In this document: piece after piece, positions 1 to 64,000 of the stretch
How the letters are laid out: every line of letters begins with the position of its first letter
How positions within the stretch are numbered: position 1 is the first letter of the stretch
Source: Candidatus Brockarchaeota archaeon
GTDB taxonomy: Archaea > Thermoproteota > EX4484-205 > JAAOZO01
Assembly: GCA_017601145.1 (NCBI GenBank)
Contig: JAFNIV010000006.1
Coordinates: forward strand, 479-64,478
DNA length: 64,000 nt
Direction: 5' to 3'
Notes under the pieces: generated by a model
The model's database searches: none
The model's input: only the letters and a program-made list of their open reading frames with translations
What the model was told of the DNA's origin: nothing
Translations under genes and position numbers: made by a program

Positions 1-1378
1 CAGTAAATATTGGTTTTAAGAAATCAGAGTCGCTTTTCAAAGCTTCAACAGCTTCCTTTAGACTTGTTGGAAGCTCTCTTATTCCAAGTTGTTTCTTTCT
101 CTCAGGAGTTATAGAATAAATGTTTTCGTCTACAGGATCTCCCGGATCAATTTTCTTTTTTATACCATCCAATCCTGCAGCTACTACACTTGAAAAGCAG
201 AGGTAAGGATTGCATGAAGGATCAGGAGTTCTAAATTCAACCCTCTTTTTACTAGCATTCTTTTCCCCCTTTTCGTAAACTGGAATTCTAACGTTTGCAG
301 ACCTATTGCTTTTACTCCAAGCTATGTAAATTGGTGCCTCATAACCAGCTACAAGCCTTCTGTAAGAGTTGGTGGTTGGAGCAACTATTGCTGAAAGCGC
401 GCGACTATGCTCAAGTAAACCTCCTACAAAATACCTTCCAAGCTGGCTAAGCTCTGCATACTCATCTGAAGAATCAAAGAAGAGGTTTGAGAGTTGTATT
501 GTTTCTAAAGATGGAACTGGATCTAAAGGATCTTTTCCCCATAAACTAATATGTACATGCATACCACTACCATTATCACCATAGATTGGCTTAGGTAAGA
601 AAGTTGCAATCTGATTTCTTTTGTAGGCTATGTTTTTTGCAACATACTTTAGAGTTACAACGTTATCTGCCATCTTAGTTAAAGTGTCTCTTACCATGTC
701 AATTTCACATTGTCCTGCAGTGGCTACTTCATGGTGATGAGCTTCGCAAGGTATACTAAAATAGTTCTCCAGAGTAAAAACAACTTCGTTCCTATAGTCC
801 ATTAAAGTGTCCTGAGGAGGCGCTGGAAAGTAACCTTCTTTAAATCTAATTAAGTAGTTGTCTTCTCCTCTCGACCACGGAGCCTCTTTTGAGGATATTG
901 AATAAGATTGTCCCTTAAAAGGCGAAAGGACATCTAAGGAAATTTTGTCAAATACAAAGAATTCAACTTCTGGACCCCAGTATGAAGTCTCGAAGCCTAA
1001 ACTTTTTATATAGTCCTCTGCTTTTTGAGCTACATACCTAGGATCTCTTGAAAAATTTCCCTTTCCAAAACCCATTTGAACGTTGCACACTAATCGAGCA
1101 ACCTTGTAGTTAGTATCATACCATGGAACAATGGAGAATGTATTTAGGTCTGGTAACAAAACCATATCCGACTCATGAATTTCCGTAAAACCCTTTATTG
1201 AAGAGCCGTCAAGCTTTGGAATACCTTCTACTAAGCTTTCTTCTGATAAGCTAGAAGTTGAAACTGTAACATGCTGAAGCCTTCCAAGGACGTCTGTAAA
1301 TTGAAGGTCTAGGAACCTAACATTCTCCTTTTTTATTTTTTCAAGGGTTTCTGCGCCCAGTTTCCTGTCCTGTAGCAT
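1..1378 (-). CDS. glnA: Glutamine synthetase type I; the C-terminal ~30 aa run off the left window edge
   Basis: My own minus-strand translation from ATG at 1378..1376 gives [37 protein letters not shown]..., then ..[16 protein letters not shown].. and ..[14 protein letters not shown]... These are classic GS-I blocks. The ORF is absent from the track because no stop lies in the window. Confidence 0.9.
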
Positions 1379-1482
1379 GCAAACGATCAAACATACCAAT
1401 ATTTAAATCTTTCGCTTATAAGTATCGTAAATTTTAATTTACTTGAACAATTGTGCACAAAAATTAACTTTTTCTTTACAAT

Positions 1483-1941
1483 TTATAAAGCAAGGTTCAT
1501 GCTTTCCTTTACTGGAGTTAAGACTACATGAGTATTCGTTCTTACTACGTTTGGTATAGAGAGCAAGGATTTAGTGAATTTACTTAATTCCTCTGTTGAT
1601 CTAAACTTACTTACAACTACGACATCGTTTTCGCCGGTTATGTCGTAAACAATAAAAGTATTAGGAATATTTGCTATTTGATTCTCAACTTCAAGTAATT
1701 TCCCACCAGAAACTGTTATTTCAGTTACTGCAGTTACCGAATAACCCAACTTCCTATAGTCTACTTCAATAGTATAGCTTTTTATAACACCCATTTTTTC
1801 AAGTTTCTTTGTTCTAGCTAGTACAGTTCCAGTAGAGACTTTAAGTCTTTCTGCTATTTTTCTAAAAGAAACTCTTGAATCCTTCATGTATTCTCTTAGT
1901 ATTTGAATGTCAAGTTCATCCACTTTTTCTTCGCTGCTCAC
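1483..1941 (-). CDS. Lrp/AsnC-family transcriptional regulator
   Basis: 152 aa. N-terminal HTH (LDIQILREYMKDSRVSFRKIAERLKVSTGTVLARTKKLEKMGVIK) followed by a RAM-like C-terminal domain. It lies directly downstream of glnA on the same strand. Confidence 0.9.
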   Translation of the reverse strand: MSSEEKVDELDIQILREYMKDSRVSFRKIAERLKVSTGTVLARTKKLEKMGVIKSYTIEVDYRKLGYSVTAVTEITVSGGKLLEVENQIANIPNTFIVYDITGENDVVVVSKFRSTEELSKFTKSLLSIPNVVRTNTHVVLTPVKESMNLAL

Positions 1942-2502
1942 AAATTACATTAGGTATCGGACTTAAAAAGCTTTGACTTTACTAGAAAACTAGAACCAGT
2001 CTTGTTGAAAACCAAAGAAGTTGTTATACTAAATGAATTCCAAAGATTTCAGATAAGCAAATACTAGGCTATAGCTTTAAATCATCAAATGGAAAGTTAA
2101 TAGTGAACTCTTAAGCTTTCAGAGTCTATTTCATGATATAATTGTTTTATTCTCCGCCATTAGGCAATTCCAAGGTGGCCTTAGAGAAAAATGTAGTTTC
2201 TAAAATTTATAGCAAAGCTTATTATTTTCTTGTATCTCCTTAGAAATAATAGAAGAAGTTTTAGAGAAGAGAGAGCGCTAACTAGAGTTTATGCGAGTTA
2301 TTGAATAGGAGGATGGCCTCTAGAAACAAGCAGAATTTTTAGCGATTTTAGAAAAAATTCACTATGGAAAGCTAGAGGTTCAAGGTATTATTTTTAACAT
2401 AGATCTACTGTTATAAATAAGTTTATTTAATTCTGAAGCAGCTTAAAAAATAATCAGAGTTTAGTTTAGGAGAAAACTTAAGTAAAAAATAAAAAGCTAG
2501 GT

Positions 2503-4854
2503 CTATAACTCAAACTTTCTAAATACGTAATACTTTGGGAAATCGATCATAAGTGTAAATAGCATTGAATATCCTAAGATAATTAACACTTCGTATATTT
2601 TTAAAGGATAGATAATAACACCAGATATCCCTAAAAGCATGAATACAATTATAGTTGCTGTACTTGTAATTAATAGCTCTCTACCTGGACGTGAAGACCA
2701 GAAATGTCTTCTTTCCCTTATGATTAGTACTCTAAATTGACTATTGAATACAAGGTTTAGTAGCACTAAACTACGCAATTTTTCCCAGTTTAAGTGGAAA
2801 TACTGGACTCCGGTAAATATAACAAGCATACCTTCTATAATCAAAAATATGGCAGGAACTAGCGACGCTAATGTAATGTTTTTTATATTCCATTTGTTTG
2901 GACTTTTTGTGTGTTCAACGTTATCTGTTGCCAACGACATTGTTACAAAGTCATTTGCAAAAACAAGTAAAGACATACCGAGGAGAGAAAGTACAAGGTC
3001 ATGTAACCAGAAGAAGCTTATGGTTAGTACAGAAATAAACTCTATTACCTTTGTAACCTTATTTATTACCCATGAAAGTGCTCTTTGGTATGTTTGCCGG
3101 CTTACCTTAATTAAATCAACTATTACACCTATTCCTGGCTCAGTTAGAACTACACTTGCAGATGCTTTAGCTACGTCGGTTGAGTTGCTTACAGCTATAC
3201 CCATTTCAGCTTGCTTCAGCGCTGGAGCATCGTTCACACCGTCTCCTGTCATTCCTACCATATGACCTTTAGATTGAAGAAGCTTAACAATCTTGTATTT
3301 ATCTTCAGGGTAAATTTCAGCAAATCCATCTACTTTCTCAATTAATTTTTCTTGCTCAGCTTCACTCAATTTTTCAAGATCCGACAACCTTACAATGTTG
3401 TCACCAATTCCTACTTGACGTGCTACTTCCTTAGCTATAGCAATGTTGTCACCAGTTAGCATAATTGGTTTTACTTCAAGCTTTTTTATTTCTTCGATCA
3501 TGCTTCTTGAGTCAGGTCGAGGAGGATCAGCTAAAGCTAACAAGCCTAAAAGTTTAAACTCTTCGTTGTTACCTTCTGATTTAGCAACAGCTATAGTTCG
3601 ATATCCTTTACGTGAAAATTCTTCTATCATTCTATTTGCGGAATCTACAATTTTTTCGTCTAAGTCTTTGCATAACGACATTATAATTTGAGGAGCACCC
3701 TTAACAACCTTAAATTGATCCTCGCTTATTCTAATGACTGCTTCTGTTCTCTTTGTAGAAGGATCAAAAGGCTTATACAAAACTTGTTTATACTTACTAA
3801 AGTTAACTCCAAGTTCTTTAGCATAAGATAATACTGCAAGGTCTATTAAGTCAAGACTTTCCTCTCTTGATGCTAAGGCAGCCATAGCTACAACTTCTTC
3901 CTTCCTGTAATCGTAAAAAGGAACCACATCAGCAACAGATAACTTATTTTGAGTTATTGTACCAGTTTTATCAAGACAAAGAACATCTATTGATGCCGCA
4001 TCTTCAACCGAGTCAAGTCTTGTTACAAGAGCACCTCTTTTTGCAAGTTCAACAGCACCAACAGCTTGAATTATAGTTAGTACTGCAGGAAGAGCTACTG
4101 GAACGGCTCCCATGAGAAATGTTACAACAAAAGTTAATGCTGTTAGTAAATCTACATGAATAAGCAAGGCATAGGAAGAAACTAAAAGTGATGCAACAAT
4201 GCCAAAATACATCATATACTTAATTATAGCCATCATTATTTCTTCTTGATGTGATTTAGGCTTGGCGATCTTAACTAGCTCGGTTGTTTTACCAAAGTAT
4301 GTATTTGCTCCAGTGTTAACAACTACGCATATTGCCTCACCACGTCTTACTATTGATCCAGAATAAATAATATCCGATTCATGAACATCAACAGGAAGAG
4401 ATTCTCCAGTTAATGCTGATTGATCAACAGAAAGTTCTCCACTTATAATCTTAGCATCTGCAGGAACTACGTCTCCTAACCTAACAGAAATAATATCGCC
4501 AGGTACTATCTCTCTAGCTTCTTTCACTGCCCAACTTCCATCTCTTAGAACTTTTGCTTTTATAGCTAACTTTTTCTTTAAAAGCTCAACTGCTTTTTGT
4601 GAGCCACGAGCGTGCCAATGTCCTATGATTGCATTGACAGTTAACAATATAAAAATTAGAGTCCCTTCCAGATAGTGTTCTAGTAAGAATGAAAGTACCG
4701 CTGCTAGTTCAAGTAACCATGGCATAGGTCCCCAGAAACGGAGTAAGAAATCTACAATGGGGTTTCTTTTTTTCTCAACTACTTCATTGTATCCAAATAC
4801 TTCAAGGCGTTTTTTTGCTTCTGAATCTGAGAGGCCTTTTTCAGTAGCATTCAA
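2503..4854 (-). CDS. P-type ATPase, plasma-membrane H+-ATPase-like (P3A-like). The true start is probably upstream at CTG 4914.
   Basis: DKTGTIT phosphorylation motif, MLTGDN, MTGDGVNDAPALKQAEMGIAV, and about 10 TM segments. The track start is a TTG. The in-frame upstream sequence encodes a conserved-looking N-terminus (see finding). Confidence 0.9.
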   Translation of the reverse strand: MNATEKGLSDSEAKKRLEVFGYNEVVEKKRNPIVDFLLRFWGPMPWLLELAAVLSFLLEHYLEGTLIFILLTVNAIIGHWHARGSQKAVELLKKKLAIKAKVLRDGSWAVKEAREIVPGDIISVRLGDVVPADAKIISGELSVDQSALTGESLPVDVHESDIIYSGSIVRRGEAICVVVNTGANTYFGKTTELVKIAKPKSHQEEIMMAIIKYMMYFGIVASLLVSSYALLIHVDLLTALTFVVTFLMGAVPVALPAVLTIIQAVGAVELAKRGALVTRLDSVEDAASIDVLCLDKTGTITQNKLSVADVVPFYDYRKEEVVAMAALASREESLDLIDLAVLSYAKELGVNFSKYKQVLYKPFDPSTKRTEAVIRISEDQFKVVKGAPQIIMSLCKDLDEKIVDSANRMIEEFSRKGYRTIAVAKSEGNNEEFKLLGLLALADPPRPDSRSMIEEIKKLEVKPIMLTGDNIAIAKEVARQVGIGDNIVRLSDLEKLSEAEQEKLIEKVDGFAEIYPEDKYKIVKLLQSKGHMVGMTGDGVNDAPALKQAEMGIAVSNSTDVAKASASVVLTEPGIGVIVDLIKVSRQTYQRALSWVINKVTKVIEFISVLTISFFWLHDLVLSLLGMSLLVFANDFVTMSLATDNVEHTKSPNKWNIKNITLASLVPAIFLIIEGMLVIFTGVQYFHLNWEKLRSLVLLNLVFNSQFRVLIIRERRHFWSSRPGRELLITSTATIIVFMLLGISGVIIYPLKIYEVLIILGYSMLFTLMIDFPKYYVFRKFEL

Positions 4855-5263
4855 CGATTTTAGGGTTTCTTCGATTGAAAGATTTTTAAATTCAGAGGTA
4901 CCTTTTGCTTTCAGTTAAAGTCACCCCCAAAAAATTGGCTTAACATTTGATCTTAGCACGCCTGTTTTATTTCTCTTTATAAGGTTTACTGTATGAAACT
5001 ATAAATTTAAGTAGCCACTGAACAATTTTTATTAAGTTTAAGATCCATACCTAAAGTAAAAAGCAAACGAAAGAGTTTATCGCTTATTTTATTTGTTAAG
5101 GGATTTTTAGCTAACTGAAGGGCTTTGCTTAGTTAATTAAAAAAGTATGAAGCTTAAACACTTACTATTATTACAACGTGATATATGAAAGTTCGAATAA
5201 GCTATATTCGAAATGAGAAGCTGCAGAGATTTTAGTCCTTAACTTAATAGTGATTTTTTATTT

Positions 5264-5707
5264 TTACTTTATTACTTTAATCGTAATCTCAATAATTTTC
5301 TCAACCTTCCAATTAAGCGTATCAACTATTACAAGAGCTTTAGTATATTTTGAGCTAAGGAGTAAACGCGCTTTTGTAACTTGCCCATCTATTTTTCCAT
5401 TGGCGTTTATCGAAACATTATAAAGGAGATGAACAGAAGTAACGTTAAAACCGTTTGGAAATAGTGCCTTAATGTTACTGTCCTCGTTTATAACACTAAA
5501 AATTTTATTTTTAAACTCTGAACTTATGTATTTGTTGCTAAAAGCAAAAATGTAAGGCTTAGTTGTTAAGAGATTTCTTGACCCAGCAGGATTGGCAAGA
5601 AGCTTATTGCCTAAAGGATTAGCAAAAACTATGAATAACATTGACCCTGTTACTACAGCAGATAACAAAATTGCTGAAAGAGTTACTATAAATGTCTTTT
5701 TTTCCAT
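5264..5707 (-). CDS. Hypothetical membrane-anchored or secreted protein
   Basis: 147 aa with one N-terminal hydrophobic helix (TFIVTLSAILLSAVVTGSMLFIVFA). I recognise no other motif. Confidence 0.5.
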   Translation of the reverse strand: MEKKTFIVTLSAILLSAVVTGSMLFIVFANPLGNKLLANPAGSRNLLTTKPYIFAFSNKYISSEFKNKIFSVINEDSNIKALFPNGFNVTSVHLLYNVSINANGKIDGQVTKARLLLSSKYTKALVIVDTLNWKVEKIIEITIKVIK

Positions 5708-5814
5708 AGTACATCAACAATTTTATTGTTAGTGTTTTATATAAAAGGGTTATGAACGAATCGTCTATTTATAATTTTTATTCTTAAAAAATGATAAAGA
5801 ATTACTAGAAGGTG

Positions 5815-6888
5815 TTAGAAAGAAAATGTTTTTCTCCAATCTAAGCTATTAAGTTTTTCAATGAACTTAGCTATCAACTTTGATGCATTCTCAATATCGC
5901 TAAGAGAAACTACTTCTACTGGAGAGTGCATGTATCTTAATGGAATTGAGACTAATCCAGTAATAACACCTCCTCTGCTTACCTGTATTGCGGCTGCATC
6001 AGTACCACTTAAGTTTGGAAGAGCTTCTAATTGATAAGGAATGTTGGATTCCTTTGCAACTTCTTCTAACTTTTCCCACATCTTCGGATGAAAGTTTGGT
6101 CCAATTCCTATAACAGGACCTTTTCCTAGTTCTACACCAGATATCAAATTTGGGTCTATCCCTGGAGAAACAGAATGTGTTACGTCTACAGCAATAGCAA
6201 TATCAGGTTTCACATTATAGGAAGAAGTAATTGCACCTCTTAAACCAACCTCTTCTTGAACAGTTGCTACAGTATAGAGTTCTCCATTTATTCCATTACT
6301 TAATGCCAAGTATGTTGCATAAAGTATAGCTGCAACGCCAGCCTTATCATCTAATCCAACACCTGAGGCTTTTCCATTAATTAAATCTGACAAGTAAGGA
6401 GTAGTAGTCCCAACAGTTCCAGGTCTTATGCCTAAGTTTAGAACGTCTTCTTTTGAATTAGCACCAATATCTATGTACATATCTTCCATTCTTACTGCTT
6501 TCTCTCTTTCTTCAGGTTTAGTTAAGTGAATAGCTTTCGCACCTATCACCCCATTAACCTTTCCTTTTTCAGTGTACAACGTTACCTTTTGCCCATATAT
6601 TACTCTTGGATCAAAGGACCTTGATGAAAAATATAAGAATCCTTTTTCGTCAATATTCGTTACCATTATCCCGATTTGGTCCATATGAGCAGCTAACATT
6701 AACTTATACTTTTCACCTCCTCTCTTAATTCCATAAAGATTACCCATAACGTCAGATTCAACACTCATTCCCATACTAATAAGAATAGAAGAGATTTTTT
6801 CTCTCGCTTCAGTTTCAAAGCCAGATATACTTGGAGAAAGAATGAGTTTTTCAACTAACTCCCTTATATTAAAGCCTTCGGTTTTCAT
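5815..6888 (-). CDS. M42-family (TET/FrvX-type) aminopeptidase
   Basis: 357 aa. Motifs AAHMDQIG, GLDDKAG and VQEEVGLRGA are typical of M42 peptidases. Confidence 0.85.
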   Translation of the reverse strand: MKTEGFNIRELVEKLILSPSISGFETEAREKISSILISMGMSVESDVMGNLYGIKRGGEKYKLMLAAHMDQIGIMVTNIDEKGFLYFSSRSFDPRVIYGQKVTLYTEKGKVNGVIGAKAIHLTKPEEREKAVRMEDMYIDIGANSKEDVLNLGIRPGTVGTTTPYLSDLINGKASGVGLDDKAGVAAILYATYLALSNGINGELYTVATVQEEVGLRGAITSSYNVKPDIAIAVDVTHSVSPGIDPNLISGVELGKGPVIGIGPNFHPKMWEKLEEVAKESNIPYQLEALPNLSGTDAAAIQVSRGGVITGLVSIPLRYMHSPVEVVSLSDIENASKLIAKFIEKLNSLDWRKTFSF

Positions 6889-6955
6889 TTACGCTTGATG
6901 TTTCGGAACTGCTTATTAAACTTTTGTAAAGTTCAGCAGAAAGCTTATTGAAGTA

Positions 6956-7543
6956 CTACGAACAACTAAAGAAGCTACAAAGTATTTTCTCCAAGTAAGC
7001 TAGTAAAGAAAGAGAACTTTTAAAACTTGACTTTAAATTTATTAAAGGGTTAGTAAAGTACTCAAGCTCTATCGAAATCGTAGGTTCCTTAATTTGTAAC
7101 TCTGGAGCACCATACAAGCCTGGACCTTCTTTTGAATTATAGATGTAGCTCACTTCAAGTCTTTGCACATCAATTGCTTTGATTTTTTTAAATAGTTCTT
7201 CATTTGTATTCAAAAGTTCTTCTAAATTCTTAAGTTCAGCATTGTTTACTATAAACTTCGCTTTTTTACCCGACAAAAAAGAACTTTTAAGTTCGAGAGA
7301 TAAAAAGCCACCAAAGCTAAATTTAAGCTCCTTTTCTAGTTTTGTGAGTCTTACAAGAAGTATCGAAACTTTAAAAGGAGAATCTCTTATGTTCCTTAAA
7401 GTTAAAAAAACATGGTCAAGGTCCGTTGTTGATTTAAGCTTTAGGGAATAGTATTGACCACATGTATCAACTTCTCCAATTAGTTCTTGAAGTTGTGCTA
7501 ATTCTTTAGGAAAACTCATTATATTCAAGCATTTAAAACTCAT
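6956..7543 (-). CDS. Hypothetical protein
   Basis: 195-aa ORF, Lys/Leu/Ser-rich, no recognisable motif. An alternative start exists at MSFPKEL (7519). Confidence 0.4.
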   Translation of the reverse strand: MSFKCLNIMSFPKELAQLQELIGEVDTCGQYYSLKLKSTTDLDHVFLTLRNIRDSPFKVSILLVRLTKLEKELKFSFGGFLSLELKSSFLSGKKAKFIVNNAELKNLEELLNTNEELFKKIKAIDVQRLEVSYIYNSKEGPGLYGAPELQIKEPTISIELEYFTNPLINLKSSFKSSLSLLAYLEKILCSFFSCS

Positions 7544-7613
7544 TATTTAAAAGTTATTCTTACCTAAACTCCAACTTTTTCAAACTATAGAAGATGGACG
7601 AAAAAAGTTAAAA

Positions 7614-8735
7614 ATGTTGACCATTTCCCTTGGGAAAATGAGTTTTAAAGTAGTTTGCACCAAATGCAACAATCCTAGAAAAAACGAAATGGAATGGAAG
7701 TGTAATTGCGGGGCTCCTTTTAAAGTAGTTCTCTATGACAAGTTTAAAAAAGATAAGATAATCAAGAGCATATACTCAATATGGAGATATAGAAATTTTT
7801 ATCCTTATGTTAAAAAAGAAAAGATTGTTAGTTTAGGGGAAGGTTGGACACCTCTAGTGAAAGTAAAGAATAACTTATGGTTAAAGCTAGAATACCTTAT
7901 GCCAACAGGCTCATTTAAAGATAGAGGCTCCTCTGTTTTAATTTCAGGGTTACTCTCTGAACTTTCAAACGTAAAAAGCTTCTCTGAGGATTCTTCTGGC
8001 AATGCTGGTGCTTCCATGGCAGCATATTGTGCAAAAGCAGGGGTAAAAATACGAGTGTTTGTACCTGAGAAAACTTCAGGACCGAAAATTTTGCAAATAG
8101 CGAGTTATGGTGCACAGATTTTTAAGGTTAATGGTTCTAGGGAAGAAGTTTCAGCAAAGGCTCAAGAAATGAGCAAAGAGTATACTTATATTGGGCATGC
8201 TTGGCATCCATATTTTAGAGATGGTATAAGAACTTTAGCTTATGAAGTAGCAGAACAAACAAATTGGAAACTTTTTGAACGTGTTTATCTTCCTGTTTCA
8301 TCTGGAACTCTTTTACTTGGATTTATGGAAGGACTGAGACATATGTGTATTTCAAATGTAATAAATTCAATTCCTAAAGTAGTTGCATCTCAAACTACTC
8401 AAGTTTCTCCAGTTTACCGCAAGTTAAAAAATCTTCACTACTCACCACCTTCAGAAGTAAAAACAGTAGCTGACGCCTTAGTGAATAGCAATCCTCCTTT
8501 ATTAGAAGAGATGACAAAAATTATGAAAGAGATGGATGGTGATGCAGAAGTTGTTAATGAAGAAGAAATAATAAAAGCCAGTATTTTGTTGGCTAGAAAT
8601 GGGTTCTATGTTGAACCAAGTGCAGCTGTAGCATTTGCAGCATACTTAAAGCATTTAAATGAGAACTTAATTAAGAAAGACGAGAAGACATTAATAATAC
8701 TAACAGGAATAGGCCTAAAAACTCATTTTACATAA
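7614..8735 (+). CDS. thrC: Threonine synthase-like PLP enzyme (fold type II) with an N-terminal Cys4 zinc ribbon
   Basis: PTGSFKDRG PLP-lysine motif. N-terminal CTKCNN..x..CNCG ribbon as in short archaeal ThrC. Start could be 7614 or MSFKVV at 7641. Confidence 0.75.
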   Translation: MLTISLGKMSFKVVCTKCNNPRKNEMEWKCNCGAPFKVVLYDKFKKDKIIKSIYSIWRYRNFYPYVKKEKIVSLGEGWTPLVKVKNNLWLKLEYLMPTGSFKDRGSSVLISGLLSELSNVKSFSEDSSGNAGASMAAYCAKAGVKIRVFVPEKTSGPKILQIASYGAQIFKVNGSREEVSAKAQEMSKEYTYIGHAWHPYFRDGIRTLAYEVAEQTNWKLFERVYLPVSSGTLLLGFMEGLRHMCISNVINSIPKVVASQTTQVSPVYRKLKNLHYSPPSEVKTVADALVNSNPPLLEEMTKIMKEMDGDAEVVNEEEIIKASILLARNGFYVEPSAAVAFAAYLKHLNENLIKKDEKTLIILTGIGLKTHFT

Positions 8736-8808
8736 TGACATGTTTTCCTTACATTACTTTGTATTAAAAATAAAAAAATATATAAGAAAAACTTTCCAAC
8801 TAAGTAAG

Positions 8809-9966
8809 TTAGAAGTGAATTGTAACTCTCTTTCCAGTTTCTGCTGATTCAAGAATAGCATCAAGAATTACAGCGTTTCTATAACCATCCTCAAAGGTTG
8901 CTCCGTATGGCTCTACTTTCTTGTCGTTAACTATTGCATCTACAAAGTGATAAACTTCATTGATAAAAGTGTGCTCCCATCCAATTATGTGACCTGCGGG
9001 CCAGTAATGAGAAATATAAGGATGCTCTTTGTCAGTAACTAAAACTTCGCTCCACCCTAGTACTTTTGCTTCACCCTCTGCAGAATAGAATCTTAATTCG
9101 TTCAATCTTTCTAAATTGAATTCTATTGATCCTTTTTCTCCATTAATTTCAAAGTTGTTGTAGTTCTTTCGTCCTGTTGCAAACCTTGAAGCCTCAAAAG
9201 TGCCTATAGCACCATTCTCAAACTCTAAAACTGCAGCAAAAGCATCTTCAACTGTTACTTTTCCTTTCTTAGTTGGATCTTCTGGCAAAGGCCGCTCATG
9301 TGTGAAAGTTCTTGTAACTGCAGAAACTGCAGTTACTTCACCTAAGATGAACCTAGCAAGATCAACTATGTGACTTCCCAAGTCACCCAAAGGACCACTT
9401 CCTGCCTTTTCTTTAATAAGTCTCCAAACTAAAGGAGAGTTTGGGTTTACGAGCCAGTCTTGAAGGTACTTTGCTCTAAAGTGATATATTTTTCCTAATT
9501 TCCCAGACCTAACAATTTCTCTTGCTAGAATAACTGCTGGAACAAAACGGTAATTAAAAGCCACCATTGTTTTTACGGAGCTTCTCCTTGCTACATCAAA
9601 CATTTCTTTAGCTTCCTTACTGTTTCTAGCCAAAGGTTTTTCACAAAGGACATGTTTCCCTGCCTCTATAGCAGCTATTGATGGCTCAGCATGCATATCA
9701 TTTGGAAGAGAATTGTCTACAATTTCTATTTCTTTATCGTAAATCACCTCTTTCCAGTTTGTTGTATACTTTTTAAAACCAAAGTTCTCCGCAGCTTCTT
9801 TTACCTTACTTTCTGTCCTTCCAAATATTGTAACAAGTTCTGGAATTGCTGGAGCTGGCCAAAAGAAGTGAGGCATGTCCTTAAAGGCATGAGAGTGCGC
9901 TTTCCCCATGAAAGCGTAACCAAGCATTCCAACGCCAATCTTTTTAGATGCCATTTCTACCACCAT
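8809..9966 (-). CDS. Gfo/Idh/MocA-family NAD(P)-dependent oxidoreductase
   Basis: N-terminal Rossmann segment (IGVGMLGYAFMGKAH) and a CEKPLA motif. Overlaps the upstream TIM-barrel gene by 10 nt, suggesting an operon. Confidence 0.85.
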   Translation of the reverse strand: MVVEMASKKIGVGMLGYAFMGKAHSHAFKDMPHFFWPAPAIPELVTIFGRTESKVKEAAENFGFKKYTTNWKEVIYDKEIEIVDNSLPNDMHAEPSIAAIEAGKHVLCEKPLARNSKEAKEMFDVARRSSVKTMVAFNYRFVPAVILAREIVRSGKLGKIYHFRAKYLQDWLVNPNSPLVWRLIKEKAGSGPLGDLGSHIVDLARFILGEVTAVSAVTRTFTHERPLPEDPTKKGKVTVEDAFAAVLEFENGAIGTFEASRFATGRKNYNNFEINGEKGSIEFNLERLNELRFYSAEGEAKVLGWSEVLVTDKEHPYISHYWPAGHIIGWEHTFINEVYHFVDAIVNDKKVEPYGATFEDGYRNAVILDAILESAETGKRVTIHF

Positions 9967-10937
9967 GGTTTAACTTCTGGAGGTTCAACATTAACTAGAG
10001 GCTTTAAGTATGCAATTGCTTGCTCAACCCCAGACTTCCTACTGAAGCACGGATCCTCATGTTCTACACTGAGAACATAGTTATAGCCAATTTCAAGTAG
10101 TGCTGTTATTACTTTTCTCCAAGGTACATCACCCCACCCAATCGTTCTGAATCTAACTGCTCTTGCTATTTGGTTCCAAGGGCCAGTTATTAGTACTCCC
10201 GTTCTTGAAGCACTATGTTTTACTACTTCAACATCTTTCGCATGGACATGATAAATTCTCTCGTTCAGTTCATAGATGAATTGAACTGGATCCATCTGCT
10301 GCCAAACTAGATGAGAAGGATCATAGTTAAACCCTAAAGCTTTATGATTGTCAGCAACTTTTAGTAGTGTTCTTGCAGTATCTAGGTTATAGTTTAACTC
10401 TTGTGGATGTGTTTCAAACGCGATTTTTATTCCATGATCCTTCGCATAGTCTAAGATTGGAAGCCACTTCTCTTTAAATAAGTCTAAGTAGCTTTCCCAA
10501 ACTTTTTGATTTCCTGGAGGATAACCGTACCACTTACCCCACTCTGGAACTCCAGTGAAAGAATTAACGACAGGAACTTCTAGAGCAGCAGCAGCTTCTA
10601 TTGTCTTCTTTAACCTTTCAATACCATATCTTGATTTTTCTTCTGGAGTACCCTTAAACCACTCGTCTGTTGAAGGATCATGAGGCCCTAGTATAAGCTG
10701 CCCTTCTAGATGATTACTTAATGCAGAAATTATAAGGTTATACTTCTCTATAACCCTTCTATACTCAGAAGCTCCACCATTTATGATTTTTTCTATGTCA
10801 ATGTGGTTGCTTCCTTTCCATGCCGAAATCTCAACTGCTTGATAGCCAATAGAAGAAACGTATTCGAGCGTTTTCTCCAATGGCTGGTCGTTGTATAATG
10901 CTAAGAATATGCCTACTTTCATTTCTTCTTTCACCAC
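9957..10937 (-). CDS. Sugar phosphate isomerase/epimerase (xylose isomerase-like TIM barrel)
   Basis: 326 aa. Alternating beta/alpha pattern with conserved E/H/D metal-ligand contexts (FETHPQE, HVHAKD, SVEHED). Confidence 0.75.
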   Translation of the reverse strand: MVKEEMKVGIFLALYNDQPLEKTLEYVSSIGYQAVEISAWKGSNHIDIEKIINGGASEYRRVIEKYNLIISALSNHLEGQLILGPHDPSTDEWFKGTPEEKSRYGIERLKKTIEAAAALEVPVVNSFTGVPEWGKWYGYPPGNQKVWESYLDLFKEKWLPILDYAKDHGIKIAFETHPQELNYNLDTARTLLKVADNHKALGFNYDPSHLVWQQMDPVQFIYELNERIYHVHAKDVEVVKHSASRTGVLITGPWNQIARAVRFRTIGWGDVPWRKVITALLEIGYNYVLSVEHEDPCFSRKSGVEQAIAYLKPLVNVEPPEVKPWW

Positions 10938-11169
10938 ATATTAGTAATGCTCTTGAAAATATAAGCTTTGCTCATTTTGAAGATGACTGAAAAATTTTAA
11001 TTAAGACAGATAACCAATAAACTTTAAATGTAAGATAAAGAAGAAGCCAAGTTACTTTCAGTAAGCTTTTAATCTTTTCATAGTTTCTGGCAAAACAAAG
11101 CTATACTATAGCCATTTGAGAATTTAATTAAGCATTTACCAAGATTCTATATTTTTACTTATCCATCAG

Positions 11170-12144
11170 TTAACTTAAGAATTTATTGGAACTCAAAGTT
11201 TGTTTAATAGTAGAAGCAGCAGTCTCTGGTTTAGTTGTTATTATTGTTGCTCCAAATCCAAGTTCATAACCAGCATATATATTAGTTCTTGGAATGACTT
11301 CCATATGCCAATGAAAATTACTAAAGCTAGAAGGAGCTATGTGAAAATAGTAATTGTAACTTACATTACCAAGAATCTTCTTCATAGTAAATATAAGCTT
11401 ACTAAAAACATTAAAAAGCTTAAGCATTTCTTCGCTATCTTTAGTGATATCTACAACTTTATTTCTTGAAGTAATCCAAAATTCAAATGGGGATATTGGA
11501 GCAAATGGAACAAATGCAATAAAATCATCTTCAAAGATAACTCTTTCCTGTACTCTTGCTTCATTTATTAGCAAGTTCATTGCCTCAGGTTTTTCTGAAA
11601 ATATCTTCATCTCTCTTTCTATATTTGGTGGTATGAGTTCGCTTCCTATTATTTGTGTGTGCGCGTGAGACACTGATGCTCCAGCTTCTTTCCCGTAATT
11701 TCGAAATATTGAAACATATTTTACTTTTTTATTTTCTTCTATTTTTCTTTTTATAGAGGTCAACGCTTCTATGTAGCTCTTTATTTCGTTTTCACCATAT
11801 TCGTCTATGTCCTTATTGTGGCTTCTAGTTTCTACTATAAGGTAGTGGTAACCATAAGGGTAATTTGGGCTATCTGATTGTGTATCAAATGCAGGATAAA
11901 GGTTCTCAAACACTCTTGAGTTCCACTCGCTGGAATACCAGATTTCTTCTCCAGTTTCTACCTCAATATTATTTTCTTTTATTTTAGTTATTAGTTCAGC
12001 TTTTGGAGTCATCTTCTCATTTCCTGGACAGAAAGGACAGAGAGTTTTTTGCTCTATCACTTCGCTAAAGTAATGGGGTCTTTTACCTCTAGCCTCTGAA
12101 ACTATACACATTCTTCCAGTAAACCAATCTTTTCTAATTTCCAA
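11170..12144 (-). CDS. galT: Galactose-1-phosphate uridylyltransferase (HIT superfamily)
   Basis: N-terminal CPFCPGNE zinc site and the HAHTQII (HxHxQ) active-site motif. 324 aa. Confidence 0.8.
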   Translation of the reverse strand: MEIRKDWFTGRMCIVSEARGKRPHYFSEVIEQKTLCPFCPGNEKMTPKAELITKIKENNIEVETGEEIWYSSEWNSRVFENLYPAFDTQSDSPNYPYGYHYLIVETRSHNKDIDEYGENEIKSYIEALTSIKRKIEENKKVKYVSIFRNYGKEAGASVSHAHTQIIGSELIPPNIEREMKIFSEKPEAMNLLINEARVQERVIFEDDFIAFVPFAPISPFEFWITSRNKVVDITKDSEEMLKLFNVFSKLIFTMKKILGNVSYNYYFHIAPSSFSNFHWHMEVIPRTNIYAGYELGFGATIITTKPETAASTIKQTLSSNKFLS

Positions 12145-12246
12145 TTTACTTTGCTTCCAGTAAAAATATGGGTTATTAAATTTTTTAGTGACAGTGAAAC
12201 TTCTTTTAGTAAAAGATTAAAAATTATTTAGAGAATATAGGAAGCC

Positions 12247-13182
12247 ATGAAATTAGTTAAAAGTTTAGGAGTATTTAGGAGGCCTATCTCAACTTACTCT
12301 ATCGTAGCAATAGACAAAAAAGAAGGCCTAATGGGAGTAGCCGTTCAGTCACATTGGTTTTCAGTTGGTTCAGTAGTACCCTGGGTAGAAGCTGGAGTTG
12401 GAGTAGTAGCAACACAATCTATAGCTGAAATAAGTTATGGAGTTCTAGGTTTGCTTTTGATGAAAAATGGAAAAACTCCAGAACAAACTCTTAAAGCACT
12501 AACTGCTGTAGATCCAAATTCTGAAGTTAGACAAGTTGCTATGTTAAGTGCTGATGGAAAGATAGCAACGTTCACTGGAAAAAATTGTATACCTGAAGCA
12601 GGACATATAACAGGAGAAAACTTTAGCGTACAAGCTAATTTAATGACGAGCAAAGAAGTTTGGCCAGCTATGGCTTCTGCATTCAGTAAAACAAATGGAA
12701 ACCTAGTAGAAAAGATGATCGCTTCCTTAGAAGCAGCAGAAACTGCAGGTGGAGATATAAGAGGAAGGCAATCTGCAGCAATTGTAGTAGTAAGAACGAA
12801 AGCAAGTAACGAACCATGGAAAGATAAAGTACTTGACTTAAGAGTAGAAGACCATCCAAATCCAGTCTTTGAATTAAAAAGACTTGTAAGAATTCATAAT
12901 GCATATGAGCATGCGAACAGAGGAGATGAATTTATGGCAGTTGGAAACATAAGTGGGGCTATGAGAGAATACGAATATGCAGCGAAGGAAGCACCTGAAA
13001 TAGATGAGCTTAAATTTTGGCAAGCAATAGCAATGCTAAACCATGGGATGGTTAGAGAAGCAAGAGACATACTAAAAGACATCTTTAAAAGAAATGAGGG
13101 CTGGAAAAAGGTGTTGAAGTCATTACCAAAAGTAGGATTTTTACTAACAGATGAAAAGACACTTAATTTAGTACTTGAATAA
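12247..13182 (+). CDS. DUF1028-family (Ntn-hydrolase fold) protein
   Basis: TYSIVAIDKKEGLMGVAVQSHWFSVGSVVPWVEAGVGVVATQS is the characteristic DUF1028 N-terminus. Confidence 0.7.
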   Translation: MKLVKSLGVFRRPISTYSIVAIDKKEGLMGVAVQSHWFSVGSVVPWVEAGVGVVATQSIAEISYGVLGLLLMKNGKTPEQTLKALTAVDPNSEVRQVAMLSADGKIATFTGKNCIPEAGHITGENFSVQANLMTSKEVWPAMASAFSKTNGNLVEKMIASLEAAETAGGDIRGRQSAAIVVVRTKASNEPWKDKVLDLRVEDHPNPVFELKRLVRIHNAYEHANRGDEFMAVGNISGAMREYEYAAKEAPEIDELKFWQAIAMLNHGMVREARDILKDIFKRNEGWKKVLKSLPKVGFLLTDEKTLNLVLE

Positions 13183-13342
13183 AAATTATATCACTACTTT
13201 ATAGAAAAAACTGTTTGTAGAAAAGAAGGACCAAGTTTAGAAACAATCAACTAAAACTTTTTAGTAATTAGTTTTAGGCATACTGAAGAATTTTAAAAAA
13301 ATTTAAAAACATTTGAAACATATTTAACTAGGGGAATAAAGG

Positions 13343-15520
13343 TTGGTAACGTTAGAAGAAATTGATGAAATAGTTTCTAAGATGACTTTGGAAGAAAAGG
13401 CGAGAATTGTTGTAGGAGTTGGTATACCTGGAATGTTTGGTAATCCTCGTTCTCGAGTTCCGGGAGCTGCAGGCGAGACTCATCCTATAGAAAGATTTGG
13501 AATACCTTCAACGGTCTTTGCGGATGGTCCTGCAGGTCTTAGAATAAATCCAAAAAGAGAAGGTGATGAAAAAACTTACCATGCAACAGCATTTCCTGTT
13601 GCAACTATGCTTGCATCAACATGGAATAGGGAGATACTAGAAGAAGTAGGAAGATGTATGGGAGAAGAAGTTAAAGAGTACGGAGTTGACATATTGCTTG
13701 CACCAGCAATGAACATTCATAGAAATCCTCTTTGTGGTAGAAATTTTGAGTACTACTCAGAAGACCCTTTTCTTACAGGTGAAATGGCTGCTGCTTTTGT
13801 AAAGGGGATTCAGTCAAAAGGAGTTGGTGCATGCCTAAAGCATTTTGCTGCCAACAACCAAGAAACAAATCGTACAAACATAGATACAATTGTTTCAGAA
13901 AGAGCACTAAAAGAAATATATCTTAAAGGTTTTGAAATAGCTATTAAAAAATCTAAACCATGGGCAATAATGAGTGCCTATAACAAGCTAAACGGGAAGT
14001 ATTGCTCACAAAACGAGTGGCTTCTAACAAAAGTCCTGAGGGAAGATTGGAGATTTGATGGTTTCGTTATGACAGATTGGTTTGCAGGAGATAATCCTGT
14101 AGAACAGATGAAAGCTGGAAACGATATGATAATGCCTGGAAAAGTACACCAAATTAATCGTAAGAGAAGGGACGAGATAGAGGAAATAATAACAGCTGTA
14201 AAAGAGGGAAAATTAGACGAAAAAATTCTTGACAGAAACGTGAAGAATATACTAAAAGTACTTGTTAATTCACCATCTTTTAATAAATATAATTATTCTA
14301 ACATACCAGATCTTAACATTCATGCAAAAGTTGCTTACGAAGCAGGAGCAGAAGGTGTCGTTCTCCTAAAGAACAATAAAGTGCTACCTATAAACAAAGA
14401 TACAAGAATTGCATTGTTTGGAACAGGCCAAATAGAAACTATTAAAGGTGGAACAGGAAGCGGCGACACACACCCAAGATATGTAGTTTCCATACTGGAA
14501 GGTATGAAAGAGAGAAATTTAAAGGTCGATGAAGAGCTAGCAAGTACTTATAGTAAGTATGTAAGTGAAATGAGAAAAAAGGAGTACAAAGAAAAGAAAG
14601 AAATGTTTGGCGAATCTAATTTAACTAGTAGACTTCCACAGGATTTCCTAAACGAAGATGAGATAGAAAAAATTGCAAAAAGAAATGACCTCGCAGTGGT
14701 TGTGATAAGCAGAATCTCGGGAGAAGGTTATGATAGAGAGCCAAAGAAAGGCGATTTTTATTTAAGTGATGATGAATCAAGTCTATTAAAAAAAGTATCA
14801 CAAATATTTCATAAGTATGAAAGAAAAGTTGTAGTCATATTAAATATAGGTTCGCCTATAGAAGTAACTAGCTGGAGAGACTTAGTAGACAGTATACTTC
14901 TAGCATGGCAAGCAGGACAAGAAACAGGAAGAATAGTTGCTGATGTTATTGTTGGAAAGATTAATCCATCAGGAAAGCTTCCAACAACATTTCCAAGAGA
15001 TTATTCTGAAATTCCATCCTGGAATTTCCCTGGAGAGCCAAAAGATAACCCACAAAAGGTTACGTATGATGAAGGAATATACGTAGGCTATAGGTATTAT
15101 GACACTTTTGGAGTAGAACCGGCTTATGAGTTTGGTTTTGGCCTATCTTATACAACTTTTGAATATAAAAACTTAGAAGTAAAGTTAGTGAATGAAAAAG
15201 TAAAAATTTCACTTGAAGTTTTAAACACTGGAGAATTTCCTGGAAAAGAAGTCGTTCAGGTTTACATTAGGGCACCAAAAGCAAAAATTGATAAGCCATT
15301 TCAAGAATTGAAAGAATTTTATAAGACTAGGCTCTTAAACCCAAACGAGAAAGAGAAAGTAGAAATTGAGATCGATCTAAAAGCGCTCGCAAGTTATAAT
15401 GGAGAAGTGTGGCTCGTTGAAAAAGGTGAATACGAAGTAAGAGTAGGATCTTCTTCAAGAGACATCAGGCTTATAAACAGATTTATTGTTGATGACGAAA
15501 AATGGAGATATACTTCTTAA
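13343..15520 (+). CDS. Glycoside hydrolase family 3 beta-glucosidase
   Basis: 725 aa. Motifs MTLEEK, KHFAANNQE and GFVMTDW (nucleophile Asp context), plus a C-terminal fibronectin-like domain. TTG start. Confidence 0.9.
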   Translation: MVTLEEIDEIVSKMTLEEKARIVVGVGIPGMFGNPRSRVPGAAGETHPIERFGIPSTVFADGPAGLRINPKREGDEKTYHATAFPVATMLASTWNREILEEVGRCMGEEVKEYGVDILLAPAMNIHRNPLCGRNFEYYSEDPFLTGEMAAAFVKGIQSKGVGACLKHFAANNQETNRTNIDTIVSERALKEIYLKGFEIAIKKSKPWAIMSAYNKLNGKYCSQNEWLLTKVLREDWRFDGFVMTDWFAGDNPVEQMKAGNDMIMPGKVHQINRKRRDEIEEIITAVKEGKLDEKILDRNVKNILKVLVNSPSFNKYNYSNIPDLNIHAKVAYEAGAEGVVLLKNNKVLPINKDTRIALFGTGQIETIKGGTGSGDTHPRYVVSILEGMKERNLKVDEELASTYSKYVSEMRKKEYKEKKEMFGESNLTSRLPQDFLNEDEIEKIAKRNDLAVVVISRISGEGYDREPKKGDFYLSDDESSLLKKVSQIFHKYERKVVVILNIGSPIEVTSWRDLVDSILLAWQAGQETGRIVADVIVGKINPSGKLPTTFPRDYSEIPSWNFPGEPKDNPQKVTYDEGIYVGYRYYDTFGVEPAYEFGFGLSYTTFEYKNLEVKLVNEKVKISLEVLNTGEFPGKEVVQVYIRAPKAKIDKPFQELKEFYKTRLLNPNEKEKVEIEIDLKALASYNGEVWLVEKGEYEVRVGSSSRDIRLINRFIVDDEKWRYTS

Positions 15521-15915
15521 ATTTTAAAAATGAAACTATAATTAGAAGACAGAATAAAAAGAACCTTTTTTTAACTTTATTTACTTTTTAAGTTCTAGTA
15601 ATGTCTTTTAGCTTTTAAGATTAACAAGAAAACATGTAATAGACTATTATTCCATAGTAATGAATGTAGAACGATGCCTAAGTAATTGCATCAACATTCT
15701 AATTGAAAGAAATGAAATAAACTTGCCAGCTACATTTGCTGTAAGTATATAGCTTGATTTTGGATACGTTTTGAAGTAGTTCAACTTTGTTTAAGAATTG
15801 TTTAATCAAAGACAAAAGAGAATTTTCCATGGAATACTTAATTCTTCTTTATTATCCTGAAACTATGAGCAAAGAAATTTGAAACTATATAAACATTTAA
15901 AAATTTTCAAGTTAG

Positions 15916-17508
15916 CTAATATGTTTCCAGTACAACACCTATACCTTTTGTTCTTCCTTCTCTAAACAAGAAAACTTCATTTTCTTCAACATGCTCCGGT
16001 CTTTGAATAAATTGAAAAGTTACTATATCAGAATCTCCTGTTCTTAAAGCATCTTTAGTCATACTGATAATTCTTGCAGTTTGTCTTATAGTGTGAAGAT
16101 GAATAACAGGCGAATAACCAACCTTTATCGTTGTTGGATGATGTAACACCTTTATATCAGCTTTAAACTTAGTTACAGATATCAACTTAGCATTTGTTCC
16201 AAGTAAGACCATGCCTTTTCTAACTTCATCATAATCAACTTCTGGAATTGCAAATGTTGCACTTTGTCCTGCAAGTACTCTGTTCACGAACACCCTATTG
16301 ATTTGAATGCTTTTGATTTTCACTTTTCTATACATTTTCCTCTCGCCTATAAATGGACCTACAAAGACATCTTCCCCTGTCGATATCGTTCCTTCTTCTA
16401 CTAGTCCACTTACTACAGTTCCAACTCCAGAAACATTGAATAGCTCATCTATATAGCACTTAAATGGTTTAGTTACTTTTTCATACCACCTTAGCCTTGG
16501 AGGCAAGAGATTCAAGAATGACTTTAAGTTTTCTAATCCGAATCCATTTACATTTGATACTAAAAATATTGGAACTATTCTACCACTTTTCATGTTTCTT
16601 GCGGCAAGAACCGTATCGTCCTTTGATTTAATTACAAATGGAATTTGGTTTATACCTGGTAACTTAAGAACATGGAAGATATCATTTAGAGTTTGCTTTA
16701 GTCTGTCCTTTGGCGCTATATCTGTTTTTGTAACTACGATGAAAGCAGGAATTCTTAACGCTAGAGAGATTCCAAGATGCTCCTTGAATGTACCAACAAT
16801 ACCAGAGTTCGCCGCGACAACTAGCATAGCATAATCAGGTAGGTTTCCAGTTATCCCCCTTAACGTTGTTTTTAAGTACCGTTCATGTCCAGCTAAGTCT
16901 ATTAGGTTAACTATCTTTGAAGACCTTAGATAAATCTCACTTTCATTGTAATTAGGTAGTGTAGAGTTAATAGTTACGTTTTCCATATTGAATCCAAGAA
17001 TATGAGCTGAAACTGATGATGTTCTCCTCATCTTTATTTCATGTATATATCTTGCTACTTTACTCATTGCTAACCCATTTCCATCATCTAATGTGTTGTA
17101 AACTAAGACTCCTTTAATAGTTGACTTTCCAGCATCAGCATTTCCAATTAACACAACTGAAGTTGTTACTGGAGGCGAGTCTATTGTTCTTCTAATCAAT
17201 AGTTCATAAACTTTTCCTTTTTTTCCTTCAGTTTCTCTAACCACTATGAAAGAAGCATTAACCCTCTTGCAAATTTTTTCAAAGTTAGTAAGTGTAATTT
17301 TTGCCTCTTCTTCACTCAGTCCGATGAGTTCCCCTTCATTTGAAACACCAAGTTCATAAAAGGCTTCACCACCTCCTTCATTTAACCTATAATTTAACTG
17401 AGTAGCAAGTTCTTCTAGCCTTTCAGAATCATTAATAACAACCTTTAGTTTATATTCTATGTTACCATTCTCTATTTCTTTTGGAAGCTCATAGTTTTCG
17501 TTATGCAT
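15916..17508 (-). CDS. GTPBP1-like / EF-1alpha-related translational-type GTPase
   Basis: G1 GNADAGKST, G3 DLAGHERY, G4 VTKTD, followed by beta-barrel domains II and III. 530 aa. Confidence 0.8.
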   Translation of the reverse strand: MHNENYELPKEIENGNIEYKLKVVINDSERLEELATQLNYRLNEGGGEAFYELGVSNEGELIGLSEEEAKITLTNFEKICKRVNASFIVVRETEGKKGKVYELLIRRTIDSPPVTTSVVLIGNADAGKSTIKGVLVYNTLDDGNGLAMSKVARYIHEIKMRRTSSVSAHILGFNMENVTINSTLPNYNESEIYLRSSKIVNLIDLAGHERYLKTTLRGITGNLPDYAMLVVAANSGIVGTFKEHLGISLALRIPAFIVVTKTDIAPKDRLKQTLNDIFHVLKLPGINQIPFVIKSKDDTVLAARNMKSGRIVPIFLVSNVNGFGLENLKSFLNLLPPRLRWYEKVTKPFKCYIDELFNVSGVGTVVSGLVEEGTISTGEDVFVGPFIGERKMYRKVKIKSIQINRVFVNRVLAGQSATFAIPEVDYDEVRKGMVLLGTNAKLISVTKFKADIKVLHHPTTIKVGYSPVIHLHTIRQTARIISMTKDALRTGDSDIVTFQFIQRPEHVEENEVFLFREGRTKGIGVVLETY

Positions 17509-17620
17509 TCTTAACCTTTTATAGAAAAAAGAGTTTAAGGTATACTATTAAGTTTTTGTTTTAAAAAATAAGATTAACATAAGATTTTAGTAGAACTAAT
17601 TACGTCTCTATTTTTCTGTT

Positions 17621-18376
17621 ATGAAAATAAAAGTTTGTACCTGGAATTTGCATGCAGGCTTAGATTCTGATTTTAAGCCAAAATTTCAAGAAAGTATAGC
17701 TCTAATGAAGACCATTAAGCCAGACTTAATTGGATTGCAAGAGTGTACTAAAGGGAAGCACAGTTGGAGCCAAGACTTTGGTTTTATGGGAGAAATACTT
17801 TCAGAAGAGCTCAACATGGACTTTTTTTGGAGCCCAACTATTTCTGATACCTTCGGAAACTTAGTACTAGTTCGTAAAGATATCAAAATAGAAAAAGTAA
17901 AAGACGTTCAACTTCCTTGGAAGCCGATTAGAAGTATTTCCCATGCAATTAAGAGAGTTCTTAGTCTTAAGGTTCCTTTAAATGAAAAGAGACATGCAAT
18001 TCTTATGTATCTAAATTTAAATGGATTTAGGTTTAAGTTTATAAATACACACCTAGGACTAAGTAAGGATGAAAGAATTAAACAAATTAAAAAGCTTATA
18101 GAAATTTGTCTTTGGGATAGTTTACCAACTTTGTTAGTTGGAGATTTCAATGAACCGATTTCAGGTGAAGCAGTAAAAATGTTGTTAAACAATTTAAATG
18201 AAGTAAGCAATGTTTATACTGAACATAACTTGTATACCTTTCCATCTAATCATCCTACAACAAAAATTGATCATATATTCTTCTCAGGTTACTTTAAATT
18301 AGTAAACTTAGAAATTATTTCCAGCAGCTCTTCTGATCATCTTCCACTAGTAGCAACCTTCGAGGTTACAACGTAG
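17621..18376 (+). CDS. Endonuclease/exonuclease/phosphatase (EEP) family protein
   Basis: WNLH, GLQE, VGDFN and SDHLPL motifs. Confidence 0.8.
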   Translation: MKIKVCTWNLHAGLDSDFKPKFQESIALMKTIKPDLIGLQECTKGKHSWSQDFGFMGEILSEELNMDFFWSPTISDTFGNLVLVRKDIKIEKVKDVQLPWKPIRSISHAIKRVLSLKVPLNEKRHAILMYLNLNGFRFKFINTHLGLSKDERIKQIKKLIEICLWDSLPTLLVGDFNEPISGEAVKMLLNNLNEVSNVYTEHNLYTFPSNHPTTKIDHIFFSGYFKLVNLEIISSSSSDHLPLVATFEVTT

Positions 18377-18380
18377 AAGT

Positions 18381-19064
18381 TTACAAGTTTAGAACTTCTA
18401 TAAGCTCTGATAAACTCTTTATCATAAGAGCATCTTTGCCACTGTGTTTTCCTAGTCTATCTAACAATATAGCTTTAAGTCCTGCATTTTTTGCTCCAAT
18501 GTAATCAGATTCATAGTTATCACCAACATGTAAAATTCTATGCGCTTTAACTCCTAGAATCCTTGAAGCCAATAAGAAAATTTCCTTGTTTGGCTTCTCA
18601 ATTCCAACTGTTCCAGAAGCAACTAAGTGACTGAAGTATTTTTGCAAGCCACATCTTGAAAGATAGATTTTTAGGTTCTTTTCTGAAGAAACATTAGAGA
18701 TTACTATTAGCTTGTATTTGTTCTTTGTTAGTTCATCCAAAGTTTCAACAACATCATCGTATACTTTGAAGTTAACATTTTCTGACCAAAGGTTTATTAC
18801 TTTTATAGCTAGTTCTTCGTCGCTTATTCCAATGAAACTTAGCATATCTTTTACAAGTTCAAGCATACGTTCTTCATTCCAAATTTCACCTTTTTGCTGC
18901 TTGGCTATCCAAATTGTTCTAGCTTTATCAAATGCAGATTTTAGAAGATTCAAACTAAAATGAAAACCAAAACTTGTAAGAATCTTGTAGTATACTTTGT
19001 AATCTTCTTCCGTTTCGAAAGCTAAAGTACCACCAAAGTCAAACGAAATTACGTTTACTTCCAT
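18381..19064 (-). CDS. HAD-superfamily hydrolase
   Basis: ISFDFGGTL (motif I), ISNVS (motif II) and HVGDNYESDYIGAKNAG (motifs III/IV). Confidence 0.8.
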   Translation of the reverse strand: MEVNVISFDFGGTLAFETEEDYKVYYKILTSFGFHFSLNLLKSAFDKARTIWIAKQQKGEIWNEERMLELVKDMLSFIGISDEELAIKVINLWSENVNFKVYDDVVETLDELTKNKYKLIVISNVSSEKNLKIYLSRCGLQKYFSHLVASGTVGIEKPNKEIFLLASRILGVKAHRILHVGDNYESDYIGAKNAGLKAILLDRLGKHSGKDALMIKSLSELIEVLNL

Positions 19065-19317
19065 TTGTAGTTACAAACTGAGAAAAGTAGTTTTTAAGTT
19101 TTGTTTTTAAGTTTGAAAGGTATCTTCAACCATTAACAAGATAATTCAAAAAACATTCTAAAATTTACTTATAAAAAAATAATTTTGTCCAGAATGTTAC
19201 GTAACTCAATAAAGCAAGTTAAACGAAAAACTTTCAACCTACCTTTGGACTTATTTTTGATATTCTAAATGGTTTATACAACTTACTTTAGTTTTAGTTG
19301 CTGTAACATACACGTCT

Positions 19318-19839
19318 TCAGGAAGAAGCATTAAGATCTTCTTCTTTTTTTAATTGATGAACTTTTGAGTTTAGCTTTTTTGCTCTTTGATACTCCAAGC
19401 TATGCCTTTCAAGTTCTTCTAAGACTTCTTTGTTTGAGTTCGCAAACTTGTTTAGTATGCTTAAGTATCTTGCCAGCCGTACAACATTAGGATCTATTTT
19501 TACTAAGTCTTTCCCATCAACCAAGACATAGTGTTCTCGATTTATTTTTTCACCAAGTATATACTCAGCTTCGTTTATTGCAGCATGAAGCAGAAAACAA
19601 TGTGGACTTCCATCTATTGTTACTACAGTTATACTCTTTGGAGAAGAGCTACGGATCATTGAAGCTATTTTTCCATAGCTTGTTACAGTCTCATTCTCTG
19701 GGCAATAAGTTAAAACCGTTTTTCCTTTCTTTAAATCTTTCCACAATTTAGGATTTATGTATTTAAGACATTCACTCGCAATAAGAAGATGATTTTCCTT
19801 TAAACGCGGAGTTTTTACCCAAGTTTCCATAAGTTTCAT
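19318..19839 (-). CDS. Hypothetical protein translationally coupled to thiC
   Basis: 173 aa. Its start codon overlaps the thiC stop (TAATG, sharing 1 nt at 19839). No motif recognised. Three Cys residues. Confidence 0.55.
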   Translation of the reverse strand: MKLMETWVKTPRLKENHLLIASECLKYINPKLWKDLKKGKTVLTYCPENETVTSYGKIASMIRSSSPKSITVVTIDGSPHCFLLHAAINEAEYILGEKINREHYVLVDGKDLVKIDPNVVRLARYLSILNKFANSNKEVLEELERHSLEYQRAKKLNSKVHQLKKEEDLNASS

Positions 19840-21128
19840 TAGCTACCACCTTCTAGATACTTTTCAAGGATTAAGTATACGCATAATGAACCACACATTG
19901 TACAAGATGTTACAGAAGAGGCTCCAAATTGCTCATGTATTGCTCTTGCATGCTTATTATCATAGGAAAGATTAAACATTTCTTGCCAGTTTAACTTTGC
20001 CCTCGCTCTAGACATTTTTATGTCCTTCCCTTTAGCCTTTTCACCCAACTTAACGATATCCCCAGCATGTGCTGCAATTTTTGCTGCTATGAGTCCTTCT
20101 TTTACTTGTTCTACGTTTGGTAAAGAAAGGTGTTCTGCTGGGGTTAAGTAACATATTAAGTCCGCACCTTCAGCACTAGCTATAGCCGCTCCAATTGCAG
20201 AAGCAATATGATCATAACCAGCTGCTACATCTGTAACTAAAGGACCTAAAACATAGTATGGAGCACCGCCACTTAGAATTTTTTCAAGCTTTATGTCAGG
20301 TGCAATTTTATCTAATGGCATGTGGCCAGGACCTTCTATCATAACTTGTATTCCTTTTTGCCATGCCCTCTTGGTTAATTTTGAATTGTTTACGAGTTCA
20401 GCTACCTGAAGCTCATCATGAGCATCAGCTATACTTCCGGGTCTCAACGCATCTCCTAAGCTTAAAGTAGCATCATACTTCTCAGCAAGTTCAAGCAAGT
20501 AATCAAAGTTAGAGTAAAGAGGATTCTCTTTGATGTTGTGTAACATCCACGCAGCTAGTATTGCGCCTCCTCTACTTACAACACCTGTAAGCCTTGAACT
20601 ATTTTTTAGTTTACTTACAAGTTCTTTCGTTATACCAGTATGAACAGTAATGAAATCAACGCCATCCTTTAAGTGTTTTTCTATTGTATCAAAGATTTCA
20701 TCCTCAGTCATATAAACTACAGCACCTTTTTTCTTAGCTGTTTCAAGACTGGCTTGGTAGATTGGAACAGTTCCAAAAGGGACATTTGTGATCTTCAAAA
20801 ACTTTCTTCTAATTTCATCAAGATCACCTCCAGTACTTAGGTCCATTAAAGTATCAGCTCCGTACTCAATTGCGACCTTGACTTTTTCTAGCTCTAAATC
20901 TAAGTTAACATAAGTTGTAGAAGTACCAATGTTAACGTTAACTTTTGTAGTAAGACCTTCTCCTATGCCAACTGGCTTTAGCTCTCGATCAATGTTACGA
21001 GGAATAACCACTGTACCACGAGCTATTCTTTGCCTTAAAATTTCAACTTCTATACCTTCTTCTTTGGCTACTGCTTCCATTTCCTTTGTAAAAGAGCCTC
21101 TTTGAGCCACTTTCATTACAGTAGACAT
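19839..21128 (-). CDS. thiC: Phosphomethylpyrimidine synthase ThiC
   Basis: 429 aa. Conserved ThiC blocks ([22 protein letters not shown]) and the C-terminal CTMCGSLC Fe-S motif. Confidence 0.95.
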
Positions 21129-21146
21129 TTTATCTCAACGCCTGTA

Positions 21147-21170
21147 GCAACATGTTTATAAACATGTTGC
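21147..21170. promoter_or_regulatory. Perfect 24-bp palindrome GCAACATGTTTA|TAAACATGTTGC with a central TTTATAAA TATA-like core. Candidate shared divergent promoter and ThiR operator.
   Basis: Read directly from the sequence. The centre (21158/21159) is 30.5 nt from both the thiC start (21128) and the thiDN start (21189). Confidence 0.6.
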
Positions 21171-21188
21171 ATTGACCTTGAGTTTGAA

Positions 21189-22550
21189 ATGGGAACTCCA
21201 ATTGCCCTAACAATAGCTGGAAGTGACTCTAGCGGAGGAGCAGGAATACAAGCAGACTTAAAGACTTTTGCAGCATTGGGAGTTTATGGAGCTTCTGTTA
21301 TAGTGGCAATTACTGCACAAAACACACAACGTGTGAAAAGAGTTTATGAAGTTTCTTCAGAAGCTATAGAGGAACAAATTAAGGCAATTCTTGAAGACTT
21401 TGAAGTTGGCGCAATAAAAACTGGAATGCTCCATAACACAGAAATAGTTTCAACTGTTGCTAGAATATTAAAAGACTTTAAACATCCACTGGTTGTGGAC
21501 CCAGTAATTTTAGCAAAAGATGGAACTCAGCTTTTAAAAGAAGAAGCCATAAAAACGACAATTAAAGAACTCTTTCCAATTGCAACAATCGTTACTCCAA
21601 ACAAGCATGAGGCTGAGAAGCTGACTGAAATTTCAATAAAAAACATCGAGGACATGAAACTAGCTGCAAAAAAGATTGTAGAAAGCTATGGCGCTAAAGC
21701 TGTAGTTGTAAAAGGTGGGCATTTAAATGGTAATGAAGCTGTTGACGTAATTTACTATGAAGGAAAATATAAAGAGCTAAAAACAAGTAAGATAATTACA
21801 AAGAATACTCATGGTACCGGATGCATTTTCTCAGCAGCTATAGCTGCTGAACTAGCAAAGGGAGAAGATATTCAAAAAGCTGTTGAAGTTGCTAAACTTT
21901 TTGTAACTCAAGCTATTGCATATAGCTTAGCTATTGGCAAAGGCCAAGGTCCAACGAACCCTACTTCTTGGCTCCAGCTTCCAGCTGAAAAATACAACGT
22001 TCTAGAAAACATGAAAAAAGCAATTGAAATTTTGGAGGAAAACAGAGAAGTTGCTAATTTAGTGCCAGAAGTTCAAATGAACTTAGTAATGAGTTTACCA
22101 AAACCGTATGCGAAAGACATAGAACATATAGCAGGAATTCCAGGAAGAATAGTTAAGGTTGGAAACAAAGTTAAGGCTTCTTCACAACCAAGCTTTGGAG
22201 CTTCTTGGCATATGGCTAGAGCATTGCTTAAAGTTATGGAATTTGATGAAAACTTCAGAGCAGCTATGAACATCAAGTATAGCAAGAGTATAGAAGACGT
22301 TATTAGATCTGTTGGTTTTTCAGTAATTTCATATGAACGAAGTGAAGAACCTCTAGAACTAAGGAAAAAAGAAGGAGAAAGTATACCATGGTTAGTGGAA
22401 AGAGCAATAAAGAAATCAGGGAAAGTACCAGATGCAGTTTGTGATCTAGGTGATTGGGGTAAGGAACCATTAATCTACGTATTCGGGAAGGATGCTGTTG
22501 AAGTTGCAAATAAAGTTGTTAGGATAGCGAGGGAACAAGGAAGTGGTTGA
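21189..22550 (+). CDS. thiD: Bifunctional HMP/HMP-P kinase (ThiD) fused to archaeal thiamine-phosphate synthase (ThiN domain)
   Basis: The N-terminus LTIAGSDSSGGAGIQADLKTF is ThiD-like. The C-terminal ~180 aa (PEVQMNLVMSL..GIPGRIVKVGNKV..PSFGASWHMARALL) is a ThiN domain, paralogous to the C-terminus of the 23730 gene. Confidence 0.9.
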   Translation: MGTPIALTIAGSDSSGGAGIQADLKTFAALGVYGASVIVAITAQNTQRVKRVYEVSSEAIEEQIKAILEDFEVGAIKTGMLHNTEIVSTVARILKDFKHPLVVDPVILAKDGTQLLKEEAIKTTIKELFPIATIVTPNKHEAEKLTEISIKNIEDMKLAAKKIVESYGAKAVVVKGGHLNGNEAVDVIYYEGKYKELKTSKIITKNTHGTGCIFSAAIAAELAKGEDIQKAVEVAKLFVTQAIAYSLAIGKGQGPTNPTSWLQLPAEKYNVLENMKKAIEILEENREVANLVPEVQMNLVMSLPKPYAKDIEHIAGIPGRIVKVGNKVKASSQPSFGASWHMARALLKVMEFDENFRAAMNIKYSKSIEDVIRSVGFSVISYERSEEPLELRKKEGESIPWLVERAIKKSGKVPDAVCDLGDWGKEPLIYVFGKDAVEVANKVVRIAREQGSG

Positions 22551-23625
22551 AATGAGTGAACTACCAAGACTTGGAAAACTTCCCCCAGATGTATTTGAAG
22601 AAGTGATATACCCAAACCTAGGGTTGGTTGGTTCAGAAGTATTAGTTAAACCAAATCATGGAGTTGACGTAGGCGTAGTTAGTCTAGGAGATATTGTTTT
22701 GATTGTAAAGAGTGATCCTGTTTTTGTTGTCCCTGAGTATGGATGGGAAAGAAGCGCATGGTTTGCTGTGCATATACTAGCAAGCGATGTTTCGACTTCT
22801 GGAGTTGCACCAAAATACTTGGCAATAGACCTAAATCTTCCACAAAGCATGAAGAAAGAAGAGTTTGTAAAACTTTGGAAGGGCATTCATAATGAATGTA
22901 GGAAGCTTGGAGTTGCTGTAGTTACAGGTCATACTGGAAAGTATGAAGGTATCGATTATCCAATGATAGGAGGCGCTACAATGTTTACAGTAGCACAAAA
23001 GGATGGCTACGTAACTACAGAGATGGCAAAACCTGGAGACAAAGTAATAATGACAAAAGGTCCTGCGATAGAAGCTGCAGGAATACTTTCTACAATGTTC
23101 CCAAAATATGTTGAAGAAAAGTATGGAAAAGAGTTTGCTTTAAGAGCAAGAGAACTATTTTACTTACAGAGTGTAGTAGAAGATGCATTAATTTTGGCGA
23201 AGATTGGTTTAAGGAGCGGCGTAACTTCAATGCACGATGCGACCGAGTATGGAGTATGGGGTGCTTTGCATGATGTTGCTAGAGCTAGCAAGGTTGGAAT
23301 AAAAGTGATGAAGGAGAAGCTTTTCATGAAGGAAGAGGTTAAGAAAGTAATTAACGCATTTTCAGAACTTACTGGGATTGAAGCCGACCCATTTGCAGCT
23401 ATAAGTGAAGGCACGTTAATAGCAACTGTAAAACCTCAAAGGACTAGCGAAGCTATTTTAATGCTTAAAGAAAAGGGAATTGATGCTGAAGTGATAGGCG
23501 AGGTTACAGATGAATGTGAAGAAGTTGTACTTATAGAAGAAGGAAAAGAAAGAAATATAGAAAGACCTAAGCAGGATCCTTTCTGGCCAATCTTCTTTAA
23601 GACTATTGAACTACTCAATACTTAA
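22543..23625 (+). CDS. PurM-superfamily (AIR synthase-related; HypE/ThiL-like) protein
   Basis: LPRLGKLPPDVFEEVIYPNLG start and a GVDVGVVSLGD..VKSDP block typical of AIR-synthase-related proteins. The likely start is ATG 22552, 1 nt after the thiDN stop. Confidence 0.7.
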   Translation: MVEMSELPRLGKLPPDVFEEVIYPNLGLVGSEVLVKPNHGVDVGVVSLGDIVLIVKSDPVFVVPEYGWERSAWFAVHILASDVSTSGVAPKYLAIDLNLPQSMKKEEFVKLWKGIHNECRKLGVAVVTGHTGKYEGIDYPMIGGATMFTVAQKDGYVTTEMAKPGDKVIMTKGPAIEAAGILSTMFPKYVEEKYGKEFALRARELFYLQSVVEDALILAKIGLRSGVTSMHDATEYGVWGALHDVARASKVGIKVMKEKLFMKEEVKKVINAFSELTGIEADPFAAISEGTLIATVKPQRTSEAILMLKEKGIDAEVIGEVTDECEEVVLIEEGKERNIERPKQDPFWPIFFKTIELLNT

Positions 23626-23729
23626 TGATAGGAAATCAGGTAGCTGAAAAAGATTTATAAGCAAGAACAAGTTTGAGGCTGTAAGTTAAATTATGTTTAT
23701 AAAACAATAACTAGAAACTTTAACTAATC

Positions 23730-24659
23730 ATGAGACCACCATGTGAACTTGTTAATAAGTTCTACTTACCTCAATTAAGAGCTAGAATAAGTAGAGAACT
23801 CGTAGAAAAATATGGATGGAATATGAGACAGGTTGCTAAAACATTAAAAGTTTCTTCAACTGCAGTGTCAAGATACAAGAGGATAACAAAAGAAAGATCC
23901 AGAATTTCAAGTAACTTCTTAGATGAATTTGCAAAAAACTTAGCTAACAAGATAGCAAAAAATGAAGTTAACGATGAAGAATTCATAAGACAAGTATGTT
24001 CTAATTGTTTAGTTTTAAGGCTTGAGGGAGACGTATGTAAAATCCATAGAAAAGAAATCTTAGAGTTGAAAAATTGCAGAGTTTGCTCTATGTTGTTCGT
24101 AGAAATGGAAAACATTCAAGCTGAAAGGCTTGAAGTAATAGAAGAGTTAAACTCTGCTTTAAAGCTTCTATCGAGTTACCATAACTTTGACTTGCTAATA
24201 CCAGAAGTAAGAACAAACATAGTAATGTGTGTAAAAAGTCCAAAGGGATTACAAGATGTAGCAGCGTTTCCAGGAAGAATAACATCAATCAATGGAAGGG
24301 CTGCTGCACTATCACAACCAGAATTTCAGGCGTCTAAGCATATTTCCAAGATACTTTTAGCAATGAACAAGAAAAACCAAAATGTTAAAGCAAGTATGTG
24401 TATTAAATTTAATGATGAAATAGAAAAAACAATGAAAGAAGCTAAACTTAAGTATATAATAATGGATAGAGCAAAGTATAACGACATAGCGAAATTCATT
24501 GAAGACCTTTCAGATAACTTTGATGCTGTTGTTGATCCAGGAGAGAAGAACGTAGAACCAGTAGCTTACATTTTTGGGAATGGAGCTATAAATGTAGTAA
24601 AGAAAGTCTTGGACTTAACTAAGTTTTTAGAGAAAGAAATTAAGAAAACTACAAGTTAA
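23730..24659 (+). CDS. thiR: ThiR-type regulator: N-terminal HTH domain fused to a C-terminal ThiN-like domain
   Basis: HTH segment (GWNMRQVAKTLKVSSTAVSRYKR). The C-terminus aligns by eye to the ThiN half of ThiDN (PEVRTNIVMCV..AFPGRITSINGRA..PEFQASKHISKILL). This architecture was described for archaeal ThiR. Confidence 0.75.
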   Translation: MRPPCELVNKFYLPQLRARISRELVEKYGWNMRQVAKTLKVSSTAVSRYKRITKERSRISSNFLDEFAKNLANKIAKNEVNDEEFIRQVCSNCLVLRLEGDVCKIHRKEILELKNCRVCSMLFVEMENIQAERLEVIEELNSALKLLSSYHNFDLLIPEVRTNIVMCVKSPKGLQDVAAFPGRITSINGRAAALSQPEFQASKHISKILLAMNKKNQNVKASMCIKFNDEIEKTMKEAKLKYIIMDRAKYNDIAKFIEDLSDNFDAVVDPGEKNVEPVAYIFGNGAINVVKKVLDLTKFLEKEIKKTTS

Positions 24660-24771
24660 AGCAATTTAGACTCCAAAACTACATTAGTTAAGCTAGTATA
24701 CTTAGAAAGCTCTTGCAAAACTTAAAATTTGTTTAAAGCCTCAACAAAGATACTTAGTACCTTGTATGGCC

Positions 24772-26355
24772 CTATTCTATTTTTCCCTTGTACTTAAATT
24801 GTTCTAAGTATCTTCTTTTTACTTCTTTGATTGTAGCTATGTCGTAAGCACTTTTGTCTTCTCGTATTCTAGTGATTCTTGCAAACCTTAAGGCATACCC
24901 ACTACTGTAAGTTGGGCTTCTTTGAATTTCACTGTATGCTACTTCTACGACTATTTCTGGCCTTACGAATACCGTATGTTTGGTTTCTCTAGTCTTTAAT
25001 TCCTGCAATCTTTTTGTCATTTGTTTAAACTCCTCATCAGTTAAGCCCTTAAACGTCTTTCCTACTACTTCAAATTGATTCTTTTCTTCATTCAAGACAG
25101 CCAAATAGTAATCACTTAACCACCCTGTTCTTCTTCCATAACCCCAATCAGCGCCAACTATAACAAGGTCTAAAGTATCAGCTGATTTTAGCTTAAACCA
25201 CTTCTTTTCCCTTGAGCCAGGTATGTAATTACTTCGTAAGGCTTTTGCCATTACACCTTCGTGTCCTTCTCTTATTGCCCTTTCAAAGAAACTCTTTATT
25301 TCATCAACATTAGTTGCTATGATTCTTGGAGCAGTAGATAAGTTTCCAACAATGTCGTAAAGTTTGTTTGTTCTGTTTTCATATGTTTCATCAACAAGAA
25401 CCCTTCCATCAAGATAAAGGAGATCGAAAACATAAAGTTTAAGTTTTATTTCTTTTATCTTCTTCTGGACTTCTTTTATCCTTCCAAACCTTCTCATAAG
25501 TTCTTGAAACGGAAGAGGCTTTCCTTCAGTTCCAATTGCAATGACTTCACCATCTAGGACAGCCTCTTCAGCCTTCAGCTCATTTTTTACTTCCTCACGT
25601 ACGTCAGGTAAACTTTCAGTTACATCTGATAGTCTTCTGCTGTATATTTTAATTTTATTTCCCTTTTTATGAACTTGAACTCTTGCCCCATCGAACTTTA
25701 TTTCCACTGCGCTTTTGCCACCATGTTCTCTTAAAGGTTCTTCAAAGTTATAACTCATCTCTGCAAGCATTGGTTTTACAGGTCTAAAGAGCTCTAAGTT
25801 AGTATTTCTTATCGCGTTTATACCTCCTGTTAAAGCTACTCTTGCAGTTTCTCCTATATCACCTAGAAACATGTAAGCTTTCCTAACTTCTTCTTCGTTA
25901 GCATTAATTGCATAAGCTATTGCCTGTAATATTAGACCTTCTCCAACTCCATGTTGCATTTCTCCAAAGATGTTCTTTATGATATATTTTCTTTCTAGTT
26001 CACTTGCGTTGCTTAGTAACGACTTAAGTATAGATTCCTTCTTTATCCTTGAATTTTTTCCACTTGCACTTGCTATCTCTTCAAAGGCTTTTTTAACATC
26101 TAGTATAGAGAGCCTTCTCTGAAATAGAGTTCCTTGTTTTTTAGTGTTTAAAGCCTTAATTAGCGTTACGTAACCAACTTCTAGCGGTTTTTGCTCTAAG
26201 TCTGAAAAAACTTTTCCAGTAATTAGTAAAGTTGAAGGAGCGACTTCCTCGGGTCGTAGCTTACCTAAAAAGTCTGCAATTATCTTAATTTTTTCGTTCC
26301 TTTTTCTGGTCATGCTTACTTTCTCACAAACTTTAGCAATTTCAATGAACTCCAT
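24772..26355 (-). CDS. lig: ATP-dependent DNA ligase
   Basis: EIKFDGARVQVH (KxDG adenylation motif), EGVMAK and a WFKLK motif. 527 aa. Confidence 0.9.
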   Translation of the reverse strand: MEFIEIAKVCEKVSMTRKRNEKIKIIADFLGKLRPEEVAPSTLLITGKVFSDLEQKPLEVGYVTLIKALNTKKQGTLFQRRLSILDVKKAFEEIASASGKNSRIKKESILKSLLSNASELERKYIIKNIFGEMQHGVGEGLILQAIAYAINANEEEVRKAYMFLGDIGETARVALTGGINAIRNTNLELFRPVKPMLAEMSYNFEEPLREHGGKSAVEIKFDGARVQVHKKGNKIKIYSRRLSDVTESLPDVREEVKNELKAEEAVLDGEVIAIGTEGKPLPFQELMRRFGRIKEVQKKIKEIKLKLYVFDLLYLDGRVLVDETYENRTNKLYDIVGNLSTAPRIIATNVDEIKSFFERAIREGHEGVMAKALRSNYIPGSREKKWFKLKSADTLDLVIVGADWGYGRRTGWLSDYYLAVLNEEKNQFEVVGKTFKGLTDEEFKQMTKRLQELKTRETKHTVFVRPEIVVEVAYSEIQRSPTYSSGYALRFARITRIREDKSAYDIATIKEVKRRYLEQFKYKGKIE

Positions 26356-26629
26356 TCTAAAGTTATAAATTACTTCACAAGAGAGCTATTTAAAGTATTT
26401 TTTAGTTTTTGTGTTCTTCAAGAAATTTCTACAACAAAATGTCATGCCTTTTTTGCACCTATAATATTTTGAAGAGTATTCCTTAAGCTTAGGATAGTTC
26501 TTTAAGAGCAACTTTCGTGAAAATTACTGCAAGGAAAGAAGAGTTCTTGGTTTATTCTTAGCTTAGCGAAACAAAAAATGCTTCGTCAGGATCTCTTACT
26601 ATTCTTGAAAGGCCTAAGTCTTAAATGCT

Positions 26630-26705
26630 CCTTGATTGTTAAAAACAATCAAGGAAAAAATAAGTCTTTCTATAAAGTAATTAGGATTTTTGACTAATCC
26701 TAATT
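26630..26705 (-). terminator. Two perfect hairpins just 3' of the pilus-like operon. Possible terminator or RNA-stability elements.
   Basis: 26630..26654: 11-bp stem CCTTGATTGTT/AACAATCAAGG with a 3-nt loop. 26679..26705: 10-bp stem AATTAGGATT/AATCCTAATT with a 7-nt loop. The operon stop is at 26721. Confidence 0.3.
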
Positions 26706-26720
26706 GATAACAAAGTAATT

Positions 26721-29048
26721 TTAAGGCGATAGACTATAGAGTACTTGAACATTAGATATATTTGGGTTAGATGTTCCCGTGAACATTTTGTAGTACATTA
26801 GGGGAGCATTTATGCCACTACTTTTTCCATAAAGGTAAACTGAATTATCGATATTATCATCATAATAATAATTCCATAGCTGATAATCGTAAACATTAGG
26901 ACCTTGCTTTATTACAACCTTTGAGCCATGAGGGTAAGGATTAGAACAATCACCTCCTTCGTATAACATACCTGCTGCTTTAACATAAAAACTACTGGGT
27001 CCAATTTTGTTAGGATTATTGCTTCCAAAATAAATAGCATCGTACTCCATAACTCTTCTTTGATAGTCTGCTGTTGTCCATATCCATGCCTGATCCTCAC
27101 TATAAGCGTTTAAAGCATTAATCAGTTCATTAGAAGCAAAAATTGTTGTTCCAAAGTTTTTTCGATAAATAGCAAGCCAATTTCCGTAAGAGTAATCCAC
27201 AGTTTTTCCTTTTACAGTTATTCCTCTTTCTCTATGGTTTACATTATTGTAGTCAGAAAATGAACCATTAACTACAATATTGTATGTACTTGAGTATAGT
27301 GAACCATATTTTGTTCTTAAACTAGTTCCATAATCGCCATTGGTACCACTAATCATTCCAATGTAAGTTAAGTAAGGGTTATTTAGAGTAACTGATTTCA
27401 ACCATTTACCTCTAAAAGACCAAGTAAAATAAGTTACGTTGTAAGGAACTGAGATTATCATTGAATGCATAAGTTCGTTTGTATAAACTTTTTTAGTAGG
27501 ATATTCCATTACAATTGTGGAGTTTCTAAAGGCAATTGCTCTTATTGGTCCAACTAAAACAGTCCAATTTCCACCAGTTATTTTATCTGGGAACCAATAC
27601 CCATTTGGCATTTGATAAGCGTCATATCCGAACAAAGTATACTCAGTATGGTAACCATTTCCGATTAGGCTAATTGAATAGTCTATCCAATTACTAAAGG
27701 AAATGTTTGCAACTAACCTTAATGTATATACTCCATTTGAAATATCTACAAATGGACCAGAAGCACTCATGTTTATTTTGTAACTAGGAGGAGAAGAATC
27801 ACAATCGTAAACCCAAGTTAGTCTAACTTTTTGTTGTCTTACGTTGGGGGGAAAATTAACCAAAAATACTACTTTTGATCCATTGAGTGTTCTTCTTCTC
27901 CATTCTGCAAACTTTGGAGTTGGGAAGGAATAATCATTTTTCCAAAGTTCAACTTGATATGGAGCTTCTATGAAGTTACTATTTGGTCCATTAACTGTAG
28001 TATAAACTCTTATTTGCTTTACTGGAATAATTGGCATTGGTGGGCTATAAAGTCCAGAGTTTATTGGCCAATCAAACCAATATAGAGTGCCATTGGGAAG
28101 AAGTTCAAATAGGTAAGTCCCATAAGTTTTATACACGCCACTAGCAAGATATTGCCATTGGATAGCATTTTCATTTATCGTGTACTCTGCTCCACAATAA
28201 CTGTAAGCTTCTGTAATTATTCCTCTATTGTCTACAACTTGAACAAGAATAAAATTATAATAATAATTCCAGAAACTATTTTGTTTATTTTTATTATAAA
28301 AATTTGGGATAAAAGTAACACTATAGTTTCCGTTTCCAAAGTAGCTTAGGGTCACACTTGCTCTCTTCCATGGAAAAACACCAGAAGCAACTGTTGGATC
28401 AAAATACCATACCATAACGTTAGAATTCGTTAAGTCATTAACTGGCCCTTTCTCGCTAAGAACAATTAAGTTAAAATATACCGCAGTATTATCATTTTTA
28501 ATTGGAAGCTGTATTGTTGTGTTTAGAAATATAAGAGCTCTTGTTTTCCAACCATAAAGTTGAAGTTGAGCTGAGTTTATGTACAATGAAGCTTCAATTG
28601 CTGAAATTGCTTGAGGGGTATACCAGTAAAGCTTTGTTAAGTTATAAACGTAGAGTGCAGGTAAGTTCACGCCCCATAAATTTTTACTTGGCTGTAACTT
28701 TACTACATCAAAGCTTGTGTTTAGGTTCAAACCTTTTGAAGAATAAGTTTTTTGAGCTGCTTGGTACCAAAAAGTAAATAGTTGAGAAGCATTCCTCCTT
28801 GGAGAATCAATCTCAGCTGATTGATTGTAGATTTGAGTAGTTAATGCAAGAATTTTTGTCAAGGCATTGTTGAAGTCAGTACTTATACTTTCAACTACTT
28901 CTTTGTAAGGATAATAGGATAAAGTTTGAGTTTTTGATAAGCTTATGTAGGCAAGAACAGCAACAGTTAAAATTACTATAGTAAAAAACAAAGAAATTAT
29001 GATAATTATTTGGCCTCTAGTATTGGTATATTTCAAAGTGTAACTCAA
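26721..29048 (-). CDS. Large (775 aa) prepilin-like surface protein; putative pilus-associated adhesin or minor pilin
   Basis: N-terminus MSYTLKYTNTRGQ|IIIIISLFFTIVILTVAVLAYISL looks like a class III signal peptide. Tyr/Asn/Trp-rich with about 15 N-x-S/T sequons by my count. Last gene of the operon. Confidence 0.6.
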   Translation of the reverse strand: MSYTLKYTNTRGQIIIIISLFFTIVILTVAVLAYISLSKTQTLSYYPYKEVVESISTDFNNALTKILALTTQIYNQSAEIDSPRRNASQLFTFWYQAAQKTYSSKGLNLNTSFDVVKLQPSKNLWGVNLPALYVYNLTKLYWYTPQAISAIEASLYINSAQLQLYGWKTRALIFLNTTIQLPIKNDNTAVYFNLIVLSEKGPVNDLTNSNVMVWYFDPTVASGVFPWKRASVTLSYFGNGNYSVTFIPNFYNKNKQNSFWNYYYNFILVQVVDNRGIITEAYSYCGAEYTINENAIQWQYLASGVYKTYGTYLFELLPNGTLYWFDWPINSGLYSPPMPIIPVKQIRVYTTVNGPNSNFIEAPYQVELWKNDYSFPTPKFAEWRRRTLNGSKVVFLVNFPPNVRQQKVRLTWVYDCDSSPPSYKINMSASGPFVDISNGVYTLRLVANISFSNWIDYSISLIGNGYHTEYTLFGYDAYQMPNGYWFPDKITGGNWTVLVGPIRAIAFRNSTIVMEYPTKKVYTNELMHSMIISVPYNVTYFTWSFRGKWLKSVTLNNPYLTYIGMISGTNGDYGTSLRTKYGSLYSSTYNIVVNGSFSDYNNVNHRERGITVKGKTVDYSYGNWLAIYRKNFGTTIFASNELINALNAYSEDQAWIWTTADYQRRVMEYDAIYFGSNNPNKIGPSSFYVKAAGMLYEGGDCSNPYPHGSKVVIKQGPNVYDYQLWNYYYDDNIDNSVYLYGKSSGINAPLMYYKMFTGTSNPNISNVQVLYSLSP

Positions 29049-29511
29049 TCACCTGAAGCTTTTTGTTGGTATAAATAACATCAGCTGAAGAAACAACAGC
29101 CATAATATTGGAGCTGCTTATGTTACTTATTTTTATCTTATTAAGTTGAACTTTTCCAGTTATATTAAGCATTTTCCCAGGAGAAACACTGTAGGTGTAG
29201 TTGTAAACTGTAAGGTTGTAGAAGAGGTTTGGAGGAACTAAAGAACTAAGAATAATGTTCATTTCATACTCCCAACCACTTCTAAGATTTCCATTAGGCT
29301 GAAACATAATGTTTTCAATAACGTTTCCTCTTATTAAAGTAGTTAAAATACCATAAGCTAACTTCTCATTACTTTCTTTTTGATTTAAGCTTATTACACT
29401 TATGTCTTTTACCATAGCAGATCCTACTGCTAGTGCTCCAAGCATTAGCAAAGAAGCTATCGTAGCTTCTATCACTTTGGTTTGTCCCTTATTGTTCATT
29501 TTAAGTTTCAA
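29017..29511 (-). CDS. Prepilin-like protein (class III signal peptide)
   Basis: MKLKMNNKGQ|TKVIEATIASLLMLGALAVG: a basic leader, KGQ, then a hydrophobic helix. 4-nt overlap with the upstream gene. Confidence 0.65.
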   Translation of the reverse strand: MKLKMNNKGQTKVIEATIASLLMLGALAVGSAMVKDISVISLNQKESNEKLAYGILTTLIRGNVIENIMFQPNGNLRSGWEYEMNIILSSLVPPNLFYNLTVYNYTYSVSPGKMLNITGKVQLNKIKISNISSSNIMAVVSSADVIYTNKKLQVIELHFEIYQY

Positions 29512-30719
29512 TACTCACCAGACCTCCACATCGTTAGCCTAAACAAGTAATCATAAGAGCCAATCTTAACTAGATTTTCAAGCACTACAGTTTTTATTCC
29601 GCCTCCAGGCTTTCCAGTACCAAAACTCATAACGTTGGGGATCCTAAACGCAGCAATATTATAATAATTACCAGTATACTTTACAGGAATAAGAAGTAAA
29701 GCAATGTCATCTTCTACTGTATCTTCAAGCTGATAAACTCTGTACTTTTTTGATCCTTTGTTTATTACTTGCCCAGCGTTTCCGTTGGTTTGATTAACTA
29801 TATAATCAGGGTAAACGTATAATGGTGGAACAAACTCGATGGCTGAATTGGTTATTTGAAAAGCACCACTTGGTATTAAACTAACAGGATAAAGCAAAAA
29901 CAAATAGTTTCCAAAAGTAGAAGCATAAAGTAAGTTTGATCCATTGTTGTAAGCATAAGGCATTATACTTTTTATTCCATTGTACCATGCTGTTATTAAT
30001 ATTGTTAGGGCTGCATGCTTTAAATTAATTGTTTTTGAAGTTATACTTAAAACCCAATTGGTTGCATCTATTGTTGCTTCACCATTCCAATCTGTTAATG
30101 TAGTTACGCTAGTTGTGTTATAATTGTAAATATCGTTTCCTCCTTTATTCTGTACTACGACTAGAACATAAGTTACTGTTACGTTAGAGTTTGATGCAGG
30201 TTTACCAGCATAGTTAGTTACTTTAATTTTGAACATTGTTGGGATATACTCTGGGTTTCCACTAGAACCAACGTTTATGGAATTTAAAGGAGTGTAACTT
30301 ATGTTAAGGGCTGGCATAATAGTTATGCTAAACTCGTACCTATTTTCTCCTCTTAGGCCTAAAAGTTTTGCTATCGTCTCGGGATCTATATAAGCTGTAC
30401 TTGGCATTGGAAAGCTACTACTGTTAGTTATTCTTAGGATTTTGTTTATGTCTAAAGTATAAGGAATACTAGCGTTAGCTTTTGCAAGGCCAAAGGCTTG
30501 CAAGTTATTTGAATTTATGTTTAAGTTTGTTCCCCAATCTTGGGGGGTTCCTGGACTTGAGATGATTTTATTAAAAGTTGCTGTTGCCACGTCTTCCAAT
30601 TGGTGTTCTTTAGCTTCAGTATTTGGCACATAGAAAAGAGGATAAAGGAATAGAAACCCAATAGAAACTATAAAGAATAAGACTATAACAGAAAAAAGAT
30701 TATCTACAATACTTTGCAT
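29508..30719 (-). CDS. Membrane-anchored extracellular protein of the pilus-like operon
   Basis: 403 aa. N-terminal hydrophobic helix (LFSVIVLFFIVSIGFLFLYPLF). Asn/Thr/Tyr-rich ectodomain. Confidence 0.5.
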   Translation of the reverse strand: MQSIVDNLFSVIVLFFIVSIGFLFLYPLFYVPNTEAKEHQLEDVATATFNKIISSPGTPQDWGTNLNINSNNLQAFGLAKANASIPYTLDINKILRITNSSSFPMPSTAYIDPETIAKLLGLRGENRYEFSITIMPALNISYTPLNSINVGSSGNPEYIPTMFKIKVTNYAGKPASNSNVTVTYVLVVVQNKGGNDIYNYNTTSVTTLTDWNGEATIDATNWVLSITSKTINLKHAALTILITAWYNGIKSIMPYAYNNGSNLLYASTFGNYLFLLYPVSLIPSGAFQITNSAIEFVPPLYVYPDYIVNQTNGNAGQVINKGSKKYRVYQLEDTVEDDIALLLIPVKYTGNYYNIAAFRIPNVMSFGTGKPGGGIKTVVLENLVKIGSYDYLFRLTMWRSGEY

Positions 30720-30799
30720 AGCTATATCGTTATACCAAAGCCCTTATTTAAGCTTTTTTGATTAAACTTCAATTTTAATAATAACATTTCTTTACTCCT

Positions 30800-31306
30800 T
30801 CATAATTTTAACGTTCCAATACCCGCAACAATTATGCCATTCTGCTTGCTTGCCCAGACAACTATTTTTTCAGTTCCAGAATAAATTTTACTTTTACAGT
30901 ATACTGCTCCAATTGAAGGAACTATGACTGTTCCACTAAGCTGTATTTGAGTTCCAGTTGTTACCCAAAGTGGAGCTTTACCATAAACAAAGCTATTTGT
31001 ATCCGATACAACTAAAACTTCATATACATTGTTCTCTATTATTATGTTGATAGAATAGCCTTTGTTGTTTACTTCTGTAGGAACTTGCAAAACAATTCCT
31101 ATGGACATGTTGTCATAGGAAGACTCGTAACATAATGTAGTTATGTCGACAATATTTCTAGCTATGTAATTTGCAATATCGTTAAACCTAACCTTTTCGT
31201 AGTTGCCAGTAACATTGTTCGCAACAATTAAAAAGCTTGCTAACAAAGCAAACATAAGTAAGAAAAGAGCAGAAGTTAATATTATAGAAGATATACTTTC
31301 AGACAT
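30800..31306 (-). CDS. Pilin/ArlF-ArlG-like accessory protein with an archaeal flagellin-type N-terminal helix
   Basis: MSESISSIILTSALFLLMFALLASFLIV resembles the SE-x-IS N-termini of archaellum and pilus accessory proteins. 168 aa. Confidence 0.5.
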   Translation of the reverse strand: MSESISSIILTSALFLLMFALLASFLIVANNVTGNYEKVRFNDIANYIARNIVDITTLCYESSYDNMSIGIVLQVPTEVNNKGYSINIIIENNVYEVLVVSDTNSFVYGKAPLWVTTGTQIQLSGTVIVPSIGAVYCKSKIYSGTEKIVVWASKQNGIIVAGIGTLKL

Positions 31307-31312
31307 TTTTTA

Positions 31313-32170
31313 TCAATAAGATGAAATTTCAACTTCAATTAAAGAAAAGTTTACTATTGTTCCTGAAACTGGAGAACCATTAAAACTTGAAAGTTCATTG
31401 AGCACATAACTTTGTGAGTTACTTCCTCTAGTTACAACAAAAGTTAAAGAATTCGTAGAAAGTAAAGTGCTATTAAAGGAAATATCTTTACATTTTGCAA
31501 CGACCTTTAAAGAACTCCCACTACCATAAGTACTTCCTCGAATTAATTTTATGTATGATACTTCTACTACATTATATGGCTTAAATTTAACTGAACCATT
31601 TACGATATAGCTATAGTTAAAAACTCCAGAATATGTGACCATTATTCTGCCAAAGTCAACAACAATATATGCTCCATTCTTTTGCATTTCATAAATCCAT
31701 CCTAAAGGTAAACCTTTGCTAGAATCTATTATTAAGTACTTTGTATAGATATCATTTAAGCTTGCAGCAAGTTGTAAGTCTTGTGAAGTTGGTATTATAA
31801 GTCTAAAGTTAGCTGTTCCTACTAATCGCCCACCCATGAATTTTATCAAACTAACTCCATCATTATCGCTATACAGTGTTTGACCATTTACTCTTATTGT
31901 TATTGGTTCACTGTCTGAGACTAAGTAAAGTGATCCTGCTCTTACATAGATTGGGACATAGCCAGAAGAGCCCTCAGAATTTGCAACATTTTCAATCAAG
32001 AGAGTTAACTTTTCAAGAGCAGACTTTGCTGCCTCATATTCGCTAAGCTCACTTTGGTACTCTAGTACATTAAAGGCAAAATAAGTAGTAGCAATAACAA
32101 CAATCAATGAAAAAGAAATAAGTATAACAACCTCTACAACAGTTTGCCCTTTGCGGTTTATTTTCAACAT
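31313..32170 (-). CDS. Prepilin-like protein (class III signal peptide, Glu at +5)
   Basis: MLKINRKGQ|TVVEVVILISFSLIVVIATTYF. 285 aa. It begins 3 nt downstream of the platform gene. Confidence 0.65.
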   Translation of the reverse strand: MLKINRKGQTVVEVVILISFSLIVVIATTYFAFNVLEYQSELSEYEAAKSALEKLTLLIENVANSEGSSGYVPIYVRAGSLYLVSDSEPITIRVNGQTLYSDNDGVSLIKFMGGRLVGTANFRLIIPTSQDLQLAASLNDIYTKYLIIDSSKGLPLGWIYEMQKNGAYIVVDFGRIMVTYSGVFNYSYIVNGSVKFKPYNVVEVSYIKLIRGSTYGSGSSLKVVAKCKDISFNSTLLSTNSLTFVVTRGSNSQSYVLNELSSFNGSPVSGTIVNFSLIEVEISSY

Positions 32171-32173
32171 AAC

Positions 32174-33952
32174 TTAGCCACTGAGCGAAGTTATTGCAAC
32201 TGCCTTGTTTACGTATGGAACTAAGGCCATCACGATAAGGCTAAATATAACTAAGAATATTGCATGTTTAAAGCCTTGAGATGTCTTTGTAGTAGCAACT
32301 TTTCCACTAACTAAACCCATCAAGTAGGATTGCACTATTATTGGAGGTAGTAATGCCACAACCATGTCTCTATAAGGTATACCAGAATGCGCTATGGAAA
32401 GAATTGAGTTAAAGAAAGCTAGAAGTACGACTACAACCAACATCAAGGTTCCAGAACCAATGTATGGAATTATAGCTAGAGGTTTCATTGATTCAGCTTT
32501 CTCTCTTTCACTTTGAATCATGGTTTCGTTAAAAGATGCTAAGGTTTCTAGAGTTTCTGGCATTCCTCCTCCAACCTCTATGCTGTCTATTAGCAAGAAG
32601 AACATTGCCTTTGCAAACCAATTTCTAATATTTTTCGAAAACGTTTCATAAACTTTTGAAAAACTTACACCCCAAGTTAGTTGTCTTCCCATTAGCTTTA
32701 AGTGCTTAGATAGCTTTCCATAACTTCTTTCTGAGAGGTTTATTATACATTTCTCTGGACTTAAACCAGATTTTCTAACTTCTACAAGGTCTCTGAGGAA
32801 GTTTGCCATATCGTATTCTATTCCTCCTTCTAAGAAGTCAATGTAGGATTGATAAATTGCTGCAGGTATCGTGCCAATTATTAAAGTTAGGGCCAACCCA
32901 ACTGTAGACTCAAAACCATTTGGCAAATTAAGGTAATTACACAATATTACAACTGGACTTCTTAAGGTTTTGATAAGTTCAATGTTACCTAAAGGCTCAA
33001 CCATGAATGAAAGAGAAAATATAGTTCCAAAAACAACTAATGTAGGCACAAAAGTTGCAAGGTAAACTATATAAGGAGAGTAGTCTTGAGAAGGTTGCTT
33101 TAGTTGAGTTAAATCTATAAACCAAAGAAAAACTACGGAAATCATTGGCATAAGAATATACCCAAACAAGAAAAGTGCTGCACCGCTACCAAACAAACCC
33201 ATTGCACTTGCTGGCATTAAAGAAGATAAGCTTACGCCTACTGTAAATATAGAGTATATACCTAAAGAAAATATGATTGCAACTACCATATAAATTTCCA
33301 TAATTTGGCCCATCCTTTCTCCAATTATTTTAATAGTTACAAGGCTCCTTTGAAACAGAAGTTCTGTCCTTCTCATAATATAATGAACAACATCACCTCC
33401 AATTCTTAAAGTTGAAGCATACCCTAAGAGAAGCTCTTTAAATTCTTGAGAAGGTAAACTTCTAGCAACATCTTCAATTGCAGTTACTGGATCTAGCCCA
33501 AGTCCATTGACTTTTACTTCGAGAATCCTTGCAAATTCTCTTAAACCTGGAAGAAGGAAAAAACGCCCTAGTCTAGCTATACTTGTATAGGGGGAGATTC
33601 CGCCAGTACTCATGACAGCAACATATGCAGCTGCAAAGGGTGTTTCATTTTCCAGAGCAGAAGATTTGTCTGTAACTCTAAGTTTTGGATAATAAAATAA
33701 AAGGAAAAAAACTGCTACTGGAATCAGCAATGCTAGAGGAAGAGTAAAAACGTGAACTAAACCAAGAACTGCAAGAACGAGCCAAGTCAAGAAAGAAATT
33801 ATAGCTGATACGAAAGTAAAGAAAATAACAATAGCACCATAAGCAGGAGGATAGATCCGCATTAAACCAGCATCAAGATCCTTTTCAACCAGCTTACCTA
33901 ATACTTTACCAAATGGTTCAAAAAGTTCAAGCGCTACATCCGCTAAAGCCAT
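32174..33952 (-). CDS. FlaJ/TadC/PilC-type (T2SS-F family) polytopic platform protein
   Basis: 592 aa. TM bundles alternate with two soluble blocks (..IGGDVVHYIMRRTELLFQ.. and ..VGGGMPETLETLASFNETMIQSEREKAESMKP..), typical of T2SS-F repeats. Confidence 0.75.
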   Translation of the reverse strand: MALADVALELFEPFGKVLGKLVEKDLDAGLMRIYPPAYGAIVIFFTFVSAIISFLTWLVLAVLGLVHVFTLPLALLIPVAVFFLLFYYPKLRVTDKSSALENETPFAAAYVAVMSTGGISPYTSIARLGRFFLLPGLREFARILEVKVNGLGLDPVTAIEDVARSLPSQEFKELLLGYASTLRIGGDVVHYIMRRTELLFQRSLVTIKIIGERMGQIMEIYMVVAIIFSLGIYSIFTVGVSLSSLMPASAMGLFGSGAALFLFGYILMPMISVVFLWFIDLTQLKQPSQDYSPYIVYLATFVPTLVVFGTIFSLSFMVEPLGNIELIKTLRSPVVILCNYLNLPNGFESTVGLALTLIIGTIPAAIYQSYIDFLEGGIEYDMANFLRDLVEVRKSGLSPEKCIINLSERSYGKLSKHLKLMGRQLTWGVSFSKVYETFSKNIRNWFAKAMFFLLIDSIEVGGGMPETLETLASFNETMIQSEREKAESMKPLAIIPYIGSGTLMLVVVVLLAFFNSILSIAHSGIPYRDMVVALLPPIIVQSYLMGLVSGKVATTKTSQGFKHAIFLVIFSLIVMALVPYVNKAVAITSLSG

Positions 33953-34123
33953 TAAAAAGTTTTTTTGATTTAGAACTATTTAACCTTTTCTATTTTCAAT
34001 AATTTTTAAGTAAGTCAATTAAAGTGAACGTTTTCGATTTGAAGTTAAACTTTATTTAGTAGAGTTTATTTCTTTAAAATATTGACTTTAATTTTCTTGC
34101 AAAAAACTATTTTGTAGCTACAA

Positions 34124-36382
34124 TTATGAAGAACTCCATGTAGATTCAGCTTCTACTGCTAGAGAAAGCAATCCAAGACGTGTGCTCTTCTCAAGTTTGT
34201 TTATGTCAGCAGTATAGATACCATTAGATGTTAGTATGGTTAACCTGTTACTTTGGACAACTATTGCATTCGGCATAACTATTTCTCTTCTTATAACTCC
34301 ATTCTCATCTTCAAATATAACAACTATGTTTGCACTTCTTCTACCACCAATTGGAAGAAGCCGAACTATCCTTTTAATGCTATTCACATTGTACTCCTTA
34401 GTTAAGTAATTAGAAATCGCTTCTTTGCTTTCCTTATCTAACATGTTGTAGTCCTCTATAACACCAAGTTCATTTCCTCTCTCATCATAAAAAATGATCA
34501 TTTTAGGATATGAAATTGGAAAAGGTAACCTAACTTTAATATTGTTTAGAGTGTAGCCTTCCTTGGTAGATACTTGAAGTAGAGAGTTCTCGTAACGTAT
34601 TGTTATACTGCTAGGATCTATCAAGTTTATATAGTTTCCATTTTCTACGATTGTTCTTTCTTTTAATAAACCCTTTAATTCATTTATAATTGTTCCATCT
34701 CGCACTTCTATTATTCTATTAATGTAGTTCGTTAGGCTAGGACGATGCGAAATCAAAATTATTGTTGAACTTGGGAGATAACTTAGTATCCCTTTAATTA
34801 TCTTTTCTTCTATATCAACAGCGACATTCGACGTAGATTCGTCTAAGAACAACACTTGCGGTCTTCTAACTAGTGCCCTAGCAATGCAAACCATCTGTTT
34901 TTGTCCTCCAGAAAGTCTTCTTCCAGCTTCACCAACATCAGTGTCGTAAGCTAGTTGAAAACCCATAATGAATTCGTGAGCACAGCTTATCTTTGAAGCA
35001 ATTAGTACCTCTATAGGTGAAACATTTTTTAGTCCGTGAACTATGTTTAGAGCTATAGAACCTGGAAGAAGTAAAGGCTCTTGTGAAACCATAACGACTT
35101 GACTCCTAAAAGAATTTAATTTTATCTTACGTAAGTCAACGTCATCATAAAGAATTCTTCCTTCATCTGGATCATATAACCTAGTGAGCAGTCTTACTAG
35201 GGTTGTTTTTCCAGAACCATTAGGTCCAACTATACCAACTACTTCAGCAGGCTTAATTTCAAACGAAACACCCTTTAATACTGGTTTATCAGAGTAGGCA
35301 AAGAAAACATCTTCTACCTTTATTTTACCACCTATTTTTATGTCAACAGCATCTGGAGCTTCCTTTACAGAAGGCTCTACGTTTAAAACCTCGAGAATCT
35401 TCTCATAGGCTGTTTCAGCTTGAACATAAAGCGATGTTATTTGGCTTAAACTACGAATCGGTGTATAAACTTGACTCACATACCCTAAGAACGCAACTAT
35501 AGTTCCTATAGTTGTTTCCCCACTTAGTACCATGAAACCTCCAAAAAGCATAATTAGTGCTGAGGCCAAGGTTAATGAGAAGTTCATAGCAGGAAAGTAC
35601 TCTACGTTTACTTTAGCTAGGTTTATCTGTGCATCGTATATATCCTTAGCATACTTATAGAATCTTCTATTTTCTATGTCTTCGATACCAAGCACTTTTA
35701 CGAGAACTATTGATGACACTACAGACGTTACATAAGACATAAAGTTAGAAGTGACTTTCCATACTCTAAGGAAGGCAAAACGAACTTTCTTTTGATAGAG
35801 CCATGTTCCAACTAGTATTACTGGTATAGGAATCAGAGTAGCTAGAGCAAGTTTAAAGTTCATAGCGAATATTATTATCAAAGTCCCTCCAAGCATTAAT
35901 ATGTTCACCATAACTGATTGAAGCCCATCTATGAGAAAAGACTGGATTTGTCTCACGTAAGTGAAGATTTTTGCTACAAGATCACCAGTTTGACTTTGGT
36001 CATAGAAATCTAAGCCAAGAGCCATCATATGTGTATACAAACGCTTTTGGAGATCAAGTACAACTCGATTATGAAGAACCTCAACTATGTAACCACCTGA
36101 AGCAGACATTACAACATTCATAGCGTAAAGTCCTACTAACAAGGCTACTAACTTTATTAAGAGGTCAACATGTTGCATTGGAACTAAAACCTGATCAGTT
36201 ATTACTTTACTTATATATGGAGGTGCTAAACCTATAGCAGTAGAAATTATTGAAATTATAAAATATAACGAAAAAAGTTTAAGATGCGGCTTCAGCAAAC
36301 TTAAGAGCTTTAACAAATTTGAACTTTTTTGAGGTTCCCTTCTTTCGTTCACCATTGGAAAAGGTGGCTTTTGTGCTTCCAT
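34124..36382 (-). CDS. ABC exporter half-transporter (TMD-NBD) with an extra ~190-aa C-terminal domain
   Basis: Six N-terminal TM helices, Walker A GPNGSGKTT, signature LSGGQKQ, Walker B VLFLDEST. The beta-rich tail after ..IEVRDGTII is possibly DUF1854-like. Confidence 0.85.
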   Translation of the reverse strand: MEAQKPPFPMVNERREPQKSSNLLKLLSLLKPHLKLFSLYFIISIISTAIGLAPPYISKVITDQVLVPMQHVDLLIKLVALLVGLYAMNVVMSASGGYIVEVLHNRVVLDLQKRLYTHMMALGLDFYDQSQTGDLVAKIFTYVRQIQSFLIDGLQSVMVNILMLGGTLIIIFAMNFKLALATLIPIPVILVGTWLYQKKVRFAFLRVWKVTSNFMSYVTSVVSSIVLVKVLGIEDIENRRFYKYAKDIYDAQINLAKVNVEYFPAMNFSLTLASALIMLFGGFMVLSGETTIGTIVAFLGYVSQVYTPIRSLSQITSLYVQAETAYEKILEVLNVEPSVKEAPDAVDIKIGGKIKVEDVFFAYSDKPVLKGVSFEIKPAEVVGIVGPNGSGKTTLVRLLTRLYDPDEGRILYDDVDLRKIKLNSFRSQVVMVSQEPLLLPGSIALNIVHGLKNVSPIEVLIASKISCAHEFIMGFQLAYDTDVGEAGRRLSGGQKQMVCIARALVRRPQVLFLDESTSNVAVDIEEKIIKGILSYLPSSTIILISHRPSLTNYINRIIEVRDGTIINELKGLLKERTIVENGNYINLIDPSSITIRYENSLLQVSTKEGYTLNNIKVRLPFPISYPKMIIFYDERGNELGVIEDYNMLDKESKEAISNYLTKEYNVNSIKRIVRLLPIGGRRSANIVVIFEDENGVIRREIVMPNAIVVQSNRLTILTSNGIYTADINKLEKSTRLGLLSLAVEAESTWSSS

Positions 36383-36564
36383 TCTTATTTACAACTAATG
36401 TCGTTATCGACATAAGATATTTAAATATTTTTGCATGAAAAGTTGCTCTGAAAAATGTTACTTTTAATTACGTTATATACCATTTCAATCGAAGCAACTC
36501 ATTTTGCTATTTAATCTTTTGTACTCTTCACACTAAACTTAGGAATTCTTGCTTTAAGGTCTTG

Positions 36565-36820
36565 TTGCCTTCTGAGCAGTTTCAAAATAGAAAAAAAGTT
36601 TAAGTAGTGGTCTAACTCCCTTAACTCTTTGATGGAAGAAGAACTCTTACGCCCTCTCTGTTCTGGAAGCATGGCTTCCTATGAGGGCAGGTTTATGAAA
36701 TGCGAAGATAGAGACGTTGTAGCGGTATTGAACCTTCAGATGCGGGGAGAAGGGTTCACCCAAAGAGCCCTCGATGAAATAATCGAGAGGGAAGGGCTAA
36801 CTACTTAACTCAGAACCCTT
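36565..36820 (+). mobile_element. MITE-like GC-rich repeat, copy A, carrying a degenerate TnpB C-terminus-like frame (36632..36808, 58 codons)
   Basis: Near-identical to the reverse complement of 39883..40170. Its frame reads MEEELLRPLCSGSMASYEGRFMKCEDRDVVAVLNLQMRGEGF.., resembling the C..C..DRDxNAAxNIxxxG end of IS200/IS605 TnpB. It contains the hairpin CCCTCGAT-GAAATA-ATCGAG(A)GG. Confidence 0.55.
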
Positions 36821-37081
36821 CTGTAAAAAGTATAGTTTCAAGTAAGTGAAACTTTGTTGAGTCTAAGGGAAGTCTTATTTAAAGTAAAAGGAGATTTAGT
36901 TAGAAATGAATTTCCTTACCTTTCTTGCAGTGTAATGTGGAAGAATTTGAATGAGAGCTCCTTTGGTTTTTCATTTTCGTAGTTTTTTACTGCAATTGAA
37001 ATAACATTTTTGTTTTTAAGAGACCTTATCCTTGGTTTCAATGTTGCAATACTACTGTTAGATGTTAAACGTTTTTCTTCT

Positions 37082-38080
37082 TTAAACTTTTGGAACTTTT
37101 GTTACTTTTCCTGATTCCATAGAGCTATTTGCAGCTAAAGTTACTGCAAGGGTTTTTATAGCGTCTTCGTAATTTGACATTATCTTTGAATCATCATTGT
37201 TCTTTACAGCTTCTATGAAAGTTGAATCCTCTATTTCAAATATATTTGGTTCTCCTTTAATGTTTGATACCTCTTTCCCATTTTTTAGGAGTCTTAATGA
37301 ATGTTCCCATCCAGAAAATAATGCTGTTGTCTCATAAGCATAAACGCTAAGGAAGACTCCTCCACCTCCCCCATTGGAAGAACAAGAAGCAAACAAGTTT
37401 GCTATACCTCCATTTTCTAATTTCATGTTAACTACGCTTGCATCTTCTATATCATAACTTATGGGAACGTTCTTGTTCATTCCTTTAACTTTGTATGCCT
37501 GAACTTCTTTTATTTCACCGCACAAGAATCTAACCAAGTCAACAGTATGAGTTACTTGTTCATGAAACTGTCCACCACTTTTACTTTTTACTATCCACCA
37601 ATTTTCGTTTCTTGGACTTCCACCAATCCATCCTCCAAAACTTAGTATTGGTGTATCGCTCTCAAATTCTTTCTTTGCTAGTTTTACACTTTCTCTGTAC
37701 CTATTCATATAACCAGCAGCGTTTATTACCTTCTTTTTTTCCAGTTCCCTTAAAATTTTCTTTGCACTGTCTAACTTTAACTCTATCGGTTTTTCGATGA
37801 AGAATGGAAGTTCCTTTCTTATCGCAAGTATTTCATCTCCATGCGCAAATGGTGGAAGAAGAAAGTAAACGGCATCTAAAGTTGTCTTGCTTAGCATATC
37901 TTCAGCACTTTTAAATACTTTAGCATCTTGAGTTCCATAGGTTTTTGCTTTTGTTTCAGCTCTACTTATATCTATGTCGCAAAATGCTACTAGTTCGGCT
38001 GAAGAGTTTGTTGAAAGAGCTTTTAAGTGTGCTTCAGCGATATTTCCACATCCAACAATTCCAACTTTTACTTTATCCAT
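37082..38080 (-). CDS. Gfo/Idh/MocA-family oxidoreductase
   Basis: VGIVGCGNIAEAH Rossmann segment and an IEKPIE motif. 332 aa. Confidence 0.85.
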   Translation of the reverse strand: MDKVKVGIVGCGNIAEAHLKALSTNSSAELVAFCDIDISRAETKAKTYGTQDAKVFKSAEDMLSKTTLDAVYFLLPPFAHGDEILAIRKELPFFIEKPIELKLDSAKKILRELEKKKVINAAGYMNRYRESVKLAKKEFESDTPILSFGGWIGGSPRNENWWIVKSKSGGQFHEQVTHTVDLVRFLCGEIKEVQAYKVKGMNKNVPISYDIEDASVVNMKLENGGIANLFASCSSNGGGGGVFLSVYAYETTALFSGWEHSLRLLKNGKEVSNIKGEPNIFEIEDSTFIEAVKNNDDSKIMSNYEDAIKTLAVTLAANSSMESGKVTKVPKV

Positions 38081-38318
38081 TTTCCTCTACTTGCAGTAAG
38101 TAGAGTATTTAATCTTTTTTCAAGTTACTTTTACAATTTTTATGACTAAAAAAGTAAGAAGCACATACTTCCTAACAATATTTTCTGCTGCTAAATTCTT
38201 ATTAACAATAGAAAGTAAAATATGTTTAAAAAGTTCTTCAGCATGACTTAACTGCTCGCCTAAAGTTAGGGGTTTCTATTGAGGTGGTTTATGATAATCT
38301 TTATTCATTACTAAAAAT

Positions 38319-39053
38319 CTATTTTTCGTGTTTCTTTGGAACAAGTGAAAACCAAAAGTCTGTTTTTACTTCTTTCCAAATATTTATCATGCCATTGTAA
38401 AGACTCTCTAAGTATGTCTTGACAACTTCGTTATAACGTTCTATTATTGGGCCTGCGTTCTTTTCTTTAAACATTTTTTTAACTTCCTCTCTTTCAAAGT
38501 ACCAGTCAGAAATTTCCCATGCAAGTTTTTTATCCTTTTCATTCTCTATTGATAGTAGGCCCATTTTTGCTCTTTCTATCTCATCTTTTACTTCATCTAA
38601 GTTAAATACCGCTACTGGCCAAAAAACATGTGAAAAATAAGAAGAATACTCTACAACGTTCTCAATTCTAAGTTCAACTTTTTTCTTAAGTTCTTCATAA
38701 GTTTTTTGATCTTCTTTAGACCACTCCCACTTAAATTCGCTTTTCCTTAACTTTCGATCAAAGATAAAAACGTCATAAGATAGAAAGTTTAGTTCATGGA
38801 AAAACCTTTTTTGGTTGTCTCCTTCTGGTGGACCTGCTATTGAAGTTGCAAAAATTATTGGTAAATATTTTAGTTTAGTTCTCATAGGCCCAATGTCACT
38901 GTTTATGATAAACCATGGGTATCTTTTTCCAAAGATAGAAAGCCAAAGATATTTTTCTTTAAGTTTTGTTACAAGACTTTCTAGGTTATTCTTATCAAAA
39001 AGTAGTTCAACTACATATTCTGTCATTTTATGTGTACGAAACTTATAAAACAT
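38319..39053 (-). CDS. Hypothetical protein
   Basis: 244-aa ORF, Lys/Glu/Trp-rich, no motif recognised. Confidence 0.45.
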   Translation of the reverse strand: MFYKFRTHKMTEYVVELLFDKNNLESLVTKLKEKYLWLSIFGKRYPWFIINSDIGPMRTKLKYLPIIFATSIAGPPEGDNQKRFFHELNFLSYDVFIFDRKLRKSEFKWEWSKEDQKTYEELKKKVELRIENVVEYSSYFSHVFWPVAVFNLDEVKDEIERAKMGLLSIENEKDKKLAWEISDWYFEREEVKKMFKEKNAGPIIERYNEVVKTYLESLYNGMINIWKEVKTDFWFSLVPKKHEK

Positions 39054-39189
39054 GCGCTTAAAAATCTTCTAAAATCTAATCTCCAACGTCTTCAAAATTA
39101 AAGACTATAAGCTCTTCTGCAAATTACTGAAACTCTTGAACTCCAAAACATAAAACTTTTAAATTCATACTTTAAATTAAATATTTGAA

Positions 39190-39705
39190 TTGAGCGTAAT
39201 GCCTAAACCATTTATACTGTACGTGAGCAAGAGATTCCTCGACAGATCCTCTAAAACTTTTGGTTTGGGATTAATCGTTAGAAAACCATTAGTAGAAATG
39301 CTCAAGAGGATGAACGTCTCGTTTAAGGAACTTGATAGAGATGAGGCCAAAGCAGCTCTTGATAGGATTGCCGAAACAAGTAGCATAACGATTACAACTA
39401 GACAGCTTATAAAAAATTTAGCATTTGCGTTCTTCCTACCAACAAGCATTTTTATTGCTACTTTGAAAAAGGTGTTCTATAGGTCTGGAGTTGAAACTGA
39501 AGACAGCATAATACTCGAGTTCCTCGTAGAAATACCAAGAATGTTTAAGCCAACACTTTTCTATGATATGTGGCTAATCGTGCCAAAGACTGAAGTTGGA
39601 GAAACAAACACAAAACAACTGATTAAAACTAGTAGAAAAAACTGGAACCACGCCACTAACAGAAGAGGAGTGGGAAAATCTCCAACCAATTATAGAAAAA
39701 CTTAG
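39190..39705 (+). CDS. Hypothetical protein, apparently interrupted by a 1-nt frameshift (the coding signal continues in the +1 frame to 39772)
   Basis: 171-aa ORF. After the A6 run at 39636..39641 the +1 frame reads TGTTPLTEEEWENLQPIIEKLRGKLDVKGVTENLWKTLETKSP*. This looks more protein-like than the frame-0 tail NWNHATNRRGVGKSPTNYRKT*. Confidence 0.45.
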   Translation: MSVMPKPFILYVSKRFLDRSSKTFGLGLIVRKPLVEMLKRMNVSFKELDRDEAKAALDRIAETSSITITTRQLIKNLAFAFFLPTSIFIATLKKVFYRSGVETEDSIILEFLVEIPRMFKPTLFYDMWLIVPKTEVGETNTKQLIKTSRKNWNHATNRRGVGKSPTNYRKT

Positions 39706-39882
39706 GGGGAAGTTAGACGTAAAAGGTGTAACAGAAAACCTCTGGAAAACTCTTGAAACAAAGTCTCCTTAGTTACCGTTCTGTTAAGAGAAATCCTTTG
39801 TAAGTAAAACAGAAAAAAATACAATTGTTAGCGCTTCTTTGCTACTTTGTATTCAAAACAGTAAGGTAGATTTGAGCTTAAC

Positions 39883-40170
39883 AGTGAAACATAAGGGTTC
39901 TGAGTTAAGTAGAGATAGATGATGTTTCATTCCTACTCAACCCTTCCCCCTCGATTACTTCATCGAGGGCTCTTTGGGTGAACCCTTCTCCCCGCATCTG
40001 AAGGTTCAATACTGCTACAACGTCTCTATCTTTGCATTTCATTATCCTGCCCTCATAGGAAGCCATGCTTCCAGAACAGAGAGGGCGTAAGAGTTCTTCT
40101 TCTATCAAAGAGTTAAGGGAGTTAGACCACTACTTAAACATTTCTATTTTGAAACTGCTGAAGAGGCATC
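39883..40170 (-). mobile_element. MITE-like GC-rich repeat, copy B, inverted relative to copy A, with a TnpB C-terminus-like frame (39905..40108)
   Basis: Its reverse complement aligns to 36565..36820 with about 8 substitutions in the ORF-like part and a net 24-nt insertion near the 3' end (manual alignment). Confidence 0.55.
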
Positions 40171-40178
40171 TCAGAGCG

Positions 40179-41450
40179 CTATTTCAAATTGTAAATATCA
40201 ATCGCATTTTTATATAGTAAATTTTCTGCAACTTCAACAGCTAAATCTTTGCTAAAGTATTCTCTTTCCACTAAGTTAGTTAAGGTTATAGCTAGCTGAT
40301 ACTTTGTAAGCTGAGCTTTTCCATAGCTCCACTCTGGTACATAAGCATCACTAAAGAATGCACACCATTTATTCATTGGGAGCATCTGCAGTTTCTCAAC
40401 TGTTCTTTCTTCCATTATTGAAGGATAGTAAGAGTACCACCAAAATCCAGAAGAGAATACATTTGGGTAGTTTTTAGTTACAACATCGATTTCATGAGTT
40501 TGAACTTTACTTGCAGAAATTAAATCAAATTTAACTTCTTTGTACTTATGAAACAAAGAACAAAGTGAAAGTAACTGTTTTGGTTCATTAACAACAATAG
40601 CATAGTCAGGAGGGGAAGCTCCAACCACAGGCCTTTCCACACTTAACATCAACTGGAAAGTAACTTTACTATCTTTCAACAACTTAAGAAATTCGTTTAC
40701 AACGAAAGACAAGAGATAAACTTTTCCTTCAAAGCTAAGTTGCTTTCCTGACTTTACCTTACTTATGGTATCATCAACTTGTTTTTCCTCATAGTCTTCT
40801 AAAATTAGCTCACTTGGATTCAAGCTAATAGCTACAGAAGAAAGCTTGTTCTTAAACTTCTCAAAAACGATACTTATTCCTTCTCTTAAATCTTTTGAAT
40901 TTTTTACTTCTAACGAAAAGACCTCTTCAAGTTTTCTCAGATCTTCTAAAGAAATATCCTTAGAAAGTTTTTCTATTCTCAATGAGCCAGTAAAGAACGA
41001 GCTATCAAACGTTGTGTTTATATCTGAAAATTGAAGAGTAAGGAAAGCTTTCTTTATCTTTACTTTTTCTTTAAGAAAGTTAACTCCGTTTAAGTTTTTC
41101 TCAAAAGCTTGGAACCTTTCCTGAAGTTTATTAAAAGTATTTTCACTTAGTTCCTCATCGAAATTAAACAATTTTGAAAGAATTCTTTTTAATGCCCAAA
41201 AAGTAGAAGTGTTTTTTATATTTTTTAAGAAAGGTAAACTCCTTCTTACTCTTTCATCTGGATCTTTGATGCTTAGTATTTCTTGTGGCATTCCAGAAGT
41301 AACAAGTTCAGTAGCTATGTAGTGGTACAAAACTACTTCAGATAGATCATTTGATTTTAACTGAAGAGGATTTAGGTGGGTATGAATATCAACTATTGGA
41401 ATATCCTCCAATTCATTGCGAATTTTTTTAAAAGTATTTTCTTGACTCAT
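40179..41450 (-). CDS. Uronate isomerase-like / amidohydrolase-superfamily protein
   Basis: The N-terminal IPIVDIHTHLNP motif resembles the UxaC PI-x-D-x-H-x-HL motif. 423 aa. Confidence 0.55.
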   Translation of the reverse strand: MSQENTFKKIRNELEDIPIVDIHTHLNPLQLKSNDLSEVVLYHYIATELVTSGMPQEILSIKDPDERVRRSLPFLKNIKNTSTFWALKRILSKLFNFDEELSENTFNKLQERFQAFEKNLNGVNFLKEKVKIKKAFLTLQFSDINTTFDSSFFTGSLRIEKLSKDISLEDLRKLEEVFSLEVKNSKDLREGISIVFEKFKNKLSSVAISLNPSELILEDYEEKQVDDTISKVKSGKQLSFEGKVYLLSFVVNEFLKLLKDSKVTFQLMLSVERPVVGASPPDYAIVVNEPKQLLSLCSLFHKYKEVKFDLISASKVQTHEIDVVTKNYPNVFSSGFWWYSYYPSIMEERTVEKLQMLPMNKWCAFFSDAYVPEWSYGKAQLTKYQLAITLTNLVEREYFSKDLAVEVAENLLYKNAIDIYNLK

Positions 41451-41514
41451 AATAAGGAGAAGGATGCCTTAAAGCTTATAAAGTTTTTTTCTTGGTTAAG
41501 TTTAAGTAATAAAG

Positions 41515-42312
41515 ATGAACTGGAAAATTGCTGTTTGTATGAAAATAAGCGAAGAAAATTTAAAAATGCTTTCAGAAGTTGGAATAAAAAGTATAGAAAT
41601 TCCTGGATCCTTGCAACTTAATCCATTTAATGTTTCAAAAGAAGAACTAAAGAAGATAAAAGAACTTTCAAAAAGTTATGGTATAGAAATAGTGGCTTCT
41701 AATGTTATTTATCCACCAGATCTCTCTCATGTATCTAATGATGAATCATTAAGAAAGAAAAGTATAGAGTACACATACAAAATTGCAGAAGCAGCTTCAG
41801 AAGTCGATTGCCCAATCTTAGTTTGGGGTTCTGGAAGAGCTAGAAAAATATTACCAGAAGTATCTCCAGAAAAAGGCTATGAAAGAAACTTACAAGTTTT
41901 GAGAGAAGCAGCAAAAGCGGGAGAAGATTTTAATGTTACTTTTGCTATAGAGCCACTACCAAAAAACGAAACAAACTTCATAAATACAATAGAAGAAGCA
42001 TTAAAGATTGTTAAAGCTATCAACTCTGACTTTTTAAAAATAATAGCTGATGTAAGACATATGATTAGAGAAGAGCGTGATTTAGTAGAATCTTTAAGAT
42101 TAGCTAAAGAAGATATCGTTCATGTGCATCTGGCAGATAACAATAGTAAAGTTCCTGGAAGAGGAATAATTAACTTTACAAAACTTTTCGAAGTATTTAA
42201 AGAAATAGGATATAATAGAGCGATGTCGATAGAAGCGATGCTAGGAGAAAATCCAAAAGAAGAACTAAAATTTACATTGGAATTCTTAGAAAGAGTAACT
42301 TCCAACTTGTAA
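41515..42312 (+). CDS. Sugar phosphate isomerase/epimerase (xylose isomerase-like TIM barrel)
   Basis: 265 aa. FAIEPLP, HVHLADNN and SIEAM contexts typical of the family. Confidence 0.75.
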   Translation: MNWKIAVCMKISEENLKMLSEVGIKSIEIPGSLQLNPFNVSKEELKKIKELSKSYGIEIVASNVIYPPDLSHVSNDESLRKKSIEYTYKIAEAASEVDCPILVWGSGRARKILPEVSPEKGYERNLQVLREAAKAGEDFNVTFAIEPLPKNETNFINTIEEALKIVKAINSDFLKIIADVRHMIREERDLVESLRLAKEDIVHVHLADNNSKVPGRGIINFTKLFEVFKEIGYNRAMSIEAMLGENPKEELKFTLEFLERVTSNL

Positions 42313-42314
42313 GT

Positions 42315-43187
42315 TTATTTTATTCTTGATATTACTTCTAACAAGCCTTGCATCGTAACGTAAGATGCAACATAAGCACCAGAACTAAATTCTTTTCCTC
42401 CAGGCAATTTTATTTGCGCTTCTTCGAGATCCTTTGTCATTCTCCAATGAGTTTCTAATGATATGTAGCCGGAGTAACTAACTTCTTTTAAAGCTCTTAA
42501 ATTTTCTTCTATTTTTGCCTGACCTTTTCCTATTTTTAGGAATCTTACCTTAGAATTTTCTCTTACTCCATCTTTTAAATGTACATGAGCAATCATTCCT
42601 CTTACATGGTTGAAACCAACAGGATAAGGGTTCTCTTGCTCTTCCTCGTCCATAAGATCGTTTCCCGGATCCCAAAGTGCTCTAACAGTTTTTGTGTTTA
42701 ATGAATTGATGAAATCAGCTAGCATTCTTCCATTTCCAACAAAAGTAGAAGGTTCATTTTCCACCACTATTGTAGTACTATAATCATCTGCCAACTCAAT
42801 TATTTTTTCAAATTTTTTTATAATTTTTTCTTTGTAATCTTCGTACTTTCCCTTTTTCCAGAATGTGAATGATCTAACTAACTTTGTGTCAAGATAACTT
42901 GCTAACTCTAATGCATCCTTAAATATAGCAATATGTTTCTCATATTCTTCTCTTGAGTCTACATCACATTTAAACGTCGGTGCTGCAATAGCAGAAACTT
43001 TTAAGTTGTTTTCTTCAAGGAATTTCTTTAAAGTAACTTTTTCTTCTAGAATTTCTGGAAATCCTTTGTTTAAAATTGTCCTTATTTCTATTGCTTCTAC
43101 GTTAAAATTTTTTGCAAACTCTTCTATTTCCTCTAAATTTTGAGAGACTTCATCAGTTATAAAAGAAAGCTTAAAGGCATAGTTCAT
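42315..43187 (-). CDS. Sugar phosphate isomerase/epimerase (xylose isomerase-like TIM barrel)
   Basis: 290 aa. VVENEP, HVHLKDG and SLETHW contexts. Confidence 0.75.
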   Translation of the reverse strand: MNYAFKLSFITDEVSQNLEEIEEFAKNFNVEAIEIRTILNKGFPEILEEKVTLKKFLEENNLKVSAIAAPTFKCDVDSREEYEKHIAIFKDALELASYLDTKLVRSFTFWKKGKYEDYKEKIIKKFEKIIELADDYSTTIVVENEPSTFVGNGRMLADFINSLNTKTVRALWDPGNDLMDEEEQENPYPVGFNHVRGMIAHVHLKDGVRENSKVRFLKIGKGQAKIEENLRALKEVSYSGYISLETHWRMTKDLEEAQIKLPGGKEFSSGAYVASYVTMQGLLEVISRIK

Positions 43188-43201
43188 TCTTTAAAGCACC
43201 A

Positions 43202-44248
43202 TTACTCCACAAGCGGAAAACTTACTTTACTTCCTGTTTTGTGAGCTTTATAAATTGCAAGAACAATTTCTAATGCCTTTCTCCCTTCTTCTCCAGTTAC
43301 ATAAGGTGTCTTGTCTTCTACTATTGATCTTAAGAAATCTTCAATGACTCCATCGTGCCCTACTGAAGGAGTTAGAGTCTCTTCCTTTTCTTTAACTTCA
43401 TCTATTACCTTTGATTTACCTTCCTCTTCCCATTGCTTTACAATCTTTAAGTCGCTTCCAACTATAACAGATTTTTTACTTCCATAAATTCCAAGCCAGT
43501 TTTCCTGTGGTCTCAAAGCAACACTTCCTAGAATCGTTCCAAGAGCACCATTCTTGAACTTCAATGTTGCAACTGCTAGGTCTTCTACTTCTATGTTATG
43601 AGTTCTTGTGTCATAGATTGCGTAAAGATAGTCAACTGGCCCCATTATCCATTGCAATAGGTCAATTGTATGAATTGATTGGTTAATTAACGCACCTCCT
43701 CCTTCAGTACTCCACTTTCCACGCCAAGACCTTGCTGTTTCATCAGCATAATAGTATGAGGAGTCTTCACGGTACCATTTTACAACGGCTTCCCCATAAA
43801 TTGGAATTCCAAACTTCCCATTTTCGAACTCTTCTTTTATTTTTCTAGTATCAGGAGTAAAACGATACTGAAAAACTATTTCAAGTTTAACTCCATTTTT
43901 TTTACAAGCTCTAATCATTTCATCAGCTTGTTTTAAAGAAATTGCCATTGGCTTTTCACAAAGTACATGTTTCTTGTATTCTGCTGCTTTTGTTGTCATT
44001 TCAGCATGTAAATAGTGTGGAGTACATATGCTCACTGCATCGATTTCTGGATCTTGTAATAGTTGTTCATAGTCAGAATAAATTTTAACTCCCGAAAGAT
44101 TGAATCTTTCCGCTAGCGCTTTTGCTTTTTCAGTTTTTTTATCACAAAGTGCTACAACGTTAGCCATTCCAGACTTTAAGTAACCAGAAACATGACTTGG
44201 GGCAATTATCCCACAACCAATTATTCCGACGTTAACTTTTTTCTTCAT
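43202..44248 (-). CDS. Gfo/Idh/MocA-family oxidoreductase
   Basis: VGIIGCGIIAPSH Rossmann segment and a CEKPMA motif. 348 aa. It lies 14 nt upstream of the TIM-barrel gene. Confidence 0.85.
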   Translation of the reverse strand: MKKKVNVGIIGCGIIAPSHVSGYLKSGMANVVALCDKKTEKAKALAERFNLSGVKIYSDYEQLLQDPEIDAVSICTPHYLHAEMTTKAAEYKKHVLCEKPMAISLKQADEMIRACKKNGVKLEIVFQYRFTPDTRKIKEEFENGKFGIPIYGEAVVKWYREDSSYYYADETARSWRGKWSTEGGGALINQSIHTIDLLQWIMGPVDYLYAIYDTRTHNIEVEDLAVATLKFKNGALGTILGSVALRPQENWLGIYGSKKSVIVGSDLKIVKQWEEEGKSKVIDEVKEKEETLTPSVGHDGVIEDFLRSIVEDKTPYVTGEEGRKALEIVLAIYKAHKTGSKVSFPLVE

Positions 44249-44665
44249 CGCTATTTCGAAGTAAGTAGAGTATATCCCATCTTTATAAAATTTTGCGTTT
44301 ACGGACTAAAGTTGAGGTATTCTAGGCTCTAAGTAATTTTCGATTCTTTTCGTATTAGAACTAATAAATTTACAGAAAACTATTTATAGGATAATATGTA
44401 AAGACATATTTTGTGGTAAGCTTTAAAGTTACATAATGTAAAGTTGTGCGGTAAAATTTTACTAAAATTTTAGCAGAAACTTTCTAGCGCCATTAGGCCT
44501 ACGATGATTTTATGCTTTATGGGGAACCAGTTTGCCAAGTTCCATGGTGAGTATTCCTTGCATTCATCGTTGGGGCATTCGAGGTAAATGTAGCCATACT
44601 TTTTTACGCAGAAGAATTTAAAACAGACATTATGAAGGTTCCAGTAGAAGTTGTTCAAAGAATTT

Positions 44666-45472
44666 TTAAATCGGATACGGTTTAAGCCACTTATATCTCT
44701 GAACCTGTAATTTGGGGAGCGACCACGAGACCTCCGTTCCTCTGTTAACGTCATATTGTGAGATTTCTCGAATTTCTTTGTTTTCAAGATTAATGACTGT
44801 GTATACTCTCCATGAATTCCAAAATGAAGGGACACCATTTACAAGATATTTGCCAGTAACATAACCACCACGAATTATAAGCTTTGGTTTTATTGAGCTC
44901 ACGGCAAGAATATTCTCACCATGCATTATAACTATATCCACTTTTCCCTTACACGCATTAATTAGTGATTTGAGTATTCTAAGATAGTGTGTTTCATTAA
45001 ATCCTAACCCCAAAAAGCGCATGCCGCATGTGTTAACAATTTTACCTGATATCTCCTTACATTCACGTATCTTATTTATTCTTTCAGGAACGTAATCCCC
45101 TTCAAAATCTTCATCGTGATTGCCCCTTATCACAAGCACCTGGGATTTTTTGCCAGCATGTTTTAAAAATTGGTAAAATCTATTAACGTGAAGTTTCTTT
45201 CTAGTTTCATGAAATTTTTTGGTATTTACGTATTTTTCTTTTAGCGAATTCAATAAATCAGCATTCCATTTGTTACCGAACTTTCTCATTAATTCTCTTT
45301 CTTCTTTTAGAAATCCTGGTATATTTTCTTCAAACCATTCAGAGCACCAAAAACAAGCAAAACCATCAGAAGTTAGATCACCTGCAAGGACTATAACATC
45401 TGGTTTAATTTCATCGACTATTTTTTCATACCCTTCCCATCTTACCACATCTGAAATTGCTAGTATTTTCAT
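44666..45472 (-). CDS. Metallophosphoesterase (calcineurin-like). The C-terminus is possibly extended by the overlapping frame 44470..44838.
   Basis: ILAISD, AGDLTSDG, RGNHDED and VIMHGE motifs. 268 aa. Confidence 0.7.
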   Translation of the reverse strand: MKILAISDVVRWEGYEKIVDEIKPDVIVLAGDLTSDGFACFWCSEWFEENIPGFLKEERELMRKFGNKWNADLLNSLKEKYVNTKKFHETRKKLHVNRFYQFLKHAGKKSQVLVIRGNHDEDFEGDYVPERINKIRECKEISGKIVNTCGMRFLGLGFNETHYLRILKSLINACKGKVDIVIMHGENILAVSSIKPKLIIRGGYVTGKYLVNGVPSFWNSWRVYTVINLENKEIREISQYDVNRGTEVSWSLPKLQVQRYKWLKPYPI

Positions 45473-46257
45473 TTATGTAAAAATTGGTGGAAATGGTTTA
45501 AAGATTTATTCGTTTTATGACCATCAGAATGTAAGTAAACTCTAGCACCAGAACTTCTTACCTTTTGAAATATTTTCTTGTAAGAAGGAAATATAAACTT
45601 TCTGAATGTTTTCTCGCTTATTGGCATCCTATCTTGTAAGCCTAAGTCATCTCCAAAAGTTACAATATCAACATTAAGTTTAGCTATCCTTTCAACAAGT
45701 GCTAAATTGTAGTTTGTAACAATTTCAATTAGTTTTTCAAGTCCAGTAGGTTCCAAGACAAAGTCCTTCATTAAGTTAGTGAAGCCTCTTAGATAATGCA
45801 ACCTCATGAAGAAAAAACCATGTGGAAAACTAACAACTGAAAGCTCTTTTTTCTCTTTCGCTAACTTAACTGAAGATTCGATGACCTCCCAACTTGTAGG
45901 TTTTCCGTAAGCACCTGCAATGCCTTTTTCTGGATCTGGAACCTTAAGATTGTTTAAGTTATTCCAATCTTCAAGAGGGTGCTTTATAACCTGACCATCT
46001 AGGCCACTGAAGTTGAACTTCCAAACACATCCCCAAGCATCTACAGTTGTAGTATCTTTCATTTGGATTCCAAAATCATCAAAATTTATAGTGCCTTTTT
46101 TAAATGATGGAAAAATCTTTCTGTGCTTAACTAAAATATTTTCGAGTTTTTCTCTATACTTAGACCATGTTGCCTGAAGGATGACAATATTAGAGGGAAC
46201 AAATCCGCAGCCTCTTATGTCAACTATTTTTATCATTTTACCTCTATCTAGTTTCAT
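45469..46257 (-). CDS. Uroporphyrinogen decarboxylase (URO-D)-like protein, apparently truncated at the C-terminus
   Basis: The block ..FGDDLGLQDRMPISEKTFRKFIFPSYKKIFQKVRSSGARVYLHSDGH is URO-D/MtaA-like. The ORF ends about 15 aa later, and its stop overlaps the next gene's start by 4 nt. Confidence 0.5.
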   Translation of the reverse strand: MKLDRGKMIKIVDIRGCGFVPSNIVILQATWSKYREKLENILVKHRKIFPSFKKGTINFDDFGIQMKDTTTVDAWGCVWKFNFSGLDGQVIKHPLEDWNNLNNLKVPDPEKGIAGAYGKPTSWEVIESSVKLAKEKKELSVVSFPHGFFFMRLHYLRGFTNLMKDFVLEPTGLEKLIEIVTNYNLALVERIAKLNVDIVTFGDDLGLQDRMPISEKTFRKFIFPSYKKIFQKVRSSGARVYLHSDGHKTNKSLNHFHQFLHK

Positions 46258-46492
46258 TTTAGTTTTTAGATACGATTAGTAACAACTAATATTTAATTCT
46301 TTAAAAACGACTCTTAACTTAATACTACTATCTTTATAGAAACAGAAACTTAAGGATTTTATCGTCTCTTTAGTTCTTTTAAAAATGTTAAAATTACATC
46401 GTAACTATGCAATTTTAAACAATTTTGATCTTGAGACGATAGTTTTTTACGTTGAAAAATTTTAATATTCTTTTGCTAACGTAGAAGTAAAG

Positions 46493-49400
46493 TTGAAGGG
46501 CAAAAGAAAAGCAATTGCACTTGTTCCAGCGGCAGGAATAGGAGCGAGAATGACTCCAGAATGGAATATAAACAACATAGAAAAAGAATATTTTCCAAAA
46601 CCTGTTATAAAAGAATTTGTAACTAAAAAAAGTTTACTTGAATTAGTAGTAGGAAACTTAAGGAAGTCAGGACTATTTGATGAAATTTATATAAGGGTTG
46701 GAATGAAGAGCTTGTTAAGAGATGAAGCTAGCAAGCCTAGTATAAAGCAAGAAGCAATAAAAAAACTAGTAAAGTTTATCGAAGAGAAAAAACTTGCAAA
46801 GATTTATTTTAACAACTTAGATGAAAGAGACGATGGAACTGGCTCAACTATTCTTTCTGAAGAAATAAAAGAGAAGGTGGGAAAGGACCTTAGCATAGAG
46901 GACATACTAATAATTTCTAGTGATCTTCCAGCAATAAGACCAGAGACAATTAGAAAAATACTTCAAGTCCACAAAGTGCAAAAGAATGATATAACATTAG
47001 TTTCAACCATTGAGAAAGATATATTCGGTCATGGGCGAATTGTAAGGTACCCTGTTATTTTAAAGGGAATTAAAGAAAAATATAATGAACTTTCAAAAAA
47101 GTCAATGAGGTTAAATAAATTAATAAAAAAGGGAAAAATGAAGATAGTGAAAATAGCTGAAGGGAAAGAACCATATTGGACAAACTTCTTAGCACTGTTT
47201 GAAGATGAAATAAAAAAGTTAGAGAAAGGAGAAAAAGTTATAAAGTACCATCCAATAAGAGGAATTATAAAAGATGATAAGATAGAATTAGATAATAACT
47301 TAGTAAGAAAAATTGAGGTAAAGCTTAGCAATGGGAAATTTTTTGAGTTTGATGAAAGAAGTTTAGAATTCTTAGGGGTCGTTGAACAAGAACAAATAGG
47401 AGTTAATGATGAAGAAATAAATAGCAGAACAGTAAGACTAAATAGATTTGAGCACGAACTTTCTTCTTCGTACATAAATTCAATAAAAGAAAGAAATGTA
47501 CTTTGTATGATAGTTTCTAGAGATATTTTACTTAATACTATAAGAGATATTGATGCAAAAGATGAAACAGAAAAAAAGATTGTCTTAAGAAAACACAAGG
47601 AGGAATACTTCCTTCCAGAAGTGGCGAATGAAGCTGTAAAGTTAGGAAAGAAAGTAGGAGTAGTGAAGATAAAAGAAAAAGAGGCAATTGGAATAGATAC
47701 TAGAACTGATTTAAGAATGCTTTCAACTCAGCTAAAAAGAAGAAAAGTTTTGATAAACAAGAACATTCTTAAAAAAATAAAGGAAGAGAAACTGATTAAA
47801 GCAAAAGAAGATGAACTACAGACGCTTGAGCAAGTTTTTGGAGTTAACATTTACCCTAACACGCGAATATTCTTCGATAATCATATTAGAACTTTCATTG
47901 AAAGTATTAAACTTCAACTTAAAAAAGAAGGTAGCACAAAGAGATTTTTTGAGAAGTATAGGGATACATTGAGAGAACAAAGGTATGAAGTGTTTGGGGT
48001 GAAAGAGAAAATTACATTTAGAGTTGGAGTTAACAGCTCATTTCTTGGAGTAGTTGCTTTAAGTGGGAATATTAACATAAAAAGTTTTTGCAAAATTGAA
48101 AACTGCTACTTAAAAAATGTAGAAGTTGGAGAAAACGTACACGTTAGCTCATCAATATTAGAAAGTTGCTTAGTAGAAGGAAGCTACGATAAAGTAATAG
48201 AAATAAAGAATAGAAAAGAAAAAGAACAAATTTTAGGAGAAGATATAAATGAAGAAATGGTAAGTCTCGAGGCTAAGCCAGTAAAAGTAAGTAAAGCAAT
48301 AGAAGAGTTAGAAAAAGGAAAGATAAAAGAATTGGAAAAAATCTATGGAGATAAAGAAGTTGCAAGTGAAAGAAAGGAAAAAATTCTAAAAACAATTAAG
48401 AAGTTCATAGAAATTTTTGGAGATGAAAAAGTAATAGTAGTAAGGATTCCAGGAAGGTTAAATCTAATGGGAAGACATATTGACCATAGAGGAGGGAGCG
48501 TTAACGTTGTTGCAATTCCAAGAGAAATAATTGCTGTAGTTTCAAAAAGAAGCGATGACGTAATAAATCTTTTCAATGTTGACCAACAGTACAAACATTA
48601 TTCCTTTTCAATAATGGAAGAATTACCTCCAACCAAAATAAAAGACCACGAATGGAGATCATGGACTCAAGATAGAATTAAAGGAAGAATAGTAGATTGG
48701 TACGATTATGCTAGAAGTATAGTGTTCTTTCAAAATATGTACAGATTTTCAGATGGTAACTTCATAAAGAAGATTAATGGAGCGAACATTGTTGTTTTTG
48801 GAGATATTCCTCAATCCGCTGGACTTTCATCTTCTTCTGCTTTAGTTGTTGCAGTAAATCTTGGGATTACAATATTAAATAAGTTGAGAATCTCAAAGAG
48901 GAGGTTTATAGAATGGTGTGGGATGGCAGAATGGATAGTTGGCACACGAGGTGGCCATGGAGACCATGCGGCGATAATGCTTTCGAAAAAAGGTAAAGTT
49001 GCAAATATAGCAAACATGCCTCTTAAGGTGAGTTATGTCAATTTTCCAAAAAACCTTTTAGTTGTTGTATGTGACTCACTAGTAAAAGCAAGAAAGTCAA
49101 GAGAAAGTAAGAGTAAATTTAATGAAAAAGTAGCAACATACGAAATAGCTTTACTCTTATTTAAGAAGAAATTTCCAGATTTTGAAGGAAAAGTAAAGAT
49201 GTTTAGAGACATTATTCCAGAAAACATAGGAGTAAAACTAGAAAACTACTATGAAATTTTGAAGGAAATTCCAGAATCTATGAATAGAAGCGAAGTAGTA
49301 AGCAACCTGAGCAAGAACAGCGAGTTCTTAAATACACTGTTCAAGGAACATGAAGAGCCAAAAGAAGGATACAAAGTAAGAGGAGTTATGTTGTTTGGGG

Positions 49401-49876
49401 TTTCTGAGATAGAACGTGCAAGAATAGCACCATTAATAATTAGTAAAGATCCTGTTAAGTTTGGAAATATGATGAATATTTCTCACAATGCAGATAGAGA
49501 ATATAAGTATATAAACAGAGAAAAAATAAGATGGAAAAATGACTGTAGCGAAGAATACCTTAACAACCTAGTAAGAAAGCTTAAGGAAAACCCAAATGAA
49601 GAAAGTTGTAAGTTGTATATGCAAAGTGGAGACTATGGTTGTGGAAATGAGAAAACAGATCTTATAGTAGATTTAGCCACTTCTGTGGAGGGAGTTCTTG
49701 GAGCTGAAATTGTTGGCGCAGGGTTAGGAGGAAGTGTAGCAATATTTTTAAAAAAAGAAGCATTAAGTAATTTAATGAGAAAACTTAAGGAAGAGTACTA
49801 TAAGGATGAATTACTAATGAAAAACTCTACTATAGCTTTTAAACCAATTGAAGGTGCAACTGTAATAAAGTTCTAA
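46493..49876 (+). CDS. 1127-aa fusion: GlmU/RmlA-like sugar-1-phosphate nucleotidyltransferase, an LbH-like segment, and a galactokinase-like GHMP sugar-1-kinase
   Basis: N-terminus: ALVPAAGIGARM, DDGTGST, EYFLPEV, GIDTRTDL. C-terminus: RIPGRLNLMGRHIDHRGG (galactokinase signature-like) and GDIPQSAGLSSSSALVVA (GHMP ATP motif). Long Lys/Glu-rich inserts. TTG start. Confidence 0.8.
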   Translation: MKGKRKAIALVPAAGIGARMTPEWNINNIEKEYFPKPVIKEFVTKKSLLELVVGNLRKSGLFDEIYIRVGMKSLLRDEASKPSIKQEAIKKLVKFIEEKKLAKIYFNNLDERDDGTGSTILSEEIKEKVGKDLSIEDILIISSDLPAIRPETIRKILQVHKVQKNDITLVSTIEKDIFGHGRIVRYPVILKGIKEKYNELSKKSMRLNKLIKKGKMKIVKIAEGKEPYWTNFLALFEDEIKKLEKGEKVIKYHPIRGIIKDDKIELDNNLVRKIEVKLSNGKFFEFDERSLEFLGVVEQEQIGVNDEEINSRTVRLNRFEHELSSSYINSIKERNVLCMIVSRDILLNTIRDIDAKDETEKKIVLRKHKEEYFLPEVANEAVKLGKKVGVVKIKEKEAIGIDTRTDLRMLSTQLKRRKVLINKNILKKIKEEKLIKAKEDELQTLEQVFGVNIYPNTRIFFDNHIRTFIESIKLQLKKEGSTKRFFEKYRDTLREQRYEVFGVKEKITFRVGVNSSFLGVVALSGNINIKSFCKIENCYLKNVEVGENVHVSSSILESCLVEGSYDKVIEIKNRKEKEQILGEDINEEMVSLEAKPVKVSKAIEELEKGKIKELEKIYGDKEVASERKEKILKTIKKFIEIFGDEKVIVVRIPGRLNLMGRHIDHRGGSVNVVAIPREIIAVVSKRSDDVINLFNVDQQYKHYSFSIMEELPPTKIKDHEWRSWTQDRIKGRIVDWYDYARSIVFFQNMYRFSDGNFIKKINGANIVVFGDIPQSAGLSSSSALVVAVNLGITILNKLRISKRRFIEWCGMAEWIVGTRGGHGDHAAIMLSKKGKVANIANMPLKVSYVNFPKNLLVVVCDSLVKARKSRESKSKFNEKVATYEIALLLFKKKFPDFEGKVKMFRDIIPENIGVKLENYYEILKEIPESMNRSEVVSNLSKNSEFLNTLFKEHEEPKEGYKVRGVMLFGVSEIERARIAPLIISKDPVKFGNMMNISHNADREYKYINREKIRWKNDCSEEYLNNLVRKLKENPNEESCKLYMQSGDYGCGNEKTDLIVDLATSVEGVLGAEIVGAGLGGSVAIFLKKEALSNLMRKLKEEYYKDELLMKNSTIAFKPIEGATVIKF

Positions 49877-49943
49877 CTAAGTAAAAACTGTTAAACTTAA
49901 AAGAATAAAAAACTAATAAAATATAGATAACGTAACGGGAAGC

Positions 49944-51392
49944 TTAGTTACTATGACAAACTTTTTGTGTCACTATTAGCGCAGTTGAAATTGCTCTCAA
50001 GAAACCATCAGAGGGCCGATTCTTTACTTCGTTGTTTAAGATTAAAGTTGAAGAACCTCCTCCATCTAAGTTAATAGCATTTTTACACCCAATTTCCTTC
50101 AATATTGTTATTAACTCGTCTAAAGTTGCTCCTACGCTATACCTCTCTTCTGGATTTAGCTTTGTTTGTCTATCGTCGTCTACAGTAATTAACAAGATTT
50201 TATCTTCAGAAGTTGCAAAAACACTTCTTGGAGCCCTTATGTTAAACTTAATTCTTGATGGTGGAATTCCTTCCTTAAATTCTTCCTCATACTTCACTTC
50301 CTTACCATCTTTTAGAAGTATTGGACCTGCTGAAAGTCCATGAACAACTCTTTCTCCTTCAAGTTTTTCTATACCGTAAACAATACTGCTTATCTTTGTT
50401 TCTTTTGTTTCACTTATAATTCTTCTTGCCAAATTTTTATCTTTTACTAAAATTATGAATCCATTCCTTGGAACTTCTACTTCTTTTTCTTCTGTGATTT
50501 CAACAAGATTTCTTCCTACAACGACAAACTTTATTCCATCTTCACTTAAATTTCTAGCATAACTTAATGTATATAAGGATACTTCGTTTTCAGAATTTAG
50601 TTTAACTTTTATTTCTGAACTGTTTTCTTTAAAACTAAATTTTGTTTTTCCAATTTTTATAGTTAAATCTAAAACTGATAACGTATCAAGATACACACCT
50701 TCTTCAGATAATAGGATTGTTCCTCTTCTAAAAATTGGTGGATTAATTATATGTTTGTCGATCATAATTAATCCAACAGGATCATTGAAAGCATCATACT
50801 TACTTATCTCTTCAGGAAAGTTTAAGAAGTAACCTCCATTTATTCCAGCTATAGCATTGTTCCTTTTCACCATTTCCATTAAATTTTCGTACCCACTACA
50901 TAAAGTAATCGGAAGTGTAGGCTCTACGATTTGTTCTTTTTCTTGACTTTCGCTAAAGTAAATCATTTTGTCTTTTAATTCTTTAAGTAGCGCATCTTCT
51001 TGTAGCATAGTATTCATTAACTTAAAATCATCTTTCTTATGATCGTAAACTAGTTTCTTTCCTTTAATGAATTTCTTTACTATTTCAATGCCATATAGAT
51101 CCTTACTTAGTATGATTCTGTGACTTCCTTCTTCAATAAAAGTATTCTTATCTTCTTTTGAGATAACGAGAACGTTATCTTTGCTTTCTAGTCCCCTAAT
51201 TCCAATTTTATCAGCTGTAGCTATTCTCCTAAGAGAGTGAGCAACTTGAATAAGTTCTTCCTTTTTCTCTGGAACTTTTGCTTGTAATGGCTTTATCTCG
51301 AGTCTTTTTAGTTCACTAAAGCTTATTTCAACTACATGTACCACTCTTTTTCCAAATTCACTTTCAAATGTTCTCCTTTTGTAGCTTACCAT
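49944..51392 (-). CDS. Phosphodiester glycosidase family protein (NAGPA/DUF2233-like)
   Basis: AGINGGYF and NLDGGGSSTL motifs in the C-terminal half. 482 aa. Confidence 0.65.
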   Translation of the reverse strand: MVSYKRRTFESEFGKRVVHVVEISFSELKRLEIKPLQAKVPEKKEELIQVAHSLRRIATADKIGIRGLESKDNVLVISKEDKNTFIEEGSHRIILSKDLYGIEIVKKFIKGKKLVYDHKKDDFKLMNTMLQEDALLKELKDKMIYFSESQEKEQIVEPTLPITLCSGYENLMEMVKRNNAIAGINGGYFLNFPEEISKYDAFNDPVGLIMIDKHIINPPIFRRGTILLSEEGVYLDTLSVLDLTIKIGKTKFSFKENSSEIKVKLNSENEVSLYTLSYARNLSEDGIKFVVVGRNLVEITEEKEVEVPRNGFIILVKDKNLARRIISETKETKISSIVYGIEKLEGERVVHGLSAGPILLKDGKEVKYEEEFKEGIPPSRIKFNIRAPRSVFATSEDKILLITVDDDRQTKLNPEERYSVGATLDELITILKEIGCKNAINLDGGGSSTLILNNEVKNRPSDGFLRAISTALIVTQKVCHSN

Positions 51393-51539
51393 TTTTACAA
51401 AGGCTAGTTTATCTTTTAGTTTAGTACATAAATAAGTTTTTCAGCTTTAAATACGATTTGCAAACCAAGAAAAATAATTTTAAGCATAAATAGGAGAACG
51501 TTAAAGTTGTAGAAGAAATTTGTATCCTTATACAAAAAT

Positions 51540-52199
<660 letters not shown>

Positions 52200-52329
52200 T
52201 TATTTTAGTACTCACGCAAAAATTTAAAAAGTAAGTAAATTTAATACTAGATTAACTTAATCAACCTATATATTACTTTCACACAATTTAAAACAAAACC
52301 TTCTTATAGAATTTTTTAACTAAGGCAGT

Positions 52330-53343
52330 TTAAACTTTTACTGGAATGTTTCGCTTATTAGATTCTAGAATGGATTCTATAATTTTTGTTACTTTTAGGC
52401 CATCATCCCCAGTCACAGGTGGAGTTTTACCACTTTGAACTGAATCTAATAAAGCTTTTAATCCATCTTTAACAAAAGTTATAGTATCTTCATCTATGTT
52501 TCTCAAAATATCTGGCATCTCATATTTGTCATAGGTTATCTTCTTAAGCATACCATGATGAGACCTGTCTATTCTTATAGCACCCTTTTCTCCAATGAGG
52601 TCTAACTTAAAATCTACGATGAATGGTTCACCTTGAGGCAAGACCCAACTATTTTCTATTGTAGCAATACTTCCATTCTTAAACTGTAGGATTGCTTGAT
52701 AAGCATCAGCAGTCTCAATGCCTTTCTTTACAAGTAGTTTACTAACTCTCTTACCATAGACTTCTTCAACTTCATCTTCGAAGTACCAAAGTAGTAGGTC
52801 AATGATATGACTGCCTAAAAACCAAAGTGTATTTGTTTTTGAAGACCATTTTATCATTGAAGTTGGAACATATATTGTATCATTCAGCCTAGAGTAGGCA
52901 TGCAGTATTTCCCCAATTTCTCCTTTTTCTACATAATCTTTTGCTATTCTAAAGGCTGGACTCCACCTATTACTAAAATTAACCATCAAGTAAACACCTT
53001 TCTTCTTTGATTCATTAACCATTTCTTCAGCTTCTTTTGAAGAAGTCGCCATTGGTTTTTCCACTATGGTATGTTTTCCTGCTCTTAACGCAGCCATTAC
53101 GAATTCATGGTGCATAAAATCAGGAGTGCAAACCGAGACAACATCTATTTCACTGTCATTAACTAAGTCAAGATAGTTGGCATATACTTTTTGAATGTTG
53201 TATTTTTCTCTTATTAATTTTAGTCTTTCCTCATTTGAATCACAAATGGCAAGAACTTTTGCACTTGGTATACTTCTAAAAGCTTTTATTTGCGTTTCAC
53301 CTTGAATGCCTAAGCCTATTATTCCTACTTTTAACTCACTCAT
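52330..53343 (-). CDS. Gfo/Idh/MocA-family oxidoreductase
   Basis: VGIIGLGIQGETQ Rossmann segment and a VEKPMA motif. 337 aa. Confidence 0.85.
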   Translation of the reverse strand: MSELKVGIIGLGIQGETQIKAFRSIPSAKVLAICDSNEERLKLIREKYNIQKVYANYLDLVNDSEIDVVSVCTPDFMHHEFVMAALRAGKHTIVEKPMATSSKEAEEMVNESKKKGVYLMVNFSNRWSPAFRIAKDYVEKGEIGEILHAYSRLNDTIYVPTSMIKWSSKTNTLWFLGSHIIDLLLWYFEDEVEEVYGKRVSKLLVKKGIETADAYQAILQFKNGSIATIENSWVLPQGEPFIVDFKLDLIGEKGAIRIDRSHHGMLKKITYDKYEMPDILRNIDEDTITFVKDGLKALLDSVQSGKTPPVTGDDGLKVTKIIESILESNKRNIPVKV

Positions 53344-53487
53344 CTCTTTACATCAACGTTAATATAGATAAGAATATAAAGTTAAGCCCTAACTATGAAG
53401 AATTTAGATTTTCATCTTAATGATGAGTTAAAGTGTTTGTCAAGTAAAAGTAAAATTTTATAAAGACGAAAACAAACTTAAAATAAA

Positions 53488-55287
53488 ATGAAGACTAGGA
53501 AAAAATTAGAGGAGAAAAAAGTTTCTATTTCACCAGATGGAAAAGAGTTTCCATTACCATCAAAGGAAGATTATGAAAACGAAGTAAAAAAAGTAAGAGA
53601 ACTTGCAAAGAAGGCAAAAGATTTAGGGAATCAAGTTGTAGTTGTTCAAGGGCTTGGATTTGTTGGAGCTGTAATGGCGGCAATTGTAGCTCAGGCTGAA
53701 AAAAAGTTTGTAATTGGCTTACAGAGAGCTTCTAAACGTTCATACTGGAAGATTCCTTATATAAATCAGGGAATTTCTCCAATAGAGTCAGAGGATCCAA
53801 AGGTAAAAGAAATAATAAAGAATGGAATAGAGAAAGAGAAACTCTATGCTACTTATGTAGAGGAAGCCATCTCTCTTGGCGAAATAGTGATTAGCGATAT
53901 CCAGTGTGATGTAAAGAAGCTAAGGTTTGGGAACTCTAGGGTATTTACTGTAGAAATTGAGCCATTTATAGAAGCTTCAAAGGAAGTTGCTAGTTTAATA
54001 ACTCCAAGTTCACTTTACTTGATTGAAACTACTGTACCGCCAGGAACTTCAGAATACATAGTAAGACCGATTTTTGAAGAAGCATTTAAAAAGAGAATAG
54101 TAGACGAGCTAAGAAATCTAAAGAAGAAAAACTTAGATGAAGTAAGAGAATTAGTAAGAAACTCTGATTTCTTACGAGAAGTTGAAGAAGAAGTTGTTAG
54201 TTATGTTGAAAGCCCGATGAAAGAAAAAGAGAAAGAAATAGTGCTAAAGGCTTTTAGGAACCACAGACCAAGAATCGCTCATTCTTATGAAAGAGTAATG
54301 CCAGGAAGGGAATATGTTGATTCAGTAATAAACTTTCCAAGAGTATTTTCAGGAGTAGATGAAGTTTCAGCAACTATGGCTCAAAAATTCCTTTCTGAAG
54401 TTCTTACTGGACCGAATGCAAAACTTACGAGGCTAGCAACACCTACAGACTCTGAATTTGCGAAGTGCGCAGAAAATACCTATAGAGCTTCGATAATAGC
54501 CTTAGGAAGAGCCCTAGGCAGAATGGCGGAAATAATGAACGTTGACTTTTCTGAGGTTGTTGATGCTATAAAAATAAGACCAACACATCGTGACATAATG
54601 GTTCCAAGAACGCCTACAACGGGAGGCTATTGTTTACCAAAGGATCCTCTCTTTCTACTGTGGTCTTTGAAGAACATCCCAGAATTTAAGGAGAAGCTTA
54701 GTAAAGAAAATAAAGAAGCTTTGAGAAGGGTAATGAACTTAATTTCCTTAATAGTAGACATTAATGACACAGATGGAATACACGCAGTAGAGCTTGTCGA
54801 AAGAGAACTAAAGAAAATTGGAAAAAAACTAAAAGTAAGTAAAGTTTTAGTTGCAGGCGCTTCCTATAGAGAAGATGTTGCAGATACTAGGTATGCATCC
54901 TATGAAACAATAGTTAGGTACTTAAGGGAGAAAGGAGCTGAAGTTTCTGTCACTGATCCTTACGTAAAGTCACTTCCAGAACTAGAATATCAAGAAGAAG
55001 ACAAGTATTCATTAGCAAAATTCTTCGCGAGACAAAGAGAACTTAAGTTTTTGAAGGTAAATGGTTCATTTGAAGAAGCTGCCAAGGGTGTTGACGCAAT
55101 AATATTTGCAGTTCCTCATGAGCCTTATAAGAAACTTACTCCAGAAAAAATTTGCAGTGCTACCGGAAAACCACCACAAGAAATCGTAGTTGTGGATTGT
55201 GGAACTTTTAACAAAGAACAAGCAATTAGTATGATTAGCTATGGACTAAACTTTGAAAAGATGTATCATGGGAATTTTAAAAAATAA
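53488..55287 (+). CDS. Nucleotide-sugar dehydrogenase (UDP-glucose/GDP-mannose dehydrogenase family) with internal insertions
   Basis: VVVVQGLGFVGAVMA NAD fold and the catalytic-Cys motif GGYCLPKDP. At 599 aa it is longer than I would expect for this family. Confidence 0.8.
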   Translation: MKTRKKLEEKKVSISPDGKEFPLPSKEDYENEVKKVRELAKKAKDLGNQVVVVQGLGFVGAVMAAIVAQAEKKFVIGLQRASKRSYWKIPYINQGISPIESEDPKVKEIIKNGIEKEKLYATYVEEAISLGEIVISDIQCDVKKLRFGNSRVFTVEIEPFIEASKEVASLITPSSLYLIETTVPPGTSEYIVRPIFEEAFKKRIVDELRNLKKKNLDEVRELVRNSDFLREVEEEVVSYVESPMKEKEKEIVLKAFRNHRPRIAHSYERVMPGREYVDSVINFPRVFSGVDEVSATMAQKFLSEVLTGPNAKLTRLATPTDSEFAKCAENTYRASIIALGRALGRMAEIMNVDFSEVVDAIKIRPTHRDIMVPRTPTTGGYCLPKDPLFLLWSLKNIPEFKEKLSKENKEALRRVMNLISLIVDINDTDGIHAVELVERELKKIGKKLKVSKVLVAGASYREDVADTRYASYETIVRYLREKGAEVSVTDPYVKSLPELEYQEEDKYSLAKFFARQRELKFLKVNGSFEEAAKGVDAIIFAVPHEPYKKLTPEKICSATGKPPQEIVVVDCGTFNKEQAISMISYGLNFEKMYHGNFKK

Positions 55288-55343
55288 AATAAGAAGAAGA
55301 CTTAAATAGAGAAAAATTCTGGCTCTCAGTTGGGTGGCCGAAG

Positions 55344-55442
55344 ATGCCAAAGAAGAAGAAAGAAGAAAAGAAGAAAGAAGAGAAAAAAGAAGAAACGGCT
55401 ACTCAACCAACTCAGCAACAACAGACCCAAGAGAAGAAATAA
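55344..55442 (+). CDS. Possible 32-aa Lys/Glu/Gln-rich micro-protein (MPKKKKEEKKKEEKKEETATQPTQQQQTQEKK)
   Basis: ATG preceded by GGGTGG 7 nt upstream and followed by oligo-T tracts. It lies in a ~50-nt polypurine tract. There is no homology evidence. Confidence 0.25.
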   Translation: MPKKKKEEKKKEEKKEETATQPTQQQQTQEKK

Positions 55443-55465
55443 AAATAAAAAAATAAAGTAAAAAC

Positions 55466-55491
55466 TTTGTTTTTTATTTTTTGGTGTTTTT
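55466..55491 (+). terminator. Oligo-T tracts (T6, T6, T5); a plausible archaeal terminator
   Basis: CTTTGTTTTTTATTTTTTGGTGTTTTT lies downstream of the dehydrogenase and the micro-ORF. Confidence 0.4.
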
Positions 55492-55664
55492 AGCTATTTT
55501 CAGAAAGAACCTTTTGTGAAAAATGATAAAAAAGATAGTTCTCTAAATGTAGTTAAAAAATTTTTAAACAATAGTTATATAAGTATAAAATAAAAGTAAA
55601 AAGAAAATGTTTTTTCAATAAATTATAATTATTTTTGAGTTTAAAATCTTAAAAAGAACTATTT

Positions 55665-56723
55665 TCATGGCGTAGAAACCAATGAAACTAAATTACAATT
55701 TTTAATTTTTAATTTAATTCTTCTTCCGATTAGCTTTTTTAGTTCATAGAACTTATCTATTTGATCTAAATAAACTTTAATTTTATTGGAATTCAATCTT
55801 GCTTTGAGTTGGATATAGTCTTTAGCCAAGCTTACAGCTTCTAACGTAGCTTCAAATCCACTCTCTGAAGAAAGTTCAAGATTGTTTGGCCTAATTAACA
55901 CTTTTACGTCTTTATCCAGTACTTTCTTATTCATCTTAACCTTAAAGACGTAATCACCTAGCTTTAAGAACAAATAATCGTTTTCAGAACTAACAACGTT
56001 TACAGTCAGTATGTTGCTCATTCCTAGCAATTTTGCTGACTTTTCAGAACAAGGTTTTGAAAGTACAGAAAAAGTTTCATTAAAGCAGTCAATTTTACCG
56101 TCTATTAAAGTAGCAATGTAATCACTTAGTACTGCAGCTTCGTACTCATCATGGGTAACATAGATCGTTGTTACATTAAGTTTTCTTTGAATTCCTTTCA
56201 ATAAGTCAACTAGCTCATCTTTTAAAGGCAAGTCTAATGAAGTAAAAGGTTCATCCAGAAGCAGCAGCTTAACATCTGGAGCTATTGCTCTTCCTATGGC
56301 AACTCTTTGCTGCTGGCCACCACTTATTTGAGAAGGTAACCTATCTTCTAAGCCATTTAACTCTAGCATGTTAACTATTTCATTCACACGAGACTCAATT
56401 TTTTCTCTTGATATGTTTCTTGCAACTAGAGAATATGCGATGTTCTCCTTTACAGTTAAGTTTGGGAAAAGAGCAAGATTTTGAAAAACCATGCCTACAT
56501 TTCTTTTTTGTGGAGGTACGGCATTAACGTTTTTATCATCAAAGTAAACATCTCCAGAATCCTGTTTTGTTAGGCCAGCTATTATCCTTAATAGAGTTGT
56601 TTTTCCAGCACCACTTGGACCTAGTAACGCTAATAGCTTACCACTTGGAACTTCAAAACTTACACCGTTAAGAACTTTTACTTTGCCATATGATTTTTTT
56701 AGATTAACAACTTTAATCTTCAT
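55665..56723 (-). CDS. ABC importer ATP-binding protein (PotA/FbpC/CysA-like, with a C-terminal regulatory domain)
   Basis: Walker A GPSGAGKTT, signature ISGGQQQRV, Walker B LLLDEPF. 352 aa. Confidence 0.85.
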   Translation of the reverse strand: MKIKVVNLKKSYGKVKVLNGVSFEVPSGKLLALLGPSGAGKTTLLRIIAGLTKQDSGDVYFDDKNVNAVPPQKRNVGMVFQNLALFPNLTVKENIAYSLVARNISREKIESRVNEIVNMLELNGLEDRLPSQISGGQQQRVAIGRAIAPDVKLLLLDEPFTSLDLPLKDELVDLLKGIQRKLNVTTIYVTHDEYEAAVLSDYIATLIDGKIDCFNETFSVLSKPCSEKSAKLLGMSNILTVNVVSSENDYLFLKLGDYVFKVKMNKKVLDKDVKVLIRPNNLELSSESGFEATLEAVSLAKDYIQLKARLNSNKIKVYLDQIDKFYELKKLIGRRIKLKIKNCNLVSLVSTP

Positions 56724-56724
56724 T

Positions 56725-58380
56725 TTAAAGCACCTTAAATTCTGTTCCTAAGAATTTTGAAACTAAAAGCTCAGAAATAATTACAGAAACTACTATTAAC
56801 GAAGTTAAAGAGGAAGCTAAGCCTAAGTTTCTTGATGCAATCAACTCATAAACTGCTGCAGGCATTGTCATAATGTTAAAAGTACTAAAGAAGTTTGAAA
56901 AAGTGAACTCACTTAACGAAGAAGAAATGGAAATTAAAAAAGAGGAAACTAGAGAAGGATAAATGCTTGGTAGCTCTAAATTTAAGAAACAAGTAAAGCG
57001 AGAAGCTCCAGAAACCATGGATGCTTCGTAAATTTCATCACTTATCTTTAACCAAGAAAGTTCAATTATCCTAACAGTAAGAGGAATTATAACAGAAATT
57101 TGGCCAATTGCTATTAAATACCATGTACCATAAAGTTTTATGGAACTTAATCCATATGCAACCATTAAACTCATGGCAAAAGAGGTTTGAGATATCGAGA
57201 GAGGAAAGAAAAAGAATGAACTAAAAATTCTTCTAAGTTTTTCGTTTCTAATATAAGAAAATACAAAAACTAAGCTTAAGGAAGTTGACACAAAAGAAAC
57301 AATAAAAGCTATTGATAAACTATAAAGTAAAACTTTAATAAAGCTTAATCCAAATCCAAAATCAAAGTTAAATAACTTTAAGAAGTTTTCGAGAGAAATG
57401 TTGGTAGGAAGAATGAACACTGGAACTTTAGAAAACGCTTGAACAACTACTATGTAAACTGGAATGATTTCAACAAAAACAATAATCGCAAAAATTAAAA
57501 GTAAAAAGATTTCAGATGGTGATAAATTTGAAAAAGAAAGTTTCTTTTTTTCAGTTTTCCTATAAGATAAGCTCTTAAAATAGAACTTTTCCCTATAAAC
57601 TATTAACATAAGTGCAAAAAATATTGTGACTAAAGCTTGGAGAAATGCCAAATTCAAAGAAGAACTTTGTGTCCTAGTGCTAAATATTTCTACCTCGACA
57701 GTTGTAAACTTTCCCCCCAACAAGAGAGGGGTAGAATAGCTTATAAATGAGAAAATAAAAACTAATGCAAGCGAAGCTGTAAATGAAGGTAAAAGTTGCG
57801 GTATGTATATACTCCTTACCATTAAAAACCAGTTTGCAGAAGCAACTCTTGCTGCTTCTTCTAAGTCCTTATCTATTGAAGAGAATCCTTGTTGTAGAAT
57901 TAAAGAAGATAAGGGTAAATAGTAAAAGATATGCGCTAAGATAACAGCGTTCATCGAATATAAAACTTGAAAGTTTGTATTGCTTCCAAATATTAGCTTA
58001 ACTATGAAATTGAAAAAGCCATTGTTTCCAAAGAGAATTATAAAAGCTTCAGCTGTTGCAAAAGAAGGCATGAAAAATGGAGTTAACAACAAGTAACTTA
58101 ATTCTCTAGAAAACTTAAATTCATACCTAGAAAGGAAAAAAGCAACTGGAAGAGAGAGCAATAATGTTGGAATAGTTGAAAGTAAAGCTTGAATAAGAGT
58201 TCCAACAAAAAGCTCTTGAATGTATGGATCAAAAGCCGTTGAAACAACATCTTTTAACTTTACACTAAAGAATAGAAGAAAAAAGGGATAAAAATAAAGA
58301 AATATTAGAATTGCTAGCGAGAAAATTAGAGCTAAGTTTTCTACTGTGACTTCACTTCCCTTCGCCATAGTTCTAGCCAC
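56725..58380 (-). CDS. ABC importer permease, duplicated (12-TM) FbpB/ThiP-type
   Basis: 551 aa of two tandem MetI-like permease halves. Adjacent to the ATPase with a 1-nt gap. Confidence 0.8.
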   Translation of the reverse strand: MARTMAKGSEVTVENLALIFSLAILIFLYFYPFFLLFFSVKLKDVVSTAFDPYIQELFVGTLIQALLSTIPTLLLSLPVAFFLSRYEFKFSRELSYLLLTPFFMPSFATAEAFIILFGNNGFFNFIVKLIFGSNTNFQVLYSMNAVILAHIFYYLPLSSLILQQGFSSIDKDLEEAARVASANWFLMVRSIYIPQLLPSFTASLALVFIFSFISYSTPLLLGGKFTTVEVEIFSTRTQSSSLNLAFLQALVTIFFALMLIVYREKFYFKSLSYRKTEKKKLSFSNLSPSEIFLLLIFAIIVFVEIIPVYIVVVQAFSKVPVFILPTNISLENFLKLFNFDFGFGLSFIKVLLYSLSIAFIVSFVSTSLSLVFVFSYIRNEKLRRIFSSFFFFPLSISQTSFAMSLMVAYGLSSIKLYGTWYLIAIGQISVIIPLTVRIIELSWLKISDEIYEASMVSGASRFTCFLNLELPSIYPSLVSSFLISISSSLSEFTFSNFFSTFNIMTMPAAVYELIASRNLGLASSLTSLIVVSVIISELLVSKFLGTEFKVL

Positions 58381-59363
58381 TGCGTTACATTTCCAGACAA
58401 AGAGGTATTAAATGTAATCACTTCTTTAGGAATTGGAGCATAAGCGATATCACTATAAGAAGCTTTCGGGTTAACGGGATACATGTAGTTATATGGAGCT
58501 GTCAAGTTTTGACCTTCGTTACTTAAAGCAAATTCTATAAACTTTTTAGCAGCATTTGGATGCTTTGCACCTTTTACAAGTGCGATTCCTTCTCTATATA
58601 CAAACCCAACTTCTGCAGTAGTTGTCAAGTTTGGAACTTCGCTATAACCAACATCTGTACTAAACATGCTCCCTATTGCAACTTCGCCAATTTTTAGTGC
58701 ATTTATTGAGCTACTCCAACCACTCGGATGAAACTTTATGTTACCTTCTAGCTTCTTCAAGAAGCTAAACCCTTCAGTTTCACCTTTTACAGAGAGAACC
58801 CAGACTAAAAATGCAAGGCCAGTTCCGCTAGTTGTTGGATCTTGATAAAAAACTAATCCTTTGTAAGCAGGATTAAGAAGGTCGTCTAGATTACTCGGTA
58901 CTGGTAAGTTCTTTTTCTTTATAATTGTCAAGTTATAGGTTATAAGGATATATCCCTTATCTAACGGAAAGACGTACCCAGAAGAATCAAAAATTTCTGA
59001 TCTTGGAATTAACGAAAGGTTATTAGGAGTAAATGTTTCTAAAACTCCAGAATCAATAACTACTTTACTGTAGAAGTCAGGTATACCAAGTATTACATCA
59101 GCTTGCGGGGCATTTTTTTCTGAAATTAGCTTGTTGCAAATATCAATGGCGCCCATTCCATAATGTACATAAGTAACATTAACTCCAAATCTCTTTTGAA
59201 AAGCAGAAATTAATGCTTTTGCAAAGTATTCATCGCCTTCAGGGCCATAAACTACTAAGCTGTTCTCTAGTTTTGGTTGTGAAAAATTGAGATAAAGAAT
59301 AGAGGCAAATAAAAGTAAAAATAGCACTACGAGAGATAAGAGTTGTTTCTTACTTAGTCTCAT
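58341..59363 (-). CDS. Extracellular solute-binding protein (iron(III)/thiamine/polyamine-type SBP)
   Basis: N-terminal anchor LLSLVVLFLLLFASILYL, then a type-II SBP-like sequence. First gene of the three-gene importer operon. Confidence 0.7.
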   Translation of the reverse strand: MRLSKKQLLSLVVLFLLLFASILYLNFSQPKLENSLVVYGPEGDEYFAKALISAFQKRFGVNVTYVHYGMGAIDICNKLISEKNAPQADVILGIPDFYSKVVIDSGVLETFTPNNLSLIPRSEIFDSSGYVFPLDKGYILITYNLTIIKKKNLPVPSNLDDLLNPAYKGLVFYQDPTTSGTGLAFLVWVLSVKGETEGFSFLKKLEGNIKFHPSGWSSSINALKIGEVAIGSMFSTDVGYSEVPNLTTTAEVGFVYREGIALVKGAKHPNAAKKFIEFALSNEGQNLTAPYNYMYPVNPKASYSDIAYAPIPKEVITFNTSLSGNVTQWLELWRREVKSQ

Positions 59364-59727
59364 TCCTCTTCAGGAGCATGAAACATAAAAGGAAGGATTA
59401 TAAACTTGACTTTTACTTATAAAAAAGAGCAACGACGTAAAGCTAATGATAAGATGATCAATGTTTTATTTTAAATATTTTTATTTCTAAAGAATTTTTA
59501 TTATATTTCCACAAAATTTATATACAAGAAACTTCAAAAGGTTAGATTTGAGGTGAAAAGGAACGAGTATACTAAAAAAAGAGCAAGAGAAAGAAGTTGG
59601 TAACGTTGGAAAAATAAAGCCCAATCTAAAAGAAAACGAAAAGCACGTAAGAGACACCTTATCAGTTTGTCCAGTTTGTTATAAGCTCCTGCCTACTACA
59701 ATATTCGAAAGAGATGGGAAGATATGG

Positions 59728-61242
59728 ATGAGAAAGGTCTGCGAGGAGCATGGAGAATTTGAACAACTTTACTGGGGAGATGCTGAGATGTATTATAGAG
59801 CAATGAAGTTTGAAGCAAAACCAAGGAGAGTAGAAATAACATACACTAAACTTACTCTTCCATGTCCTTTCTCATGTGGACTTTGCCCAATTCATCAAAC
59901 TCAAACTATACTTGGGAATATAGTTGTTACTAATAGGTGCGACTTAAGTTGCTTCTATTGCTTCTTCTATGCAGAAAGGGCAAATTATGTTTACGAACCT
60001 ACTCAGGAAGAGTATAGACAAATGCTTAGGCAACTTAGAAAACAAGCTCCACTTTACTCAATGGCAATTCAGCTTACTGGAGGAGAACCACTAGTCAGAG
60101 AAGACATTGTAGACCTTTTGAGAATTGCAAAAGAAGAAGGATTTTACCATGTTCAGTTAAATACAAACGGTATAAAGTTTGCTCAAGAAGGAGGAGTAGA
60201 ACTTGCAAAGAAAATTAAAAAAGCAGGAGTAAGTACGATATACTTAAGTTTTGATGGAATTGATCCAAAAATTAACTTTAAGAATCACTGGGAAATTCCA
60301 TACGTGCTTGATGCGTTTAGAAAAGCGGAAATAACTAGTGTAGTTTTAGTACCAACTGTAATAAAAGGATGGAATACTCATGAGGTTGGAAGAATAGTTA
60401 AGTTTGCTGCATTAAACAATGATGTTATAAGGGGAATTAACTTCCAACCAGTTTCATTTGTAGGCACCATGCCAAGAGATGAAATAGAAAAACAAAGAAT
60501 TACTATTCCAGAAGTGATAAATCTTATAGAAGAGCAAACGAATGGACAAATAACTCATGACTCTTGGTACCCAACTCCAGTTGTTGATATCTTCACTAAC
60601 TTCATAGAAGCATTTACTGGAGAAGAGCAACAGCATTGGACTATACATCCTGCCTGTGGCATGGCAACTTACGCATACGTTGATAAAAGTAGTAAAGAAG
60701 TGAAATTCGCACCAATAAACGAATTTGTAGATGTCGATGGACTTCTTGAGTACTTGAAAGAGGAAACGGAAGAAATTAGAAAAGGTAAAAATAAGAAGCT
60801 AATTACGGCAAAAGCAGTACTAAAGTTTAGAAGCTTTATAAAGAAAGAGCCAAAAACTTTTAGTTTTTCAAAGCAATTGTACAATATGTTCATAGCAAAG
60901 AAGCATAATGAAGCAATCTATAGCTTTCATATGAACTTTCTTTACCTTGGTATGATGCACTTTCAGGATCCTTATAACTATGACTTACAAAGAGTAATGA
61001 GATGCGGAATTCATTATGTAATGCCAGATGGGAGAGTAGTTCCATTTTGCACATTTAATGTATTTCCAGACATATACAGAGATACTACTCAAAAAAGATT
61101 TTCATACAATATAGAAGAATGGAAAAAACTTCATGGGGAAAAGAGTATAGGTGATGCAATAAAGTACAGAAGAGACCTAAGGAAGCTCTCATCTGGAGAA
61201 ATTTACAAAAGAACTTATGAACCATTCTTAAACCTTCAGTAA
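59728..61242 (+). CDS. Radical SAM enzyme, tetraether-lipid-synthase (Tes/GDGT-MAS)-like. The true N-terminus probably lies upstream (59597) across a frame break.
   Basis: CDLSCFYC (CxxxCxxC) radical-SAM motif. Upstream in frame, without a start codon: LSVCPVCYKLLPTTIFERDGKIW, followed by MRKVCEEHGEF. This is the rubredoxin-like Cys/His N-terminus seen in this family. Confidence 0.8.
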   Translation: MRKVCEEHGEFEQLYWGDAEMYYRAMKFEAKPRRVEITYTKLTLPCPFSCGLCPIHQTQTILGNIVVTNRCDLSCFYCFFYAERANYVYEPTQEEYRQMLRQLRKQAPLYSMAIQLTGGEPLVREDIVDLLRIAKEEGFYHVQLNTNGIKFAQEGGVELAKKIKKAGVSTIYLSFDGIDPKINFKNHWEIPYVLDAFRKAEITSVVLVPTVIKGWNTHEVGRIVKFAALNNDVIRGINFQPVSFVGTMPRDEIEKQRITIPEVINLIEEQTNGQITHDSWYPTPVVDIFTNFIEAFTGEEQQHWTIHPACGMATYAYVDKSSKEVKFAPINEFVDVDGLLEYLKEETEEIRKGKNKKLITAKAVLKFRSFIKKEPKTFSFSKQLYNMFIAKKHNEAIYSFHMNFLYLGMMHFQDPYNYDLQRVMRCGIHYVMPDGRVVPFCTFNVFPDIYRDTTQKRFSYNIEEWKKLHGEKSIGDAIKYRRDLRKLSSGEIYKRTYEPFLNLQ

Positions 61243-61246
61243 CACT

Positions 61247-62527
61247 TTAAGGCCTTGAACCAAGAGTTAAATTAACGTTCATAACTTTGTTATCTCTTAC
61301 TATGGTAAGAGTTATTTCTTGACCAGGTTGTGTATTTCTTTCTAAGTAGGAAACAAATTCATCAACGTTTCTTATCCTATGCCCATTTATTGCTATTATC
61401 AAGTCTCCTCCAACTGTAATTTGCGTTCCAGATATTGTGACTGTTTTGTTTCCACCTATTAATCCAGCTTTTTCTGCAGGACTTCCTTTAACTACGCTAA
61501 CTATTAAGAAGCCATATGTATAGTTACAACCAATGTATCGCGCTATATCATAATCCATATCTATCCCAGCGACTCCAACCCAAGGATGCTTATTGTAGTG
61601 GCCAGTCTTTATCAAGTCTGGAAGTTCTCTAAGTAATGTATCAGAAGGAACTGCAAAACCAACTCCTTGAGAACCACTCACTATGGCAGTTGTTATACCA
61701 ATGACTTGTCCAAAAGTATTGAGTAATGGACCTCCAGAATTTCCTGGATTTATTGGAGTACTTATCTGGATCACATCAGCAATCAAGTAGCCTCCTGTAG
61801 AAGATTCAGATAAAGTCCTTCCAAGCTGACTTACTATTCCAACAGTCATAGAACCAGATAGTCCAAATGGATTTCCAATTGCAATAGCTAAGTCTCCAAC
61901 TTTTAGTGCTGAAGAGCTTGCAATGTTTAAAGGATAAAATTTATTCCTTGAAGCATTAACCTCAAGAACTGCTAAGTCACTATAAGGATCACTACCGATA
62001 ACACTAGCAGGATAAGCATCACCATCCCAAAACGTAACTGATATATTGTAAGCAGAGTCTACTACGTGAAAGTTTGTAACAACGTAAAAGCTTCCAGAGT
62101 AGTTTATAACGAAACCAGACCCAAGAACTGTAGAGTATTGAACAACTGGACCAAAGAAAGTATAAACCTTCTGAACTAAAGTACCTTGTACGATGACCAC
62201 TGAATTTTTGGCTTGTTGGTAAATTTTTGATAAAGATAAACTTGTACCAGAAAAGTTAAGAGAAGAAAGAGTTTCTATTGTTGACTCTAGTGAAGCGACT
62301 TTTGAATTTACTAAAATTAGTTCGTTTTTAAGTTGGGAGTTTTCTGAAGATAACTGATTTACATTTTGGGAAAAATTAAAGTAGAATAAGATTGTTAGTC
62401 CAAGCGAGGATAATGTAAGTAAAGTTAGCAAAGCAATAGCCAAATAAAGTTTTACATGCGAATTTTCGTTTTTTTCCATGTTTTTAAAACTAAGAAATTG
62501 GTAATTTAAGTTTTGTTCATGAATCAT
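61247..62527 (-). CDS. HtrA/DegP-family serine protease with an N-terminal membrane anchor and a C-terminal PDZ domain
   Basis: Catalytic contexts TNFHVV, SDLAVLEV and GNSGGPL. The PDZ-like segment is VVKGSPAEKAGL. Confidence 0.85.
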   Translation of the reverse strand: MIHEQNLNYQFLSFKNMEKNENSHVKLYLAIALLTLLTLSSLGLTILFYFNFSQNVNQLSSENSQLKNELILVNSKVASLESTIETLSSLNFSGTSLSLSKIYQQAKNSVVIVQGTLVQKVYTFFGPVVQYSTVLGSGFVINYSGSFYVVTNFHVVDSAYNISVTFWDGDAYPASVIGSDPYSDLAVLEVNASRNKFYPLNIASSSALKVGDLAIAIGNPFGLSGSMTVGIVSQLGRTLSESSTGGYLIADVIQISTPINPGNSGGPLLNTFGQVIGITTAIVSGSQGVGFAVPSDTLLRELPDLIKTGHYNKHPWVGVAGIDMDYDIARYIGCNYTYGFLIVSVVKGSPAEKAGLIGGNKTVTISGTQITVGGDLIIAINGHRIRNVDEFVSYLERNTQPGQEITLTIVRDNKVMNVNLTLGSRP

Positions 62528-62602
62528 CCTTTATTTTATTCTTCATATTAATAAAAAATAATAACAGGTAAATTAATAAACTAGTTTATTTCTGTACTGA
62601 CT

Positions 62603-63037
62603 ATGGAGAGTAAGTGGCAACTTGATTTCTTAATACTGGATACAATTGCAAGCGTAAAAAGAGGCTTAGGAGTTAACGAGCTATCTAGGATACTGAGTGG
62701 AAAAGTCTCAAAAGTAAAACTAATTGAAGAAATAAAGAAGTTAAGAGAAGAGGGTTTGATAAAAGTTAAAAAAGATCCGAAGCATAAACAAAGAAGCTTA
62801 ATTGTTGTAGATGAAAAGATACTTGAGGCATTTGATAATGTTAAGATAAATGGAGGAACAGTAAGAGATATTGGAAATCTCTCAGAAAAACTAAGAAGTT
62901 ACATCGTGACGTGCTCTAGTTATATTTCAACTATAACTAATCCAATAGTAAAGAAGTATGCAACCTACAGATTGCTAAGACAATTTTCAGAAATTATGGT
63001 AAGTATCTTAGGGGTGAAAGGCGAATTTGATTTTTAA
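62603..63037 (+). CDS. Winged-helix DNA-binding protein (putative regulator)
   Basis: 144 aa. wHTH-like N-terminus (LGVNELSRILSGKVSKVKLIEEIKKLREEGLI). Overlaps the ubiA-family gene by 11 nt. Confidence 0.45.
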   Translation: MESKWQLDFLILDTIASVKRGLGVNELSRILSGKVSKVKLIEEIKKLREEGLIKVKKDPKHKQRSLIVVDEKILEAFDNVKINGGTVRDIGNLSEKLRSYIVTCSSYISTITNPIVKKYATYRLLRQFSEIMVSILGVKGEFDF

Positions 63038-63893
63038 GATTATAAGAAACTTTAGCTATAGAATTAATGTTCATTTAGCAAACTTCAGAATATTTGATTG
63101 GAAAGCATATTTATTCGTTTCAGTAATTGGGTCTCTTGCTACTTTTGAACTTTCTAAGTTCGATCCATTTAAGTATATACTTTTTATTGCACTGATTTGT
63201 TCCTATTTGGCTTTTTCTTTTAGTATAAACAACATTTTTGATAAACATGTTGACTCTTTGGATAAAGTTGCACTAAGTAAGAATCCAGTAGCAGGTGGAA
63301 AAATAACAGAAATTGAAGCCCTAACGTTAAGTTTTTTAATGCCGATGGTTTCATTACCTGCTTCTATTATAGTCTTTGGAATAAAGTACTTTCTAGTATA
63401 TACTTTTGCTTATGCTTTAAGCACAATGTATTCTGCACCTCCTTTTAGATTAAAGGGAAAACCAATAATTGATTTAGTCGTTCATGGAATTTTCTTTGGA
63501 GTGTTACCTTTTCTACTAGGAGCTCTTATCATTGGCAGTTTGAATGCACTAAGCTTGAGTCTTGGTTTATCTTTCTTTCTCTACTCTATTTTTTTAGAAT
63601 TAAGGAATCATATAGAAGATTATGACTTTGACTCTTTGGCAAACATAAAAACTACTGCTGTTGTTATCGGAAAAGAAAAAAGCGAAAAAATAAAAGAAGT
63701 AGTAGCAACAGCAGTGATGATTTGGTTGGTATTAAGTGCAGTTGCATTGAAACTTTATTGGTCATTAGCAGTAGTCACCCTAGCGCTGCTATGTTGTGAT
63801 CTACTAGGATTAAACAAGGATAGAAAAATCGACATTACTTTTGTTCTTGCTACAGTCTCCTTAATTTTAGAAGCTATCTTTCTTAGTTTTTAA
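63027..63893 (+). CDS. UbiA-family prenyltransferase
   Basis: About 8 TM helices. First Asp-rich motif NNIFDKHVDSLD (NxxxDxxxD). Second acidic motif region ELRNHIEDYDFD. Confidence 0.75.
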   Translation: MIFKIIRNFSYRINVHLANFRIFDWKAYLFVSVIGSLATFELSKFDPFKYILFIALICSYLAFSFSINNIFDKHVDSLDKVALSKNPVAGGKITEIEALTLSFLMPMVSLPASIIVFGIKYFLVYTFAYALSTMYSAPPFRLKGKPIIDLVVHGIFFGVLPFLLGALIIGSLNALSLSLGLSFFLYSIFLELRNHIEDYDFDSLANIKTTAVVIGKEKSEKIKEVVATAVMIWLVLSAVALKLYWSLAVVTLALLCCDLLGLNKDRKIDITFVLATVSLILEAIFLSF

Positions 63894-63909
63894 CTTTGAT
63901 GGCGGGAAG

Positions 63910-63993
63910 TCCCCCAGCTTTCGCAGGGGGATGAAAGCCGAAAAGCTTATATTTTTCTCATTATATCTATCATTGTCTGCTTGGCTGGCAGAC
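63910..63993. other. GC-rich hairpins and a TATA-like box at the window edge; a possible ncRNA start, truncated
   Basis: 63910..63931: TCCCCC-A-GC-TTTC-GC-A-GGGGGA. TTATAT at 63947. 63975..63993: GTCTGC-TTGGCTG-GCAGAC. Its G+C content stands out against the AT-rich background. Confidence 0.25.
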
Positions 63994-64000
63994 CTAGTAG

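Follow-up and report, generated by a model that had tools for sequence, protein, structure and literature searches.

Genes of the thiamine locus

The window, a 64,000-nucleotide stretch of contig JAFNIV010000006.1 from a Candidatus Brockarchaeota archaeon, contains two divergent operons of thiamine genes separated by a 60-nt spacer. The leftward operon begins with thiC (19839..21128, minus strand), which encodes HMP-P synthase (Pfam ThiC_Rad_SAM, 1.9e-189). It is followed in the ORF list by a reading frame of 173 residues (orf173; 19318..19839, minus strand) of unassigned family, for which searches of Pfam and NCBIfam returned no match. Because its start overlaps the thiC stop, orf173 is probably co-transcribed with thiC and under the same control. 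In a second genome of the same genus (G001), an ORF of 160 residues lies directly after thiC and is close to orf173 in a comparison of size alone.

The rightward operon begins with thiDN (21189..22550, plus strand), a fusion of HMP/HMP-P kinase and ThiN thiamine-phosphate synthase (Pfam Phos_pyr_kin, 9e-96, and ThiN, 5e-62; NCBIfam NF006346, 606 bits, above cut-off). An AIR-synthase-related, ThiL-like gene (22543..23625, plus strand; Pfam AIRS and AIRS_C) overlaps or abuts the thiDN stop. The NCBIfam models for thiL and hypE tie in score on this gene, both below cut-off; the pairing of thiDN with an AIRS gene is also found in the related loci L052, L102, and L113. After thiDN-thiL comes thiR (23730..24659, plus strand), whose 309-residue product has an N-terminal HTH module with a Cys cluster and a C-terminal ThiN-like sensor domain. 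It is encoded 2.5 kb downstream of the palindrome that is documented below. In relatives, thiR is instead divergent from thiDN, thiW, cytX, or a gene for an ECF component.

The genome from which the window comes (G000) has thiC, thiDN, and the ThiL-like gene, with no evident source of the thiazole moiety. Searches of this genome for Thi4, ThiG, ThiW, CytX, the ECF component, and the P-loop protein described next found none of them. The absent thiazole-branch genes may be assembly gaps, since the assembly is 86% complete. In relatives, a P-loop protein of 185-192 residues with weak DUF87/AAA matches is always encoded directly after thiW (L033 4243-4821, L052 345-902, L129 920-1480, and L070 4912-5460); from this position, it may be a kinase for an imported thiazole precursor.

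The ThiR-type protein

The preliminary description of this locus recognized the product of 23730..24659 as an HTH plus ThiN protein, and homology searches agree. Pfam model PF10120 (ThiN) matches residues 139-294 at 7e-43, and the protein aligns over its full length with HTH_3+ThiN proteins of Thermococcus. Matches to the HTH_3 and HTH_23 models in residues 16-52 are weak (E about 0.01), and homologues of the protein carry precomputed PF01381. The N-terminal module has a family-wide motif, MRPPCE..YLPQLRARI...IS.TA.SKYKR, that can be aligned to the Thermococcus HTH_3+ThiN proteins as MRxP..LPxLRARI...IS.TA.SKY. In an AlphaFold2 model with a pLDDT of 89.5, the HTH region is helical, with short helices at residues 32-39 and 43-54. 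The C-terminal domain matches PDB entry 2PHP at 9e-16, and a Foldseek comparison of the C-terminal half with 2PHP and 2PB9 gave target-normalised TM-scores of 0.78-0.82 at 25-34% sequence identity. For the N-terminal module, the fold search was uninformative, as its ranking was dominated by the ThiN half. By its sequence, the 309-residue protein is of the ThiR-type architecture, HTH plus ThiN. The counterpart gene in Pyrococcus furiosus, PF0601, is termed ThiR in PMC10746257.

Ten residues, P158, V160, N163, P181, G182, R183, F199, S202, G271, and E276, do not vary among 18 ThiR-type proteins; they fall in motifs common to ThiN enzymes. Between the HTH and ThiN domains lies a cluster of five Cys residues. 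Two of these, C103 and C119, are invariant across the same 18 proteins, including those of Thermococcus, and C90, C93, and C116 are lineage-specific. The cluster may be a metal site, judging from its sequence pattern. Stand-alone proteins of 110-150 residues match residues 1-125 of ThiR, that is, the HTH and the Cys-rich segment. Two are encoded in the same genome (C29:406-696 and C55:33111-33479), with many others in relatives, and from these matches they appear to be small archaeal regulators of one widespread family.

This genome has no TPP riboswitch: Rfam family RF00059 was not found in it, while controls in ten bacteria were matched. A scan of the window matched no Rfam family. ThiR here occurs in place of TPP riboswitch control.

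A palindrome centered between thiC and thiDN

The thiC start codon, on the minus strand, ends at 21128, and the thiDN ATG begins at 21189. Between them, at 21147..21170, GCAACATGTTTATAAACATGTTGC reads directly as a perfect 24-bp palindrome whose dyad, at 21158.5, is 30.5 nt from each start codon. This much of the preliminary description is borne out exactly. The palindrome is the longest perfect one in the window and the only perfect one of 24 bp in the 1.62-Mb assembly (34.7% G+C), which also has, elsewhere, one of 28 bp unrelated to the thi site. By our own estimates from base composition, chance should give the whole genome about 0.3 palindromes of at least 24 bp, and one given 60-nt spacer about 1e-5 of that length. 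The pattern ACATGT-N(3-9)-ACATGT occurs once in the genome, which has no further copy of the 20-mer with fewer than 4 mismatches; shuffled window sequence gave a mean of 0.01 matches. Conservation, rather than palindrome length, is the decisive evidence for the site.

That evidence narrows the element. The outer GCA/TGC bases that extend it to 24 bp are specific to this genome and are not kept in relatives, so the proposed ThiR operator, which has no strand, is the inner 18-20 bp of GCAACATGTTTATAAACATGTTGC. Its core, ACATGT-TTATAA-ACATGT (21150..21167), is conserved in relatives. The two ACATGT arms are spaced 12 bp center to center and, because each is itself a palindrome, they form both direct and inverted repeats. 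A symmetric TATA box, TTTATAAA, lies at the dyad (21155..21162) and starts at -34 from both start codons.

Two further symmetrical features were seen nearby. An outer 5-bp inverted repeat, CTCAA...TTGAG, at 21135-21139 and 21178-21182, is symmetric about the same dyad, so that TTGAG stands at -11 to -7 relative to each start codon. In G001, TGAG is found on both sides near this position, offset by 1 nt, and a genus of another family in the same order (g6) lacks the outer repeat. The repeat may be a chance occurrence, or else an initiator or some proximal feature of the promoter. Inside the thiD region, TCAGCAGCTATAGCTGCTGA at 21831-21850 is a perfect 20-bp palindrome. It probably lies on a conserved ThiD peptide of the SAAIAA type, a motif seen in ThiDN of L070; if so, it is a by-product of GCN/ATA codons, not a site.

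Promoter geometry

Upstream of 709 long ORFs of this genome, TATA-like hexamers are most frequent at -33 to -30 relative to the ATG, from which leaderless mRNAs can be taken to predominate. At -34, TTTATAAA falls on the upstream shoulder of this peak. Positions -45 to -33 from the ATG codons of the same ORFs are A-rich. Unlike this consensus, the flanks of the thi TATA box read AACATG on both sides, identical by symmetry, and the flanks of all 175 genomic TTTATAAA boxes have no preference for ACATG. The ACATGT arms are therefore specific to the thi site, not part of a general promoter consensus.

Bidirectional promoters with a shared TATA box, whose divergent start sites are 49-52 bp apart, have been described in Pyrococcus furiosus (PMC6640164) and Thermococcus kodakarensis (bioRxiv 10.1101/2020.01.31.928960). 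Here, 61 bp separate the start codons of thiC and thiDN, with TTTATAAA at the midpoint. With start sites placed by the Thermococcales rule, about 25 nt to either side of the dyad, both transcripts are predicted to have leaders of about 4-6 nt.

Conservation of the core in relatives

The preliminary description had proposed alignment of orthologous spacers, and this proved informative. In eight aligned spacers, AACATGTTTATAA..A.GT alone is invariant, and the flanks are scrambled. The thiC/thiDN spacer of G001 is likewise 60 nt long, and its core lies 30.5 nt from each start. In genus g6, where ThiR is 49% identical to that of the window, an identical AACATGTTTATAAACATGTT lies between divergent thiDN and thiR; in one member (G019), 31.5 nt separate it from the thiDN ATG and 26.5 nt from the GTG start of thiR. 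In a genome labeled 'Thermoprotei archaeon' (ThiR 51% identical), the core lies between thiDN-thiL-thiW and thiR. The core is identical in five genomes (G001, G015, G019, G020, and G011), in the loci L052/L053 and L054/L055, and in 14 metagenome contigs beside ThiR or ThiDN genes, and it is kept where ThiR identity to the query falls to 42% (the L054 lineage). When all 26 genomes of the order were searched with up to 2 mismatches allowed, sites were found in 8, all of them among the 10 genomes with thiDN; each of the 8 has a single site, which lies in its thi locus.

The identical core occurs in four gene contexts. It lies between thiC and thiDN in the present genome, G001, L063, and L099; between thiDN(-thiL)-thiW and a divergent thiR in G015, G019, G020, G011, L052, and L102; between a gene for an ECF-type transporter component and a divergent thiR in L054; and upstream of cytX-thiDN-thiW in L070, where a 26-bp perfect palindrome precedes the operon of a cytX-like permease gene, thiDN, and thiW. 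A metagenome scan with the exact 18-mer returned 60 stretches. The site adjoins ThiR or ThiDN homologues in 14 of these; the other 46 are mostly ORF-poor DNA, and the few flanking ORFs scanned in them showed no thiamine link.

Where the site sits at promoter distance, its center is in most cases an exact TATA box. Variants of this form occur at two ThiR loci that are slightly further removed. L137 has ACATGT-TTATCA-ACATGT, displaced from the TATA box, and L136 has ACATGT-TATAA-ACATGT, with a center 1 nt shorter. The arms are therefore the constant part and likely the recognition element, since both loci keep them while the center varies. L136 also encodes, at 1478-2917 on the minus strand, a 479-residue protein with AIRS, AIRS_C, and ThiN domains, an apparent ThiL-ThiN fusion; its gene is divergent from thiR, and the shorter operator variant lies between the two.

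Beyond these lineages, no ACATGT-type site was found at the distant ThiR loci checked, namely those of G032, G039, G046, G053, G060, P0026, P0019, Thermococcus celer, and two members of family f14 (G035 and G049), which may be Sulfolobaceae. The motif is accordingly lineage-specific, with other motifs at the distant loci. The distant ThiR locus of G060 (L009, about 1463-1483) has a different palindrome, AGTGATT-ATATA-AATCACT, over a TATA-like box about 25 nt upstream of thiR, and this sequence suggests that TATA-centered operators recur in the ThiR family.

The region upstream of thiR and the extent of the regulon

The preliminary description had also pointed to a related element upstream of thiR and, from this weaker site, suggested autoregulation. 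The element, ATGTTTATAAAACAAT, is present at 23693..23708 (plus strand), about 30 nt upstream of the thiR ATG, and consists of a TATA box, probably that of the thiR promoter, and an ATG flank that resembles a half-site. It has only ATGTTTATAAA in common with the operator. Comparison with G001, the single other species available (L060 and L099 are the same species and so add no comparison), shows that only ATTATGTTTAT, the left half and the TATA box, is kept; the right half differs. An ATG flank beside TTTATAAA occurs at the chance rate among the 175 genomic boxes. We therefore rejected the element as a second operator, with one half conserved and a match no better than chance. Autoregulation of thiR remains likely on other grounds, because thiR is on the same strand as thiL, begins 105 nt after it, and is separated from it by no oligo-T run. 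In sister lineages, the gene layout predicts that thiR is transcribed directly from the palindrome.

The enrichment of sites upstream of other thiamine genes that was to be looked for within the genome did not appear: scans with the 24-mer, the 20-mer, and arm-only patterns with 3-9 nt spacers found no extra operator. The best additional matches fall before sufC (4 mismatches), within an ScpB-like gene, and at other, unrelated loci; all were rejected as chance. It follows that the regulon here comprises the two divergent operons only and that, with one site in the genome, no within-genome regulon corroborates the operator. A separately located thiC in genus g6 has no site, which indicates that the regulon is small and variable.

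State of the site and state of thiR

Ten of the 26 genomes of the order have thiDN and enter a comparison of site with thiR; the other 16 have neither thiDN nor the site, which confounds occurrence of the site with occurrence of the thi locus. The lack of thiDN in these 16 genomes suggests, from gene content, that they belong to thiamine auxotrophs. Where thiR is intact (the present genome, G001, G015, and G019), the site is a perfect 20-mer. It is also perfect in G020, where thiR has one frameshift, and in G011, where the ThiN domain of thiR has been lost. The site has 1 mismatch in G014, where a 79-residue remnant of thiR is left, a 1-nt insertion in G025, with a 19-residue remnant, and 2 mismatches in G021, where thiR is deleted. 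G016, in which thiR is absent and thiC and thiDN form one operon, has no site. By our own count over these ten genomes, the association of intact thiR with a perfect site gives a one-sided Fisher p of about 0.07; at such small numbers, it is no more than suggestive. The trend fits decay of the operator sequence after loss of the regulator. Genus g6 alone includes intact, frameshifted, truncated, remnant, and deleted states of thiR.

Which factor reads the site

The reading that we favor, and consider quite likely from the comparisons of sequence above, is that one symmetric TATA box drives both divergent transcripts, each of them nearly leaderless, and that a ThiR operator peculiar to this lineage is superimposed on it. 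The preliminary description's candidate, a ThiR operator on a TATA box shared by thiC and thiDN, thus survives in substance: the core is conserved, is confined to thi loci in the order, tracks thiR, and has arms that are not generic. What changed is its length, 18-20 bp in place of 24 bp.

A true operator of the thiamine regulon could instead be read by a different protein, such as one of the stand-alone paralogues of the ThiR N-terminal module. Such small proteins are many, two of them in the genome itself, and G011 keeps a perfect site although its thiR copy lacks the ThiN domain. We consider this unlikely. The site adjoins thiR in most lineages, as is usual when a regulator has an operator of its own. 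The paralogues are also present in genomes that lack the site, and the site decays where thiR is a remnant or lost.

Quite unlikely, too, is that the element is a symmetric bidirectional core promoter (BRE-TATA-BRE) kept for its strength and served by no dedicated regulator. Promoters of this design are known (PMC6640164; bioRxiv 10.1101/2020.01.31.928960), the element is centered on a perfect TATA box whose distance from each gene suits a promoter, and the site is unchanged in the two genomes with damaged thiR, G020 and G011. The arms, however, do not resemble the A-rich upstream consensus and are not enriched beside other TATA boxes, and in genomes of the order the exact 18-mer occurs once per genome, at thi loci only. 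It is also kept with one adjacent gene only (L070) and off the TATA box (L137), and on loss of thiR it decays while the TATA half stays.

A chance palindrome or a structural element of DNA or RNA (cruciform or hairpin) that binds no transcription factor, for which one could cite the 0.3 palindromes of at least 24 bp that we estimate per genome and the existence of the unrelated 28-bp one, is effectively refuted by a core that stays exact across ThiR lineages down to 42% identity amid unconserved flanks; an RNA element is further disfavored by the empty Rfam scan of the window and because the palindrome, upstream of the expected start sites, would go untranscribed.

Proposed mechanism

For the ThiR operator on a shared TATA box, we infer that ThiR rather than another factor binds the site, that it represses from there, that thiamine phosphates are its effector, and where transcription starts. 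The 2017 study by Rodionov, Leyn, Li, and Rodionova reportedly gives thiamine phosphates as the effector of ThiR and describes ThiR as a repressor. The single symmetric TATA box would direct TBP, TFB, and RNA polymerase both ways, and the thiC-orf173 and thiDN-thiL(-thiR) transcripts would start about 25 nt to each side of the dyad. The ACATGT arms would occupy, in each direction, the TATA-adjacent positions where TFB reads the BRE. In plentiful supply, thiamine phosphates would be bound by the ThiN-like domain and a ThiR dimer would settle on the arms, blocking assembly of TBP and TFB and turning both operons off together. When thiamine phosphates fall, ThiR would leave and both operons would fire. 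Occlusion of the TATA box cannot be the mechanism for thiDN in L052 and L102, because the site there is about 70 nt from thiDN.

A stronger version would make operator and core promoter one object, with the ThiR dimer and TBP/TFB competing for the same 18-20 bp and the arms serving as the BRE-position sequence both ways, so that one ligand-sensing dimer gates two leaderless divergent mRNAs. We put this forward tentatively and regard it as rather doubtful. If true, L137 and L136 would show the evolutionary assembly and dismantling of the fused element. As a bolder addition, the Cys cluster, with its invariant C103 and C119, might give ThiR a second, metal or redox, input on the radical-SAM gene thiC.

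Significance

Predicted ThiR-type thiamine control is extended here to an uncultured archaeal lineage of the hot-spring type, with a sharply delimited and very strongly conserved predicted operator, ACATGT-TTATAA-ACATGT. The 60-bp spacer offers a clean test object for the competition of an archaeal repressor with TBP/TFB and for the possible use of one TATA box by two protein-coding genes. The 18-mer is a practical marker of the thiamine regulon in related metagenomes, where it flags thiW, cytX, the ECF component, and the conserved P-loop protein. Ordered from an intact thiR through its remnants to its loss, the genomes present, in small numbers, what appears to be operator decay after loss of the regulator. 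The current picture of archaeal vitamin regulation is unchanged.

Comparison with known systems

Most likely, this is an expected kind of site for a known regulator family in a lineage previously undescribed for it, with the consensus judged independently of published ThiR motif tables and of RegPrecise. The 2017 study by Rodionov and colleagues reportedly covered 67 cultivated genomes, and the uncultured lineage treated here is not known to be among them. NCBI labels the relatives 'Thaumarchaeota archaeon', 'Thermoprotei archaeon', or 'Thermoproteota archaeon', and none of the papers searched connects ThiR with Thaumarchaeota. Both PMC10746257 and PMC12029414 cite the 2017 ThiR study (J Bacteriol 199:e00743-16).

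As in ThiR of Crenarchaeota, Halobacteria, and Thermococci, the protein here has an N-terminal HTH and a C-terminal ThiN-like domain, and its gene lies in a thiamine locus. As in known ThiR systems, a palindromic site stands in promoters of genes for thiamine synthesis and transport (thiC, thiDN, thiW, cytX, and an ECF component in this genome and its relatives), and there is no TPP riboswitch. Unlike those systems, this one belongs to an uncultured lineage and has a single-operator regulon in its own genome.

The ThiR protein itself has a domain in common with ThiN enzymes. Its C-terminal half has the same fold as MJ0236 (PDB 2PHP) and as 2PB9, a ThiN domain deposited as a phosphomethylpyrimidine kinase C-terminal domain, and it keeps the ThiN motifs PEVxxN, PGRI, F-x-x-S, and G-x-E-P. 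In contrast to stand-alone ThiN and ThiD-ThiN proteins, its ThiN domain is fused to a DNA-binding module, not to ThiD. The enzyme itself is already provided by the neighboring ThiDN, whose ThiN domain shares 33% identity with that of ThiR.

The promoter resembles the shared-TATA promoters of Thermococcales, in which TTATAAA or TTTAAA lies midway between start sites; here TTTATAAA lies midway between start codons. In P. furiosus, the antisense products of shared-TATA promoters were read as non-functional RNAs (PMC6640164), whereas here both products would be mRNAs of one pathway. Unlike in the Thermococcales promoters, the TATA-adjacent positions here appear to be those of a conserved, predicted regulator motif, not a generic BRE.

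Follow-up and report, generated by a model that had tools for sequence, protein, structure and literature searches.

A platform and accessory gene operon of an archaeal type IV pilus, probably separated from its ATPase gene by rearrangement in a Brockarchaeota lineage

Background

Subsystem 4A of the archaeal type IV filaments occurs in the Thermoproteota and Bathyarchaeota, and has accessory genes downstream of the platform gene as well as an adhesin (bioRxiv 10.64898/2026.04.22.720090, Sivabalasarma & Albers 2026). For the Thermoproteales, both split loci and the use of ATPase/TadC modules in trans have been described (PMC4858521, Makarova, Koonin & Albers 2016).

The six-gene locus described here lies in a 64-kb stretch of Brockarchaeota DNA, the whole of which is referred to as the window. 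Its nearest known counterpart is archaeal type IV filament system 4, and within it the locus is most like subsystem 4A. The two share a TadC-type platform with accessory genes 3' of it, a large adhesin-like protein, a PilA-like pilin and a FlaI-family ATPase (the latter two in the relatives of our locus) and a distribution over Thermoproteota and Bathyarchaeota. This likeness was judged from gene order and taxon labels; the subsystem is further characterised by an ATPase of subclade 4A and by pilins of arCOG11238 or arCOG06117. Rearrangements and the use of modules in trans have likewise been reported for system 4. A difference is that the ATPase gene is unlinked from the platform gene here, whereas 48 of 59 related loci keep the pair within 10 kb. 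We consider it probable that the six genes, platform and accessories together, belong to a type IV pilus system conserved in the Thermoproteota, and that rearrangement has split this system in the lineage of the window.

Other archaeal systems are more distant. The Ups and Aap pili and the bindosome of the Sulfolobales are also crenarchaeal systems of the type IV pilus kind with a TadC-like platform, and UpsF and BasF were the best NCBIfam matches of our platform protein, but the scores are far under the cut-offs (84.2 against 400 bits and 65 against 1300 bits, respectively) and the accessory set comes without UpsX, UpsA/B, AapX or BasABC. The archaellum platform ArlJ/FlaJ belongs to the same T2SS-F superfamily, but the ArlJ model reached 43.4 bits against a cut-off of 550, and archaellins, ArlCDE, ArlH and ArlX are lacking from the locus. 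All three matches are thus weak and below the equivalog thresholds.

Results and discussion

Organization of the operon

The ORF list has six minus-strand genes, all in one direction, between positions 26721 and 33952, encoding proteins of 592, 285, 168, 403, 164 and 775 aa. The genes are separated by gaps of 3, 6 and 80 nt or overlap by 4 and 32 nt, exactly as the initial annotation had it. The features are as follows.

33977..33990, minus strand: BRE/TATA-like element GAAAAGG TTAAATA, read from the sequence, its centre about 28 nt before the ATG of the platform gene
32174..33952, minus strand: 592-aa platform of the TadC/FlaJ/PilC type, carrying two T2SS-F domains (Pfam)
31313..32170, minus strand: 285-aa class III-signal protein (MLKINRKG/QTVVE..., predicted cleavage site at the slash), predicted minor pilin (motif scan and hhalign)
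30800..31306, minus strand: 168-aa accessory component with an N-terminal hydrophobic helix, without class III motif (hydropathy)
29508..30719, minus strand: 403-aa accessory component with an N-terminal hydrophobic helix, without class III motif (hydropathy)
29017..29511, minus strand: 164-aa class III-signal protein (..NNKG/QTKVIEATIAS..), predicted minor pilin (motif scan)
26721..29048, minus strand: 775-aa class III-signal protein (..TNTRG/QIIIIISLFF..), predicted tip adhesin or large minor pilin (motif scan)
26630..26704, minus strand: two inverted repeats able to form hairpins, and a T6 run, read from the sequence, just 3' of the stop of the 775-aa gene

Because of the established layout of archaeal promoters, the BRE/TATA-like element is likely to be the operon's own promoter, giving a leaderless transcript. 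The hairpins and T6 run at the other end look like a terminator and would mark the end of the operon. Genes for sugar metabolism are abundant elsewhere in the window (GH3, GFO/IDH/MocA, xylose-isomerase-like, galactokinase).

The platform protein

The 592-aa protein matches the Pfam T2SSF family in two stretches (E 1.2e-22; 80.6 bits, cut-off 25.2), and a hydropathy scan shows about eight hydrophobic blocks with two soluble regions between them. The locus thus contains the platform of a type IV filament system, and its initial identification as a FlaJ/TadC/PilC-type protein is borne out. The platform has 342 homologues, with identities of 39-51% in the Brockarchaeota, Thermofilaceae, Bathyarchaeia and Methanomethylicia.

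Class III signals and the accessory proteins

Each of the five downstream proteins carries a single N-terminal hydrophobic helix. All six frames of the window were scanned for [KR][GA] in front of a hydrophobic stretch of about 20 residues, provided that a start codon lay at most 35 aa upstream. Exactly three ORFs were retrieved, the 285-, 164- and 775-aa genes, and the class III motifs are therefore specific to this operon. The [KR]GQ motifs are also kept in orthologues from dozens of species. The three class III-like signals noticed earlier are borne out, as is the description of the genes as a type IV pilus-like operon. Cleavage as class III-signal substrates is accordingly predicted for three of the five proteins encoded downstream of the platform.

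Statistically supported homology to pilins is, judging from profile comparisons, confined to the 285-aa family. The N-terminus of its orthologue profile aligns with that of the PilA-like pilins (hhalign probability 96%, E 4e-9), Pfam DUF7289 is matched by 5 of 30 orthologues (best E 2.5e-6), and colinear orthologues are found at 29 loci. The 164- and 775-aa proteins are predicted to be pilin-like from their motif and position. In the 164-aa family (25 orthologues) the consensus is 'RGQxRxxEAxLAS', with an invariant E and nearly invariant G and Q; one orthologue matches DUF7288 (E 1.4e-3), the hhalign comparison with the pilin profile is weak (26%), and single-sequence AlphaFold gave no usable model of the protein.

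The hydrophobic segments of the 168- and 403-aa proteins (residues 1-34 and 1-33, respectively) lack a [KR]G motif. Both families have characteristic conserved sequences, 'MPSxPFETxILT' at the N-terminus of the 168-aa orthologues, and a 'MHxTL[DE]' start and a 'PGxPxxWG' motif in the 30 orthologues of the 403-aa protein. Searches of Pfam, the PDB and the pilin profile gave no match for the former and nothing meaningful for the latter, so that neither has detectable relatives of known function, and the label 'ArlF/ArlG-like' given to them in the initial annotation is unsupported. Their presumably unprocessed N-terminal helices are a trait that ArlF and ArlG of the archaellum also have.

Minor-pilin complexes of bacteria are of low abundance, and are thought to prime assembly and to cap the filament. 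In T2SS (GspH-I-J-K) and T4aP (FimU-PilVWX with PilY1), four or five pilin-like proteins are encoded together, one of which is much larger than the others, and the five downstream genes resemble such a set. Unlike in these complexes, two of the five proteins have no class III signal, and sequence or fold homology was not detected. The bacterial tip complex serves as a working model for the five downstream genes, by functional analogy alone.

The 775-aa protein

The 775-aa protein is rich in Tyr (9.7%), Asn (9.4%) and Trp (2.8%), as first described, and the count of about 15 N-x-S/T sequons was confirmed at 15, although this is only a modest excess over the 11.2 expected from composition. It belongs to a small family (at 50% identity, 119 clusters out of 1.84 billion proteins), whose orthologues, of 380-1187 aa, retain the [KR]GQ motif. 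An AlphaFold2 model of good quality (pLDDT 88.1, pTM 0.84) consists of a helix at residues 10-77, a second at 81-101, and beta domains thereafter. The best Foldseek matches in the PDB are beta-sandwich domains of PL26 lyase, GH38, GH36, LacZ and galactose mutarotase, with low TM-scores (0.2-0.4). The modelled fold, in which beta-sandwich domains like those of carbohydrate-active enzymes come after a long helix at the N-terminus, would fit a tip adhesin. The adhesin of subsystem 4A is PilY-like, whereas PilY1 is not among the best 50 PDB fold matches of the model, by which remote homology is neither proven nor excluded.

Synteny and the probable relocation of the ATPase gene

A secretion ATPase, a KaiC-like protein and a prepilin peptidase had been reported as lacking from the 64 kb, and this holds. 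Two T2SS-E ATPases and an A24 peptidase, used as tblastn queries against the window, gave no E-value below 0.1, and among ORFs of at least 120 aa no T2SSE, KaiC or Peptidase_A24 domain was found (Pfam, from scans of the window and the recorded families of the matching genes at locus L001, three ORFs inside or overlapping longer ORFs being excluded). A major PilA-like pilin was not found in the window either. Pilus loci without a prepilin peptidase are common in archaea.

The colinear six-gene operon is found across the Thermoproteota. We compared 59 species-representative loci, in which an ATPase was counted when present within the fetched flank of at most 10 kb. At the 48 loci with a T2SS-E ATPase it is divergent upstream in 22, co-directional upstream in 22 and downstream in 4. 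For 10 of the 11 others the flank is too short to judge; these ten include the two closest relatives of the window, in both of which an ABC gene lies in the short upstream flank. Four or five of the accessory families are present at 30 of the 59 loci, and the operon is in most cases found together with a gene for a PilA-like pilin of about 155 aa. The six genes also occur in identical order in a relative whose platform is 51% identical, with a PilA-like pilin (KRG/ISPVITTVIL), a T2SS-E ATPase and an A24 peptidase divergently adjacent. The peptidase adjoins the ATPase in the sister clade only.

A search beyond the window, which the initial annotation had recommended, located an ATPase. Three MAGs that encode exactly the same 592-aa platform (GCA_038734975.1, GCA_038728525.1 and GCA_038872355.1) each have, on another contig, an intact 559-aa T2SS-E ATPase; Walker A and the His box are legible in the translation read. 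The gene is solitary, its neighbours including neither a platform nor a pilin gene, and lies between thrC and dnaJ (dnaJ-dnaK-grpE). Its product shares 60% identity with the ATPase encoded next to the operon in the relative with the 51%-identical platform, and its identities to the operon-adjacent ATPases of 44 loci follow those of the platforms (Spearman 0.82, p 8e-12). This divergence pattern favours the solitary ATPase being the relocated orthologue of the operon-adjacent one, and a one-to-one pairing with the platform is predicted. The secretion ATPase would thus be supplied in trans, from outside the window in the same three MAGs.

The initial proposal of energisation in trans by another type IV pilus ATPase is therefore favoured as regards trans, but not as regards 'another', as the ATPase appears to be the system's own orthologue. 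It follows that this is a split system, and that the description 'orphan module' does not hold. With the motor ATPase moved elsewhere in the genome, we are dealing with a rearranged gene cluster and no new kind of machine; no new mechanism is revealed.

In the model that we propose, the polytopic TadC/FlaJ-type platform would dock the hexameric FlaI/PilB-family ATPase made from the solitary gene between thrC and dnaJ-dnaK-grpE. A prepilin peptidase encoded outside the window would cleave the 285-, 164- and 775-aa proteins after [KR]G; these are most likely minor pilins with a part in priming or capping the filament, and at its tip the 775-aa protein would form a beta-sandwich adhesin, possibly glycan-binding. 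The 168- and 403-aa proteins would be unprocessed, N-terminally anchored accessory parts of the assembly machine, and a PilA-like major pilin, with its gene at another place in the genome, would make up the filament body. These roles are inferred, and so is the joint working of ATPase and platform in trans.

The neighbouring ABC exporter

The immediate upstream neighbour is an ABC exporter of 752 aa, as first noted, with ABC_membrane, ABC_tran and a C-terminal DUF1854 domain (Pfam). Conceivably this protein took over from the FlaI-type ATPase, energising the platform and the pilin-like proteins or serving as their export partner, which is the 'unconventional partner' considered at the outset. 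Its gene occupies the place that the ATPase gene has in relatives, reads in the same direction as the platform gene (at a distance of 171 nt upstream in the window and of 227 nt in L013, an 86%-identical species), and is its constant neighbour in six MAGs that differ in sequence further upstream. However, in another species, L014 (85% identical), the ABC gene lies on the opposite strand, 1.1 kb away, and outside this lineage no relative among the loci compared has an ABC gene there. Because of the flipped strand in this sister species, and since relatives have the ATPase in that place, the partnership is unsupported. Between the two genes there are a T6 run at 34101-34106, after the stop codon of the ABC gene, and the BRE/TATA-like element in front of the platform gene. 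The ABC protein has a membrane domain of its own and is thus complete as a half-transporter, and the cognate T2SS-E ATPase has been kept. We regard this replacement as extremely improbable.

Selection on the six genes

An operon that had become non-functional upon loss of its ATPase neighbour would be heading towards pseudogenes, and 64 kb without ATPase, peptidase or major pilin could be read in that way. Nevertheless, at least six MAGs have all six ORFs intact, and in L013, where only 1.9 kb of flank is available and the ABC gene is directly upstream of the platform, none of the genes has an internal stop codon. Between the window and L013, dN/dS is 0.085, 0.139, 0.103, 0.091, 0.127 and 0.179 for the 592-, 285-, 168-, 403-, 164- and 775-aa genes, respectively, with dS at about 0.9-1.4; these values are comparable with those of housekeeping neighbours (0.057 for DNA ligase). 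The 775-aa gene evolves fastest, with 66% amino acid identity as compared to 82-86% for the other five. The six genes are under purifying selection. The cognate ATPase has moreover been retained intact. The 'decayed locus' of the initial annotation is rejected because of dN/dS values of 0.09-0.18, and we consider decay very improbable.

This lineage thus documents a separated ATPase-platform gene pair in which both genes are still under selection, and therefore ATPase and platform can presumably work together when encoded apart. The combination of synteny, an ATPase search in the same assembly, matching divergence and dN/dS offers a way to tell an orphan secretion module from a rearranged one. 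In addition, five accessory genes have been delineated as a set that is widely conserved with the pili of Thermoproteota, and the large adhesin-like protein among their products has been modelled with confidence; set and model could guide experiments in cultivable relatives, e.g. the Thermofilaceae.

A short filament as an alternative

Finally, the module could use the relocated ATPase without building a long pilus, a short stub resembling a pseudopilus or bindosome displaying the 775-aa protein on the cell surface for binding of glycans or capture of substrates. The lineage would then have lost the linkage with the major pilin gene, and perhaps that gene altogether. No PilA-like pilin from the source MAGs is among the best 120 of 3087 profile matches, and two candidates that were looked up belong to other species; coming from the best 120 matches, this is weak evidence for a missing pilin. 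A recent preprint proposes type IV filament machineries functionalised with SPIII binding proteins, and both the non-catalytic carbohydrate-active enzyme domains matched by the 775-aa model and the sugar-metabolism genes in the window are in line with such a stub. On the other hand, the TM-scores of those matches are low and the 775-aa family sits with a canonical pilin in nearly all relatives, which makes the stub unlikely. Its stronger form, a pilin-poor display device for a glycan-binding-like protein, uncoupled from ATPase gene and filament pilin alike and analogous to the bindosome, seems to us quite unlikely. The sugar-gene neighbourhood is, moreover, specific to this lineage.

Organisation of the operon

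The six genes at 26721-33952 are predicted, from their sequence and genomic context, to belong to a type IV pilus system that has been split in a lineage-specific manner and still looks functional. The platform gene and its five accessory genes would have stayed linked, and the cognate ATPase would have been transferred to another contig, at a distance of at least 35 kb. The coordinates and tight spacing of the operon agree with the initial annotation (co-directional neighbours overlap by 4 and 32 nt in two cases and are otherwise 3, 6 and 80 nt apart).

Features of the operon and its upstream region
26721-33952, minus strand: six co-directional ORFs of 592, 285, 168, 403, 164 and 775 aa (ORF call)
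34124-36382, minus strand: MsbA/HlyB-type ABC half-transporter, DUF1854 at its C-terminus (Pfam/NCBIfam)
3' of the ABC stop codon: T6 run (sequence reading)
~28 nt 5' of the platform ATG: purine-rich BRE-like element and TTAAATA box (sequence reading)

The 592-aa product, earlier described as platform-like, is indeed a T2SS-F protein with two domains (Pfam E 1.2e-22); its NCBIfam resemblances to UpsF, BasF and ArlJ are all sub-threshold. Each of the five accessory proteins carries a single, N-terminal hydrophobic segment. A six-frame scan of the 64 kb for class III-like (prepilin-type) signals, defined as [KR][GA] with a hydrophobic run of about 20 residues behind it, close to the start codon, yielded three ORFs, namely the 285-, 164- and 775-aa genes for which such motifs had been proposed. 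Since the scan recovers just these genes, the signals are specific to the operon. No secretion ATPase or A24 peptidase was matched in the window by tblastn (two ATPase queries and one peptidase query), nor were T2SSE, KaiC or Peptidase_A24 found by Pfam scans and the precomputed Pfam families of the matching genes in L001 (a locus with the exact platform protein) among the ORFs of at least 120 aa, minus three nested in or overlapping longer ORFs. The reported absence of an ATPase, a KaiC-like protein and a prepilin peptidase from the 64 kb was thereby upheld. Rfam and tRNA scans revealed no RNA genes in the window.

Distribution and conserved synteny

Hot-spring MAGs with the label 'Thermoproteota archaeon' encode the exact platform protein on 22 contigs (GCA_038734975.1 and others), and in six of these contigs the block of ABC exporter, six genes and DNA ligase is constant. 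Platform homologues of 39-51% identity occur in Brockarchaeota, Thermofilaceae (including Thermofilum pendens), Bathyarchaeia, Methanomethylicia and Nezhaarchaeales. The relative represented by loci L007/L008 (1.38-Mb contig, platform identity 51%) has all six genes in unchanged order, divergently adjoined by three more that encode a pilin, a T2SS-E ATPase and an A24 prepilin peptidase.

Features of the L007/L008 relative (a slash marks the predicted processing site)
divergent neighbour: PilA-like pilin, 158 aa, N-terminus MRSNLARDKRG/ISPVITTVILVAVG...
6284-9331, minus strand: L007 T2SS-E ATPase (identical in L008), 1015 aa, with intein

The intein in the L007 ATPase (~480 aa; Pfam Intein_splicing) is placed directly 5' of the His-box TGHGG motif, and is absent from the orthologous ATPase of the window's MAGs.

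For a broader view of synteny, 59 species-representative loci were fetched by platform profile and their components mapped by tblastn. A T2SS-E ATPase lies in the fetched flank of 48 of them (22 divergent upstream, 22 co-directional upstream, 4 downstream), and 10 of the 11 ATPase-less loci have a flank too short for judgement. The usual companion of the ATPase is a conserved pilin of ~150-165 aa (…SPVI[AT]TVIIVAV…KLHSTGGKEY..VLP). Four or five accessory families are present in 30/59 loci, mostly colinear. Within this survey an ABC exporter takes the position of the ATPase only in the window's species and its closest relatives, L013 (86% platform identity) and L014 (85%).

Some loci depart from these layouts. 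In T. pendens (L009, CP000505, 10001-17740) ~4 kb of DNA with unrelated genes separates the platform gene from the T2SS-E ATPase gene, and there are no accessory genes close by. Three Thermofilaceae MAGs (L032, L033, L055) have the accessory block downstream of the platform gene on the opposite strand. In L023 (~10034-12100) the ORF matching the 285-aa family extends over 703 aa and opens with a platform N-terminus, which points to a fusion of platform and minor pilin or to a frame error in the MAG.

In the Thermoproteales, modules of ATPase and TadC recombine, as do pilin sets, and both are able to function in trans; certain pilin loci have neither ATPase nor TadC (PMC4858521). Large proteins of that order with a signal peptide probably serve as adhesins or minor pilins (Makarova, Koonin & Albers 2016, PMC4858521). 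Subsystem 4A, found in Thermoproteota and Bathyarchaeota, has accessory genes downstream of the platform gene, and also an adhesin (Sivabalasarma & Albers 2026, bioRxiv 10.64898/2026.04.22.720090), and some systems combine SPIII pilins with pilin-like proteins lacking an SPIII (bioRxiv 10.64898/2026.04.22.720090). The window operon fits both PMC4858521 and subsystem 4A, a likeness by description and not an arCOG or subclade assignment.

A solitary ATPase elsewhere in the genome

The initial annotation had raised the possibility of a FlaI-like ATPase orphaned from its own platform gene. A search with the L007 ATPase, its intein removed, retrieved such a solitary T2SS-E ATPase in three MAGs: P0156 (559 aa, 60% identity to the query protein) in GCA_038734975.1 and GCA_038728525.1, and the near-identical P0160 in GCA_038872355.1. 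All three assemblies also encode the exact window platform protein. The ATPase gene is flanked by an asd-lysC-hom-thrB-thrC block on one side and by dnaJ-dnaK-grpE on the other, without a platform or pilin ORF as a neighbour in the examined contigs. Its translation shows an intact Walker A motif (GGTGAGKTT) and an intact His box (TGHGGLSTIHA).

The identity of the solitary ATPase to 44 operon-adjacent ATPases tracks the identity of their platforms to that of the window (Spearman 0.82, p 8e-12), the top values (57-65%) falling in the clade with the closest platforms. Because of this co-variation, the protein is read as showing the behaviour of a cognate orthologue that has been relocated. The earlier proposal of energisation in trans stands, but the energiser would be the system's own and not the ATPase of another system. 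An assembly artefact is rejected as the source of the split: the platform context was independently assembled in at least six MAGs, and the ATPase gene lies at least 6 kb from contig ends, mid-contig in one 55-kb contig, among housekeeping genes.

The major pilin of the source genome was not found among the best 120 of 3087 pilin-profile matches; candidates P0241 and P0277 both come from other species, whose layout is canonical. Both the pilin and the peptidase would be encoded somewhere else in the genome. That the module has instead turned into a pilin-poor surface-display device seems quite improbable, and is granted a small chance because this pilin and peptidase have not been located.

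Decay and the ABC exporter as alternatives

A decayed locus had been considered as well. Between the window and L013 (dS ~0.9-1.4) dN/dS is low throughout, so all six genes have been kept by selection during this divergence, and decay of the operon is rejected.

dN/dS of the operon genes and a reference gene, window versus L013
platform: 0.085
285-aa: 0.139
168-aa: 0.103
403-aa: 0.091
164-aa: 0.127
775-aa: 0.179
DNA ligase (reference): 0.057

The ABC exporter, earlier suggested as an unconventional partner, has all the parts of an MsbA-type half-transporter plus a DUF1854 tail; its NCBIfam top match is a cyanophycin-associated ABC transporter (366 bits against a cut-off of 880). Its gene is immediately upstream of the platform gene in L013 as in the window; in L014 it is found 1.1 kb from the platform gene on the opposite strand. 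This orientation, together with the T6 run and the BRE/TATA-like element before the platform gene, leads to rejection of the exporter as a pilus partner. Judged from archaeal promoter architecture, these elements fit an independent, leaderless transcript of the platform operon.

The accessory proteins

The N-termini of all five accessory families are conserved in distant orthologues.

N-termini of the accessory families (a slash marks the predicted processing site)
285-aa: [KR]G/VSEVV.TV.L (window: KG/QTVVE)
164-aa: RG/QxRxxEAxLAS
775-aa: [KR]G/Q, then a hydrophobic run
403-aa: direct start 'MHxTL[DE]…', without leader
168-aa: direct start 'MPSxPFETxILT…', without leader

The Glu noted earlier at +5 of the 285-aa protein is confirmed, and this family is the sole one with statistical support for homology to the N-terminal part of the pilin (hhalign probability 96%, E 4e-9). 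The 164-aa family matches the pilin profile weakly (26%), and the 775-, 403- and 168-aa families have no similarity to it by hhalign. Per-member Pfam scans gave weak matches to DUF7289 in 5/30 members of the 285-aa family (best E 2.5e-6), to DUF7288 in 1/25 of the 164-aa family and to DUF7261 in 2/21 of the 775-aa family, and no meaningful match for the 403- and 168-aa families. These DUFs may be families from haloarchaeal pilus loci; no mention of them was found in the literature searched. PDB sequence profile searches returned no credible relative of any of the five families, flavin-monooxygenase matches (E ~0.003), which span a stretch of 59 residues, being judged spurious. The single-sequence structure model of the 164-aa protein is unusable (pLDDT 32.8).

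The 775-aa protein is rich in Tyr, Asn and Trp. The count of 15 sequons given earlier holds, but the enrichment is slight, 11 being expected from composition. Its gene evolves quickest within the operon (window versus L013), orthologue lengths range from 380 to 1187 aa, and the family is small, with only 119 clusters (50% identity) in a set of 1.84 billion representatives. An AlphaFold2 model built on a 46-sequence alignment is confident (pLDDT 88.1, pTM 0.84) and has a 68-residue helix directly after RGQ, a helix at 81-101 and then all-beta domains. Foldseek against the PDB matched it best to the PL26 exo-rhamnogalacturonan lyase (E 3.7e-8, TM 0.32, ~540 columns), to GH38 and GH36 enzymes and LacZ, and to galactose mutarotase (target-normalised TM 0.41-0.42); the matched modules are the beta-supersandwich and Ig-like parts of carbohydrate-active enzymes. 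The best 50 matches include neither a pilin nor a PilY1 chain. The model is in keeping with a large adhesin that has a class III signal and may have affinity for glycans.

Other features of the region

An intact ATP-dependent DNA ligase of 527 aa follows the operon in the window and in four other MAGs; it is called in two pieces (342 and 185 aa) in L005 (17598-19280) and is truncated in L006 (17311-18336), probably through an insertion or assembly difference. Just upstream of the ABC exporter, a 210-nt inverted repeat (36594-36803 and 39934-40143, 95% complementary) bounds a 3.1-kb segment with three genes, for proteins of 171 and 244 aa and for a GFO/IDH/MocA oxidoreductase of 332 aa. Compared with the window and L001, this segment is reversed in L002 and L003, and in L004 the same repeat marks another recombination junction; the segment is either invertible or recombinogenic in a single species, or an ambiguity that recurs in the assemblies. 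Finally, a 1127-aa ORF on the plus strand (46493-49876) encodes a galactokinase/GHMP kinase in residues 636-1103, preceded by ~635 aa without a Pfam match, and is either a fusion of an unusual kind or an ORF whose TTG start was set too far upstream.

Follow-up and report, generated by a model that had tools for sequence, protein, structure and literature searches.

The repeat pair and the segment it encloses

The window, i.e. the whole 64-kb stretch of DNA analysed here, contains two near-identical repeat copies in inverted orientation with three genes between them. The features are:

36568..36818 (+): copy A, a mini-element of 251 nt that starts at the left-end CC core and finishes with ...CAGAACCC at the right end
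39895..40166 (-): copy B, a mini-element of 272 nt, inverted and more complete than copy A
36819..39894: enclosed segment of 3.08 kb, with three genes between the copies
37082-38080 (-): Gfo/Idh/MocA oxidoreductase, inside the enclosed segment
38319-39053 (-): orphan ORF of 244/235 aa, inside the enclosed segment
39190-39705 (+): frameshifted ORF, inside the enclosed segment; intact with 194 aa in other assemblies
36629-36808 (+): short frame of copy A, 59 aa
39905-40108 (-): short frame of copy B, 67 aa

The pair was first noticed in a sequence-only reading, and it is real. The two copies are ~95% identical; the inverted-repeat arms (36594-36803 and 39934-40143) span 210 nt with 95% complementarity and are accompanied by two short flanking arms. 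BLASTN aligns the copies with 217/231 identities plus a 23/24 block past an indel (E 5e-100). The location given earlier stands, with boundaries now refined to where the similarity to more than 100 family members starts and stops. In a BLASTN search of the 64-kb window no third copy was found, only copies A and B, while the other family members lie elsewhere.

Both copies are rich in G+C, 44% and 43% compared with 34% for the window. They differ by 3 nt in an A-run near the left end, and the net 24-nt indel seen near the 3' end corresponds to 24 nt of the last stem-loop that are absent from copy A. As noted before, the 3' ends of both copies face inward, to the enclosed genes. The short frames are also present as described, with sequence full of stops upstream of both, and with an ATG start codon in copy A that is replaced by ATA in copy B.

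In public assemblies from the same near-clonal population, the segment 36819-39894 occurs both ways round between its flanks, and its outer joins differ among assemblies. The left-end-proximal markers remain with the outer flanks, which fits an exchange inside the repeats. Both orientations fit the inversion proposed in the sequence-only reading; however, inverted repeats can also lead assemblers to such a pattern.

The parent is an IS607-type element

Using the 67-aa frame as a query, we obtained 39 short or partial proteins, many with PF07282 and one being a 118-aa partial 'transposase'. Related loci contain full-length ORFs of 374-412 aa bearing PF07282 and PF01385. As supposed in the sequence-only reading, the units come from the tnpB 3' end and the transposon right end. 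The left ~85 nt of the window copies matches the left end of the full-length elements, where it is located ~1.2 kb upstream of the common 3' part. The parent element is ~1.37 kb long (~1.35-1.44 kb), is present in many thermophilic archaea and has the order left end, HTH ORF, tnpB, right end. The HTH ORF is of MerR type (61-70 aa), and the tnpB product has ~380-410 aa. Degraded full-size copies of the family also exist, for instance L013 and L074. Neither tnpB nor tnpA was found within the 64-kb window. A near-identical sister assembly contains a longer copy, in which hairpin 1 is preceded by tnpB-type sequence until the contig breaks off; this copy is a possible source of TnpB.

The units had been assigned to the IS200/IS605 family, an assignment that we reject. 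None of the ~140 loci has a Y1 transposase linked to it, the transposase lineage that does occur with them is that of serine recombinases, and the flank motif ends in a CC core common to the right end. In the closest full-length relatives the ORF upstream of tnpB is HTH-only (HTH_17/MerR, PF12728/PF00376). A distant relative, L045, has a 215-aa TnpA with a MerR-HTH and a Resolvase domain (PF00239), the sole full TnpA found, and its N-terminus shares 46% identity with the mini-ORF. The parental HTH ORF is the remnant N-terminal domain of a serine-recombinase TnpA; nearly all full-length members keep it, perhaps as a functional regulator that binds the ends.

The two ends do not form inverted repeats and have no terminal hairpins of the kind that single-strand transposition requires, the flanks of the copies show no duplication, and the core dinucleotide is CC nearly throughout 44 insertions and the right ends. 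At locus L062, the insertion flanks align without gaps to an uninterrupted homologous gene with one CC kept, the homologue being 77% identical and not a true empty allele; this agrees with the published behaviour of IS607 elements (PMC6188088). Given ends without inverted repeats or target duplication, the CC core and the serine recombinase of L045, the parent is therefore of IS607 type. In the copies themselves the HTH ORF is down to 8 codons and tnpB to its last ~50-60 codons, without the RuvC I/II parts; their sequences support descent from IS607, yet as members of the family they are not autonomous.

The terms MITE and PATE, used in the sequence-only reading, are apt as far as a miniature non-autonomous unit is meant. 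They apply only loosely because the parent is IS607-type, without inverted repeats or target duplication. A strict definition of MITEs (terminal inverted repeats, target-site duplication) does not cover copies A and B, a loose one (one internally deleted unit at several unrelated sites) does.

One deletion, several insertion sites

The internal deletion leaves a non-autonomous derivative without tnpA or tnpB, as had been supposed. In it the left end, followed by the 8 codons with which the HTH ORF begins, runs in frame into the ~170 nt with which tnpB ends:

36632..36657 (+): start of the HTH ORF (8 codons, MEEELLRP) and deletion junction, with the CCCTCT microhomology at 36652-36657

Most of the HTH ORF and ~95% of tnpB were lost between CCCTCT microhomologies, which in full-length elements are found in ATGGAAGAAGAACTCTTACGTCCCTCTGAGG at the HTH-ORF start and in ACCTGCCCTCTCTGTTC in the tnpB zinc ribbon. 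Both window copies have the identical junction and an identical 18-nt linker deletion. The same junction occurs with differing flanks in copy A, copy B, L142/143, L145-147/L054, L148 and L163, i.e. at no fewer than six distinct insertion sites, so the mini-element itself moved after the deletion. Further independent short derivatives of 225-349 bp likewise retain the left end and the scaffold, and at least four deletion architectures are seen in the family. One derivative class, L094/L096, is without hairpin 1.

A covarying omega-RNA-type scaffold

The part of each copy that follows the junction is an omega-RNA-type scaffold:

36651..36818 (+): scaffold of copy A; hairpin 1 (36651-36688) intact, 18-nt linker and distal last stem-loop deleted
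39895..40086 (-): scaffold of copy B; all family helices present, 18-nt linker deleted

The conserved block extends from the zinc-ribbon codons to GAACCC, after which all copies diverge abruptly. As in omega-RNAs, it comprises the tnpB 3' end and the right end and stops at the transposon boundary. The secondary structure is backed by covariation, with compensatory changes in four helices. In the family fold 96.5% of the cells are paired (shuffles 89.3%, slid controls 29-58%); 17 pairs are changed on both sides (shuffles 10.7, slid controls 4-8), and there are 160 compensated cells against 45 in shuffles. The covariance check thus gave a structured-RNA signal, with all five measures above those of 500/500 shuffles and of every slid control. 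The covariation support does not extend to two other helices that show no variation, one of them a possible GGGTT/AACCC pairing.

For the individual copies the picture is divided. Copy B (39895-40089) folds with a z-score of -3.3 and 0/200 shuffles fold as well, whereas the fold of copy A (z -1.3) is no better than that of shuffled sequence. Copy B keeps the fold and looks competent, while copy A, with part of the last stem lost, looks degraded and is probably decaying. The perfect 8-bp hairpin CCCTCGAT/ATCGAGGG, thought to be common to both, is present in copy B only, as copy A reads ATCGAGAGGG; the conserved, covarying family helix is a 5-bp CCCTC/GAGGG stem, shifted in register by two from the 8-bp hairpin. 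The reported substitution in the loop exists, and another falls inside the CCCTC/GAGGG stem (U-A vs U-G). Among 20 distinct mini-element sequences there are three broken paired sites, and paired columns are not significantly depleted of variable sites (6/20 variable sites; 78/195 columns paired; Fisher p 0.47).

Junctions, putative promoter and guide positions

At the outer ends and at the scaffold ends we find the following:

36565..36569 (+): left junction of copy A, TTG + CC, which fits the family W-Y-G followed by the CC core; TAM-like position
40165..40169 (-): left junction of copy B, ATG + CC
36599..36634 (+): left-end TATA-like box to HTH-ORF ATG; box TTTAAGTA (TTTAAATA in most full-length relatives), ATG 33 nt on
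36819..36838 (+): copy A flank at the putative guide position; all-copy similarity ends right after GAACCC
39875..39894 (-): copy B flank at the putative guide position; all-copy similarity ends at the scaffold end

The junctions are conserved as G|CC on the left and AAC|CC on the right; in 41/44 distinct insertions a G stands at position -1, and the CC itself hardly varies. Comparison with the IS607-family CboIStron suggests that the W-Y-G flank may be the TAM, and the crossover presumably takes place at the CC dinucleotide. The TATA-like box is conserved in the left-end alignment and is a putative promoter of a near-leaderless transcript. The 20-nt flanks of copies A and B are candidate omega-RNA guides. 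Within the window, the copy A flank has no second match and the copy B flank no significant one.

Comparison with known systems

Our IS607-family comparators are the Clostridium botulinum CboIStron (bioRxiv 10.1101/2023.11.20.567912) and ISC1904-type elements (PMC6188088). Shared with IS607 elements are a serine-recombinase TnpA with an N-terminal MerR-type HTH (here in L045) and tnpB downstream of it; the absence of terminal inverted repeats and target duplication, with one core dinucleotide at both junctions; and a structured RNA that overlaps the tnpB 3' end and halts at the right end. As in CboIStron, the flank motif resembles the right-end terminus save for one position (YG-CC/AC-CC here, TGGG/TCGG in Cbo), but the core is CC in the archaeal family and GG in Cbo. 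Unlike IS607 elements, nearly all archaeal members found have the TnpA cut to an HTH-only ORF, and the window copies are without both tnpA and tnpB. The family TnpB is far from characterised ones, the best plasmid match having 32% identity and ISDra2 TnpB an E-value of 4e-8. A RAGATH-18-type RNA is reported for some IS607 TnpBs (PMC11061315). The archaeal scaffold matches no Rfam family, so it is not of this type.

According to Meers et al. 2023, PATEs 'often encode omega-RNAs' and need TnpB in trans (PMC10055086). The window units are likewise non-autonomous, have kept the ends and the guide-RNA region, and would need TnpA and TnpB in trans. However, PATEs come from Y1-transposase elements, whose ends form palindromic hairpins and which transpose as single strands, whereas the window units belong to the IS607 serine-recombinase lineage. 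With classical prokaryotic MITEs they have in common that they are 250-270 bp, multi-copy, intergenic, non-coding, trans-mobilised IS derivatives, but not the terminal inverted repeats or the target-site duplication. Inversions between inverted insertion-sequence copies are general genome biology. Here too an inverted pair brackets a segment found both ways with the exchange inside the repeats, although the evidence comes only from metagenome-assembled genomes, in which such repeats can be resolved wrongly.

Omega-RNA-bearing non-autonomous elements have been described before, i.e. copies A and B are a known kind of selfish element and no new system. They account for a striking G+C-rich repeat in these Thermoproteota genomes and for two 'zinc ribbon' ORF annotations that are spurious, and the ends, core dinucleotide, flank motif and RNA fold are now defined for a widespread archaeal IS607-type TnpB family only ~30% identical to characterised TnpBs. 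As natural mini-cassettes of a putative promoter and guide RNA they could be of use in designing minimal omega-RNAs for thermostable TnpB editors. The repeats should also be regarded as likely breakpoints, biological or assembly-related, in the metagenome-assembled genomes of this lineage.

Proposed mechanism and alternative explanations

Taken as a whole, we consider it likely that the copies are mini-derivatives of the IS607 family which are moved in trans and carry an omega-RNA scaffold with a guide from the flank. A serine-recombinase TnpA from elsewhere would move the mini-element as a double-stranded circle, crossing over at the CC that adjoins a W-Y-G-CC target. The putative left-end promoter would drive transcription straight into the scaffold, and the RNA would carry the adjoining ~20 nt of flank as its guide. 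TnpB from full-length copies could take up this RNA and cut the site once it is empty, which would favour retention of the mini-element. As a side effect the inverted pair would be a recombination substrate that flips the 3-kb segment.

A more far-reaching version is speculative and, in our view, rather unlikely. It holds that the mini-elements are selected 'guide-only hitchhikers', in which independent deletions repeatedly put the element's promoter before the scaffold, and that units of 230-290 bp exploit the TnpA and TnpB of full-length copies for spread and RNA-guided retention, with the copies driving frequent flip-flop inversions and other rearrangements in the near-clonal population.

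The copies might instead be inert relics, no longer mobilised, transcribed or sources of guide RNA, and providing only dispersed homology for recombination. This is plausible, although we doubt it. The shuffle-like fold of copy A, the lack of measurable selection on structure among the mini-elements, a window without tnpB and tnpA, and segment joins that vary among assemblies as recombination at repeats predicts all agree with it. Against this, the junction shared by six or more sites means mobility after the deletion, copy B has every family helix, several independent deletion derivatives have kept the scaffold, and the sister assembly has the longer copy.

Serine recombinases are able to flip DNA that lies between inverted sites, and a composite transposon or invertible cassette, in which the copies and the three genes are one unit moved or switched by such an enzyme, would account for both segment orientations. 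It would also suit the oxidoreductase, 91% identical (aa) to the gene of a relative where the UxaC-like neighbour is only 77% identical. Nevertheless, we regard it as very unlikely. Both outer ends are left ends, so no LE...RE pair frames a composite unit; the 244-aa ORF is found only in this population and as one 76%-identical metagenome protein; and markers that stay with the outer flanks fit exchange inside the repeats as well as at the right-end core. After a flip each copy still faces the same segment end, so promoter-gene relations are unchanged.

It is equally improbable that the host has domesticated the structured RNA, for example to guide a TnpB-like regulator with a dead nuclease or to regulate the convergent flanking genes in antisense. 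Conservation of the scaffold is strong over many archaeal lineages, and transcription of either copy would continue, in antisense direction, into the 3' ends of the enclosed genes; yet insertion sites differ between genomes with unrelated flanks, no TnpB-like gene is adjacent, and neither guide-position sequence has another target within the window.

Frames of 58-74 aa that are open in 19/20 distinct copies, have a pN/pS of 0.6 summed over pairs and are annotated by others as 'zinc ribbon domain-containing protein' could be taken for a real, conserved zinc-ribbon-like small-protein family, but this is extremely unlikely. Chance alone predicts an open 66-codon frame at 3-5% divergence, and the frame is an accidental in-frame joining of 8 HTH-ORF codons and the tnpB tail. 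The junction removes the first Cys of CPLC, and in both window copies the second CxxC is deleted. Among the 20 copies ATA replaces ATG in seven and one is frameshifted, another mini-element class loses the DRD-coding part yet retains the RNA helices, and the peptides have no Pfam or NCBIfam match. The short ORFs are by-products of the fusion and no conserved small protein.

Finally, two full-length insertions that decayed separately in place and never moved as mini-elements, for which the degraded full-size copies (L013, L074) offer a precedent, have a probability close to nil, as both copies have the identical junction with the same 18-nt linker deletion, and that junction recurs at unrelated sites in other assemblies.

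Two inverted mini-elements

A repeat search of the window found inverted arms at 36594-36803 and 39934-40143, 210 nt long and 95% complementary, together with short flanking arms. When copy A was compared with the window by BLASTN the sole match was copy B, with 217/231 identities, an indel and then a 23/24 block. The G+C content is 44% in copy A and 43% in copy B vs 34% in the window. These three results confirm what had been noticed from the sequence alone, two near-identical, G+C-rich copies in inverted orientation. The window sequence is found on contig JAVYNZ010000007.1 of GCA_038734975.1, a metagenome-assembled Thermoproteota genome.

Refined limits of the two copies
36568-36818, + strand, copy A, 251 nt
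40166-39895, - strand, copy B, 272 nt

The copies contain frames of 59 (A) and 67 (B) codons, and stop codons crowd the region upstream of them. Searches of Pfam and NCBIfam with both short peptides gave no match, no Rfam family reached the gathering threshold in the whole window, the region searched at E up to 10 gave no Rfam matches above chance level, and a tRNA scan found none.

Descent from a tnpB transposon

A peptide search of a large protein collection returned 39 short or partial proteins, many with PF07282, the TnpB/Cas12f zinc-ribbon (TNB) domain. One of them is a 118-aa partial 'transposase' with a typical TnpB C-terminus, ...NSSKTCPLCSGS...KCEECNIILDRDVVAVLNLQMRG... A genome-wide scan with the alignment of this protein set picked up 80 loci across many lineages of thermophilic archaea, among them Bathyarchaeia, Nitrososphaeria, Jordarchaeia, Methanomethylicia, Archaeoglobales and Desulfurococcaceae, and a metagenome scan with the conserved core gave 58 more. 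Many loci contain a complete ORF of 374-412 aa with a C-terminus of this kind; since it carries both PF01385 and PF07282, it is a bona fide tnpB. The TnpB of this family is remote from characterised ones, the best plasmid match having 32% identity and ISDra2 TnpB an E-value of 4e-8.

Profile searches with left-end and right-end models revealed a full-length class of 1.35-1.44 kb. In the full-length loci, a conserved sequence ~1.2 kb upstream of the common 3' part matches the ~85 nt at the left of the window unit. In the unit, the left end is therefore fused to the final ~170 nt of the element. The sequence-only reading had derived the units from the 3' end of tnpB plus the right end, and the full-length tnpB relatives bear this out. 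No exact match to the mini-element junction turned up in JGI metagenomes, nor any match to the scaffold core in viral contigs (0 in each).

The parent is of the IS607 type

The same reading had assigned the units to IS200/IS605, which is the wrong family. In the full-length elements a 61-70-aa ORF (MEEELLRPSEVAKKFGISVKTLWKWQKKG...) that scores as HTH_17/MerR separates the left end from tnpB. At this position a distant relative, L045, encodes a 215-aa protein with a MerR HTH and a Resolvase domain, i.e. an IS607 serine-recombinase TnpA, with whose N-terminal domain the HTH mini-ORF shares 46% identity.

On the left, similarity starts at a nearly invariant CC, preceded by G in 41/44 distinct insertions, which gives the motif W-Y-G/CC (slash, boundary). 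On the right it stops at ...CAGAAC/CC, beyond which all copies are wholly divergent. According to two reports (on CboIStron, an IS607-family element of Clostridium botulinum, bioRxiv 10.1101/2023.11.20.567912; PMC6188088), IS607 has a core dinucleotide and lacks inverted repeats and target duplication. The ends of the family match this behaviour, and the parent is therefore IS607-type, not IS200/IS605.

The sole boundary check found among the loci examined is the mini-element L062:2931-3178, which lies within an unrelated, divergent tnpB gene and whose flanks align gap-free, one CC retained, to L069:2341-2419, a homologous uninterrupted site and not a true empty allele. The nearest other species with the UxaC-like neighbour (77% aa identity) yielded no empty site for the window insertions; its downstream gene order is different and its intergenic regions have no DNA homology.

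The flank motif reads YG-CC and the terminus at the right end AC-CC, a difference at position -1. A like relation is found in CboIStron, with the TAM (target motif) TGGG vs the scaffold end UCGG (bioRxiv 10.1101/2023.11.20.567912), and by analogy W-Y-G-CC would be the TAM of the family TnpB.

Three further observations concern the ends and the HTH ORF. The similar end motifs GTTAAGTAG and CTTAACTC were considered as IS605-style TnpA hairpins, an idea abandoned when the lineage proved to be that of a serine recombinase; the motifs are now candidate TnpA binding sites. Several independent insertions have similar bases immediately past the right end (TTCTGT, TTATGT, TTCTCT, ATCTCC; window 36819-36824 and 39889-39894, right flanks of the mini-element sites L144 and L148), so that the similarity of A and B seems to extend 6 nt beyond the true end. 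These bases resemble the start of the left end (CC/TTCTGA, CC/TCTTCA); possibly the recombinase prefers a pseudo-site as its target. Nearly all full-length members have the HTH-only ORF in place of TnpA, the full recombinase being found in the distant L045 only. Such an ORF, retaining a putative end-binding domain without the catalytic domain, might be a regulator or inhibitor of transposition.

Examples of the HTH-only ORF (most full-length loci likewise)
L004:2055-2236
L008:2030-2236
L012:1260-1469

Deletion, short frames and spread

A CCCTCT microhomology marks the deletion junction; one occurrence directly follows codon 8 of the HTH ORF and the other is at the first CxxC in the zinc ribbon of tnpB. 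A short ORF exists because the deletion joins the two genes in frame, M(E/I)EEELLRP coming from the HTH gene and LCSGS...DRDVVAVLNLQMRGEGF... from TnpB. The window copies lose the first Cys of CPLC at the junction; an 18-nt deletion common to A and B takes out the second CxxC, and a further 24 nt are missing from the last stem-loop of copy A. The left end contains a TATA-like box (TTTAAATA in most relatives, TTTAAGTA in the window copies) that begins 33 nt before the ATG, and we read this as the putative promoter of a near-leaderless transcript. The type-1 mini-elements show no sign of a selected protein: across 20 distinct sequences pN/pS summed over pairs is 0.6, the start codon is ATA, not ATG, in seven, and one is frameshifted.

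Identical junctions with different flanks are found in copy A, copy B, L142/L143, L145-L147 (the L054 site), L148 and L163, and these sites show that the unit has spread as a mini-element. Other architectures are 225-248-bp units at at least four sites (left end, hairpin 1 and 3' scaffold, with the DRD-coding linker deleted), the 267-bp unit L049, whose junction precedes hairpin 1 by 12 nt, and 349-bp units that retain both HTH ORF and 3' scaffold but lack hairpin 1. Similar mini-units have arisen repeatedly and independently. One site, L144, combines the left flank of L142 with the right flank of L148; such mixed flanks (also L158 with the Opp operon and L163 with the transaldolase gene) arose either when dispersed copies recombined or when an assembly became chimeric at the repeat.

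A structured RNA in the 3' part

A six-helix structure was placed on 60 aligned family members and its covariation was counted against shuffles (n=500) and slid controls.

Covariation of the six-helix structure
Cells with standard pairs: observed 96.5%, shuffles 89.3%, slid controls 29-58%
Pairs changed on both sides: observed 17, shuffles 10.7, slid controls 4-8
Compensated cells: observed 160, shuffles 45, slid controls 7-29

The observed values exceed 500/500 shuffles in all five measures. Support from covariation extends to hairpin 1 (both parts, within the zinc-ribbon codons), a 5-bp helix (CCCTC/GAGGG) and the terminal helix of 10 bp. The GGGG/CCCC helix and the GGGTT/AACCC pairing are invariant, so covariation speaks neither for nor against them. 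Long-range pairs proposed by RNAalifold (columns 4-5/93-94 and 14-16/82-84) were dropped, as they show no covariation and are incompatible with the outer stem of hairpin 1, which does covary. IS607 transposes as double-stranded DNA, and covarying stems within coding sequence are therefore best explained by RNA, the omega-RNA (guide RNA) of TnpB. The helices are kept where the protein sense is destroyed, which argues for an RNA and against a peptide.

Copy B keeps every helix (fold z -3.3). In copy A the deletion reduces the terminal helix to a mini version and the fold is degraded (z -1.3), which corrects the proposal that both units may still fold as omega-RNA-like structures. The 8-bp hairpin of the sequence-only reading is perfect in B and imperfect in A, and the register conserved in the family is shifted by two. 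Apart from these points and the family, that reading was largely right.

In the 20 type-1 sequences, paired columns are not significantly depleted in variable sites (6/20 variable sites in paired columns, 78/195 columns paired, p 0.47, three pairs broken), and the structural evidence thus comes from the family at large.

Two irregular forms were also seen. A hybrid hairpin 1 (5' strand GCCCTC, 3' strand CTGGGC from the family's CAG/CTG variant, two pairs broken) is present in L158, L159 (171-end copy) and L160 (oxidoreductase-end copy), and looks as if distinct family members had recombined or been mixed in assembly. In the oxidoreductase-side copy of L164 and L166 (~7230-7330), the stretch between CCTCGAT and its inverted partner is itself inverted (…GAGTCCTCGATTCTACTCAACCCTTCCCTCTCGATTATTTCATT…); either a small flip mediated by a hairpin or an error in assembly may account for this.

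Proposed working and relation to known elements

A serine-recombinase TnpA acting in trans would mobilise the unit via a double-stranded circle, with crossover at CC. The left-end promoter would drive transcription into the scaffold, and the adjacent ~20 nt (36819-36838; 39894-39875) would serve as guide. Loaded into a TnpB made elsewhere, the RNA would direct cutting of the emptied site, favouring retention. Such a model is established for IS605 and IS607 (bioRxiv 10.1101/2023.11.20.567912; Meers et al., PMC10055086), and according to Meers et al. protein-less PATEs 'often encode omega-RNAs', with TnpB needed in trans (PMC10055086).

Neither tnpB nor tnpA was found in the 64-kb window, and the guide-position sequences of A and B have no meaningful second target there. 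A near-identical sister assembly contains a copy with tnpB-type sequence (CTGCCCTCTC...) upstream of hairpin 1, cut by the contig end, and with the long terminal loop of full-length elements; from this sequence a TnpB source within the species is plausible.

The units are best described, on sequence grounds, as omega-RNA-bearing non-autonomous derivatives of TnpB transposons, of IS607 descent. They fall outside the strict definitions of IS607 (no tnpA or tnpB), of a MITE (no inverted repeats or target duplication) and of a PATE (origin outside the Y1-transposase lineage). None of the findings is a new principle; omega-RNA-bearing non-autonomous elements are already known.

The enclosed segment and its orientation

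Segment 36819-39894 and its neighbour
34124-36382, - strand, adjoining copy A, ABC exporter with a C-terminal DUF1854 fused to transmembrane and ATPase parts
37082-38080, - strand, Gfo/Idh/MocA oxidoreductase
38319-39053, - strand, orphan 244/235-aa ORF
39190-39705, + strand, frameshifted ORF (171/194-aa end)

The orphan protein is found on 19 contigs of one near-clonal population, with flanks 99.9-100% identical and 0-4 substitutions in the 3-kb segment. The outer joins of the segment vary among ten loci.

Joins of the segment ends via the repeat
171/194-aa end to UxaC-like gene: window, L161, L162, L165
171/194-aa end to ABC transporter: L158, L159, L160, L164, L166
171/194-aa end to transaldolase gene: L163
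Oxidoreductase end to ABC transporter: window, L161, L162, L163
Oxidoreductase end to UxaC-like gene: L159, L160
Oxidoreductase end to Opp operon: L158

L159 and L160, from different assemblies, have the exact arrangement expected if 36819-39894 had flipped between the copies, so the comparison of synteny suggested earlier did find both orientations. Markers near the left end of the repeat remain with the outer flank and the part near the right end remains with the segment; this places the exchange within the repeats or else at the right-end core.

Both orientations fall short of proof, because the repeats of otherwise near-identical genomes are mosaics (few biallelic sites and the 18-nt indel, in many combinations), contigs stop inside or at the mini-element (L154, L155, L156, L164, L165, L166), and an assembler may orient a segment between collapsed inverted repeats arbitrarily. 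Contig ends at a repeat are the usual signature of a multi-copy repeat, and here they call for caution in synteny inferences across it. We put the chance of a real inversion polymorphism at about even. Real or not, nothing suggests a regulatory switch, since after a flip each copy still faces the same segment end. A composite transposon was rejected, as the outer ends are both left ends and the segment is known from the window locus only.

The frameshift noted in the third ORF is genuine: the window allele has a 2-nt deletion at ~39628, and other assemblies from this population carry two extra T's and an intact 194-aa ORF. For the 244/235-aa ORF there is no Pfam match, and a collection of 5.8 billion proteins contains only this protein and one 76%-identical metagenome protein. 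The window oxidoreductase is 91% (aa) and 85% (nt) identical to L150:18646-19275, in a genome whose UxaC-like neighbour is only 77% identical to that of the window; there the oxidoreductase gene is found at a distance of 8 kb and on the opposite strand, and no mini-element is close by. The history of the segment differs from that of its flanks.

Follow-up and report, generated by a model that had tools for sequence, protein, structure and literature searches.

The analysed window is a stretch of 64,000 nucleotides of Candidatus Brockarchaeota contig JAFNIV010000006.1. It carries a gene in which a nucleotidyltransferase is joined to a sugar kinase. The gene, its segments and the relevant neighbours are as follows (coordinates within the window, strand, feature):

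40179..44248, mixed strands: conserved companion block, comprised of the next four genes (assigned with Pfam/NCBIfam)
40179-41450, minus: UxaC-like protein
41515-42312, plus: first xylose-isomerase-like TIM barrel
42315-43187, minus: second xylose-isomerase-like TIM barrel
43202-44248, minus: Gfo/Idh/MocA oxidoreductase
46462..46472, plus: TATA-box-like AT-rich element ttttaatattc, ~25 nt 5' of the TTG (direct sequence reading)
46493..49876, plus: nucleotidyltransferase-kinase fusion gene, open frame of 1127 codons with a TTG start
46493..47047, plus: nucleotidyltransferase core part 1, residues 1-185, with GIGAR (15-19), Lys36 (PKP), DDGTGST and Asp144 (SSDLP)
47048..47368, plus: inserted alpha/beta domain, residues 186-292, archaeal forms only (hhalign, model)
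47369..47752, plus: nucleotidyltransferase core part 2, residues 293-420, with Glu298 (GVVEQ), Asn335, Glu371-Tyr373 (EEYFLPE) and Asp402 (GID)
47753..48007, plus: helical region, residues 421-505, archaeal forms only (AF2 model, alignment occupancy)
48008..48172, plus: hexapeptide-repeat stretch, possible left-handed beta-helix, residues 506-560 (sub-threshold matches)
48173..48286, plus: low-confidence linker, residues 561-598 (model pLDDT)
48287..48427, plus: helical N-terminal extension of the kinase, residues 599-645 (model, alignment)
48428..49873, plus: GalK-type GHMP anomeric sugar kinase, residues 646-1127 (Pfam, hhalign, Foldseek)
49944..51392, minus: NAGPA-family phosphodiester glycosidase (Pfam NAGPA, 8.8e-29)
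53488..55287, plus: NDP-sugar dehydrogenase of 599 residues with three Pfam UDPG_MGDP_dh domains

The frame called in the first-pass annotation (46493-49876, 1127 residues) is intact, with neither a stop nor a frame change, and starts with TTG. The version of the gene caller (P0002) begins at Met20 and thereby loses the GxGxR motif; TTG is the better start call, since it is kept in an orthologue of 80% identity (locus L001). A similarly spaced element, tttttatattc, precedes the start in that locus, and the TATA-like element 5' of the TTG suggests a transcript that may be leaderless or have a short leader. The annotation had also raised the case of two genes joined by mis-assembly or frameshift, and a sister genus does encode the two halves in two genes. 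Against this stand the open frame, the recurrence of the colinear fusion, at 80% identity, in three or more independent assemblies, fused forms of 1300 residues in two further genera, and the gene order in the split genomes (kinase, then transferase), which is opposite to that of the fusion, so that read-through cannot yield it. Full-length colinear orthologues of 72-80% identity are present in independent assemblies, and every segment of the gene is under purifying selection (dN/dS 0.07-0.25). An artefact is thus given a negligible probability, and the 1127-residue ORF is confirmed as genuine.

The N-terminal half had been described as a GlmU-like nucleotidyltransferase, and all the motifs quoted were found, including ALVPAAGIGARM (residues 9-20), DDGTGST (113-119), EYFLPEV (371-377) and GIDTRTDL (400-407). 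With the query alone, Pfam NTP_transf_3 gives 15.2 bits (cut-off 27); the description was borne out by profile comparison with hhalign, in which residues 4-418 match the bacterial family members (97% probability, E 1e-10) and the half matches E. coli GlmU 8-170 (96%, E 2e-9). The bacterial members themselves match GlmU with 99.85% probability (E 1.5e-30). Among 60 family members G15, G17, R19, GTG115-117, D144, G181-R182, N335, E371 and Y373 are invariant or nearly so, and together with the profile comparison these residues place the half in the sugar-1-phosphate nucleotidyltransferase fold (PF00483/PF12804 superfamily). Its type is that of GlmU and not of RmlA, ManC, GalU or USP. GlmU, which combines GlcNAc-1-P uridyltransferase with GlcN-1-P acetyltransferase, is the closest characterised relative, and its GxGxRM...K, GTG, D105, E154, N169 and EYY all have counterparts here; Asn227 corresponds to Asp402, and the signature deviates in GIGAR for GKGTR and GID for GVN. 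The half is, however, not GlmU proper: TIGR01173 gives 41.2 bits against a cut-off of 366.85 and in two pieces only (NCBIfam GlmU pieces match residues 366-418), large inserts are present, and in place of the long acetyltransferase beta-helix there are ~55 hexapeptide-like residues. As judged by these alignments, the half is best described as a very divergent GlmU-type nucleotidyltransferase with its catalytic residues retained.

This half is interrupted or followed by segments that had been taken for long Lys/Glu-rich inserts. They are real when set against the ~800-residue bacterial members, but their charge is partly a trait of the whole protein (K+E make up 23% of the full sequence, 33% of residues 186-292 and 18% of the kinase). 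The first insert lies in the hairpin between the GRIV and VVEQ strands, does not align to bacterial members (hhalign) and has a dN/dS of 0.16. Structure prediction, which the first-pass annotation had proposed for the inserts, gave no charged, disordered spacer here: residues 186-292 have a pLDDT >90 in the full AF2 model, and 93.3 with a pTM of 0.83 when folded alone. They are confidently predicted to form a compact folded domain of 107 residues with no significant fold match in PDB or BFVD (no Foldseek match at E<0.35 and E<0.05, respectively). Further on, residues 420-587 are occupied in <30% of the bacterial alignment rows. Residues 421-505, occupied in the long archaeal forms, are modelled with helices at 423-501 (pLDDT 69-87; AF2) and have a dN/dS of 0.13. 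The left-handed beta-helix claimed for the next stretch (VGENVHVSSSILESCLVEGS at residues 545-564) drew sub-threshold matches to LbH_EIF2B (E 0.007) and Hexapep (E 0.23), and the model has beta-strands at pLDDT ~50-56 over residues 506-560 (dN/dS 0.17), and such a fold is no more than a weak candidate. The linker is probably flexible, as predicted by a pLDDT <50 over residues 557-585; the highest dN/dS among the gene segments (0.25) falls in residues 561-598.

These features bear on the reading that only the kinase is catalytic and that the N-terminal half is a degenerate scaffold, oligomerisation or regulatory module, as in eIF2B epsilon/gamma; the product would then be a sugar-1-phosphate alone. 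The sub-threshold Pfam score, the piecewise NCBIfam GlmU matches, the big insertions within the transferase fold, the eIF2B-epsilon type of the weak beta-helix match and the failure of phmmer to recover the bacterial halves with the archaeal one would all fit it. It has nevertheless to accommodate catalytic signature residues that are (nearly) invariant in the 60 members, archaeal ones included, a GlmU alignment that spans the whole fold, a dN/dS of 0.10 in the transferase core, and split genomes that keep the transferase gene between those of the kinase and the dehydrogenase, as expected of a pathway step. We consider this reading unlikely.

The kinase is preceded by an extension with helices (599-642, pLDDT 86-93 in the AF2 model; dN/dS 0.07 for the extension) that is common to bacterial fused and stand-alone members, and alignments of stand-alone kinases begin at about query residue 590-614. 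The C-terminal half had been annotated as a galactokinase-like GHMP kinase, and a complete GalK-type kinase was indeed found at residues 646-1127. In the domain search that had been suggested, three Pfam domains exceed their cut-offs (GalKase_gal_bdg, 1.4e-14; GHMP_kinases_N, 7.7e-11; GHMP_kinases_C, 6.3e-06). The kinase aligns with the whole length of E. coli GalK (hhalign, 99.95% probability, E 6e-38), with GalK R28, H35, D37 and D174 conserved as R655, H662, D664 and D824. Besides Arg655, Arg661-His662-Asp664-His665, Arg819 and Asp824, the key residues include the P-loop (770-787) and GAGLGGS (1075-1081), and GLSSSSA and GAGLGG are conserved; the two quoted kinase motifs are RIPGRLNLMGRHIDHRGG (residues 651-668) and GDIPQSAGLSSSSALVVA (residues 770-787). 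With these domains, a P-loop and both a catalytic Asp and a catalytic Arg, it belongs to the GalK-like GHMP anomeric kinases. Loss of catalytic residues from one of the halves had been named as a ground for rejecting the assignment; on alignment both retain them.

The human N-acetylgalactosamine kinase GALK2 is the best solved match of the kinase (2a2c, 2.6e-28 in a PDB sequence search) and also the top Foldseek match (1.5e-29, TM 0.82), while Gal1p and GALK1 are matched as well. GALK2 (2a2c/2a2d) and the window kinase both have Phe (window Phe876) where GalK has Tyr223. Their identity is only 24%, however, GALK2 has no transferase joined to it, and it keeps GEHIDY and GTEGGGMDQ, which read GRHIDH and GTRGGHGDH in the window protein. 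The sugar pocket is unlike that of either GalK or GALK2: Glu is replaced by Arg661, Tyr by His665, and Arg819 is found where GALK2 has Glu. Invariant Arg661, together with Arg819, His665 and His825, is family-specific. Glu34 of E. coli GalK, the residue replaced by Arg661, binds O6 in GalK structures.

An ordinary galactokinase combined with a UDP-galactose/UDP-hexose pyrophosphorylase would take galactose to UDP-galactose independently of GalT. The Pfam galactose-binding signature, the galactokinase equivalog TIGR00131 (EC 2.7.1.6) as the top NCBIfam match and the alignment over the entire E. coli GalK agree with such an enzyme. It is very improbable, though, given that TIGR00131 gives 128.4 bits, well under its cut-off of 226.65, that the galactokinase signature GEHxDY with Tyr223 is altered (GRHIDH; E34 to R661, Y38 to H665 and Y223 to F876 on E. 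coli GalK by hhalign), that the transferase is GlmU-like and not GalU- or USP-like, and that the genome has GalT-family genes and a true galK elsewhere (269.9 bits to TIGR00131). Because of this separate galK, the kinase half is not the galactokinase of the organism. Nor would its substrate be galactose.

The family comprises 287 representatives at E<=1e-30, mostly bacterial. The one-polypeptide arrangement with the nucleotidyltransferase N-terminal and the GHMP anomeric kinase C-terminal stood up to the comparison, but not the view of it as specifically archaeal, as the fusion is also found in >100 bacterial relatives with lengths of 775-1030 residues (E 1e-65 to 1e-120). Archaeal kinases form a single clade within the family tree (support 96). 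In the bacterial fusions (e.g. P0014, P0022 and P0111), annotated as 'NTP transferase domain-containing protein', 'galactokinase family protein' or 'N-acetylgalactosamine kinase', both halves are homologous to those of the window protein and in the same order, with kinases 35-41% identical, transferases matched by profile at 97%, and the motifs GRH(I/V)DH(R/Q/K)GG and GTRGGxGDHAA in common; the GRH(I/V)DHxGG and GTRGGxGDHAA columns are invariant, and the window protein is a member of this NTP-transferase::GalK-like fusion family. In contrast to the bacterial proteins, it is 230-350 residues longer, has a far more divergent transferase, and has the 107-residue folded insert and the helical/beta-helix-like region 421-598; the insert that the bacterial fusions carry close to this site is another one and helical. 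In our literature search no laboratory study or assay of any family member was found; the fusion family is widespread, mostly bacterial and apparently uncharacterised in the literature found.

The first-pass annotation had likened the architecture to FKP. FKP (or FKGP), the bifunctional L-fucokinase/GDP-L-fucose pyrophosphorylase of Bacteroides fragilis and plants, combines a Rossmann fold, a left-handed beta-helix, a helical linker and a GHMP kinase, and turns a free sugar into an NDP-sugar within one polypeptide (PMC6468028). The likeness holds for the domain order (Pfam, hhalign and AF2 model; weak in the beta-helix part) and for the one-polypeptide logic, but not for homology beyond the superfamily level. 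FKP has the kinase motifs GGWxDTPP and TGGGWQDQ and the transferase motif HxGGxSxRxP(x)5GK (PMC6468028), whereas the window protein has GRHIDHRGG, GTRGGHGDH and AAGIGARM at these sites. Neither fucokinase nor FKP turned up in Pfam at E<=1, in the PDB sequence search or among the 50 best Foldseek matches, the kinase being GalK/GALK2-like and the transferase GlmU-like. The window protein is an analogue of FKP, not a homologue beyond the superfamily level. A second parallel is zebrafish GKUP, a glucuronokinase/putative UDP-GlcA pyrophosphorylase of 619 residues that provides a salvage route to a UDP-sugar, with an N-terminal nucleotidyltransferase (~260 residues) and a C-terminal GHMP sugar-1-kinase (PMC3938481). 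GKUP differs in that it is eukaryotic, its kinase is of the glucuronokinase and not the GalK type, and it has neither the inserts nor the beta-helix.

The halves are fused in the genus and family of the window genome, whereas in seven genomes of a sister genus the kinase gene is followed directly by a separate transferase gene, and this by that of the NDP-sugar dehydrogenase; the fused or adjacent state argues for a functional coupling of the two. A dehydrogenase homologue is present in 11 of 15 archaeal loci and directly follows the nucleotidyltransferase gene in all seven split-form genomes; none occurs in the 13 kb of downstream sequence visible in the closest relative (G002). The closest NCBIfam equivalog of the dehydrogenase in the window is archaeal UDP-ManNAc dehydrogenase (2.7e-37, below the cut-off), and this enzyme is the probable next step of the pathway. 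In 6 of the 7 split-form genomes the kinase/transferase/dehydrogenase operon adjoins counterparts, with 64-71% identity, of three genes of the companion block (UxaC-like, Gfo and one of the TIM barrels); the contig of the seventh ends too soon. The neighbours listed in the annotation (NAGPA, a Lyx_isomer cupin and the NDP-sugar dehydrogenase) are all present. The NAGPA gene is found in or near the loci of G002, G003, G004 and the P0006 lineage and is absent from those of the split-form genus; a YdjC gene also neighbours the fusion gene. As to the reported galT, there is a GalT-family match in ORF 11170..12144, but it is weak. The bacterial gene contexts sampled were mostly uninformative. The firmest contextual link is that to the dehydrogenase and the UxaC-like/Gfo/Idh/MocA/TIM-barrel block; galT is not part of it.

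With its nucleotidyltransferase joined to a sugar kinase, the fusion protein probably brings a free sugar to its nucleotide-activated form, and it is likely a bifunctional salvage enzyme (free sugar to sugar-1-phosphate to NDP-sugar) that feeds the neighbouring dehydrogenase. The GalK-type domain would phosphorylate the anomeric hydroxyl of the free sugar with ATP, with Asp824 as the base, Arg655 beside O1 and the P-loop at 770-787. The GlmU-type domain would then convert the sugar-1-phosphate and an NTP to the NDP-sugar and pyrophosphate, using Arg19, Lys36, Asp144 and Asp402; UTP is the presumed NTP but a guess, since no residue clearly corresponds to the Gln with which GlmU recognises the base. 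The co-located NDP-sugar 6-dehydrogenase would in turn yield an NDP-uronic acid.

As to the sugar, GALK2 as the best solved match, Phe876 and the GlmU-type transferase are hints toward an N-acetylhexosamine, as are the similarity of the dehydrogenase to UDP-ManNAc dehydrogenase and the NAGPA and YdjC genes. Since the pocket differs from those of GalK and GALK2, such a sugar is put forward only tentatively as the leading candidate substrate. The alternative, within the same salvage scheme, is an acidic sugar (hexuronate or N-acetylhexosaminuronate), with Arg661 and Arg819 as putative binders of the C6 carboxylate. The exchange of Glu34 for an invariant Arg661, the equally family-specific Arg819, His665 and His825, the conserved UxaC-like and NDP-sugar 6-dehydrogenase neighbours and the precedent of zebrafish GKUP, a characterised enzyme with this domain layout and a uronic acid as substrate (PMC3938481), speak for it. 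The dehydrogenase is, however, more simply explained as the next step on a neutral NDP-sugar, and the UxaC match is weak (E ~1e-9 over ~110 residues), so that an acidic substrate appears rather improbable, although less so than the readings discussed above. If true, salvage by the fusion enzyme and the de novo route through the neighbouring dehydrogenase would end in one and the same NDP-uronate.

With seven further NTP_transferase genes in the genome, the fusion enzyme is accessory. Recycling of sugars for surface glycans, as suggested in the first-pass annotation, is a possible role for it.

The fused gene (46493-49876, plus strand) is a single open frame that runs from a TTG at 46493 to a stop codon at 49874-49876 and encodes 1127 residues; numerous stop codons interrupt the opposite strand. 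Two antisense ORFs lying inside it on the minus strand (47029-47598, 189 codons, and 48343-48594, 83 codons) are probably by-products of skewed composition. The public gene call (P0002, 1108 residues) starts at Met20 (46550 instead of 46493), by which the GxGxR loop of the nucleotidyltransferase is lost. An AT-rich, TATA-like box is found approx. 25 nt upstream of the TTG, and the TTG start was accepted because the N-terminus MKSKRKVIALIPAAGIGARM is retained in 72-80%-identical orthologues and the locus of the 80%-identical protein (L001) likewise has a TTG start with a similar AT-rich box approx. 25 nt upstream. The arrangement is suggestive of an mRNA that is leaderless, or has a short leader, and begins with a non-AUG codon.

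The first-pass annotation had described a single-polypeptide fusion, and this, as opposed to two genes joined by an artefact, was confirmed by colinear proteins of 1129-1130 residues on contigs of independent assemblies, i.e. one Logan run and two MAGs from NCBI, which are the two close relatives returned when a genome collection was scanned with the single protein and bear the labels Nitrososphaera sp. and Thaumarchaeota archaeon. Whole-genome searches revealed (i) the fusion state in both other genomes of the same genus, (ii) fused forms of 1300-1340 residues in two further genera of the family and (iii) a split state in seven genomes of a sister genus, where kinase and transferase are neighbouring but separate genes. 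There the kinase comes first and the transferase second, which is the reverse of the fusion order, and therefore read-through or a frameshift cannot have produced this ORF. An assembly or frameshift artefact is thus ruled out by the colinear protein in independent assemblies together with the fused and split states. The dN/dS ratio (Nei-Gojobori, against the 80%-identical orthologue) is 0.07-0.25 in every segment, including the insert (0.16) and the beta-helix-like stretch (0.17). All motifs quoted in the initial annotation were found at their expected positions. The protein is organized as follows:

Residues 1-420: nucleotidyltransferase, assigned by profile comparison
Residues 421-505: helical region, pLDDT 69-87 in the AF2 model
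Residues 506-560: hexapeptide-like stretch, with strands at pLDDT of approx. 50-56 in the AF2 model and sub-threshold family matches in the profile search
Residues 646-1127, preceded by helices 599-645: kinase, assigned by Pfam and profile alignment

The assignment of the C-terminal half to the galactokinase-like GHMP kinases was borne out by the Pfam domains GalKase_gal_bdg, GHMP_kinases_N and GHMP_kinases_C, all three of which exceed their cut-offs, and a profile of 81 family kinases aligned with the whole of E. coli GalK (99.95% probability, E 6e-38). Key positions of the E. coli enzyme correspond to the following residues:

GalK Arg28: Arg655, conserved
GalK His35: His662, conserved
GalK Asp37: Asp664, conserved
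GalK Asp174 (catalytic): Asp824, conserved
GalK Glu34: Arg661, replaced
GalK Tyr38: His665, replaced
GalK Asn of CNCGIMDQ: Arg819, replaced
GalK Tyr223: Phe876, replaced

The kinase also retains its P-loop and GAGLGG motif, and the four replacement residues are invariant or nearly so among 60 family members. The best solved relative is the human GalNAc kinase GALK2 (2.6e-28 by sequence; Foldseek 1.5e-29, target TM-score 0.82), which in the alignment also has Phe at the position of GalK Tyr223. The galactokinase equivalog requires 226.65 bits, of which the fused protein reaches 128, and a separate 358-residue gene of the same genome (G000:C26:3657-4715) passes TIGR00131 with 269.9 bits and is a bona fide galactokinase; therefore, the fused kinase is not the galactokinase of the cell. 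A third, weaker GalK-like gene (G000:C22:58125-59219, 81 bits) has a 426-residue open frame. The kinase half is a paralogue instead, an anomeric kinase of the GalK type whose pocket differs. No literature was found on 'AbGHMP' (PDB 9ulx).

The transferase half is far less conspicuous. Pfam NTP_transf_3 scores 15 bits, GlmU models match in pieces only, and a phmmer search with the archaeal half returned archaeal relatives and no bacterial halves. Profile comparison aligned the archaeal with the bacterial halves (97% probability, E 1e-10; residues 4-418 on residues 15-270 of the bacterial fused protein P0014), with residues 186-291 left unaligned as an insertion, and the bacterial halves in turn with residues 5-239 of E. 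coli GlmU (99.85%, E 1.5e-30). Searches with the bacterial halves reached 3e-25 for GlmU structures and approx. 1e-42 for NCBIfam models of GlmU, far better than for RmlA- or ManC-type enzymes. By these comparisons the transferase assignment is therefore settled, despite its near-invisibility on a single sequence. The alignments showed that catalytic residues of both the GlmU type and the GalK type have counterparts in the respective halves. In the transferase the conserved counterparts are G15-x-G17-x-R19-M20, Lys36 (in PKP), G115-T-G117, G181-R182 and Glu371-x-Tyr373, as well as Asp144 (GlmU D105), Glu298 (E154) and Asn335 (N169), with Asp402 replacing Asn227; no clear equivalent of the uracil-reading Gln76 of GlmU was seen in this half. 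A trifunctional, GlmU-like enzyme that also carries an acetyltransferase was considered and rejected, the hexapeptide stretch being of approx. 55 residues and sub-threshold. Of the left-handed-beta-helix-like stretch proposed initially, the strands were indeed modelled, but at the low pLDDT listed for residues 506-560.

The highly charged inserts noted in the first-pass annotation are real as regards charge (K+E of 33% in the insert, 45% in the helices preceding the kinase and 23% in the whole protein; the genome has approx. 31% G+C), but the charge does not point to disorder. In the AF2 model of the protein, built from a 60-sequence alignment (mean pLDDT 85, pTM 0.56), residues 186-292 form a compact alpha/beta unit with pLDDT >90, and when folded alone from ten archaeal sequences they reached a pLDDT of 93.3 and a pTM of 0.83. 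No Pfam family covers these residues and Foldseek retrieved nothing significant for them (best PDB match E 0.35, TM <=0.28; best BFVD match E 0.05). They are thus predicted to be a folded domain set in the hairpin between the GRIV and VVEQ strands, an orphan within PDB and BFVD. In bacterial members there is, a few residues further along, an insert of another kind, which is mainly helical. Residues 557-585 are probably flexible, and helices 599-645 belong to the kinase and are common to stand-alone bacterial kinases.

Fifteen archaeal loci were compared by tblastn, with Pfam or NCBIfam checks on three. A large NDP-sugar dehydrogenase, whose nearest equivalog is the archaeal UDP-ManNAc dehydrogenase (score below the cut-off of that model), is present in 11 of them. 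In each of the seven split genomes it is encoded immediately after the transferase, and in one of them (G012) the intergenic gaps are 48 and 11 nt:

L017 (G012:C1), 7820-13380, minus strand: tight operon of kinase (523 residues), nucleotidyltransferase with beta-helix-like stretch (777 residues) and NDP-sugar dehydrogenase (531 residues)

In the lineage of P0012, a long fusion, the dehydrogenase lies 42 nt upstream of the fusion. The dehydrogenase of the window (53488-55287) has 599 residues compared with approx. 420 typically (relatives have 531-632) and scores 181 bits on TIGR03026, just under the cut-off of 189.8; therefore, it too carries large insertions. A block encoding UxaC-like, Gfo/Idh/MocA and xylose-isomerase-like TIM-barrel proteins is shared, at 64-71% identity, by the window and six of the seven split genomes, the contig of the seventh ending early. 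The 423-residue protein encoded at 40179-41450 gives a faint match to UxaC (glucuronate isomerase); its relatives are 64-77% identical across two genera and it is always adjoined by the Gfo/Idh/MocA and TIM-barrel genes, which gives it the look of a conserved enzyme. The phosphodiester glycosidase NAGPA is found beside the fusion only in the family of the window, YdjC and a Lyx_isomer cupin are also encoded nearby, and a DegT aminotransferase occurs in one genome. At the locus L018 (G004:C13, 12689-15049) a Gfo/Idh/MocA oxidoreductase and a DegT/DnrJ aminotransferase directly adjoin the fusion, a pair reminiscent of the WbpB/WbpE steps in the synthesis of UDP-2,3-diacetamido-uronate. No recurring partner was seen among six bacterial loci, one of which has a downstream epimerase and another a nearby dehydrogenase and Gfo fusions.

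An exhaustive search yielded 287 representative clusters (E<=1e-30) from several bacterial phyla and one archaeal order, in which stand-alone kinases (500-560 residues) and fusions (775-1330 residues) are mixed; fused members named by a word-indexed search include Planctomycetota, Armatimonadota, Latescibacterota, Victivallaceae and Firmicutes. Among the 301 genomes sampled from the window's phylum, 13 have the protein, and all 13 belong to the window's own order. On a FastTree phylogeny of 264 kinase domains the fused-or-alone state needs at least 24 changes. One clade (support 96) unites the kinase of the window and its genus, 7 of the 8 archaeal 1300-residue fusions and the split kinases, the last being sister to the fused ones. 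The P0012 locus of another lineage (L022, 6355-12011) encodes a 1336-residue fusion that has an archaeal-type transferase half but whose kinase is placed among stand-alone kinases in another part of the tree; domains may therefore have been shuffled between lineages.

Since intact modules are fused or lie side by side and are followed by a nucleotide-sugar dehydrogenase, an NDP-uronate route is the economical reading: (i) the kinase half would convert a free sugar to its sugar-1-phosphate, (ii) the transferase half would convert this to an NDP-sugar and (iii) the adjoining dehydrogenase would oxidize it to an NDP-uronate. The genome has seven ordinary NTP_transferase genes and the fusion is therefore an accessory route. 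Several features point to an N-acetylhexosamine as the substrate, namely the likeness of the kinase to GALK2, with Phe876, the GlmU type of the transferase, the resemblance of the adjoining dehydrogenase to UDP-ManNAc dehydrogenase and the NAGPA and YdjC neighbours, but the assignment is tentative. An acidic sugar is also conceivable, in view of the UxaC-like neighbour and of the invariant arginines that stand in place of acidic or neutral residues of the pocket. An unlikely, joint reading would make the protein a dedicated salvage enzyme of an acidic (amino) sugar, e.g. an N-acetylhexosaminuronic or hexuronic acid: Arg661 and Arg819, in place of GalK/GALK2 Glu residues (the pocket Glu of GalK presumably binds O6), would bind the C6 carboxylate, the product would be the same NDP-uronate as that of the co-located dehydrogenase, and the archaeal 107-residue insert would be a new fold gating or coupling the two active sites.

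The bifunctional L-fucokinase/GDP-fucose pyrophosphorylase FKP combines a Rossmann fold and beta-helix with a linker of five helices and a GHMP kinase (PMC6468028), and the second characterised N-transferase/C-kinase fusion is the zebrafish GKUP (PMC3938481). The FKP-like, one-polypeptide salvage proposed initially stands as regards the layout, which is the same, but both the kinase and the transferase subfamilies differ from those of FKP and also of GKUP. The protein would work as these enzymes do but belongs to neither family. The literature search returned FKP, GKUP and reviews, and no paper on a GalK-type/GlmU-type fusion. The general kind, i.e. one-polypeptide sugar salvage to an NDP-sugar, is already known; what is new is an archaeal variant that has a spacer and an inserted orphan domain, in a widespread family that appears uncharacterised.

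One-polypeptide kinase/pyrophosphorylases such as FKP are valued for nucleotide-sugar synthesis and metabolic glycan labelling, and this family is a third, independent build, put together from parts of the GalK and GlmU types. Its archaeal members add a confidently predicted inserted domain without structural match in the libraries compared, and offer a natural fused/split pair and a conserved operon of kinase, transferase and NDP-sugar dehydrogenase genes, which points to a pathway and gives a clean experimental handle. The identity of the sugar would fill an annotation gap in the cell-surface sugar metabolism of these poorly known archaea.
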